Of a stretch of 36,907 nt of DNA, positions 1 to 36,907 are shown piece after piece. The notes beneath the pieces are model-generated. The model ran no database searches. It saw only the letters and a list, made by a program, of their open reading frames with translations, and was not told the DNA's origin. Made by a program: the position numbers and the translations under genes. The DNA comes from a virus (taxonomy: Duplodnaviria > Caudoviricetes): positions 1-36,907 of IMG/VR virus record IMGVR_UViG_3300017914_002840. One strand, given 5' to 3'. The stretch's first letter is position 1, and each line of letters opens with the position of its first letter.

Positions 1-207
1 ACACATTTTATTTTGAACGTTGTTTAATAAGTCATCTCGTAGCTGAATCATTTCTTTACCATAGAACCATTCTTGGTAAGTTATGTCTCTCGTAGTTTTA
101 TTCCAAGAACCAGTTGAAGTATTACAACAAGGTTTAAACTTTCCACTTACTGAAGCAAATGAATGTATAAAAGGCAATGGACAAAATGTTTTAGATTGTG
201 TCGCCAT
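1..207 (-). CDS. Radical SAM/SPASM-twitch family protein, N-terminal part (runs off the window edge)
   Basis: Not in the ORF track; hand-translated from ATG at 207: MATQSKTFCPLPFIHSFASVSGKFKPCC...EWFYGKEMIQLRDDLLNNVQNKMC, the same FCxLPxxH...CC pattern as ORF 191..1660. Confidence 0.75.
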   Translation of the reverse strand, partial: MATQSKTFCPLPFIHSFASVSGKFKPCCNTSTGSWNKTTRDITYQEWFYGKEMIQLRDDLLNNVQNKMC

Positions 208-1660
208 CAGCTAGTTCCTTTTCTAATTTTTCGTCAATTGCTTCACCTAAATTTATAGCCACTTGATTATCTTTTGTTTCATCGAGTAAGTCTGCCATTT
301 CTGGAAATATCTCAGCAAAATTTGTTAACCTTTGTTTATCAAACTTTGTTATATATTCTCTAAACTCAGGCATACGTACCGACCAGTCTTCACTCATCAT
401 AAATTTAATCATACCTTGTAATCTTTTTACTCCGTAACTTGCGTCCATAAAAGTATCTTTGTCAGGTGCTCCACTTAACTGCCAATTAGATTCTAGCCAT
501 GGATAGAATTCTTCATACTTTTGTTTTGTTTTATTTTTGAACCATTGTGGCAATGATTTTACATTTAACTGAGGTGGCCAATATACAAAATGATAATTAA
601 TCATTCCTGCTCCAAAAGGCCATATGTTTATCTTTTTGAAGTTTTGCTCTAACTTCCATTTGATAAAATCAGGTATGTAATAAATGTTCAAGGCCTGCAC
701 TGCACAAGCAATGGTAACTTCTACTTTGTCTTCTGTGTTGTCTAACAAATGAAACTGCTTGACTGTGTGATCCCATTTTGAAGGATAACGTATATAGTCA
801 TTCATTTCTTTGATTGAGTCTACACTGTAATGAAATCTTACTCTTTTAAAATGACTCCATAGTTCAAATAGTCTATCAGGCATTTCAAGACCATTTGAGT
901 TATAACGTAATTCTATTTTGTGTGCATATCCACGTTTAACAACTTCTTCAAGTAAAGTATAGTGTTCTTCAATAATAGTAGATTCACCGCCTGCAAAATA
1001 CAGTTGATACATGTGTGGTATTTGTTCATACAACTGATCCCAAAACTTTGGATTATTCTTATGCCAATTATATCCTGCACCATGCACTTTACCTTTGTTA
1101 TCCCAGCCCATTGTTTGTTTTAAATTTTCGTTCTCAATAGTAGGATAAACTGCATTCCAGTCTTTTACCCACAATGAAGAATCATGTGGTGAACACATGA
1201 TACATTTTAAATTACATTTAGATCCCATACGTAAATCCAAGTATCTAATTTTAGGTGGTATCGATCCGTCTTCTGCTGTTTCGCCTATAATTTCGTCAAT
1301 GTCATATCTGTTTAACCAGTAATCTGTTTCCCACATTCTTTTTGAATTATGGCCGGCGGCTTCTTCTTTGTAACATTTTAAACAACTAGGTGGCATTTCT
1401 CCGTTAAGCATCTGTTTACGAACATTCTTCATGTAGTCGTTGTTCCATGCTTCCATTAAATTTGAATTGTTTAAATTTGCTGGTGCTCCACTTTCTGTTC
1501 TTAACACACCAACCTGTCCACCATGTTTTTTATCATTAGTTGCCCCTACACTAGATGCATTTGCTGTACAGCATACTCGCATGTTGCCATCAGGTCTTGT
1601 AGACAGATGCATCCACGGTAACGCACAAAAAGTTTTAGATGGTAATTTTTTATTGTTCAT
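191..1660 (-). CDS. Radical SAM protein with N-terminal SPASM/twitch-like Fe-S domain
   Basis: CNLKCIMC (CxxxCxxC), FAGGE, YNSNG; N-terminal FCALPWMH...VCC...CLKC. Confidence 0.85.
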   Translation of the reverse strand: MNNKKLPSKTFCALPWMHLSTRPDGNMRVCCTANASSVGATNDKKHGGQVGVLRTESGAPANLNNSNLMEAWNNDYMKNVRKQMLNGEMPPSCLKCYKEEAAGHNSKRMWETDYWLNRYDIDEIIGETAEDGSIPPKIRYLDLRMGSKCNLKCIMCSPHDSSLWVKDWNAVYPTIENENLKQTMGWDNKGKVHGAGYNWHKNNPKFWDQLYEQIPHMYQLYFAGGESTIIEEHYTLLEEVVKRGYAHKIELRYNSNGLEMPDRLFELWSHFKRVRFHYSVDSIKEMNDYIRYPSKWDHTVKQFHLLDNTEDKVEVTIACAVQALNIYYIPDFIKWKLEQNFKKINIWPFGAGMINYHFVYWPPQLNVKSLPQWFKNKTKQKYEEFYPWLESNWQLSGAPDKDTFMDASYGVKRLQGMIKFMMSEDWSVRMPEFREYITKFDKQRLTNFAEIFPEMADLLDETKDNQVAINLGEAIDEKLEKELADGDTI

Positions 1661-1683
1661 TTGTAGTACTTATCCTATTTAAA

Positions 1684-2760
1684 TCAAGCAAATTGAGAAC
1701 CAAACGGATCAAATTCAGCACCACATTTCATTGCACACACTTTTAATTTTCCATTGCTACAGCCTTTAATATTCCAACTGTTTGCAATATCATCAAAAAT
1801 ACCAGTTTCAAAAACCTTGTCTAAACCTTGTTTGGCATTGAGTTTTTCTTTGCCGCCGGCTCTGTCAATGAAATCCCAAATCTGTTCTTGTTTTGGATCT
1901 TTGTGCCACCACTTGTACATTCTACCTGCTGTCCAACAGCAAGGCAATGCTAGACCTTCAGCTGACACATATAAACTGTTGTCTTTGGTTACTTTACAAA
2001 TAACTGGTGCTACATCATAATATGCATCCATTGTTCCATACTTTTCAATCAACATGTCGTATTTGCTGAGTTCTTTGTTTTGATATTTTTGATCAGGCTT
2101 TTTTAAAACTGCTGTTTGCTTACCTTTTTTGCTAACTGCATGATGTTCTTCTTTTTTCTCAGACTTTGACGAAATAAATCTTCCTGTTTTTTTTGCAACA
2201 AACTTTTCAAAGCCCAGTTCATCTGCTAGTGCTTTTGCTTGATCTAGTTGATGTTGATTGTGTTCAAATATTAAAAAGTCCCAACGAGCTCTTCCGCCAT
2301 TTTTAATAAAGGCTCGCATACTTCTTTCTACATTGTCCCATACTACACCTTGACGGTATATATGATTAGTGTCGTGTAAGCCATCAACACTGAAAATAAC
2401 AGTACCCATCTTGCCGAAAACTTGTGCAAGTTCTGTCCACCATTCTTCATTTTTTGCTCCTGCGTTTGTATTCATACTCAACCACATAGTTGGGTTATGC
2501 TGTCTAAAGTATTTGAATATTTCTAATGTGTCTCGTGCAACAATAGGATCACCTAAATTTCCACACATATACATTGACTGTAGTTGTTTAACAAAATCTG
2601 GTGTAAAAATATTTTTACAGTCTTGCAGTGTTAATTCATCTAAATTGATATGTGGATTGATGCCTTCACCATTCATGTTTCTGTCACACATAGGACAAGC
2701 CGCTTGACACTTCTGTGTAACTTCTAAATGAATTGTTTTTATATCTTTGTACTTGTACAT
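1684..2760 (-). CDS. Radical SAM protein with C-terminal SPASM/twitch-like cysteines
   Basis: CQAACPMC, GNLGDP, FSVDG; C-terminal PCC...CAMKC. Confidence 0.85.
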   Translation of the reverse strand: MYKYKDIKTIHLEVTQKCQAACPMCDRNMNGEGINPHINLDELTLQDCKNIFTPDFVKQLQSMYMCGNLGDPIVARDTLEIFKYFRQHNPTMWLSMNTNAGAKNEEWWTELAQVFGKMGTVIFSVDGLHDTNHIYRQGVVWDNVERSMRAFIKNGGRARWDFLIFEHNQHQLDQAKALADELGFEKFVAKKTGRFISSKSEKKEEHHAVSKKGKQTAVLKKPDQKYQNKELSKYDMLIEKYGTMDAYYDVAPVICKVTKDNSLYVSAEGLALPCCWTAGRMYKWWHKDPKQEQIWDFIDRAGGKEKLNAKQGLDKVFETGIFDDIANSWNIKGCSNGKLKVCAMKCGAEFDPFGSQFA

Positions 2761-3611
2761 TATTTGTATCCAATTCTCATGTAACGAGAATATTTTTCTA
2801 ACACAAGCTCTCCTTGATATAACACATCTTTCATCGGTGTACTATTTGCAAAAGTATTTAAGCTATCAGAACAATTAACATGCTCTGGTAAATCAAAGTA
2901 ATTATTTGTTTGTAAAATAACCAATTTACCTTGAGGAATTTTTGCATACCATTCTGCAAAATTTTCTATGTGTTCACAACTAGTGTTTATTATAGTGTTA
3001 GGACTATCAGTTAATTCACAGTCTGTACTATTTGATCTTTTTACATGGTAAACGTGTGTATCATAATCTATTTCATTTATATTTTGAGTGGAAGATTTAA
3101 ACTGCCAATCTTTCATAACCCAGGGCTTGTTAAATGTTTCTGCTATTTTCCAGCAATTTTCATCTATGTCAAAACTTCTAATTTTTTCAATATCAAAATC
3201 GTTTTCAAATAACATTGTAGCCAGTGTGCCATACCAGCCAGCACACAAAAATACAGTGCCAAGTTTTAAATCATCTGTTCTACCGTCAATTTTTTTTAAT
3301 TCATCAACCAGCCACTTTTTGCTCTGTAGTTGTCCTCTACTAAAACAATCTTCATCTATGGATATATTTTCACTTAAAAATCTTTTAAATGTTTGAACAA
3401 AAGATGTATCAACATATTGTGACAATAATTTATACATAGACCATTCATTATGTTCCATTACTACTTTTCTAATATCATCTTTATTTTGATCTGTTACAAT
3501 ACGAAAGATACTTGACAAATCTTTGTCAACGTATGCTCTTCTAAAATCAGATAGATCTTGATTATGAGGATATAAAATTTCAAATTTATCTAATAGAGTT
3601 TTGATATCCAT
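2760..3611 (-). CDS. Class I SAM-dependent methyltransferase-like protein
   Basis: VFLCAGWYG glycine motif, IRSFDID acidic motif, INTSCEH. Confidence 0.6.
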   Translation of the reverse strand: MDIKTLLDKFEILYPHNQDLSDFRRAYVDKDLSSIFRIVTDQNKDDIRKVVMEHNEWSMYKLLSQYVDTSFVQTFKRFLSENISIDEDCFSRGQLQSKKWLVDELKKIDGRTDDLKLGTVFLCAGWYGTLATMLFENDFDIEKIRSFDIDENCWKIAETFNKPWVMKDWQFKSSTQNINEIDYDTHVYHVKRSNSTDCELTDSPNTIINTSCEHIENFAEWYAKIPQGKLVILQTNNYFDLPEHVNCSDSLNTFANSTPMKDVLYQGELVLEKYSRYMRIGYK

Positions 3612-4287
3612 TAAATTTCTCCCTTAGCCAATCAAAATCATTTATTTTATTCAAATCATCTGGAGAATCTTTGTACCGTTCACCGTATGCTTTGCCTTGA
3701 ACTGCACCAGCAATAGCATATTCTCCAAACGGTCGATCTTGACCTTGTGTACACCATACTTCTAATCTTGGATCAGTTTCATGGTCTTTTTGTTTTTCAA
3801 TAATTTTACTTGCAAGTTTTGTGCATTCTCTAAATGCAGATTTAAATGTGTTGAATGGATCTGTGTTGAATCTAGTTGTGTTGCTCACTGGCGGCATTGG
3901 CTTGAATTTGTTCGCACCGCCTACACTTGTTGTAAAATCAATACGCCAGTCTTTTGCATCACGCAGAGCTTGTGTTGGAAATAGTTTAACACCGCCATAA
4001 CCGTATATGAGATCATTAACAGGGTTCCTACAACGCCATGTGTGTATTTTATCTAGATCCCATTTTGTTGGCTTGTAAGTAAAATCAAAACCAGGATCTA
4101 GATCTGCATCAGCATCAACCACATAAAACATTTCAGTGTAAGCCTGCTCGGCACACTTTTTATGAGCATTAAAAATACCTTTGACTCCGGCAACTCGCTG
4201 AGCCCATGGAAAGCTGGATTTTAAATTTGCAAATGTTTCATCTGCAAATTGTTCTTGGTAACTGAGATGAAATATATCGTATGACAT
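3586..4287 (-). CDS. Glycosyltransferase-like (GT-A fold) protein
   Basis: FYVVDAD DxD motif, YGYGGVKL; 233 aa. Confidence 0.55.
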   Translation of the reverse strand: MSYDIFHLSYQEQFADETFANLKSSFPWAQRVAGVKGIFNAHKKCAEQAYTEMFYVVDADADLDPGFDFTYKPTKWDLDKIHTWRCRNPVNDLIYGYGGVKLFPTQALRDAKDWRIDFTTSVGGANKFKPMPPVSNTTRFNTDPFNTFKSAFRECTKLASKIIEKQKDHETDPRLEVWCTQGQDRPFGEYAIAGAVQGKAYGERYKDSPDDLNKINDFDWLREKFNGYQNSIR

Positions 4288-4892
4288 TAAGCACGTTGCT
4301 CTTCAATCTTATCAATCAATCCAAACTCAACTGCTTGAGTGGCTGTCATAAAATTATCACGCTCCATTGAATTTTGAATTACTTCTAAAGACTGTCCTGT
4401 GTGTTTGACATATAAGTCATTTAACGTTTTCTTTGTGTCTAAAATATCTTTTGCATGAATTTCAATATCAGTTGCTTGTCCTCTAAATCCACCACTTGGT
4501 TGATGGATCATTATTTTACTGTGAGGTAAAGCAATTCTCTTACCGTTTGTACCAGCCATTAACAATAAAGATCCAGCACTGGCCGCCTGGCCAATACACA
4601 CTGTGGAAATATCAGGTTTAATATACTGCATTGTGTCATACATTGCTAATCCAGATGATACTACACCACCTGGTGAATTAATATACATAAAAATGTCTTT
4701 GTCTGGTGATTCAGATTCAAGAAATAGTAATTGGGCACATACAACACTTGCAACATGATCATCAATTGGTCCTGTAACAAAAATAATACGTTCCTTTAAA
4801 AGTCTTGAATAGATATCATAACTTCTTTCTCCTCTTGAAGTTTGATCAACTACCATTGGTATCAGTGAACTCATAATGTTTTCCTCTTTCAT
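4287..4892 (-). CDS. clpP: ATP-dependent Clp protease proteolytic subunit
   Basis: [23 protein letters not shown]; catalytic triad motifs GQAASAG (Ser), MIHQP (His), ERDNFM (Asp); true start may be the Met at 4874. Confidence 0.97.
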
Positions 4893-4913
4893 AATCTATC
4901 TTTAATTAGTATG

Positions 4914-4931
4914 GAGCGACCTGAGTCGCTC
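4914..4931 (-). terminator. GC-rich hairpin between rubrerythrin and clpP (possible terminator or processing site)
   Basis: GAGCGAC-TCAG-GTCGCTC perfect 7-bp stem; U-tail is weak. Confidence 0.45.
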
Positions 4932-4938
4932 ACATAAA

Positions 4939-5364
4939 CTATTTGCTACCCAAATAATTGTCTAGCGTTCTTTGAAATTTGCCTGCATGTGACTTCTCAG
5001 CCTTTGCAAGTGTTTCAAACCAATCAGCAATCTCGTCAAATCCTTCATCTCTGGCTGTTCTTGCCATACCTGGATACATATCTGTATACTCATGTGTTTC
5101 TCCATGAATTGCAGATTTTAAGTTTGCTTCAGTTTCTCCCATTGGTTCACCTGTTGCAGGATCTCCAACTTCTTCTAGATATTCTAAATGGCCATGTGCA
5201 TGACCAGTTTCACCTTCTGCTGTGCTTCTAAAAACACTTGCAACATCAGGTGCACCTTCAATATCTGCTTTTTGAGCAAAATAAAGATATCTTCTATTTG
5301 CTTAGGATTCTCCACTAAACGCCGCCATTAAATTGTCAGCAGTTTTTGTACCTTTTAAAGACAT
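4939..5364 (-). pseudogene. Rubrerythrin (ferritin-like), 141 codons, interrupted by an in-frame TAA at codon 21
   Basis: MSLKGTKTADNLMAAFSGES*ANRRYLYFAQKADIEG...EGETGHAHGH...continues in frame into track ORF 4939..5142 (GETHEYTDMYP, AEKSH); the stop at 5302-5304 sits where the family has Gln (GESQANRRY). Confidence 0.85.
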
Positions 5365-5388
5365 ATTTTTTCCTTTTGTTATTTTTAC

Positions 5389-5417
5389 ATTTTATAATAT
5401 TTTGTTAACATTGTCAA
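5389..5417 (-). promoter_or_regulatory. Sigma70-type promoter upstream of rubrerythrin
   Basis: TTGACA (5417-5412), 17-nt spacer, TAAAAT (5394-5389). Confidence 0.65.
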
Positions 5418-5747
5418 TCATATATTCAATATCATTCTGGCTTCTTCACTCATCATTTCTGGACCAAATGGTGGATCAAAAGTAGTTATGATCATGCATT
5501 TATCTACTCCATCAATGCATTCAGTTGCTTGTTGAATGTCATCTATAATTTCATCTGCGGCTGGACAAAATGCAGATGTTAATGTATGAGTTACTGTAAC
5601 TGTAGGTAATTTTGTCATGTCAATATCATATATCAATCCAAGATCATATACATTAATGGATATTTCTGGATCATAAACTTGTCTTAAATTTTCAATAATT
5701 TCTTTTTTAATTTTTTCTTCCTTTGACAATGTTATTGGTTCCGTCAT
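5418..5747 (-). CDS. Fe-S cluster assembly protein, SufT/MIP18/DUF59 family
   Basis: VYDPEISINVYDLGLIY and TLTSAFCP motifs. Confidence 0.9.
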   Translation of the reverse strand: MTEPITLSKEEKIKKEIIENLRQVYDPEISINVYDLGLIYDIDMTKLPTVTVTHTLTSAFCPAADEIIDDIQQATECIDGVDKCMIITTFDPPFGPEMMSEEARMILNI

Positions 5748-6316
5748 ACAGCCTCCACTCTTTTTACTTCTTTAACATAGTGTCTTAGCATGTTTTCAAT
5801 ACCCATTTTTAAAGTAGCAGTTGAACTTGGACATCCAGAACATGCTCCAAACATTTCTAAATATACTACTCCATCTTCAAAACTATGAAATATAATATCG
5901 CCGCCATCCATTGCTACTGCCGGTCTTACTCTAGTATCTAATAATTGAATTATTTCTTTTTCAGCTTTGCTTTGTCCTACATTAGAATTCAAATCCTCAC
6001 ATGCCGGTGTTGGTTGATCTTCAATCACAAAAGGATGATCAGAATTATCATAGTCTCTAATCATTTCCATGATTTCAGATCTAATATTTCCCCAATCCAC
6101 TGTATCATTTTTACCCACAGTGATAAAGTCAGAGCCAAAGAATACGTCAGTGATACCTTCAAATTGAAAGATCGAATACGCCAATGGAGCATCTTCTTTT
6201 GGATTGTTTACTGGATCTTTTTTATAAAACAGAGGTGCTTTACTACCTCTCACTTCCCTTGATACTACAAATTTTAAAGCATTAGGGTTTGGTGTTTGCT
6301 CATATACAACTGACAT
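5744..6316 (-). CDS. NifU/Nfu-type Fe-S cluster carrier (Nfu_N plus NifU-C domains)
   Basis: TPNPNALKF N-terminal domain; RVRPAVAMDGGDI...GACSGCPSS. Confidence 0.93.
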   Translation of the reverse strand: MSVVYEQTPNPNALKFVVSREVRGSKAPLFYKKDPVNNPKEDAPLAYSIFQFEGITDVFFGSDFITVGKNDTVDWGNIRSEIMEMIRDYDNSDHPFVIEDQPTPACEDLNSNVGQSKAEKEIIQLLDTRVRPAVAMDGGDIIFHSFEDGVVYLEMFGACSGCPSSTATLKMGIENMLRHYVKEVKRVEAV

Positions 6317-6317
6317 A

Positions 6318-6950
6318 TTATTTTGCCTCCATTAGTTCTAGTAACTCATGTACTCCATTGTAAGCAAAGTACACTGCTAACGCACCCAATAACCATTTGC
6401 TGATAGTAAAGAATGTACCAACATTGATTTGTGCTATACCTTTTTTCATTAAAATATAAATTACACCAAGTGCAACTGCACCTACTACACCACCAAACCA
6501 AATACTATAAGTTTCTGCAATTGGTGACGCAAATAATCCTGCATAAAATAAAACAATTTCAAATCCTTCTCTTAGTATTGCAAAGAACACTGCTAATGAT
6601 AATGTGATTGCTGTGCCTGTAGTTATTGCTGTTTTGATTGCACCTTCCACATGTTGTTTTGCTGTGTGACACCAAAATGCCACATAGGCCAAAACACCGG
6701 CCGCAATCAACATGGTCACACCTTCAAACAGTTCTTCATGTACATGTGTTAGTGATGATATGAATGTAAATCCTATGGCTATGATAATTGAAGCAAGTAC
6801 GCCATAACCTATACCTTGCCAAACATATTGTTTTTTGTCTTGTGCGTTGAGTTTTTCCAAATAGGTAAAAATCAACATGGCAATTAACATTGCCTCAAAT
6901 CCTTCTCTCAATATGATAAAGAAAGATCCCATAAATGGTGCTATACTCAT
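6318..6950 (-). CDS. FTR1/EfeU family iron permease
   Basis: Two REGFE (RExxE) motifs in a multi-transmembrane protein. Confidence 0.92.
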   Translation of the reverse strand: MSIAPFMGSFFIILREGFEAMLIAMLIFTYLEKLNAQDKKQYVWQGIGYGVLASIIIAIGFTFISSLTHVHEELFEGVTMLIAAGVLAYVAFWCHTAKQHVEGAIKTAITTGTAITLSLAVFFAILREGFEIVLFYAGLFASPIAETYSIWFGGVVGAVALGVIYILMKKGIAQINVGTFFTISKWLLGALAVYFAYNGVHELLELMEAK

Positions 6951-7009
6951 ATAAACTCCTTTCGATGCTTACTGTGACCCTTGCAGTGCCACATATTTTC
7001 TAGCTTTTG

Positions 7010-7327
7010 TTATTCAGGTTCAACTGTAACGTTCAAAGGATGACCAGCGGAACGAGCCATTGCAGTTGATTCAATTGCTTTCTGTTCAGCGATTTCGTGT
7101 ACATAGGTACCGACTACTGCTTTTCCTTTGTCATGAATTAACTGAGTTAATTCACTAGCTGTGTCATTGTCATGATGAAATATATCAACAAGAATACTTA
7201 TTACAAATTCCATTGGTGTATAGTCATCGTTCATAAAAAGTACATGATACTTGTTTGGTTCATGTAATTTAATATCTCCAACTGTGTCAACATTTGGTGA
7301 TGCGTTTGGTGATGCGTTTGCTGTCAT
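7010..7327 (-). CDS. clpS: N-degron recognition adaptor ClpS
   Basis: VLFMNDDYTPMEFV, IHDKGKAVVG, EIAEQK, GHPL. Confidence 0.95.
   Translation of the reverse strand: MTANASPNASPNVDTVGDIKLHEPNKYHVLFMNDDYTPMEFVISILVDIFHHDNDTASELTQLIHDKGKAVVGTYVHEIAEQKAIESTAMARSAGHPLNVTVEPE
7293..7320. repeat. 12-bp tandem repeat in the ClpS N-terminal extension
   Basis: tttggtgatgcg twice plus tttg; encodes NASPNASPN. Confidence 0.7.
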
Positions 7328-7329
7328 TT

Positions 7330-7863
7330 TTATTTCTCCATCATTTCTACATCAGGTAGTATATACTGCTTCATTTCACCACCTTCTGTTGTTTCGCCTT
7401 TTTGCTTCATTTCAGCTGGCTTGCCTTTCAATGTTTTTATTTCAATTTTAATTGGTTGTCCTTCACTCATTTGTCTTAATTTTTCCAACTGATCATGTAA
7501 TTCTTTATTGTATTGTACATAAATTCCACGCGGTTGTCTATGATTAATTAAGTCAATTATTTCTGGAAAAACATAGTCATATTCATATTCTGGAGAAATT
7601 AACCATACATAAATCTTGTCATTTCTTTCATCAGCATAGTAAGACAGCATAATTCCTTTGCCATCTGGTAATTTATCCTGTGGTATAGACCAACCATAAA
7701 TCATGTTTAGTCCTTGATACATGGTTATTATTGTTATCACAGTTAAAGTAGTTGCTACTACTTTAATTAATGTTTTAAATCTTTTGCTTCCAACAATAGC
7801 CATACATAGAAAACTTCCAAGTATTGCTAATCCTATCAGAATTATTAAGTGTCCTGCTATCAT
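7330..7863 (-). CDS. Membrane protein (two N-terminal TM helices plus soluble domain), third gene of the ExbB/ExbD-like unit
   Basis: Two hydrophobic segments; start overlaps the upstream stop codon. Confidence 0.6.
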   Translation of the reverse strand: MIAGHLIILIGLAILGSFLCMAIVGSKRFKTLIKVVATTLTVITIITMYQGLNMIYGWSIPQDKLPDGKGIMLSYYADERNDKIYVWLISPEYEYDYVFPEIIDLINHRQPRGIYVQYNKELHDQLEKLRQMSEGQPIKIEIKTLKGKPAEMKQKGETTEGGEMKQYILPDVEMMEK

Positions 7864-8498
7864 CTTCCATCCGTATTGTCTGCCATTTTAAATGGCAGAT
7901 CACTTGTTTCTACAACATTACCATCTGTATCCACTGTAAACCTCAAAAATGTTTTTTCATCACCTTGAAAATTCAATGTTTTTGTTCCAACATAAATTAA
8001 TCTGTAAGGATTTAACTTTTCAATTTTTACAGTAACTGGTACACTTTCACTAGGTTGATATAACTCTCCTGTTGGTAACTTTTTTTGTACAGTTGATTTT
8101 GAATACCAATGTGCATTTACAATGTATTGTCCTGGCAACACTTCTCTAATTGTGATGTGTTCTTCGTTGAGTCTGAAAAATATATCTCCAGACACTGTGC
8201 TAACAACATCATTGCTAGTTCCTAAATCATCTCTATCTAAATTGTTTAATCCTTTATCTTTTTGTTTGAAGAAAACAAAATGATCTGCTGGATCTTTAAG
8301 ATAGAGATCAATGTCGTCATGGCTGTCAGCTGGCCATGACATAGTAATTATATATTCAGCTTTTACAATTATATCTCCTTTTTTAGCAACCGGATTGATT
8401 AATAAAAATGCTATAATGAATAACATTGTCAATCCTATTGTGATATTAAAAAGAAGATCAATAAAAGCAATAGAAGTTTTATATCGGTCTCTTCGCAT
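7860..8498 (-). CDS. ExbD/TolR/MotB-like single-TM protein with YfaP/DUF2135-like external domain
   Basis: AFIDLLFNITIGLTMLFII TM with the conserved-position Asp; WPADSHDDIDLYLKDP...LDRDD...GQYIVNAHWY. Confidence 0.55.
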   Translation of the reverse strand: MRRDRYKTSIAFIDLLFNITIGLTMLFIIAFLLINPVAKKGDIIVKAEYIITMSWPADSHDDIDLYLKDPADHFVFFKQKDKGLNNLDRDDLGTSNDVVSTVSGDIFFRLNEEHITIREVLPGQYIVNAHWYSKSTVQKKLPTGELYQPSESVPVTVKIEKLNPYRLIYVGTKTLNFQGDEKTFLRFTVDTDGNVVETSDLPFKMADNTDGR

Positions 8499-9006
8499 CT
8501 TGCTTTTCTTTTACATAGTTGTCAAAGTGTGATTCTAATCTAAAAAATTGAACTTTGAGTATTACACTTGTAATCAAGCCTACCAGTGTTGTGTAAAGAG
8601 CTGTACTCATGCCTAGACTCATGTTCATTAAACTTTCTTGCACACTGTCTGGATCTGAGATATTTAATTCAGCAAATGCTCCCACTAACATCAAAATAAA
8701 TCCACTTACTGTTCCAATCAAACCAAGTGTTAAACATATTTCAGACGAAAACCAACCTGTTTCATATCTTCTCTTTAAATCTTGATCAGGATCGCTGTTT
8801 TGAATTTTTACTTTGTTGAGTTTCCATGCTTCATATCCACAAAATAAAGAAACTACTGTGAATAAAGCCAAAATAAGAAAACTGATTTTTGTCTTATCAG
8901 CATTCCATAAAACTTCAAATATGTCAAATGATGCTAAAACTGTTGTTGTTAAACAAGCTGTACAGAAAAACCACCACCATTCTAAAAATACTTTATACTT
9001 GATCAT
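8479..9006 (-). CDS. MotA/TolQ/ExbB proton-channel family protein
   Basis: LGLIGTVSGFI...GMSTALYTTLVGL signature helices. Confidence 0.85.
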   Translation of the reverse strand: MIKYKVFLEWWWFFCTACLTTTVLASFDIFEVLWNADKTKISFLILALFTVVSLFCGYEAWKLNKVKIQNSDPDQDLKRRYETGWFSSEICLTLGLIGTVSGFILMLVGAFAELNISDPDSVQESLMNMSLGMSTALYTTLVGLITSVILKVQFFRLESHFDNYVKEKQDAKRPI

Positions 9007-9056
9007 AATATTGTTTTTCCTTTACTTTGTTTATTTAGTGTAAATTTATTTTATGG

Positions 9057-9092
9057 AAAAACAAAGAAATAGTGGCGGTAAACCGCCACTAT
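9057..9092 (-). terminator. Rho-independent terminator after hsp20
   Basis: ATAGTGGCGG-TTTA-CCGCCACTAT followed by TTCTTTGTTTTT on the minus strand. Confidence 0.85.
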
Positions 9093-9114
9093 AATGAGTT
9101 ATATTAACAAAACT

Positions 9115-9558
9115 TTACTTGATCTCAATTGATCTTGGCTTTTTGCCTTCTGGAATAATACGTTCCATAGAAATTTTAAGTAAGCCGTCTTTCAACTCAG
9201 CACCTTTAACTTCTACATCATCTGCAATAGTAAATGATTTTGAGAAATATCTTTTTGAGATACCTCTGTGTAGTACACCGTCATCTTTGTTTTCTTCTGA
9301 CTTTTTAACAGATTTCACTGTTAGTACGTTGTCAGCATAGTCAATTGTGATATCATCTCTTGAGAAACCAGCAAGTGCTAGTTCTACATCATAAGTGAAG
9401 TCACCGGTTTTGACAATGTTGTACGGTGGAAAGTTAACTGTAGGAACATTGAAAGTATAGTCATCATCAAACATACGTTCAAAATGATCGAACATGTTAT
9501 CGAATCCTACTGTTACTGGTCTTAGTTGATTAAAAATAGATAGATGTTTATTAGTCAT
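9115..9558 (-). CDS. Small heat-shock protein (Hsp20/IbpA-like)
   Basis: VGFD, FPPYNI, ELALAGF, LHRGISKR, AELKDGLL, C-terminal IEI. Confidence 0.96.
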   Translation of the reverse strand: MTNKHLSIFNQLRPVTVGFDNMFDHFERMFDDDYTFNVPTVNFPPYNIVKTGDFTYDVELALAGFSRDDITIDYADNVLTVKSVKKSEENKDDGVLHRGISKRYFSKSFTIADDVEVKGAELKDGLLKISMERIIPEGKKPRSIEIK

Positions 9559-9617
9559 TTTAACTCCTCCTTTTAAGCAAGTTTAATTTAATGTAGATCC
9601 TATCTAAGCAATCTACA
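9559..9617 (-). promoter_or_regulatory. ROSE-like RNA thermometer leader of hsp20
   Basis: Two hairpins each with UUGCU opposite AGGA: TGTAGATTGCT-TAGAT-AGGATCTACA (9617-9592) and CTTGCT-TAAA-AGGAG (9581-9567), the second covering part of the SD. Confidence 0.55.
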
Positions 9618-9621
9618 CAGT

Positions 9622-9629
9622 TATTTATA
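9622..9629 (-). promoter_or_regulatory. T4-type late promoter upstream of hsp20
   Basis: Exact TATAAATA on the minus strand, just upstream of the leader hairpins. Confidence 0.65.
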
Positions 9630-9681
9630 CAACTTTTTTGTTGTATATGTATAATATAACAACTTTTTTAAAAATTACGAC

Positions 9682-9912
9682 CTATTCTGGATAAATTAAA
9701 TTGATTTTTTTGCCAACTTCAGTCTGTGTTGGCAAAAATCCATATTCTTTAACAAAAACTTCAAGTACTTGTTTGTAAAATATAGTGCTATCGTGATCTA
9801 CTTTTTGATTGATGCTTGATAAAGATAGGTTGTCAGCATTTTGTAATATTTGTAATGCTAGACTTGATTCAACTTGTAATCTTCTAAGAGATAAATTATC
9901 TATAATATTCAT
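9682..9912 (-). CDS. Hypothetical protein
   Basis: 76-aa ORF coupled to the upstream radical SAM gene. Confidence 0.5.
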   Translation of the reverse strand: MNIIDNLSLRRLQVESSLALQILQNADNLSLSSINQKVDHDSTIFYKQVLEVFVKEYGFLPTQTEVGKKINLIYPE

Positions 9913-11102
9913 GTGTTATATGTCCAATTATATAGTTCTAAGTTAACGTCCTTTAATTTTTCAGAACGAATTGTATCTAGGATGGTACTATTATTTTTAA
10001 ATATTTCTAAGTGTTTGGATCTGTCTACATCATATTTTTCCCAATTTTTAGAAGTAAATATTTTTTCTAAATGTGTCCGAATTTCTTGGTTCTTTATGTT
10101 AGAAATTCTGCTTTTTAAAATTTCTAAATGATTATGAGATAAAATTTTAAGCGTGTCCATATCATTTGTATAAACATATTCAGATTTTACCGGAACACCC
10201 ACGTTTTCAATCCACTTATCAAAATCAAGTATTTTATTGATTGTGTAAATATTAGTTGCCATATGAAGTCTATATTGTGTATTTGGATTTTGGTTAGCAA
10301 AGTCTTTCCATTTGTAAACATTTTTTTCAAATGTGTTCCACACCAATCCTTTTCTTACATATTCAGCTAACTTACCAGTACTTTCAATGCTTGATCGTAT
10401 ATCAAATCCTTTAAATCGAGAAAAAACATCTAATTTTTGTTGGTTTGGGAAAATAGAAGAGTTGGTGTTAATCTGCATTGACAACTTAGATATATCTGTT
10501 TTTCTTTCAAGCAATTCTAAGAAATCTTCAAAATGTCTTGCCATAAAAGGTTCTCCGCCAAACACTGCAATTAGTCTTAATTTTGATAGATCTTGTTTTT
10601 CAAGATGAGAAAGAAACTCTTTTTCATGTTCCATTGTTTGTGTTGCTGTCATAAGAATTTCTTTATCACTTGTATTTCTACGATATTGTTTATGAAGATC
10701 AAGTTGTTTCATTCTATCAACATCGTTGTTCCATTCTGTGCTAAGTTCTGGACTACAATATCTACATTTAAAATTGCAAAAATTTGAAAAAGAAACTTGT
10801 AAATTTACAATTTCACCAATTTTTAAACTTTTTAAAAAATCTGGCTCTTCATAAAATAAAAAAGGTTCTGTTCTTAAACTAGTATTAGAAAGTTTTTCCA
10901 TTGCTGAACATTTTTTACATTGAAGATTTGATAGATTTTTATAATTTATGTCTTTATTATTTTTTATATTTTGAAAGTATTTGTCAATATCTTTAGTGTG
11001 TAAATCACTATCAGCTAATTTATACCTACAACACGGCATTGCGCCAGTTGGCTCATACGATAAACCATTTGTAATCCAATAACAACCTCTTTCGTTATTC
11101 AT
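9909..11102 (-). CDS. Radical SAM protein (twitch-like N-terminus)
   Basis: CNFKCRYC, FGGEP, INTNS; N-terminal C...PCC...CKKC. Confidence 0.85.
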   Translation of the reverse strand: MNNERGCYWITNGLSYEPTGAMPCCRYKLADSDLHTKDIDKYFQNIKNNKDINYKNLSNLQCKKCSAMEKLSNTSLRTEPFLFYEEPDFLKSLKIGEIVNLQVSFSNFCNFKCRYCSPELSTEWNNDVDRMKQLDLHKQYRRNTSDKEILMTATQTMEHEKEFLSHLEKQDLSKLRLIAVFGGEPFMARHFEDFLELLERKTDISKLSMQINTNSSIFPNQQKLDVFSRFKGFDIRSSIESTGKLAEYVRKGLVWNTFEKNVYKWKDFANQNPNTQYRLHMATNIYTINKILDFDKWIENVGVPVKSEYVYTNDMDTLKILSHNHLEILKSRISNIKNQEIRTHLEKIFTSKNWEKYDVDRSKHLEIFKNNSTILDTIRSEKLKDVNLELYNWTYNT

Positions 11103-11120
11103 ATTACACCTATTTAGTTA

Positions 11121-11196
11121 TGGCGGAGCATACGGGATTCGAACCCGTGGTCTTCGCCGTGACAGGGCGACGTGTTAACCGCTACACTAATGCTCC
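11121..11196 (-). tRNA. tRNA-Asp(GTC)
   Basis: GGAGCAT acceptor, TCGCC-CTGTCAC-GGCGA anticodon arm, TTCGAAT T-loop, encoded CCA. Confidence 0.96.
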
Positions 11197-11205
11197 ATTA
11201 ATTAA

Positions 11206-11234
11206 ACTATATAGCAATTTTATAAAAATGTCAA
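11206..11234 (-). promoter_or_regulatory. Sigma70-type promoter for tRNA-Asp
   Basis: TTGACA (11234-11229), 17 nt, TATAGT (11211-11206). Confidence 0.65.
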
Positions 11235-11238
11235 GTAA

Positions 11239-11315
11239 TGGAGGGCCTGGAAGGATTCGAACCCTCGACCCTTTCGTCCGTAGCGAAATGCTCTAATCCA
11301 CTGAGCTACAGGCCC
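11239..11315 (-). tRNA. tRNA-Arg(ACG)
   Basis: GGGCCTG acceptor, TTTCG-CTACGGA-CGAAA anticodon arm, TTCGAAT, CCA. Confidence 0.96.
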
Positions 11316-11515
11316 TTGTGATAAAAACTACGATGCTCTTGAAGATCTCTATCTTGTATAGTAAAACCAATGTGTGTCATAAGTTCCTGTGCTAGGTTAG
11401 GAAACCTTTCAACTAATGACTGGCAGAACAGGTCTTTTTCTTGATCATTCATTCTTGCTAACGATTCGATTGTGTTTAAAACTTTTATTCCAGAAATGCT
11501 CACAGTTGTCTCCAT
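11306..11515 (-). CDS. Hypothetical protein (stop codon inside tRNA-Arg)
   Basis: 69-aa ORF filling the gap between rpsU and the tRNA. Confidence 0.5.
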   Translation of the reverse strand: METTVSISGIKVLNTIESLARMNDQEKDLFCQSLVERFPNLAQELMTHIGFTIQDRDLQEHRSFYHKGL

Positions 11516-11523
11516 TGTGTTAA

Positions 11524-11853
11524 TTAGTAGCCAGGTGTAAAATCTTTATATCTAACTCCGTATTCTAGAGCTAGTTCACGTTGTCTTTTTTCATTTCTAC
11601 GTTTTGCTTGTTGTTTAGCAAGTTTCTTTTTTTCGCTTGGTTTTTGATAATAACGTCTGTCTTTGACTTCTTGCAACAGGCCATCTCTTAGAATTCTTTT
11701 CTTTAACCTACGATATGCTTTCATAGGATCTTCGCCTTCACGTACAAATACCTGAAAGCCAACCGGTTTTGGTCTGTCAGTTTTTGTCTTATTGGCATAA
11801 GTTGTTTTAAAGTTTTTGTTTCTTGGTTTAGTATTCCTGTTGTTTGGTTTCAT
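11524..11853 (-). CDS. rpsU: Ribosomal protein bS21 with basic N-terminal extension
   Basis: VFVREGEDPMKAYRRLKK...GLLQEVKDRRYYQKPSEKKK matches the bS21 pattern. Confidence 0.85.
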   Translation of the reverse strand: MKPNNRNTKPRNKNFKTTYANKTKTDRPKPVGFQVFVREGEDPMKAYRRLKKRILRDGLLQEVKDRRYYQKPSEKKKLAKQQAKRRNEKRQRELALEYGVRYKDFTPGY

Positions 11854-11872
11854 TTTTACCTCATTTGTTTAA

Positions 11873-12409
11873 CTACATTATACTAGATTTTTTTAAAATT
11901 GCAAGAACTTTATTTCCCTGCCATTTTGGATTAGTGTCATATTCAAATTTGTCAATAAATCCAACAAAATTTTCATATTTTTGATAGCAAAAGTCTTTCA
12001 TTCCTTGCTCTCTTCCACGCACTTGCATGATTAATTTTACTTTGTGCCCTTCGGCTAAGAATCCATTTATCTTTTTGGTTTTTACTTTTATATCACCAAT
12101 ATCAATAGTGGGCCTAAATTGGATTTCTTTTAGTTCAGTCACTGATTGATTTTTACTTGATTCTTTTTTCTTTTTCTTTAACTGATAAAGATATTTGCCA
12201 AAATCCATTATTTTACACACCGGTGGTTTTGCATGTGGTGTTATGCAAATTAAATCTAGCCCTTCTGACTTTGCTTGTTGTAATGCTTCATTAGTTCTCA
12301 TTATTTTATTAAAATTGTCACCAATTAATCTAATTTCAGGAGATTTGATTTTTTCATTTATAACAGAATTTTTCTTAGTACTGTCTTTTGGTCCTAATCT
12401 GTGCTTCAT
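11873..12409 (-). CDS. infC: Translation initiation factor IF-3
   Basis: INEKIKSPEIRLI, PPVCKIMDFGKYLY, KEIQFRPTIDIGD, GHKVK, RGRE. Confidence 0.96.
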   Translation of the reverse strand: MKHRLGPKDSTKKNSVINEKIKSPEIRLIGDNFNKIMRTNEALQQAKSEGLDLICITPHAKPPVCKIMDFGKYLYQLKKKKKESSKNQSVTELKEIQFRPTIDIGDIKVKTKKINGFLAEGHKVKLIMQVRGREQGMKDFCYQKYENFVGFIDKFEYDTNPKWQGNKVLAILKKSSIM

Positions 12410-13651
12410 TTATTTAGAGTCAGTACCTGTTTCTTGATAAATTAAAAGAGGGTTACCGTTGTCAAATGTATCTTTGTTTACTACCACACGAGATACACCG
12501 GCTTTTCTATAACTCGGTAATTCATATTGTATGTTTAGTAATAGATCTTCAACTACAGATTTTAATGCTCTTGCACCTAGTTTCTTTTCATATGCAAGTT
12601 CAACAATTTTATTAATAGCATCATCGGTTATTTCAATATCAATCGATTCCATCTTAAACAGTTTCTGTATCTGTTTAAGCAATGAGTTTTCTGGCTTAAT
12701 CAAAATATCTTTCATTTCTTCTTTGGTTAATTCCAATACCGATACAAGCACAGGTAGTCTTCCAACTAATTCTGGTATCAATCCAAATTTTATTACATCT
12801 TCAGGTTGAACTGATTGTTTTAAGTTGTTTTCTATTTGAACTTCTCTACCAAATCCTATTGCACTGGTATTTAATCTTTTGTTGATGATTTTATCTAAAT
12901 TGACAAATGCTCCTCCACAAATAAACAAAATATTTGTTGTGTCAACTTCAATCATTTCTTGCTGTGGATGTTTTCTTCCACCCTGTGGCGGTACTCTAAC
13001 TGTAGTACCTTCAATGATCTTTAATAGTGCTTGTTGTACACCTTCACCTGATACATCTCTTGTGATTGATGTGCTTTCGGACTTACGAGATTTTTTATCA
13101 ATTTCGTCAATGTAAATGATTCCTCGTTGTGCTTTTTCAACATCATAATCTGCTTTTGCAAGTAATCTAACAATTATGTTTTCAACATCATCACCAACAT
13201 AACCAGATTCAGTTAATGTGGTTGCATCACCAATAGCAAAAGGTACATCAATGTAATCTGCAATTTTACTTGCCATTAGTGTTTTACCAACACCAGATGG
13301 TCCAAGCATCAGCACATTTGATTTTTCAACAGTTATACCATCATCGTCATCGTGCTGTTTTGAAAATAAACGTTTGTAATGATTATACACAGCTACACTT
13401 AAAACTTTTTTGGCTTGTTCTTGACCAATAACATGATCATTTAAATGACTGTGTAGATCTTTTGGATCTGGGATTTCAAAAGATTCGGGTGCTTCGTCTT
13501 TTTGACCTTTTGCTGAGTCATCTATAATACTGTGACAAAGTTCAATACATTCGTCACAGATGTAAGCACCTTCGGGTCCAGCAACTAGCTTCTCAGCTTC
13601 ACGTTTAGTTTTTCCACAAAAAGAGCATTTCATATTTTCGTCTTTATTCAT
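12410..13651 (-). CDS. clpX: ATP-dependent Clp protease ATP-binding subunit
   Basis: Zn finger CSFC...CDEC, Walker [13 protein letters not shown] pore loop, IDEIDK, RKH loop (GGRKHP), IGF loop. Confidence 0.97.
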
Positions 13652-13926
13652 TTATTTTTTTCTAACCAATTTTTTATCCATTTTTTATCTCTTGAATAAT
13701 TATTAGTTTCAGAGACATTGGAATTGTTTAATGTTTGTTGTGTTAATTTATGAATACCATCCATATCAATTATTTTTTTTACTTCAGTTAATTGTACACT
13801 AATTTCATCATTGATGTCAATTCTTTTGATGTTCTCTTTTCTGTTTTCCATAGATGTTCCAGATCGAGATAAATCACCATCTTTATCAATTGAAATAATT
13901 TGAGTTTCTGGTTCAACACTTAGGTC
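13648..13926 (-). CDS. Probable -1 frame C-terminal extension (92 codons) of the 531-aa membrane protein
   Basis: Track ORF 13648..13983 looks protein-like only after the A9G run (DLSVEPETQ...WLEKNK); see finding. Confidence 0.5.
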
Positions 13927-15515
13927 TTTTTTTTTAGATCTGGATCGGAAAGATCTTTGATTTCTACATCTTCTGATTGCCACTTAGACGGATTATCATC
14001 ATCTGGCATTGGATAAACTTCTTCGATGATTTCCTGTCTGGCTTGTTGAGCTATTTCTTCAAGTTTTTTCTTTTCAGATTCTTCTCTTTTTTTAAAATCT
14101 TCTTTTTGCTCATCTGTTATAGAATAGTCAACTTTTCCCATATCAAGTTGATATTCTGGTCTACCGTCATATGGATTGTAGTCATCATTTACTGGAATAG
14201 AATAAGAAGCTGATGTTATATCATAACCTGGATTATCTTGTATTTTTTGAGCTCTAGCATTTTCTTTTTGTTGTTCACTGTCTTCGTGATCTTTGAGTTT
14301 ATTAAACTCATTAAGTTGACTTTGCATATCTTCGTATCTTTCTTTCCAATACGAGTCAGGTGTTACTCCACCCGGAGACCCATCAGGACCAGGAACACCA
14401 ATCATTTCTTCACATGATTTGCCATATCTTTGCTTGAATGTGCAATTGGCCGCAATCAATAGTAGTACAGCAAGTGGATCAAAAACAAAAATAATTGTTA
14501 TTATCACCCAACGTACTGCTTCTTCTAACAGATCTTTGTTTGCTTCTTCACCATATATAAATTCTGCAATATACTTAATTGGTCCTACTTCTGCTTCAAG
14601 TTTTCTATATTCTTTTTCATACAAGAATTTTTCTTCACGCACTTCGTCAATTTTTAACTGCTCTGTGTCAATAAATCCTTCAAGCTCTAAAACTCTTCCG
14701 TCAATATCTTGTGTTTTGGTATTTGCTTGATCTCTTAAATTTTGTATTCTATTTTCAATTACTTTTATTTGCTCAGCATATTTTTCATCTATAACAGTAA
14801 GTGCATCATTTAGTTTGGTATTAATATTTCTGATTTCTCGCTGAGCCGAACTTGCTACTGCTAGTTCATTTGCTTTTGCTTCTGCTATTGCTTCATCTAA
14901 ACCTTTTTTACTAAATGCACCTGCATAACGTTCTTGTGCCGCGGCTATGTCGGCTTCTTTACGTTCTTTTGCTTGGGTTAATCTGTTGTTTTGTAGTTCA
15001 ATTTGCTTGTCAAAATCAACTCTAATGTCGTCTTTTTCTTGTTTGATTTTGCTGTATAAATCATTAAGTACTTCTTGTTCGGCTGAAATTAAATTGTCTA
15101 CTCTAACATCTTCGCCTTTCATTAAACGATTCATTTCAGTTGTCCATCTATCAATTTTGATAGTGGAACGATCAATTTTATCGTTTAGTGTGTCAATTAA
15201 AGCAACTTGTTCTGTGGATAAACTAGTTTGCTCAATGTGTGCTTTAGAAAGATAACCAAAAATACCCATTGATGTTATGAACATCAACACAAGAACTGCA
15301 ATTGAAAGATAATATTTTAAAAACCGAGGGGCAACTTTCCAATACTGATATAACCACGAAGCGGTAATCAATTTACCAACTTCTAACACAGTTCCCATTA
15401 TCATAATAGGAATCACTGCGCCAGCAAATATAGCCGCCAAACCGGCAATAGAATAATAAATTGCTACAGCACTAATTGATAAAGCTGATAGTAATGTCAG
15501 TATTGCTATAAACAT
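13920..15515 (-). CDS. Membrane-anchored long coiled-coil protein
   Basis: Three N-terminal TM segments, long coiled coil, EAEVGPIKYIAE...IIFVFDPLAV TM, acidic tail. Confidence 0.75.
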   Translation of the reverse strand: MFIAILTLLSALSISAVAIYYSIAGLAAIFAGAVIPIMIMGTVLEVGKLITASWLYQYWKVAPRFLKYYLSIAVLVLMFITSMGIFGYLSKAHIEQTSLSTEQVALIDTLNDKIDRSTIKIDRWTTEMNRLMKGEDVRVDNLISAEQEVLNDLYSKIKQEKDDIRVDFDKQIELQNNRLTQAKERKEADIAAAQERYAGAFSKKGLDEAIAEAKANELAVASSAQREIRNINTKLNDALTVIDEKYAEQIKVIENRIQNLRDQANTKTQDIDGRVLELEGFIDTEQLKIDEVREEKFLYEKEYRKLEAEVGPIKYIAEFIYGEEANKDLLEEAVRWVIITIIFVFDPLAVLLLIAANCTFKQRYGKSCEEMIGVPGPDGSPGGVTPDSYWKERYEDMQSQLNEFNKLKDHEDSEQQKENARAQKIQDNPGYDITSASYSIPVNDDYNPYDGRPEYQLDMGKVDYSITDEQKEDFKKREESEKKKLEEIAQQARQEIIEEVYPMPDDDNPSKWQSEDVEIKDLSDPDLKKKT

Positions 15516-15531
15516 AAAATTATTTATGTGA

Positions 15532-15981
15532 TTATTTTACAGAATAAATGGCACTATTGGCACCATGCTCTGCACATTCAACTTCAACCACATAACAACG
15601 ATTGTTTGTTGCTTCTCTGATTAATCCATCTGCATAGTTAAAGGCATGCTCGGCAAACTTTTCTGCGCCGACACCATCAAACTCTCTTACCTCACATAAG
15701 TCTTTATCTTGTAAATCATAAAAGTCTTGTTTATGTGGATCATTGATATCAACACAAGTTTTGTGATCAAATTGATCTTCAAGCCATGCTTTAAGTGGTT
15801 TAAGGCCTCCAAAGTCAACTGCCCAATTTTTATTATCCAATTCATCACATCCAAATGTAAATTTAAATTGTAAACTATAACCATGCAATAAATGGCAATG
15901 CGAATGATCTGCATTAGGCTGTCTAAATACTGCACTTAATCCAATATTGTGCCCATAAGTTTTTGTGCTATAATATGCCAT
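15532..15981 (-). CDS. queD: 6-carboxy-5,6,7,8-tetrahydropterin synthase (QueD/PTPS family)
   Basis: HCHLLHGY (CxxxHG), VDFGGLK, FDHK, AE motif. Confidence 0.85.
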   Translation of the reverse strand: MAYYSTKTYGHNIGLSAVFRQPNADHSHCHLLHGYSLQFKFTFGCDELDNKNWAVDFGGLKPLKAWLEDQFDHKTCVDINDPHKQDFYDLQDKDLCEVREFDGVGAEKFAEHAFNYADGLIREATNNRCYVVEVECAEHGANSAIYSVK

Positions 15982-16035
15982 ACATTTCTCCTATATTCAT
16001 TTTAATATAGTATATTAATTTTAAGTAAAAGTCAA

Positions 16036-16494
16036 CTATAATTTGGTTACATCTTCCTTGTAATCGTTTTTCCAATTTTTATAGTAACCTTTAGTTTCAA
16101 GCCATTCTCTAGCTTCAGATAATTTTTTTCTTGCTTGTACAAATATAAGTGGACATTTACCAAAGTTTAATTTAAAGTTTTCCACTTCTTCTTTGTTTTC
16201 TGGATGATCGTCTAAAACAATGTATTCATTTCCTACATATTTTCTAATCTCAATTACTAGATCATCAAATTCTTTAGTGTTTATATTGTTTTCCAACGGT
16301 ATGATATACAGATCATACGTGCCTTTTAGTAACAAAGGAAAGTCTAAAGTTTTCCAATTATCATTACAAATTAAAACTTTTCCGTCTAACCAGGCTTTTT
16401 TTGCATAAGGACAAGGTGGCAGATTATTAAAAATTGCATTTGGTTTTGATAGTGTTTCAACTATCCATTTTTCTAAGTCTTTGCTAGATACCAT
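16036..16494 (-). CDS. Hypothetical protein, DUF1415-like
   Basis: WIVE...LPPCPYAKKAW N-terminal pattern, DHP. Confidence 0.5.
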   Translation of the reverse strand: MVSSKDLEKWIVETLSKPNAIFNNLPPCPYAKKAWLDGKVLICNDNWKTLDFPLLLKGTYDLYIIPLENNINTKEFDDLVIEIRKYVGNEYIVLDDHPENKEEVENFKLNFGKCPLIFVQARKKLSEAREWLETKGYYKNWKNDYKEDVTKL

Positions 16495-17656
16495 AATCTA
16501 TACAATCGCCTTCTCTATAGATATCCAGTGTATTACAGTGCCAACCGCCGTCCCAAAAAAATCTATTTCTTAATGGAATAACAACAGGTTCAATATTTCT
16601 TTTTTCTAATTCATTTAACAAAACAGGACTGTCACTGTTGACTATACAAGTGCCTTCGTCAAGCATTAACACATTTACATCAAATATTGTTTCACTGCTA
16701 TGCCCATGCCATGTAGTTAACCAACTGTTAATAAAATTTTCAAGTTGTGGATTATCTTGTTTTTCAGGATACCAATAGCAACCTGCATTGTTTTGTTTTA
16801 ATTGAGTTTGTTTGTTAACAACTCTTTCCCAATCTGGTTCATCAAACCATATAACATCCCAACCTTTAAAAATTTCTACATAAGGTTTCAGCCACGACGC
16901 CGCAATAACTAAACCAGGTCTTAATACCGAAAACACACTATCATTATGTCCACCTATAAGTAATTTTTGATAGTTGTATTGTGGATATTTTTTTTCTAAA
17001 AAATCTTCAACTAGATATGGTGCTTGCCATAAATCTACAATAACTTTTTTGCCAACTCTTGTAAGATTTGGAGCACAGAAACCGTTTAAAGTTTCTTTCT
17101 GTTGTAATCTTTCTATATCATCTTCATCAATTGAAAGATTATTTCTTTTAGCCCAGCTTTTAATATTCCTTACCGATCTTTTAAATTGAACATCATCATT
17201 ATGAATACTGTTATCAATTTGATTTCCAAACATTTCTTTATAATGTGGCATGGCCTGAGCCACAGGATATGGATGTGGATTGGTTATTAATAATTTGTTT
17301 CCCATTACAATAGCATCATCACGTACTGCTAAAGGAGGTGCAGGGATGCCATTTTGAAATCCATCATGTGATTGACCCGAATTGGTACCAATTGTACCAT
17401 TACTATCAATGTATTCGTTAATATTTTGTTTGTAATTTAAATCATCAGTACTTAATTGTATTACTTCAATACCTCTTTCTTTAACTACTTTTTTAAAATA
17501 TTCAAGATCTTCTTCTGTACTGCCAACAATTTCTTTTAAGCCTTCTCTGATTGTATCGTTTTTGATACCATCAAAAAAACTTTGTTTATAAACAGAACCA
17601 ACTATTAGTGTTTTTAAAGGCTGAAACTCTGTCCAGCTGTTAACTTTTAATGTCAT
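16484..17656 (-). CDS. Amidinotransferase (pentein fold; glycine/inosamine-phosphate amidinotransferase-like)
   Basis: VNSWTEFQPLKTLIVG, VRD, HND, FDVNVL, C-terminal GGWHCNTLD with catalytic Cys. Confidence 0.85.
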   Translation of the reverse strand: MTLKVNSWTEFQPLKTLIVGSVYKQSFFDGIKNDTIREGLKEIVGSTEEDLEYFKKVVKERGIEVIQLSTDDLNYKQNINEYIDSNGTIGTNSGQSHDGFQNGIPAPPLAVRDDAIVMGNKLLITNPHPYPVAQAMPHYKEMFGNQIDNSIHNDDVQFKRSVRNIKSWAKRNNLSIDEDDIERLQQKETLNGFCAPNLTRVGKKVIVDLWQAPYLVEDFLEKKYPQYNYQKLLIGGHNDSVFSVLRPGLVIAASWLKPYVEIFKGWDVIWFDEPDWERVVNKQTQLKQNNAGCYWYPEKQDNPQLENFINSWLTTWHGHSSETIFDVNVLMLDEGTCIVNSDSPVLLNELEKRNIEPVVIPLRNRFFWDGGWHCNTLDIYREGDCIDYGI

Positions 17657-17978
17657 CTGGAAAATCCCTATATAAAAAATGTTGAATAGTTTCTACATCT
17701 ACAAGATGATTGAAACCTACATGCTCACCTTCAATGTTTTGCTCGTTGCGAATAACACTGGTCATTGCATCGTCAAGTTGTTGCATGTTTTTGAATTCCA
17801 TATCAATACGAAATTCAGGTAGATCCATAGAACGAAAACCTAATTTCATTCTTGTGATTCTGTAGCTTTCCATTCTGCCAAGTTCTACCATTTTGTCCAT
17901 AAACTTTTTCATTAGTTTTACAAAATCGTGTGCATTGGTGTTTTCAGTATGATCAGCGTAAATTGTGTATATGTCCAT
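17640..17978 (-). CDS. Conserved hypothetical protein (DUF6614-like)
   Basis: YRITRMKLGF...EF...QLDDAM...LYRDFPD; family name from recall. Confidence 0.5.
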   Translation of the reverse strand: MDIYTIYADHTENTNAHDFVKLMKKFMDKMVELGRMESYRITRMKLGFRSMDLPEFRIDMEFKNMQQLDDAMTSVIRNEQNIEGEHVGFNHLVDVETIQHFLYRDFPDDIKS

Positions 17979-18008
17979 TATTGTAATCTCATTATTAAGT
18001 AGTATGTT

Positions 18009-18027
18009 TATTTATGGCTTATAAATA
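18009..18027. promoter_or_regulatory. Back-to-back T4-type late promoters
   Basis: CATAAATA on minus (18016-18009) and TATAAATA on plus (18020-18027), between divergent genes. Confidence 0.65.
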
Positions 18028-18034
18028 ATGTTAC

Positions 18035-18472
18035 ATGATATATGGCAGAATTAAATTAAAAGAAACCAATTACAAAATTGGTTGCGTAGACTGGAAATTG
18101 ATTAATGATCCTGATATAGAGGCATTAAATAAAATCTATCAAAAATATTGCAAATATAAAAAATTTAAAAGTGTGGTTCCTGTTTTTGACGGTGAGTACA
18201 AAGATCCAAACATTGATGTTATTGGATACTATCATGAAAACAAACTGGTAGCATTTAGTTTGATGAGGCATGTCTATCAAGATAATGACAACATAGAAGC
18301 ATACCAATTTGCATGGGATTATGAAAATCCCAAATTAAAACTAGGATTTAAATCACTTGAACATGAGTGTGCATTGTATAAAAGTAAAGGCTATAAGTAT
18401 CTGTGGTTAGGTGAAGCTAACGAATACAAAACAAAATTCGATGGCTTTGAAATACTAGGACCGGTAGACTAA
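18035..18472 (+). CDS. ATE1/Bpt-like aminoacyl-tRNA-protein transferase C-terminal (GNAT-like) domain protein
   Basis: YYHENKLVAF...AYQFAWDYENPKLKLGFKSLEHE...GYKYLWLG...YKTKF...EIL resembles ATE_C; the only convincing plus-strand gene, with its own late promoter. Confidence 0.7.
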   Translation: MIYGRIKLKETNYKIGCVDWKLINDPDIEALNKIYQKYCKYKKFKSVVPVFDGEYKDPNIDVIGYYHENKLVAFSLMRHVYQDNDNIEAYQFAWDYENPKLKLGFKSLEHECALYKSKGYKYLWLGEANEYKTKFDGFEILGPVD

Positions 18473-19228
18473 TTATTCTTTGCGTTCAATATCTTCTTCA
18501 ACACATTCTGTGCCGTACTGAACTTCTAAAATATGACAATGTTCTTTATTAGGATTTGATGCTTGATGCCACACATTTTTAGATATATCGTATGCTTTAT
18601 TTTGTTGTAATACTATGCTGTCCGTAACATTGTTGTATTCAGTAGCAATATTACAGGATCCTTTTAGCATATACCAGTGTTCAGATCTTTTGAAATGTCT
18701 TTGCATACTTAAACTTTTTCCTGGCTCTATAACAAGCTCTTTGACTTTATAGCCTGGCTTGTCTTCAAGAACTCTATACCAACCCCATAATCTTTTTGTT
18801 TTAGGTGATTTCCATTCTTCTAAAATCCAGCTGGAGGAATTTTTCTTGTTACCACCAACATCATACGCAAACTCCACAATGTCATGATATGTTTTATATT
18901 CTGGGATGTTATCTTGTTGTCGATCTCCGCCATTTGCAAATAAAATTTTTATAGGTCCATGAGTTGCTAGTGTTTTATATATGGCACCACAGGCAGTATC
19001 ATCTGCATCATCAAAACTGATAACACGATCTACCATATTTAAATTTTCAATTATTGTTGCTCTTTCTTTGAATGGCATAAACGGACGACCTTTTTTACGT
19101 GTCAGCCACTTGTCACTGTTTAGACCAACATGTAATTCGTCTCCTAGTTTACGAGCTTCTTTAAAATATTCTATATGTCCTGAATGCAAAGGATCAAAAC
19201 CACCTGTTACTAAAACTATTTTTTTCAA
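18473..19228 (-). CDS. Cytidylyltransferase (RfaE/TagD-like) fused to a cupin (type II PMI C-terminal-like) domain
   Basis: TGGFDPLHSGH, NSD, KKGRP, NGGDR; C-terminal RLWG...LSMQRHFKRSEHW...ILEVQYG...EEDIER; TTG start. Confidence 0.85.
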   Translation of the reverse strand: MKKIVLVTGGFDPLHSGHIEYFKEARKLGDELHVGLNSDKWLTRKKGRPFMPFKERATIIENLNMVDRVISFDDADDTACGAIYKTLATHGPIKILFANGGDRQQDNIPEYKTYHDIVEFAYDVGGNKKNSSSWILEEWKSPKTKRLWGWYRVLEDKPGYKVKELVIEPGKSLSMQRHFKRSEHWYMLKGSCNIATEYNNVTDSIVLQQNKAYDISKNVWHQASNPNKEHCHILEVQYGTECVEEDIERKE

Positions 19229-19470
19229 AGTTTTCTCCTATTCTTATAAAAATAAACTACAAAAGCACCTCCAGATTTGTGTAATTCAACTTGTCTAACA
19301 AAACTCATATCCATACACCATCTTTGAAATTCTTGTTTGATTGCACCATCACCTGTTACAATTACTACTTTTTTAATCAAAGGATTCTTTTGTTTTTCAT
19401 TAATCCATTGATTAAAACAACGCCATGCGTCCATAACTGTGTATCCATGTAAATCTAATTTTTCAGTCAT
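19225..19470 (-). CDS. Stand-alone Smr (MutS2 C-terminal) domain protein
   Basis: LDLHG, VIVTGDG, GGAFVV. Confidence 0.85.
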   Translation of the reverse strand: MTEKLDLHGYTVMDAWRCFNQWINEKQKNPLIKKVVIVTGDGAIKQEFQRWCMDMSFVRQVELHKSGGAFVVYFYKNRRKL

Positions 19471-19491
19471 AAAAAAAGCCTTTACTTTGTA

Positions 19492-19520
19492 ATTATAGCA
19501 AAGGCTTTTTTAAAAGTCTA
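19492..19520 (-). promoter_or_regulatory. Sigma70-type promoter of the Smr gene, within an inverted repeat
   Basis: TAGACT, 17 nt, extended -10 TGCTATAAT; flanked by AAAAAAGCCTTT...AAAGGCTTTTTT. Confidence 0.6.
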
Positions 19521-19522
19521 TC

Positions 19523-20518
19523 TTATTGTAACTTAATTAAGTTATTAGCAAATATTTCAGCACACTTTGACCAAGTAAACTTCTGCTTGGCTGTGCGTCT
19601 AATGGTGTCTGTATCCAGTTTTAAGCACTGCTGTACTGCTACTTCTAGTGATTCGTGCATATACCCAGTCACTCCTTGATCGATAACGTCTACAGGTCCT
19701 CTGCATGGAAAACCAGCAACAGGAGTACCACAACTCATTGCTTCAATCATTACCAATCCAAATGTGTCCACATGTGAAGGAAACACTTTTACATCAGCAC
19801 CAGCATACCATTTGGCCAGTTCTTTGCCATGTTTGTAGCCCACAAACTCAACATTTGGATATTTCTTTTCTAAACTTGTTCTAGCAGGTCCGTCACCTAC
19901 CACCACACAATCCCATTCTGTGTTTGTGGACAATTCGCAAAATGCTTCTATGTTCTTTTCAAACGAAACTCTATTGACTGATATCAACAAAGGTTTTTTG
20001 CCACGTTTGATTTTGACTTCATCTGTGAATATGCTTTGATCTACACCTCTGCCCCACACAACCAAATTTTGTAGTCCTGCTTGTTCAAGTTCTGTTTTCA
20101 TGCTGTGTGTGGTCACCAGTATTCTTTTAGCATTCTTGTGAATCAGTTTCATCCACCACATGGTCCATGAACGTGGTATGCCATAAAACTTGTTGATAAA
20201 GTTGGGCCAGTCTGTGTGATAACTTGTGGTATAATTGACGTGTCTGTTTTCACAGTAGTTTCTTGCAAACAGTCCTAATGGTCCTTCTGTGGCAATATGT
20301 ATGGCATCAAATTCTAATGCATCTAGCTTTGTTTTTAACTGCCAAGGATTGTATGCCAATTTCAATTCTGGATACTTTGGTGCTGATACCGTTTTGAATT
20401 GACTGGGATCAATTACAGTGAACTCATGCTGTGGTAAGTTCTTTATCATGTTAGCTAGTGTTGTGACTACACCATTAACCTGTGGCAACCATGCATCAGT
20501 AACAACTACAACTTTCAT
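19523..20518 (-). CDS. GT4 glycosyltransferase, Agt-like (diacylglycerol glycosyltransferase)
   Basis: VTDAWLPQVNGVV, HIATEGPLG, SYHT, RGVD, RVSFEKN, FPSHVDTFGLVMIEA; two genes downstream of the PlcP-like gene. Confidence 0.85.
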   Translation of the reverse strand: MKVVVVTDAWLPQVNGVVTTLANMIKNLPQHEFTVIDPSQFKTVSAPKYPELKLAYNPWQLKTKLDALEFDAIHIATEGPLGLFARNYCENRHVNYTTSYHTDWPNFINKFYGIPRSWTMWWMKLIHKNAKRILVTTHSMKTELEQAGLQNLVVWGRGVDQSIFTDEVKIKRGKKPLLISVNRVSFEKNIEAFCELSTNTEWDCVVVGDGPARTSLEKKYPNVEFVGYKHGKELAKWYAGADVKVFPSHVDTFGLVMIEAMSCGTPVAGFPCRGPVDVIDQGVTGYMHESLEVAVQQCLKLDTDTIRRTAKQKFTWSKCAEIFANNLIKLQ

Positions 20519-20757
20519 TTGTTTGTTTCCTTAAACTTTTTGATACCTGGTGCAAAAATTCTTCCAAAAACTCTGTAGATAAAAACAGCAATGATTGGGA
20601 TTATAATGTTTGGTATTTTCCACTGACTAGGTATATCAAACGAATAAAATATTGCAACTGAAACAAACACTGATCCAAATGCAACGAAAAAATCAATCGT
20701 CAAGACTTTAACAAGATTTACTAAAAACCAAAATAACTTTTTTATTTTATTTTCCAT
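20515..20757 (-). CDS. Small two-TM membrane protein between the PlcP-like and Agt-like genes
   Basis: 80 aa, hydrophobic, overlaps both neighbours. Confidence 0.6.
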   Translation of the reverse strand: MENKIKKLFWFLVNLVKVLTIDFFVAFGSVFVSVAIFYSFDIPSQWKIPNIIIPIIAVFIYRVFGRIFAPGIKKFKETNK

Positions 20758-21482
20758 TCAACAATCTCAAAACTACCATCATGGTGCTCTACTAGTGCTG
20801 TGGTATTTTCTACCCAGTCTCCGCAGTTCATGTACACAACACCATTTACCTTTTTTATCTCAGGAGTGTGTATGTGTCCTGTGATAGCACCAGCATAACC
20901 TTGTTTCTCACAATACTCGCTAACGTTCTGTTCAAATTTAAAAATAAAGTCTACTGCTTTTTTAACATTGTGTTTAAGAAATTTTGAAAAACTCCAATAA
21001 CGCATACCTAACTTTTTTCTTATTTGATTATACCATCTGTTGAGATTTTGTGAGACCTCGTATGCTGAATCTCCCAGCCAGGCCACCCATGGAGCCAATC
21101 TTGTAATACCATCAAATGCATCTCCGTGTACAACAAAATATTCTTTACCATCAGCACCTTTGTGAACTTTGTTTTCTACGATTCTAATTCTGCCAAAACG
21201 CAAATCCATATCTAACCATTTACGAAGAATTTCATCGTGATTTCCAGGTATATAAAATACCTTGGTGCCTTTTCGTGCCTTGCCAATAATTTTGCGAATT
21301 ACATTTGAATGTTCTTGTGGCCAATAGATTCTTTTTTGCAGTTTCCAGCCGTCAATAATGTCACCCACAAGGTATAGTTTTTCTGAATCGTTGTTACGTA
21401 GAAAATCGTCAAGTACTTCTGCTTGACAGCCTTTGGTACCTAAGTGAACATCTGATATAAAAATACTGCGATACTTGTTCAT
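20742..21482 (-). CDS. Calcineurin-like metallophosphoesterase, PlcP/LpxH family (PlcP-like phospholipase C)
   Basis: ISDVHLG, LVGDIIDGW, GNHD, HGD, GHIH, NCGDWVE. Confidence 0.85.
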   Translation of the reverse strand: MNKYRSIFISDVHLGTKGCQAEVLDDFLRNNDSEKLYLVGDIIDGWKLQKRIYWPQEHSNVIRKIIGKARKGTKVFYIPGNHDEILRKWLDMDLRFGRIRIVENKVHKGADGKEYFVVHGDAFDGITRLAPWVAWLGDSAYEVSQNLNRWYNQIRKKLGMRYWSFSKFLKHNVKKAVDFIFKFEQNVSEYCEKQGYAGAITGHIHTPEIKKVNGVVYMNCGDWVENTTALVEHHDGSFEIVEWKIK

Positions 21483-21515
21483 ACATGGTATTTATTTTAA
21501 TATGACTTTTAAAGA

Positions 21516-21533
21516 ATTACAGTTTTGTTACAA
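21516..21533 (-). promoter_or_regulatory. Pho box (PhoB site) candidate upstream of the PlcP-like gene
   Basis: TTGTAAC-AAAA-CTGTAAT, a 7-4-7 direct repeat, versus consensus CTGTCAT-A(A/T)A(A/T)-CTGT(C/A)A(C/T). Confidence 0.65.
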
Positions 21534-21953
21534 CTTGCCTTCTCTTAACAGCTTCTCTCTGTTGGCCATGTGCTTCATTTGAATCTCTTCTTTTGAACCA
21601 CCAAAGTATGCTACTGCATAACCTTCTGCTACCATTGTGTCCGTTAAACGTTTGTCGTTAATAATGAAGTCGCCTAGTATTCTACCAAACTTACCTTTTT
21701 TATCTTCACCTGATTTATCAATTTCTGTTTTTAATATCTGTATAGAACCTACAGGCATATGATCTTTGACAAATTGTTTACTTGCCAAACCAAAACGTTT
21801 TTCTTCTTTGTCTCTGGTTCTAGATTCAGGAGTATCAATACCCATCATTCTCACACGTTCTTTGTGCATCCAAATACCAAAGCCCAAGTCTATGTCAACA
21901 TCTACAGTGTCTCCGTCAACAATTCTCAATATTTTACATTTATATTCGTACAT
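21528..21953 (-). CDS. Thermonuclease (SNase-like) family protein
   Basis: MYEYKC...VDGDT...RVRMMGIDTPE...GKFGRILG; start moved to the ATG at 21953 to avoid overlap. Confidence 0.9.
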   Translation of the reverse strand: MYEYKCKILRIVDGDTVDVDIDLGFGIWMHKERVRMMGIDTPESRTRDKEEKRFGLASKQFVKDHMPVGSIQILKTEIDKSGEDKKGKFGRILGDFIINDKRLTDTMVAEGYAVAYFGGSKEEIQMKHMANREKLLREGKL

Positions 21954-21957
21954 GTTA

Positions 21958-22164
21958 TTATTTAAACAGATCAAGTTGTTCAGTTTCAGATTCAACTTTT
22001 GATTTTGATAAAATTTTATCTTTTATTTTTAACTTTTCTTTTTTTAAATCTATCAAATCTGACTTGTGTTCAAAATTTCTTTTCCATTGTCTTTGTTCTT
22101 CTAGTGTGTCTACTTTGTTTGATAAAGATTTATGTCTACTTTCTAATTTTGATCGATCTGTCAT
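21958..22164 (-). CDS. DUF465/YdcH-like small coiled-coil protein
   Basis: HKSL...LKKEKLKIKDKI pattern; AGGAG SD upstream. Confidence 0.65.
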   Translation of the reverse strand: MTDRSKLESRHKSLSNKVDTLEEQRQWKRNFEHKSDLIDLKKEKLKIKDKILSKSKVESETEQLDLFK

Positions 22165-22180
22165 TTTATCTCCTTTGTGT

Positions 22181-22264
22181 TGGTGCTCCGGGAGAGATTC
22201 GAACTCTCACGCCTTTCAGCACTGGTTCCTAAGACCAGCGTGTCTACCATTCCACCACCAGAGC
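22181..22264 (-). tRNA. tRNA-Leu(TAG)
   Basis: CTGGT-CTTAGGA-ACCAG anticodon arm, long variable arm, TTCGAAT, CCA. Confidence 0.96.
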
Positions 22265-22501
22265 TCATTTTATTATATTTCCCCTCTTGTATTGTCTGTA
22301 TATTATCCAATCTACAAGTAAAAAATTAAAAAACAATCCTAACGGTGTTAATACAACACCAAACAACCAAGGCAGAAGAAATATGAATCCAACTATTTTA
22401 AAAAGATAGTCAAGTACAACATAGTTTGGCACTGTCCAAACTGGCCAATTTTCTTCTGGTGGTTCTGGATGATTTCTAAAATCTTTTACTTCCCAATCCA
22501 T
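22265..22501 (-). CDS. Small membrane protein
   Basis: 78 aa with hydrophobic hairpin. Confidence 0.6.
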   Translation of the reverse strand: MDWEVKDFRNHPEPPEENWPVWTVPNYVVLDYLFKIVGFIFLLPWLFGVVLTPLGLFFNFLLVDWIIYRQYKRGNIIK

Positions 22502-23505
22502 TACTCACTCGTTTGTGTTTGTATGGTTTTGGCATTTGCTTCTTGTTTCATTTTAGAAGCTTCTGATTCAGAAATTTTTTCTTGTACAAGAAACTGATTC
22601 CCAATATTACCTTTGAATAGATATGAACCTTGGTGATCCAAATTGATGCTTGGATCCATCCAAATTGTACCGTCTAGTTCTTGCCATCTTCGACAAAATG
22701 TATAATCTTCTGACAAGTATCTTCTTGTTTCTGGATCAATGATTGTGTCAAATAATGCATAGCAATAAGGATCAAATTTTGGATCAGTGTTTAAATCATT
22801 TTTATAATGCAGATCCGGCCATTTATCCATCATTGTTTGAATAACACTTCTATCAAATAACATAAAACCTGTTCCTGCATCATACACTGGCAACAGTCCT
22901 TGTTGCAAAGGGATTCTTCCATTGTTATCTGTTCTAAGATTTAAAACATATGATGCTTGATATTTTTGCATTTCTTCTTCATCAACTTGATTTGATACAA
23001 CTTGATCTCTAATATTTTTCCAGTTGATTGTTTTCTTTGGATATGCTCCTGTTACAACTTTAACTGTGTCAGGTTGTTGAACTGCTCGCCACCAAAGTTT
23101 TAAAACATCTTCTGCAATGAAATGAATATCTGCATCAATAAACAACATGTGAGTAAATTTTGGATCACTCATAAACATTGCCACAAGTGTATTTCTACCT
23201 CTTGTGATCAAACTTTCATTTGCAATAGTGGCCAGTGTAAAGTTTAAATTGTGTTTTGCAAACAATATACCAATTTTAGTCATGGCCTTTAGATATGCTT
23301 CACCAACCATACCTCCGTATGCTGGTGTGGCAATAAACAAATGTTTGTCTTTAAACAAAGAAAGATCAATCTCAACTTTATTTCCTAGTGCTTTATCAAG
23401 ATGTTGACCATGTTGCATTTCTTGTTGTTTTTTGGCTTCTTGCTTGGCCGCTTTTTTTTGTTCGTATGCCTGTTTGCCCGGGCTTGGTTTTTTATTTTTA
23501 GACAT
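22501..23505 (-). CDS. GT-A fold glycosyltransferase-like protein
   Basis: IATPAYGG, ESLITRGRN, FIDADI, GTGFML, LSEDYTFCRRW. Confidence 0.7.
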   Translation of the reverse strand: MSKNKKPSPGKQAYEQKKAAKQEAKKQQEMQHGQHLDKALGNKVEIDLSLFKDKHLFIATPAYGGMVGEAYLKAMTKIGILFAKHNLNFTLATIANESLITRGRNTLVAMFMSDPKFTHMLFIDADIHFIAEDVLKLWWRAVQQPDTVKVVTGAYPKKTINWKNIRDQVVSNQVDEEEMQKYQASYVLNLRTDNNGRIPLQQGLLPVYDAGTGFMLFDRSVIQTMMDKWPDLHYKNDLNTDPKFDPYCYALFDTIIDPETRRYLSEDYTFCRRWQELDGTIWMDPSINLDHQGSYLFKGNIGNQFLVQEKISESEASKMKQEANAKTIQTQTSE

Positions 23506-23855
23506 TAGTCTCCTTCTCCTGGTTTTTCAGAAAATAAATCTGTTTTATCTTTTCCATAATTGTCTGGTTTATATTTTTCAGCTTCTGGCATTTGATCAAT
23601 AAGTTTTGTTAGATTAGGCCATTGTTCTCCAAACTTTTTATTAATGTCTAACCAATGCTGTTTGTCAGGTTCATCAAAACTATCAGGTTTGATAGCATCT
23701 ACTGGGCATTCTGGCTCACAAACTCCACAGTCAATACATTCATCTGGGTTGATTACCAGCATGTTTTCGCCTTCGTAGAAACAATCTACCGGACACACTT
23801 CCACACAGTCCGTGTGTTTACACATAATACATGATTGATTTACATAATACGTCAT
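23505..23855 (-). CDS. fdxA: 7Fe ferredoxin FdxA-type
   Basis: [21 protein letters not shown]...[13 protein letters not shown]; C-terminal FSEKPGEGD. Confidence 0.93.
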
Positions 23856-23916
23856 TGTTTTAATGTAACATAGTTTTGTTAAAATAGCAAGTCTTATTTT
23901 AAATTTATTTAACTAT

Positions 23917-24894
23917 TTAATAATAAGTTTCAAATTGTATCATAATTCTTTTAGTGTCAAACTGTGGATTCCATGGCATAGTCATGTGATATTTTTTACC
24001 ATCCCAATAATTTAATGTACCAGGTTTACCAAATAATGTAACTCTGTCTAACGATAATCCATAAAATTGTTCTCTTTTTAGAGTATGAACTCTTGGATGT
24101 TGGCTTGTGGATAACTGTTTCCAATCATTTTCGCTGAATTCTTTTCCAGTATGTAGGCGTATGTTCTCGTTAAAACGATAAGGCTCGTCTCCTTTTAAAA
24201 AAGTAATTCTACTTTTCTTTTGCCTAGGCATGTTTTCTTCTGTGCAATCTGGCATGTAATAAGTACTCCATGGAAACCATTGATCAAATACTGCTGTTCC
24301 ATAGTATTTGTTATTGGAGTTTATTGTAATCATTCCTTGTAATGCACATGTATGGTTTTCTGGATCATTAAGTAATTTGCTGTCAGCCCATTGTTCAATT
24401 TTTGTTAGCGGAAAATCTTTTCTTCCGGTGTGCCTATCAATAATGTTATTGCCATCACAATGCACAGGCAAAAAGCTATCTAGATTATGTAAAGAAATCT
24501 GTCGAAATGTACTTGCATTAGATATATTATTTGCTTGTAATGAATCCATTATTTTAGATTTAAGTTGATGTAATATTGATGTGTCAATTGATTCTATAAC
24601 TGACGGATATAAATCATCACTATCATCTATTGAACCGTGTGAATAGTCACGTGTGCTAGTGTTATAAAATGTATAAGCAATCGTGGCTTCATTATTTTCA
24701 ATATTTTCAAAATCAAACTCAACAATTCTTGCTGGAGTTTTTAAAACTTCAGTTAATCTGTCTGAAAGAGAATTGTAAACTTTTAAAATTTCGTCTACTA
24801 TATCTTTAGATAAAAAATTTTCAGTTGTTCCGGTTGGTATTAAATTAGAGTTATAACTTTTTACTGTGTTACTTTTATCGTTAAATTCTGGCAT
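23917..24894 (-). CDS. Hypothetical protein, possible 2OG-Fe(II) oxygenase fold
   Basis: PVHCD (HxD), distal YH and KRIMIQF near the C-terminus. Confidence 0.45.
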   Translation of the reverse strand: MPEFNDKSNTVKSYNSNLIPTGTTENFLSKDIVDEILKVYNSLSDRLTEVLKTPARIVEFDFENIENNEATIAYTFYNTSTRDYSHGSIDDSDDLYPSVIESIDTSILHQLKSKIMDSLQANNISNASTFRQISLHNLDSFLPVHCDGNNIIDRHTGRKDFPLTKIEQWADSKLLNDPENHTCALQGMITINSNNKYYGTAVFDQWFPWSTYYMPDCTEENMPRQKKSRITFLKGDEPYRFNENIRLHTGKEFSENDWKQLSTSQHPRVHTLKREQFYGLSLDRVTLFGKPGTLNYWDGKKYHMTMPWNPQFDTKRIMIQFETYY

Positions 24895-25832
24895 GGCTTG
24901 TCCTCATATTCATCATTATCATAATCTAAATCTAAAATAAAATTTATTTTGTTTTTTAACTTCTTACTAGGATTATATATATTAAGAATTCTTTGGTAAT
25001 AACTATGGTTTTGTTTTTCTATTCTGCTTGGATGATTGTGTATTATGTAATTTTTAGAAAGTGTTGCTATCCAATAAATTAATATTCCGTATTCTTTTAG
25101 TCTTTTTGTGTTTACTTCAAACTCATGTTTAATATATCCATCAGCTGTTGTTGTTATATCAGGTACTTTACAATCTAGTATAGTTGTTAATTTTTGATCT
25201 ATATTATAAAAATTATCTATTTTCCAATACAAATCTGTATTTGTATTTTGTTCAAAGTAACCTGTATCCAGTATAGGATTAGGCAGTATTGGTTCAGTAA
25301 TTGCTTTTAAATTTATTCCGGTTGTGCTTTCTACTTCACTAACCCCATTGTGTTTTTTTGCTAACACTTCAGGATACACATGAAGACTAATATTGCTTGG
25401 AATAATTTTTTTTGGTTTATACTGTTTACAAAGATCTAAAAATATCTTCATACTACGATTTTCTATTAAATGATCTCCAATTGATTCACTTATTATAGGA
25501 TCTATAGCTGTATCGCGCACTAATCTGTAATCATCAATAATAGTAAAATTATTGTATCCATTATTCTTTAATAGTTCATTACATAAATGTCTTGCGTTTG
25601 TGTTACGTTCAACACAATACACATGCTTTGCGCCGGCCTGTAAAGCAAATGACGATAGTATACCACTACCTGCACCAAAATCAATAACTGTATCTCCAGG
25701 TGATATGGTTTCTTTAATAGCTGAATTCCATGACAAAGTTCGATATTTGTCATTGATCATAGAATGATGACTATTAGTGTGACTATATTTTCCTTTAAAC
25801 ATACTATAAAAATTCTTTAAATTTAGCTTCAA
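24861..25832 (-). CDS. Class I methyltransferase, protein-arginine methyltransferase (PRMT)-like
   Basis: HHSMINDKYRT, VIDFGAGSGILS...AGAKHVYCVE, ISESIGDHLIE, IIP; start may be the ATG at 25802. Confidence 0.7.
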   Translation of the reverse strand: MKLNLKNFYSMFKGKYSHTNSHHSMINDKYRTLSWNSAIKETISPGDTVIDFGAGSGILSSFALQAGAKHVYCVERNTNARHLCNELLKNNGYNNFTIIDDYRLVRDTAIDPIISESIGDHLIENRSMKIFLDLCKQYKPKKIIPSNISLHVYPEVLAKKHNGVSEVESTTGINLKAITEPILPNPILDTGYFEQNTNTDLYWKIDNFYNIDQKLTTILDCKVPDITTTADGYIKHEFEVNTKRLKEYGILIYWIATLSKNYIIHNHPSRIEKQNHSYYQRILNIYNPSKKLKNKINFILDLDYDNDEYEDKPCQNLTIKVTQ

Positions 25833-25850
25833 GTATATTTATTTGAAATA

Positions 25851-25940
25851 TGGCGGAAGGGGTGGGATTCGAACCCACGATAGAGTTGCCCCTATGCTGG
25901 TTTTCAAGACCAGTGCTTTCAACCGCTCAGCCACCCTTCC
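25851..25940 (-). tRNA. tRNA-Ser(TGA)
   Basis: GGAAGGG acceptor, CTGGT-CTTGAAA-ACCAG, long variable arm, TTCGAAT, GCCA. Confidence 0.96.
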
Positions 25941-25944
25941 AATT

Positions 25945-26466
25945 TTATTCCACAATGTTAAAGTTTTCTCCTTTAACTACTATGCTTTTTTCATCCACTG
26001 CAAATACATTACTGTCAAATAATTTTTGTATTGCTTTTGGTAATCTAGATTTGGCAACATCTGTGTTTTTGTCTTTTAAATTTTGTGAAAATTTCAACTT
26101 TTTAAAATGTCCAAACATACTAACAGAATCTTGTTGCAATTTATTTAACAGCCATTGTTCTGTTTTCATTTCTTTTTTGAATTCTTCATCTTTTGCTTTT
26201 TGCTGTTTTAGTTGTTCTTTGTCGGTTACAATATCTGTGATGTTAAATTTGTTTTGCACTTTTTTTGCACTTTTTTGATGACAATACCAACTGATGCCAT
26301 TAAAAATAAAAGAGGGAATTGTCTGGTCGCATTTATATCCATAATCAATTTCATGCTTTTTGATAAATTCTAAGACTTCTTTGTCTTTGTCATCTGCACC
26401 AATAATTGCACATGGAAAACCATTGCACCAATTTTCTTCAATTATAAAATATTTTATCCAAACCAT
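25945..26466 (-). CDS. Hypothetical protein
   Basis: 173-aa ORF in the operon direction. Confidence 0.55.
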   Translation of the reverse strand: MVWIKYFIIEENWCNGFPCAIIGADDKDKEVLEFIKKHEIDYGYKCDQTIPSFIFNGISWYCHQKSAKKVQNKFNITDIVTDKEQLKQQKAKDEEFKKEMKTEQWLLNKLQQDSVSMFGHFKKLKFSQNLKDKNTDVAKSRLPKAIQKLFDSNVFAVDEKSIVVKGENFNIVE

Positions 26467-26753
26467 GGTAATGTTTTTATAAACCCTATTCCGTCAATAG
26501 CCAAATATGCAACATACATTACTGTGAAACCAAAACTTCTTCTTGATATAGCCGCACCCATTAGTAGTGTTGTTGCAATTAAGAAAAATATATAAGCCCA
26601 AAACATTGGTGGGTTAGGTGAAAACCACATGAGAATCAACGATGCCATTAAATTAGATATCATTCCAGTAACCTCTGCAATGAATCTTATTTTATTGCTT
26701 TGATAATCTTCTTGAATCCAGTTTACTACTTTTTTTCGACCAGCCCTTGCCAT
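26454..26753 (-). CDS. Small 3-TM membrane protein (similar to 27158..27445)
   Basis: WIQEDYQSNKIRFIAE then three hydrophobic segments. Confidence 0.65.
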   Translation of the reverse strand: MARAGRKKVVNWIQEDYQSNKIRFIAEVTGMISNLMASLILMWFSPNPPMFWAYIFFLIATTLLMGAAISRRSFGFTVMYVAYLAIDGIGFIKTLPWFG

Positions 26754-27161
26754 TTATACTGTTGCTATTTTACTCTGCAAAACTCCTATAAGGTTATAAA
26801 GACCATTACGTCTTTGTGGTGTTACTAATTGTACAAATCCTAATTTTTCTAAACCTTTATCCCAATCAAAATCTTGTGCTTCTTGTTTAGTGCAATCTGT
26901 AAAAATATCACAAACTATTGTTGCAATACCTTTTGGAATCATTGCATCGCTGTCATAATAAATTTTAATTTTATCATCAACTATTCCAACTTCTACCCAT
27001 ATCTTGCTTATGCATCCAGGGATCAATCTGTCATCAGTTCTTAACTGTTCTGGCAATGTAGTCGACTTTCTTGCCAACTCAACAAGGTAACTTAACTTTT
27101 CTGTACCATCGCCAAGAAAAGATAAATCATCTGCCCATTTGTCAAGTTTTTCTTGTATCAT
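26754..27161 (-). CDS. sufE: SufE family cysteine desulfuration protein
   Basis: IPGCISKIW, DSDAMIPKG, TPQRRNGL; start moved to the ATG at 27161. Confidence 0.9.
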   Translation of the reverse strand: MIQEKLDKWADDLSFLGDGTEKLSYLVELARKSTTLPEQLRTDDRLIPGCISKIWVEVGIVDDKIKIYYDSDAMIPKGIATIVCDIFTDCTKQEAQDFDWDKGLEKLGFVQLVTPQRRNGLYNLIGVLQSKIATV

Positions 27162-27445
27162 TTTAAAAACAATTGGTATAATGCAATAATGTTCATTGTT
27201 GAAAACCATGCTGTCAATACCATTACCCATACCGCTTGTCTATAATATGCACCAGCAAAACCGGTTACACTGCCTACAAAATAAAAAGGCACAAATAGAT
27301 CTGGTCTTGGATCTAGCACTGTGTAAGTCAAAATACTGCTACCAATAATAACTGTAATAGCACTAACCATTTCAAGATAAAATGCTAAAGGATGACTTTG
27401 GTAACTAGATTTCCAAAAATTAATTAATTTATTCATTGTTATCAC
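27158..27445 (-). CDS. Small 3-TM membrane protein
   Basis: FWKSSYQSHPLAFYLE then three hydrophobic segments. Confidence 0.65.
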   Translation of the reverse strand: MITMNKLINFWKSSYQSHPLAFYLEMVSAITVIIGSSILTYTVLDPRPDLFVPFYFVGSVTGFAGAYYRQAVWVMVLTAWFSTMNIIALYQLFLK

Positions 27446-27457
27446 AAACCTATTTAG

Positions 27458-27731
27458 TGCAACTTTTCTGTTGCCAGGTAAGTTGCCAACCCCGCCTGCC
27501 TAACTATTAGGCCGCAAGTGCTAGATTTTCATCTGCATTTGTAGTTGTGTTCGCGTTAACCGAGCTTACATCCGGACAACTCCATAACTCTACTAATCTG
27601 CTAGTCGATCCTAGTTCAGGCCCATCATAAACACACCAATTTCCTTCATCTAGGACCATGATGTGTTTATGGTGGACCTGCTGGGTACTGCCCCCAGGTC
27701 CTATACAGTGTTTGAATTACTTCAACATTGT
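27458..27731 (-). ncRNA. ssrA: Circularly permuted two-piece tmRNA (alphaproteobacterial type), tag (A)ADENLALAA
   Basis: Acceptor piece ends CTGGG-GGCAGTA-CCCAG-CAGGTCC-ACCA (3' end 27670); 46-nt self-complementary intervening segment; coding piece starts GGGCCTG (27623), giving a 7-bp acceptor stem with G3:U; tag frame 27536-27507 then TAA TAG; outer ends approximate. Confidence 0.93.
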
Positions 27732-27736
27732 TAAAA

Positions 27737-27767
27737 TATTTATAACACAGGTTTTTAAATTTGTCAA
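27737..27767 (-). promoter_or_regulatory. Overlapping sigma70 and T4-late promoter for tmRNA
   Basis: TTGACA (27767-27762), 17 nt, TGT-TATAAA; the -10 is part of an exact TATAAATA. Confidence 0.75.
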
Positions 27768-27777
27768 GTTGGATTAT

Positions 27778-28713
27778 TTACAATGTGGTTTTTAAATTGT
27801 TAATTGTTTGTGTGGTTGCAATAGCTGACTGAAGCAAATACCTTGCACAAGGATCTTGCATTAATCCTTCAAGCAAACCTGCCAGTGCCGCTTGTTTTAG
27901 TAACTCTAAAAATCTTCCAAGGTTTCTTAAATCTTCTTTGATTATATCAATTAGTAATTTTACCAATCCAATGATTGCCAATGCCATAGCAAGTATTCCA
28001 AGCACTTGTCTTAATTTGCCAAGTATTTCTCCTAACACTTGTCCAGCTTTAAATAAAGCACCTAGCATGTCTTCCATAAATTTACACGGACCACCTGATG
28101 TTGCAGGTATATTCCCTAATGTAGTAGCAAGTGCATTAACACTACTCAAAGCACTTAGGTATGTTCCTAAAGTAGGAACAGCAACGCCACCGGGTGAACC
28201 TGCTGTAGTTGGAATATCAACTCCATAGTTTGGATACAAATTAGTTTTTCCCATTGCTACCCACTGTGCGTTAGGATCAGTATACTCGGTAATACACATA
28301 CCACTCTGTCTATTTTGTAACCAAGTAATATCTTGCATTGCACCTTCAACAAAGTTAATATCATTGATTTCCATATCAGTTAATTTACGATCTGGCTGAC
28401 CTGGTCCAATTAAACTACCAGGTACTATTGCTCGTTGATTATAGTCATTGTGTCCCCAACCATCTGGCAATGCGGCTTTTTGTTGATTAATAATTTGTGC
28501 AATTTCTTTGATTGATTCGTCGTGTGGATTTTTAAATCCAGCATAGGCTTTACAACTTCTGCCCCATGGATCAACATGATCAACAATATTCAATGCACCA
28601 CTGGCAATTAAATTTTTTTGTGTATCAGTTATAGTTATTTGATTTGCAATTATATTAGTTGGAAAATTTAAACTGTCTAATTGTAATCCTGGTATTTGTT
28701 TTCCTGTAGTCAT
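27778..28713 (-). CDS. Hypothetical protein, probably virion/baseplate-associated
   Basis: 311 aa directly after PAAR; hydrophobic helical C-terminus. Confidence 0.5.
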   Translation of the reverse strand: MTTGKQIPGLQLDSLNFPTNIIANQITITDTQKNLIASGALNIVDHVDPWGRSCKAYAGFKNPHDESIKEIAQIINQQKAALPDGWGHNDYNQRAIVPGSLIGPGQPDRKLTDMEINDINFVEGAMQDITWLQNRQSGMCITEYTDPNAQWVAMGKTNLYPNYGVDIPTTAGSPGGVAVPTLGTYLSALSSVNALATTLGNIPATSGGPCKFMEDMLGALFKAGQVLGEILGKLRQVLGILAMALAIIGLVKLLIDIIKEDLRNLGRFLELLKQAALAGLLEGLMQDPCARYLLQSAIATTQTINNLKTTL

Positions 28714-28719
28714 TGTTTA

Positions 28720-28995
28720 TTATCCTGCAAATACATTTGGACTTCCTGTTGCTACTGTACTTCCACATGCAACAGGATCTGATACTCTACCAAGTTGCAA
28801 TCCATTAGCATGAACTGTTCCAGATCCAGCTGACAATGTGCTTCCATGAAGGCAATGAATTGACCAACTGTCTGATTGTCTATGTACTGGTCTACCATTT
28901 GCAAACACGTTTGGACTCCCACCGTTGCTTGGTCTTGGAGGACATGGTCCATGTCCTGTACAATCATCGCCTAATCTTGTTACTGGTTGTGACAT
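28720..28995 (-). CDS. PAAR-repeat baseplate spike tip (T4 gp5.4-like)
   Basis: PVTRLGD, GSPNVFANGRPVHR, GRVSDPVACG, GSPNVFAG. Confidence 0.93.
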   Translation of the reverse strand: MSQPVTRLGDDCTGHGPCPPRPSNGGSPNVFANGRPVHRQSDSWSIHCLHGSTLSAGSGTVHANGLQLGRVSDPVACGSTVATGSPNVFAG

Positions 28996-29021
28996 TTGTT
29001 ATACCTTAATAATGTTATTTA

Positions 29022-29330
29022 TTAAGTTATAATTTGTGATTTTGGTGGCTGTACAATGTTTGATGTACTTTTTGTATATGATTCTTCAGCTTGTTTGTTT
29101 GCTTTAGAAATAGTAATGATATTTGTTTTGTCAAAAACAAATTCACCTTCTTGATCTGCCATGATCATATAAAAAGTCATTCCAATTCCTTGAGGAGTCT
29201 GTGCTAATGCAAGTGGTTTTGAAACTGTTATTTTTTCTGGAGTATCACTTACTATTTTTGCAATTACTTCATCACTGCCTACTGTACGAAATACTACAAT
29301 GTCGTCTTTGCTGTATCTTTGTTCTAACAT
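29022..29330 (-). CDS. Hypothetical protein (small beta-rich phage protein)
   Basis: 102 aa; DIVVFR...EVIAK...KPL pattern. Confidence 0.6.
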   Translation of the reverse strand: MLEQRYSKDDIVVFRTVGSDEVIAKIVSDTPEKITVSKPLALAQTPQGIGMTFYMIMADQEGEFVFDKTNIITISKANKQAEESYTKSTSNIVQPPKSQIIT

Positions 29331-29488
29331 TATTTCCTTTTTCCTGGACGATTTGTTTTAAAATCAAACCGTCCTTTTCTTTTGTTTTTATGTTTTTTCT
29401 TTTTTGTTTCTCTTTTACTGTCTGTTACTATCTTTTGCAGTTTAGCAAAAGAGTCTTCATCCATTCCAGCAAAAATGCCTTTTTTCAT
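29330..29488 (-). CDS. Small basic protein (52 aa), not in the ORF track
   Basis: MKKGIFAGMDEDSFAKLQKIVTDSKRETKKKKHKNKRKGRFDFKTNRPGKRK; fills the gap after nrdB, stop overlaps the next ATG. Confidence 0.55.
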   Translation of the reverse strand: MKKGIFAGMDEDSFAKLQKIVTDSKRETKKKKHKNKRKGRFDFKTNRPGKRK

Positions 29489-29491
29489 AGA

Positions 29492-30592
29492 TTAAAGTTT
29501 AAAACCTTTGAACGTATCTTTTTCTACGTCTTGTTTTACACCACCAACAATATAACTTTCAACTTCAGTTTCTTGCGGTGCTACTTGTAATCCTGCTGAA
29601 CTCAACCAATGTTGTGTCCACGGTAATGGATTCTGTGTAACAGGCTGTTCGAATATTGGATCTAAGCCAATTGCTTTTAATCTTTTGTTAGCAATAAACT
29701 CAACGTATCTTCCCAACAGCAATTCGTTCAATCCAATGATTGTGCCATCTTTCATCAAATGCTTTGCCCATGCTTTTTCTTCTTCAACACATTTTTTAAA
29801 CATTTCATAAACACTGTCTTTTTCTTCTTTGACAATTTTAAGCATGTCTGAATCATCGCCTTGTTGCCAATTTTTAATAACGTGTGTTGACAAAGCCAAA
29901 TGCTGTGATTCATCTCTAGCAATCAATGAAATAATTTTAGCTGAACCTTCCATAAGTTTAAGTTCACCAAATGCAAATGTACAAGCAAACGAAACATAGA
30001 ATCTTAAACCTTCTAAAATATTTACATTTACCATTGCAAGATATAATTGACGTTTGACTTCTTTTATATCTCCTACACCCTTTACAAAGTAATCTTCAGC
30101 CATTTTAGAAAATTTATCATAGTTTTCTGTAACCGATACTGCTCTTTTAATGATTTGTTCATCATCAAGTATAGTATCAAAAACTTCAGCAGGATCAGGA
30201 TATACATTTTTGATAATGTGTGTGTAACTTCTGCTGTGAATAGTTTCAAAAAAGTCCCAAGTAATAACGCAACCTTCTAATTCTGGATTTGATACGTAAG
30301 GTAAGAAAGCCAAACTTGGACCTCTACCTTGTACACTATCCAATAATGTTTGGTATTTTAAATTACTTGTAAAGATATGTTTTTGTTCTTCACGAAAATT
30401 TTGATAATCTGCTCTGTCTTTTTGAAGACTCACTTCTTCGGGTCTCCAAAAATAACCAAGCATTGTTTGATTAAGTTTGTCTAATGCAGGATACTTGAAT
30501 ACATCGTATCTCTGCACATTTTGATCTTCTCCAAAAAACATTGGTTCTTTAGTGAAGTCGATATCGTTTCTGTTAAAAACAGTTTTTGCCAT
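29492..30592 (-). CDS. nrdB: Ribonucleotide reductase class Ia beta subunit
   Basis: FWRPEEV, LDSVQGR, ETIHSRSY, LEGLRFYVSFA, RDESQH, VAPQETE. Confidence 0.97.
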   Translation of the reverse strand: MAKTVFNRNDIDFTKEPMFFGEDQNVQRYDVFKYPALDKLNQTMLGYFWRPEEVSLQKDRADYQNFREEQKHIFTSNLKYQTLLDSVQGRGPSLAFLPYVSNPELEGCVITWDFFETIHSRSYTHIIKNVYPDPAEVFDTILDDEQIIKRAVSVTENYDKFSKMAEDYFVKGVGDIKEVKRQLYLAMVNVNILEGLRFYVSFACTFAFGELKLMEGSAKIISLIARDESQHLALSTHVIKNWQQGDDSDMLKIVKEEKDSVYEMFKKCVEEEKAWAKHLMKDGTIIGLNELLLGRYVEFIANKRLKAIGLDPIFEQPVTQNPLPWTQHWLSSAGLQVAPQETEVESYIVGGVKQDVEKDTFKGFKL

Positions 30593-30607
30593 GTTGTCCC
30601 TCGTTCC

Positions 30608-32953
30608 TTAAATTGTACATGCTTCACAATTAGCATCATCTTCTGTTAATTCAGTTAATATTTTACCTTCTTGTTCAAATGCAGGAAATTCTTCTGCCGC
30701 ATTTTGAATAGGTGGTGCTTCAATTTCAGCTGGATCAGTTTTGAAATCATATGTGTTTTGATAATATGAAGTTTTCCATCCTAGCTTGTATGTAGTAAGA
30801 AGATCTTTAAACATTACACTTGTTGGAATTTCATTGTTTTCATACTGAGTTGGATTATAACTCCAATTTCCTGAAATTGCTTGATCAAAAAACTTCTGCA
30901 TTACTGCTACTACATTAATATAACCTTCGTTTCCTTTCATGTCCCACAACAAAGTGTAGAAGTTTTTCAACTGACTATACTGTGGCACAATCTGTTTCAA
31001 AGGACCTTTTTTACTTTTCTTAATGCTCAAATATGCTCTAGGTGGTTCAATACCATTTGTTGAATTACTAACCACAGAAGAACTTTCTGATGGCATTTGT
31101 GCTGACAGTGTAGAATGTCTCATGCCATGCTCTTTTACTTGAGCTCTTAATTTTTCCCAATTCAAATTGAGTTTTGTTTTACAAATATCGTCAAGGTCTT
31201 TTTTGTAATGATCTATTGGTAATAAACCTTGTGAATATTTTGTTCTTTCAAAATATTCGCATTGTCCTTTTTCTTTAGCAAGTTCAACCGATGCTTGGAT
31301 CAAATAATATTGAAATGCTTCAGTTAACTCGTGTACTATTTTCAATGCACCGTTGTCGCTGTAGTTTACTTGATGCTTTGCTAGATAGTGTGCAAGACCA
31401 ATATAACCAATACCTAGTGAACGTCTTGCCTTTGTGCTAATTTCAGCCGCTTTTACAGGATACTTTTGATAATCAATTATCTCATCTAAAGCTCTAACAC
31501 TTAAATCACATAGTTCTTCTAATTCACTTAGATCTTTTAGTTGTCCAACATTGATTGCACTTAAAATACACAATGCAATTTCTCCATCACCGTCAATATG
31601 TTCAACTGGTGTTGTTGGTAATGTGATTTCTTGACACAAGTTTGACATACTCACTTTGTCTAAAAACGAACTATGAGAATTTGCATGATCAATATTCATA
31701 ATATAAATTCTACCGGTTTCTGCTCTTTCTTTCAAAAGTTCACCAAACAGTTCTTGTGCTGATATTGATTTTTTTGGTATGGATCTTTTACGCTCAAAAG
31801 ACTCATACATCTCATCAAATTCTGGTGTTCCAAATGCTTCATACAAGCCCGGAACATCATGTGGTGAAAAAAGAGTAATGTCTTGGTTATTTAAAAATCT
31901 TTCATAAAAAAGTTTTGATAATTGAATAGAATAATCTAACTTACGCACACGGTTGTCTTCTGTTCCTTTGTTGTTTTTTAACACAAGAATATCCTGAATC
32001 TCTTGATGCCAAATTGGGAAATGAACAGTAGCACTGCCACCACGTACTCCATTTTGTGTACAACATCTCACTGTTGCCTCAAACTTTTTAAGAAACGGAA
32101 TCACACCAGTATGTGCTACTTCGCCGCCTCTAATTTTTGAATTGATTCCTCTAATTCTACTTGCATTAATACCAATTCCGGCTCTTTGTGCAATATATCT
32201 ACCAATTGCCATATCGCTACTGAAAATACTAGGAAGTGTATCGTTTACATCAACAAGAACACAACTTGCAAACTGTCGCATAGGTGTTCTTACCCCAGCC
32301 ATTACCGGTGTAGGAATATTAATCTTAAAGTTAGATACTGCATTATAATATTTTTTAATATATTTCATTCTTGTATCTTTTGGATAATCAGCAAACAGTG
32401 TAGCTGAAATCATCATATACATGTATTGCGGAGTCTCATAAATTTTACCACTGCTTCTGTCTTGTACAAGATATTTGTCAACAATTTGTCTTAATCCAGC
32501 ATAAGTGAAATTAAGATCTCTATCATGTTTAATGTATGAATCTAATTTGTTCCATTCATCATCTGAGTACTTGTCTAAAATAGATTTATCATACACACCA
32601 CGTTCTACATTTGATGCAACTAAAAATCTTAAAGGAGTATGTGCATGTGTTGGTGTGAATTTACCAAATACATGCTTTTGCAAACTAAAAAGCAAGAGTC
32701 TTGATGCCACGTATTGATAGTTAGGTGATTCAAGACTAATTAAATCGTTTGCTGATTTAATTAAAATTTCTTGGATTTCATTTGTAGTCATTCCGTCAGT
32801 AAATTGTAAACCTGAGTTCATTTCAACTTCAGAGGAACTTACTCCGTTTAAGCCTTCACATGCGGCTTCGGTCATTTTTTGTACTTTACTAATATCTAGT
32901 AATTCTCGCTTACCATCTCTTTTGATGATATTTAATTCATTCTTCTTATTCAT
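30608..32953 (-). CDS. nrdA: Ribonucleotide reductase class Ia alpha subunit with ATP cone
   Basis: IIKRDG ATP cone, QFASC, SNLCQEI, LCIL, KTSYY, C-terminal CEAC. Confidence 0.97.
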   Translation of the reverse strand: MNKKNELNIIKRDGKRELLDISKVQKMTEAACEGLNGVSSSEVEMNSGLQFTDGMTTNEIQEILIKSANDLISLESPNYQYVASRLLLFSLQKHVFGKFTPTHAHTPLRFLVASNVERGVYDKSILDKYSDDEWNKLDSYIKHDRDLNFTYAGLRQIVDKYLVQDRSSGKIYETPQYMYMMISATLFADYPKDTRMKYIKKYYNAVSNFKINIPTPVMAGVRTPMRQFASCVLVDVNDTLPSIFSSDMAIGRYIAQRAGIGINASRIRGINSKIRGGEVAHTGVIPFLKKFEATVRCCTQNGVRGGSATVHFPIWHQEIQDILVLKNNKGTEDNRVRKLDYSIQLSKLFYERFLNNQDITLFSPHDVPGLYEAFGTPEFDEMYESFERKRSIPKKSISAQELFGELLKERAETGRIYIMNIDHANSHSSFLDKVSMSNLCQEITLPTTPVEHIDGDGEIALCILSAINVGQLKDLSELEELCDLSVRALDEIIDYQKYPVKAAEISTKARRSLGIGYIGLAHYLAKHQVNYSDNGALKIVHELTEAFQYYLIQASVELAKEKGQCEYFERTKYSQGLLPIDHYKKDLDDICKTKLNLNWEKLRAQVKEHGMRHSTLSAQMPSESSSVVSNSTNGIEPPRAYLSIKKSKKGPLKQIVPQYSQLKNFYTLLWDMKGNEGYINVVAVMQKFFDQAISGNWSYNPTQYENNEIPTSVMFKDLLTTYKLGWKTSYYQNTYDFKTDPAEIEAPPIQNAAEEFPAFEQEGKILTELTEDDANCEACTI

Positions 32954-33064
32954 TTTTCCTCCAAAAACACAGGTAACAACATATATTTACCTTATTTTCT
33001 TACATTTTATGATATCAAGAACCGGTTTGTCAAGTTCTCATTGTAGAAATATTTAAGTTTTTTG

Positions 33065-34291
33065 TTAAGAAGTTAACCAACGCTTTAATACATAAGACAT
33101 AGATGCATTGTTGGTTGTATCTGTGTTTGAATAGTTTAATTTAATGTCTGTTCCAGAAATACTTGGTGTTGAAAATGCAACTGCTGATGTATCATTTGTT
33201 TCAATTCTGTCATCCATATACTCAACATTTGTTCCATCTGATATTACTTTGACAGTTCCAACTGCATACGCAGTACCAATCTTTAAAGAATAATCCACAA
33301 TAATTGTATTTTCTGATGTAACATCGTATGTAAACACTGTTGCTGATGTGTTAGCAGTTAGTGTTGCTTTTATTAGACCGTTTTGTCCAATGTATTGATC
33401 CGTTTCTAAAACTGGTCTTGAGTCTTGTGTAAAGATTTTTATGTTACTTGCAACTGATGTTTGTGATGTACCTAGTGCTTGATTTAAAAATTTAGACAAG
33501 TTTGAAGCTTGTTTTGGCGAATCTGTTTCAACTAATAAAGTGCCAGGTACTGAAATATTACTTGATGCATAGCCTAGTTGAGATATTGTGCCTCTAATAT
33601 TCAAATTAGCATTGTCGTTAGCAGAAGCAATTTCATTTAAACCAGATAGTGTTGTTGCAGATGAAGACTGACTTCCTGCTCCAATATCTGCAAATCCTGT
33701 GCCAGTTGTTAAATCTATATGCAAAGCATTGTTTGATAAATCTTGGTCTGTTTCAATACTTAAACTAGTACCGTTAACGGCTGTAACAATTTCATTTGCT
33801 GTCCACGGTGTTACAACAACTTTTGTATTTGCTTCAGGTATAGATGCTGAAACAAAAGTAACAGTTAGATCACTACCAGCAACTGAAACTGTATAATCTG
33901 AGCTTGGTATTACTGTTGGGTTGTTATTAATATCAAACTTTGTAACTGTGATATCATCAGGATCAACTGGTGTGCTTTTACCAGTTGGCAGTGTTAAAGC
34001 AACATTGCTGTTTAATACAGTTGAACTTGCATTTGTACCATCACCTAAAAAGCTCTGTGTTCCAGCAAGAGTAAACATGACAAGTCTTGTGTTAATTAAA
34101 GATTGCGTTTGTACTTCAGCATTTAAAAAACTGTCTACTTGCACCATACGGTTCTTTGAATCTTGTTCGCCGGCGCCGATAAACAATTCTCTAGTATCTG
34201 TTGCTAAACCAATTTCACCTTCAGCCAAAGGTTGCGGCAGATTTTCTCTGTTACCTCGTCTGTTTTTTAATCTTACATAAGTTGTTGTCAT
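33065..34291 (-). CDS. Probable virion structural protein (tail fibre/baseplate-like)
   Basis: N-terminal RRG...LAEGEIGLATDTRELFIG motif, Thr/Ser-rich beta composition, ACTAAATA upstream. Confidence 0.65.
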   Translation of the reverse strand: MTTTYVRLKNRRGNRENLPQPLAEGEIGLATDTRELFIGAGEQDSKNRMVQVDSFLNAEVQTQSLINTRLVMFTLAGTQSFLGDGTNASSTVLNSNVALTLPTGKSTPVDPDDITVTKFDINNNPTVIPSSDYTVSVAGSDLTVTFVSASIPEANTKVVVTPWTANEIVTAVNGTSLSIETDQDLSNNALHIDLTTGTGFADIGAGSQSSSATTLSGLNEIASANDNANLNIRGTISQLGYASSNISVPGTLLVETDSPKQASNLSKFLNQALGTSQTSVASNIKIFTQDSRPVLETDQYIGQNGLIKATLTANTSATVFTYDVTSENTIIVDYSLKIGTAYAVGTVKVISDGTNVEYMDDRIETNDTSAVAFSTPSISGTDIKLNYSNTDTTNNASMSYVLKRWLTS

Positions 34292-34317
34292 CTTTGTATC
34301 CTAAACTATACTGTTAT

Positions 34318-34992
34318 TTAGTTTGCTTTGTAGTATTGTTCTACTTTATCAAGCCATTGATTTGTATATTTTTGGAATTCTTCACCTTCAACTGTAAATT
34401 CTTGGTATTCTCCAGAGTGAGATACTATAAAAATAAGCCCAGAATCAATGTTAGTACCATATAATTCGTTATGTGCTAGAGCATAAGCGGCACACTGCAT
34501 AAAGTAATCTTCTACCCATTCACGTTTTTTAACTTGTCTTGATGTTTTAAAATCACCAATAACAGGCTTGTTTTTATGAACACAAATCATGTCGGCTGTG
34601 CCAGCATATAACCCAGGAAAACACAAACTCTGTTCAATAGCCCATACTTCATCTACATCCTTCATACCGTTGTCAATTATGATATTGCTCAACTGTTCTG
34701 CTTGTTTGTAAATTAAATTATTACCTGATGGCCTTTCTGAACCTTCAATATAACACTCTAAATGCTTATGTGTTATTGTTCCTAAGTTTGCTGATTCAGT
34801 TACAATACGTTGTGCTTCAGCATTACCAACTCGTTTTTTCCAGTTGTTAATAGCTGTCATATCTTTCATATGTGAAAGTATTGTAGTTACCGAAGGAACA
34901 GCATTTCCATTACTGTCAAGATAATGTCTTTTGCCTTCAATGGTTGTTCGTTTGAGTTCGTGATAATTGAACTTGCTTTTTAATAATGCCAC
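34318..34992 (-). CDS. PD-(D/E)xK exonuclease
   Basis: PSVTTIL, GTITH, E...YAGTAD...IGDFKTS, QCAAYA; GTG start. Confidence 0.9.
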   Translation of the reverse strand: MALLKSKFNYHELKRTTIEGKRHYLDSNGNAVPSVTTILSHMKDMTAINNWKKRVGNAEAQRIVTESANLGTITHKHLECYIEGSERPSGNNLIYKQAEQLSNIIIDNGMKDVDEVWAIEQSLCFPGLYAGTADMICVHKNKPVIGDFKTSRQVKKREWVEDYFMQCAAYALAHNELYGTNIDSGLIFIVSHSGEYQEFTVEGEEFQKYTNQWLDKVEQYYKAN

Positions 34993-35005
34993 AGTTTTTT
35001 ACTTT

Positions 35006-35332
35006 TTACTTTAATGCTTTGTTTAACGACTTACTTGCTAACTTGTCAACAGTCTTCTCATTGTCCATTTTAGCATCATTGCTGTAAGTTGTCAAATTTA
35101 AATTGTTATTAATTTTTATTTCTTTGTCATTTACACTCTGTATTAGTTTAGAGTTTTTTAGTAAATCCTGTAGTGATGATACTGTCACTGTGTGCCCCAT
35201 AGTATCTAGTTCATCAATAAATTCTTGTGTATCAATTGTATCTTTTTTTTGAGCAATAAGACTCATTAAAAGATTTTTTGCATCAATGTTAATTTTAGAA
35301 AAGTAATCTGATGTGATTTCGTTTAGACGCAT
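35006..35332 (-). CDS. Hypothetical protein
   Basis: 108-aa ORF beginning MRLNEI. Confidence 0.65.
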   Translation of the reverse strand: MRLNEITSDYFSKINIDAKNLLMSLIAQKKDTIDTQEFIDELDTMGHTVTVSSLQDLLKNSKLIQSVNDKEIKINNNLNLTTYSNDAKMDNEKTVDKLASKSLNKALK

Positions 35333-35336
35333 TGCA

Positions 35337-36272
35337 TTATGACTTTTTAGCTCTACCTAGTGGTTCTTCTTCTGGACCAGAAGCGGCTTCGTCGCCATCA
35401 GTTGAAATATCACTATCTGCTGGCTCAATTTCTTCATCATCCATTTGATCATCAATTGATGTTTCTTCTTCATCACCTGCAGAAGACATATCAGAAGCTG
35501 GTACTTCACCTTGAAGTTTTAATACTTCATTGTTTAATGATTCTTTTGTTTCTTTTGCAAGTGTTAATAAGTTTTCTAATGATGATGAAACTGCATCGTT
35601 GAACGAAACGGCAGTGTCTGCACCATGTTGATAAGTCATTTGATCAACAATAGCACCTAGCTCGTCATTTTGCATTTTACCTAATTTTTCAATAATTTGC
35701 TGAATTTCATCTACTAGTTGTTTTGAAGCAAGAATGACTTCTGCTTGTTCAAGTTCATCTTGTTCTTTTACAACTTCTGTTGGTTGATCTGTGTGATCTT
35801 CTTGTACTGATTCTTGTTTGATTTTGCCTTGATAGATATTTGCAGGCCAACGCATTTTGTAACAAACACGAAGAATATCTCGTTCTTCACCTTTCATTAC
35901 AAACTTGCCATCTTCCATACCACAGGTTACATTGTTATCTGCACAAACTTTTTCGGCTCTAGTTGCAGTACCTGGATCAACGTCAATTGTAAGAGTTGCT
36001 TCTACTAGCTCTGCATTATCAATTTGACCAATCATTAAAACAACTGCTTCAGACAGCAAAATGTTTTTTGCATACTCTGGGTTTTGATGATAAGAATTAA
36101 ATGGAAGTGAAAGTTTTAAATTTTCACGCTGTGTATCCAGATCAGCTTTTACTTTGTAAAGTTCTTCAAGACTTACTTTGTCATACACTTTAAAACCGTA
36201 GGTTTCTTCAAGCCAACGATTTACTCGTGCTATACGTGTTTCATAGTTAGATGTTAAATCATTCAGTTTCAT
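35337..36272 (-). CDS. Hypothetical acidic helical protein (possibly head-associated)
   Basis: 311 aa, acidic tail ending PLGRAKKS; ACTAAATA 5 nt before the ATG. Confidence 0.65.
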   Translation of the reverse strand: MKLNDLTSNYETRIARVNRWLEETYGFKVYDKVSLEELYKVKADLDTQRENLKLSLPFNSYHQNPEYAKNILLSEAVVLMIGQIDNAELVEATLTIDVDPGTATRAEKVCADNNVTCGMEDGKFVMKGEERDILRVCYKMRWPANIYQGKIKQESVQEDHTDQPTEVVKEQDELEQAEVILASKQLVDEIQQIIEKLGKMQNDELGAIVDQMTYQHGADTAVSFNDAVSSSLENLLTLAKETKESLNNEVLKLQGEVPASDMSSAGDEEETSIDDQMDDEEIEPADSDISTDGDEAASGPEEEPLGRAKKS

Positions 36273-36276
36273 ACTT

Positions 36277-36852
36277 TTATTTAGTCTTTTCTTGATTTAT
36301 TAAACGAGAGTATTTGCTATTAACCTGGCTATATACCTGATTTAAGCTGTTTTTTAAGCCAGATACCATATTTTTATGATAGTTTAAGTTAGGATCATCA
36401 ACATCAACTGTAGATAACTTGGATTTTTGCATATTGTAATTGTTAGCAACCTTTTTATATTCAGCATGTAAGTCCATTAAAGCATTAATTTCTTCGCTAT
36501 CAAAGTCAAACCCTGCATACAAATAGTGTACTAACATATATGCAATCTCATACAAATACAGATCTACAATTAATTTTGTACGTTGTGGACCATATAGTGT
36601 GTACAACTTTTTGTTTGTTTCTTCATTTACAGTTAATTTAATAAAATATTTGCCAATAACAACACCATCGTCAGTTTTTTTAGTGTTAAGTGCTAGATTG
36701 AAATTGTTATTTTCTGTAGATTTTTTTACAATTTGTTTGAAGCTTTTATCAAAGGTTTTTTCAAATCCACTTAATAACTTTTTCATTTCGGAAATTTTTC
36801 TTACGGATACTTTATCCATCTTCTGTTTAAATTTGGTTATTTGAGTGTGCAT
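36277..36852 (-). CDS. Hypothetical protein
   Basis: 191-aa ORF in the operon direction. Confidence 0.65.
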   Translation of the reverse strand: MHTQITKFKQKMDKVSVRKISEMKKLLSGFEKTFDKSFKQIVKKSTENNNFNLALNTKKTDDGVVIGKYFIKLTVNEETNKKLYTLYGPQRTKLIVDLYLYEIAYMLVHYLYAGFDFDSEEINALMDLHAEYKKVANNYNMQKSKLSTVDVDDPNLNYHKNMVSGLKNSLNQVYSQVNSKYSRLINQEKTK

Positions 36853-36907
36853 GTGTTCTATATAATCTTGCGGAACACCGTCATATTTAAATAGGATTCT
36901 GATTAAA

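What the first reader, a model, noticed from the sequence alone, without database searches (positions are those of the whole stretch)
27458..27767. Phage-encoded permuted two-piece tmRNA together with its own ClpXP
Seen: acceptor piece, intervening segment, then coding piece; G3:U alanine identity pair; GGCAGUA T-loop; tag ADENLALAA; a dual sigma70/late promoter. The same window carries intact clpP (4287..4892) and clpX (12410..13651) with the GYVG and RKH loops. Established: this permuted layout and T-loop are characteristic of alphaproteobacteria, and a C-terminal LAA is the ClpX degron read by those loops. Inference: the phage brings a matched tag-and-destroy ribosome-rescue circuit usable early and late in infection. 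No smpB or sspB is visible in this window.
Basis: partly seen in the sequence, partly recalled or inferred. Interest (0 to 1): 0.85.

Follow-up and report, generated by a model that had tools for sequence, protein, structure and literature searches.

The report
Jumbo-phage two-piece tmRNA with ClpXP
A fragment of an uncultured giant phage carries an intact split ribosome-rescue RNA gene (two-piece tmRNA) and intact ClpXP protease genes that would likely destroy the proteins it tags, but both are already known from other phages and they look like host-compatible parts of an inherited gene kit rather than a private matched circuit.

Summary
RF01849 matches 27456-27771(-) at 117.5 bits; G3:U70, the GGCAGUA T-loop, CCA end 27670, G1 27623 and tag ADENLALAA are present, with compensatory changes among relatives. 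ClpP and ClpX pass NCBIfam cut-offs with all tag-reading loops. The window is a fragment of a T4-related jumbo myophage. Phage two-piece tmRNAs are published (Melnitz, Mosig; 53 forms), as is tmRNA plus ClpXP (phage G, Sinorhizobium AP-J-162). Nothing is private: the ClpX loop cores match the solved bacterial enzyme and 219 of 219 phage tags end in AA. tmRNA occurs without ClpX (0 of 6 near-complete small phages) and ClpX without tmRNA (3 of 8 GenBank jumbos). A complete relative has them 178 kb apart and lacks SmpB and SspB. In favour of some link: 4 of 4 complete uncultured ClpX genomes carry tmRNA, usually 5-30 kb from clpX. This scan reported all these themes before on other DNA. New member of a known kind.

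The parts
27762..27767 (-). sigma70-type -35 hexamer TTGACA
   Evidence: same layout in close relatives; function not tested
27737..27744 (-). TATAAATA: T4-type late promoter motif overlapping the -10 position, 17 nt after the -35
   Evidence: motif depleted genome-wide, found before gene starts; late sigma in relative G007; function inferred
27670..27732 (-). acceptor piece of the two-piece tmRNA (5' start inferred from the RF04321 match): T-arm 27697-27681, acceptor 3' strand 27680-27674, discriminator A 27673, CCA 27672-27670
27624..27669 (-). 46-nt intervening segment, predicted long hairpin continuing the acceptor stem; no ORF here, but a cargo slot in close relatives
27458..27623 (-). 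coding piece: G1 at 27623 (acceptor 5' strand, G3:U70), tag reading frame, stop hairpin and terminal hairpin; 3' end inferred
27507..27536 (-). tag reading frame ADENLALAA-stop
   Evidence: the 27 coding bases are identical in 48 of 49 viral matches to a degenerate pattern
12410..13651 (-). clpX with zinc-binding domain, GYVG, pore-2, RKH and IGF loops
4287..4892 (-). clpP, host-like, with Ser, His and Asp motifs
7010..7327 (-). clpS adaptor (suggests a ClpA elsewhere in the genome; ClpA-like genes found in complete relatives)
19225..19470 (-). 81-aa stand-alone Smr domain with DLH and GxG motifs; candidate SmrB-like nuclease lacking the N-terminal ribosome hook
11524..12409 (-). infC (IF3, 11873-12409) and rpsU (bS21, 11524-11853) directly after clpX
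   Evidence: clpX-infC order shared with Phosso and Atu_ph07
9115..9558 (-). Hsp20 small heat-shock protein
27778..28995 (-). upstream context: PAAR gene (28720-28995) and 311-aa gene (27778-28713); the order PAAR, gene, ssrA is also seen in Phosso

Best explanation
This is an intact alphaproteobacterial-type two-piece tmRNA gene in a T4-related jumbo phage that likely tops up the host's ribosome rescue using host SmpB, and whose tagged products would be degraded by phage and host ClpXP alike, because the phage's intact clpP, clpX and clpS belong to a broad inherited translation and protein-turnover kit rather than a dedicated pair. Shown: gene layout, identity elements, covariation, tag, intact Clp motifs, phage origin of the syntenic relative, lack of smpB and sspB in a complete relative. 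Inferred from established tmRNA biology: transcription from the early/late promoter, cutting at 27670 and 27623 by host tRNA-processing enzymes, charging by host AlaRS through G3:U70, delivery by host SmpB and EF-Tu, addition of A-ADENLALAA, recognition of the C-terminal ALAA by the ClpX pore-2, GYVG and RKH loops.
For: Rfam hits and covariation. G007 is syntenic with the window and has major capsid, portal, sheath, terminase and late sigma. Tags end in AA in 219 of 219 called from 360 loci chosen without regard to ClpX. ClpX loop cores are the same as in the top solved structure; GYVG in 80 of 80 and R[KR]HP in 62 of 80 viral ClpX. tmRNA-first sample: ClpX in 3 of 28 contigs, 0 of 6 at least 90% complete; Melnitz and Mosig have tmRNA but no ClpP. 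ClpX-first: no tmRNA in Atu_ph07, PA5oct or SCTP-2, 3 of 8 complete GenBank genomes. Complete relative G079 (328 kb, same tag) has ssrA about 178 kb from clpX, three ClpP-like genes, a ClpA-like gene, and no SmpB or SspB. The same 27 tag bases also ride with two distant, long-branch ClpX proteins (L371, L372).
Against: In the jumbo lineage the genes travel together: permuted tmRNA in 24 of 48 ClpX-bearing contigs and 3 of 3 complete ones, plus G079. In 24 contigs with both, they lie 4.7-26 kb apart, including three complete genomes at 10, 20 and 23 kb (fragments bias towards short distances). The window's ClpX clade (10 rows, support 98/97) shows only this tag where one was seen, 7 of 10. A mini-Smr is kept in the same region. 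All this fits shared descent but does not exclude joint selection. No expression or processing data exist.
Confidence: 0.6

Rival explanations
1. A coupled, jointly selected rescue pipeline: the phage mini-Smr cuts mRNA at collided ribosomes (possibly at a site including phage bS21), the phage tmRNA tags the stalled chains with a short tag that may bypass host SspB, and phage ClpXP destroys them, taking over when host quality control is overloaded or shut off.
For: All parts are intact and lie within 23 kb in the window. Smr found in 18 of 42 records, in all 9 tested of the window's group (G001-G003, G005-G008, G012, G079; one below cut-off, G012 placed by similarity only) and 0 of 6 near-complete small tmRNA-only phages. 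DxH is the catalytic motif of SmrB and SmrB contacts S21 (bioRxiv 10.1101/2021.08.16.456513, passages). The tag is short and starts AD where 206 of 219 phage tags start AN; SspB binds the first seven tag residues in E. coli (PMC9963277, passages).
Against: Smr follows the ClpX block, not ssrA: Atu_ph07 has Smr and ClpX without tmRNA; in G079 Smr is 5 kb from clpX and far from ssrA. A bare SMR domain of SmrB does not bind ribosomes, and the window's protein has no N-terminal extension. No smpB. The genes are not one operon.
Confidence: 0.2
2. The two have unrelated jobs: ClpXP serves virion assembly, replication control or removal of host proteins, and the tmRNA's products are cleared by host proteases.
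For: [quoted passage not shown] Authors propose replication or assembly roles for Atu_ph07 and AP-J-162 ClpX (PMC6102473, PMC11242549, passages). The lineage carries further divergent ClpP paralogues, ClpS and ClpA-like genes. 7 of 80 viral ClpX have lost the RKH-type loop and 11 read RKN.
Against: This ClpX keeps every tag-reading loop unchanged, so it is predicted to take tagged substrates whether or not that is its main role.
Confidence: 0.13
3. The RNA is a decoy that titrates host SmpB or otherwise dampens host trans-translation, like the tRNA-domain-only form of mycobacteriophage DS6A.
For: A DS6A-like molecule inhibits tmRNA (PMC4131195 and PMC11915505, passages). The tag codons show no synonymous change in 48 of 49 viral copies, so they are constrained as RNA, not demonstrably as peptide.
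Against: A full tag frame with stop and degron is kept. A hairpin over codons 1-5 and another over the stop are predicted and can explain base-level conservation. Degrons are kept in 219 of 219 phage tags.
Confidence: 0.05
4. The contig is bacterial DNA or a chimera, so the 'phage-encoded' claim fails.
For: The window holds many host-like genes and few structural genes.
Against: An independent contig is 99.9-100% identical over the overlap. Syntenic relatives continue into T4-like helicase, primase, UvsX and structural genes. The tag pattern hit no alphaproteobacterial genome among GTDB representatives: 13 hits, all one-piece tmRNAs.
Confidence: 0.02

Closest known systems
Two-piece ssrA of Methylophilales phage Melnitz and Pelagibacter phage Mosig (Buchholz et al. 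2022, PMC9004378)
   Same: Phage-borne, alpha-type permuted tmRNA; degron ending LAA; Melnitz has the same -35 plus TATAAATA promoter layout. Mosig is the best DNA match, 78% over 103 nt.
   Different: Those are 141-kb phages with no ClpP; the window's lineage is about 330 kb and has ClpP, ClpX, ClpS, ClpA-like and Smr genes; the tag is shorter and starts AD.
Sinorhizobium jumbo phages Phosso (PV764938.1) and AP-J-162 (PMC11242549), with Agrobacterium phage Atu_ph07 (PMC6102473)
   Same: clpX next to infC, ClpP, Smr. Phosso has a permuted tmRNA (113 bits, 349596-350198) in the same PAAR-gene-ssrA order. AP-J-162 is reported with one tmRNA, six Clp genes, IF3, S21 and Hsp20.
   Different: Phosso's tmRNA is not annotated in its record, has a 410-nt spacer and another tag, and its ClpX reads RKN; Atu_ph07 lacks tmRNA. 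The passages I read do not link tmRNA to ClpXP.
Bacillus phage G (JN638751.1; PMC12484599) and Lak-B1 / LR756504 huge phages (PMC7162821 for tmRNA and SmpB in huge phages)
   Same: tmRNA and ClpX in one phage genome, with annotated ClpP in phage G. Lak-B1 and LR756504 also carry SmpB, a more complete set than here (the Lak-B1 tmRNA is just over the cut-off).
   Different: One-piece tmRNAs and non-alphaproteobacterial hosts.
Alphaproteobacterial two-piece tmRNA, Rfam RF01849 / RF04321 (prototype Caulobacter)
   Same: Permuted layout, T-loop type, G3:U70, encoded CCA, resume context, terminal conserved motif.
   Different: Phage-encoded, late-promoter motif, 9-codon tag not found in any alphaproteobacterial GTDB representative by my pattern, variable spacer used as a gene slot in relatives.

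Membership tests
Alpha-type permuted tmRNA (RF01849/RF04321) | Covariance-model score above the gathering threshold over the full model | tested here: met
   117.5 vs 50 and 98.2 vs 47 bits
Alpha-type permuted tmRNA (RF01849/RF04321) | Acceptor piece precedes coding piece, separated by an intervening segment | tested here: met
   CCA end 27670, 46-nt spacer, G1 27623
Alpha-type permuted tmRNA (RF01849/RF04321) | Alanine identity: G3:U70 and discriminator A | tested here: met
   10 of 10 aligned relatives; feature as described in PMC3968760 passages
Alpha-type permuted tmRNA (RF01849/RF04321) | Open tag frame with resume codon, stop and C-terminal degron | tested here: met
   27536-27507; ARAGORN calls the same peptide in 12 of 13 one-piece bacterial genes
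Alpha-type permuted tmRNA (RF01849/RF04321) | Processing into two pieces, aminoacylation and tagging in vivo | not testable with these tools
   No RNA holder listed
ClpX / ClpP | Equivalog HMM cut-offs; ClpX zinc finger, Walker A/B, GYVG, pore-2, RKH, IGF; ClpP Ser-His-Asp motifs | tested here: met
Self-contained trans-translation system | Own SmpB | tested here: not met
   0 of 50 and 0 of 5 records, including complete G016, G037, G043, G079; the window's own genome is a fragment
Self-contained trans-translation system | Own SspB adaptor | tested here: not met
   0 of 29 and 0 of 5 records; the control rang in E. coli and Caulobacter
Dedicated (orthogonal) tag-protease pair | Tag or ClpX loops differ from host type in a matched way | tested here: not met
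   Loop cores match the solved bacterial ClpX; tag ends ALAA. Kinetics untested.
Dedicated (orthogonal) tag-protease pair | Strict co-occurrence and linkage | tested here: inconclusive
   ClpX to tmRNA: 4 of 4 complete uncultured, 5 of 8 GenBank; tmRNA to ClpX: 0 of 6 near-complete; distance 5-31 kb usually, 178 kb in G079
SmrB-type collision nuclease (window 19225-19470) | DxH and GxG motifs | tested here: met
   DLH in 13 of 13 aligned rows (two duplicates of others), GxG-type loop present
SmrB-type collision nuclease (window 19225-19470) | N-terminal hook needed for ribosome binding | tested here: not met
   81-aa bare domain; longer versions with an N-terminal helix exist in Atu_ph07 and other jumbos

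The most novel reading that the evidence does not exclude
These jumbo phages run their own collision-to-destruction pipeline on host ribosomes: a hook-less mini-Smr nuclease recruited through phage bS21 makes non-stop messages, a two-piece tmRNA with a short SspB-bypassing tag that has swept through several phage lineages marks the stalled chains, and phage ClpXP destroys them, needing only host SmpB; the same tmRNA transcript doubles in close relatives as a messenger for small genes held in its excised spacer.
Probability: 0.15. Interest if true: 0.7.

Novelty: new member of a known kind. Interest (0 to 1): 0.3.

Why it matters
Why large phages carry tmRNA is an open question; in the papers I read the role is only proposed. 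This window does not answer it, but the follow-up gives a cultured test system: Sinorhizobium phage Phosso holds an unannotated permuted tmRNA at the orthologous position together with ClpX, ClpP and Smr, while its relative Atu_ph07 lacks the tmRNA. It also shows ARAGORN misses this gene, so published phage counts based on it are probably low. If the pipeline reading were true it would be a virus taking over translation quality control end to end.

Tried and rejected
ARAGORN: no call at default; relaxed thresholds gave only unrelated calls elsewhere. Promoter and terminator scanner: 0 sites. Expression: no RNA holder listed; the one run laid is contigs of unknown kind holding a roughly 95-97% relative, so it says nothing on RNA ends. 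Host assignment by ClpP: best plasmid-collection hits are mixed (Legionella 67%, Rhizobiales and Rhodobacterales 62-65%, E. coli 62.5%) and the protein search returned mostly unnamed environmental homologues, some from Tara; host unresolved, alphaproteobacterial only by inference, and Melnitz shows an alpha-type tmRNA can sit in a phage of another class. Host tag search: 13 GTDB hits, all one-piece genes of Cloacimonadota, Verrucomicrobiota or unnamed bacteria, taken as convergence. A bacterial control for spacer cargo failed: only 5 partial plasmid matches. Cargo ORFs matched no PHROG family, 0 of 11. Mini-Smr had no useful PDB sequence match. The search for alphaproteobacterial SspB tag specificity gave 2 listings that I did not read, so SspB bypass is a guess from E. 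coli data. An apparent non-degron tag in L172 was a truncation of my window; the full tag is long and ends in AA. No structure or complex prediction was run: ClpX-ClpP is a textbook pair. In the tree I used 39 of 89 ClpX sequences and ran no one-clade test, so the outside position of L371 and L372 is unsure.

Full report
Observation. The tmRNA is there. Rfam RF01849 matches 27456-27771 on the minus strand at 117.5 bits and RF04321 at 98.2 bits; ARAGORN misses it. The landmarks are T-arm 27697-27681 with loop GGCAGUA, acceptor 3' strand 27680-27674, discriminator A, CCA ending 27670, a 46-nt spacer, G1 at 27623 and the tag frame ADENLALAA-stop at 27536-27507. The precursor folds far better than shuffles (z -5.35). 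Across the window and 9 relatives, 99.1% of 338 cells pair, 12 of 34 pairs show two-sided changes, slid controls pair 26-49%, and G3:U70 is invariant; the rows are related and the structure came from the window, so this shows consistency and is not a p-value. ClpP and ClpX pass their NCBIfam cut-offs and ClpX keeps the zinc finger, GYVG, pore-2, RKH and IGF motifs.

What the genome is. The held genome is the window itself, a 36.9-kb virus record. An independent contig, G001, is 99.9-100% identical over the overlap and extends it with primase, a second divergent ClpP-like gene, thymidylate synthase and helicase (some named through homologues). G007 (243 kb) is syntenic along the whole window and encodes major capsid, portal, sheath, terminase and a late sigma factor (102 of 174 ORFs outside the syntenic block were scanned). 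G079, with the same tag and a ClpX in the same supported clade, is complete at 328 kb. So this is a T4-related jumbo myophage; the clpX-infC order and the PAAR-gene-ssrA order are shared with Sinorhizobium phage Phosso. The host is not established.

Promoter. TTGACA lies 17 nt before TATAAATA. TATAAATA is rare in these AT-rich genomes (3 vs 11.4 expected; 15 vs 86 in G007) and sits ahead of gene starts including late genes, which supports its being the late promoter. The dual layout is not special to this gene: 135 of 327 distinct upstream regions of unselected phage ssrA genes have a -35 plus a late-type motif, while only 10 of 32 with this tag do and 17 of 32 have a plain TATAAT (the late pattern allowed a variable first base).

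How common. Three exact T-arm patterns are estimated at about 1500, 690 and 590 stored stretches in IMG/VR. Buchholz et al. (PMC9004378; abstract, passages and section 8 read) describe the two-piece ssrA of Melnitz and count 53 two-piece forms among phage tmRNAs, with no mention of ClpX. Nawrocki et al. (PMC11915505; first fifth and passages) list 79 phage sequences. Phage G has an annotated tmRNA, ClpP and ClpX (PMC12484599 passages). AP-J-162 has a tmRNA, six Clp genes, IF3, S21 and Hsp20 (PMC11242549 passages). Huge phages with tmRNA and SmpB are reported in PMC7162821 (passages). PMC12656738 and PMC11273794 (passages) add phage tmRNA and Clp mentions without linking them. My searches found no paper arguing that a phage tmRNA is coupled to phage ClpXP; the library lacks most subscription papers and I opened no supplements, where gene tables could bear on this.

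Is it a matched circuit? For: permuted tmRNA is in 24 of 48 ClpX-bearing contigs (46 of the 80 ClpX loci, chosen by length, plus two relatives) and 3 of 3 complete ones, plus G079; the genes lie 4.7-26 kb apart in 24 contigs and 31 kb in Phosso; the window's ClpX clade shows only this tag where one is visible, 7 of 10. Against: of the 28 longest contigs among 120 picked by tmRNA, 3 have ClpX and 0 of 6 near-complete ones do; Melnitz and Mosig lack ClpP; Atu_ph07, PA5oct and SCTP-2 have ClpX and no tmRNA, 3 of 8 complete GenBank genomes; in G079 the genes are 178 kb apart. All 219 tags I could call from 360 unselected loci end in AA, so the degron is kept with or without a phage ClpX. ClpX binds the C-terminal ALAA through pore-2 with RKH help (PMC9963277 passages), and those loops are unchanged here. 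SmpB was absent from 50 and 5 records and SspB from 29 and 5, complete relatives included; the SmpB search does find it in Lak-B1 and LR756504. The lineage also has ClpS, ClpA-like genes and extra ClpP paralogues, a general proteolysis kit.

The tag. A degenerate pattern allowing any synonymous codons gave 49 viral loci; 48 share the same 27 coding bases, although their acceptor and T stems, spacers and neighbours differ (neighbour proteins 36-100% identical); the 49th is a one-piece gene. Either RNA structure fixes these bases (hairpins are predicted over codons 1-5 and over the stop) or the tag module has spread by recombination; for the latter, L172 and L322 share a spacer cargo but differ in tag, and two distant ClpX lineages carry the same bases. 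I cannot separate the two. No alphaproteobacterial GTDB representative matched the pattern.

Mechanism. Most likely (0.6) the gene is transcribed early and late, cut by host enzymes at 27670 and 27623, charged with alanine, delivered with host SmpB, and tags stalled chains that phage and host ClpXP both remove; ClpXP has wider duties. These steps are inferred from established tmRNA biology (PMC3968760 passages); only the sequence requirements are shown. A jointly selected pipeline with the mini-Smr at 19225-19470 (0.2) is the bolder rival: the gene keeps the catalytic DxH motif and is in 18 of 42 records, but it follows clpX rather than ssrA and lacks the hook that SmrB needs to bind ribosomes (bioRxiv 10.1101/2021.08.16.456513 passages). 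Unrelated roles (0.13), decoy (0.05) and bacterial origin (0.02) follow.

Side result on the spacer. The window's spacer is a plain hairpin, but its nearest relatives (L002, L004, L005, L013, L014) hold a 21-codon hydrophobic ORF with a ribosome-binding site there. In a first sample 17 of 66 spacers of at least 70 nt held such an ORF against 2.1 in shuffles; in a second, largely independent sample 12 of 97 against 1.9, antisense 1 (30 of 240 loci could not be mapped). Homologous cargo genes differ mostly at third codon positions (148, 82, 261) and some occur as ordinary genes next to ssrA in other phages. A conserved TGA at the spacer end inflates plain ORF counts, so I rely on the binding-site and codon evidence. 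I found no paper on this (PMC11915505 notes a tRNA and a repeat in spacers), had no bacterial control, and earlier notes of this scan report it on other DNA.

Verdict. Observation confirmed; interpretation partly supported; new member of a known kind; interest 0.3. Earlier notes of this scan reached similar readings on other genomes; they are not independent support.

Noticed in passing
window 19225-19470 (-): Stand-alone 81-aa Smr domain with intact DLH motif, conserved in the jumbo lineage (18 of 42 records), absent from small tmRNA-only phages; candidate collision nuclease.
   Followed up: partly
L002 11366-11431 (+), also L004, L005, L013, L014: Nearest relatives carry a 21-codon hydrophobic ORF with a ribosome-binding site inside the tmRNA spacer; about ten unrelated cargo families occur in other phage spacers, under purifying selection.
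   Followed up: yes
L255 about 1553-1720 (+), phage Melnitz MZ577097.1: Unannotated ORF with a ribosome-binding site starts in the Melnitz spacer and, read by eye, runs on into the coding piece, so processing would leave a non-stop message; it is homologous to the L206 cargo.
   Followed up: partly
L265 1501-2103 (-), phage Phosso PV764938.1 349596-350198: Permuted tmRNA not annotated in the GenBank record, with a 410-nt spacer of unknown content; no other Rfam family matched there.
   Followed up: partly
L285 364-966 (+), record G001, beyond the window's right end: Second, divergent ClpP-like gene (35% identical, Ser and His motifs present) between primase and thymidylate synthase; G007 and G079 have three ClpP-like genes.
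   Followed up: partly
window 7010-7327 (-): ClpS without ClpA in the fragment; complete relatives have a ClpA-like gene just under the equivalog cut-off.
   Followed up: partly
window 4939-6950, 23505-23855, 26754-27230 (-): Iron and Fe-S cluster genes: rubrerythrin-like, FeS assembly P, NifU with Nfu_N, FTR1 iron permease, ferredoxin, SufE, beside several radical SAM genes.
   Followed up: no
window 7330-9006 (-): Three-gene membrane module with a MotA/TolQ/ExbB-like protein, conserved in G007.
   Followed up: no
window 9590-9630 (-) and G007 about 189638 (+): A late-promoter motif followed by a short palindromic stretch conserved between the two phages upstream of hsp20; possible regulatory RNA or operator.
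   Followed up: no
L172 about 10330-10430 (+), L128, L182, L139: Unusually long tags (23-34 residues in about 17 of 219 called) in some phage tmRNAs, still ending in AA.
   Followed up: no
L066, L069, L072, L082, L083, L090, L058: Seven of 80 viral ClpX proteins have a rebuilt RKH loop and altered pore-2 flank; their tmRNA status was checked only for L058 (none found, 45% complete).
   Followed up: partly
window 27778-27800 versus L002-L014: All close relatives have a small extra ORF between the 311-aa gene and the tmRNA promoter; the window and G001 lack it.
   Followed up: no
window 11121-11315, 22181-22264, 25851-25940 (-): Four tRNA genes (Asp, Arg, Leu, Ser).
   Followed up: no
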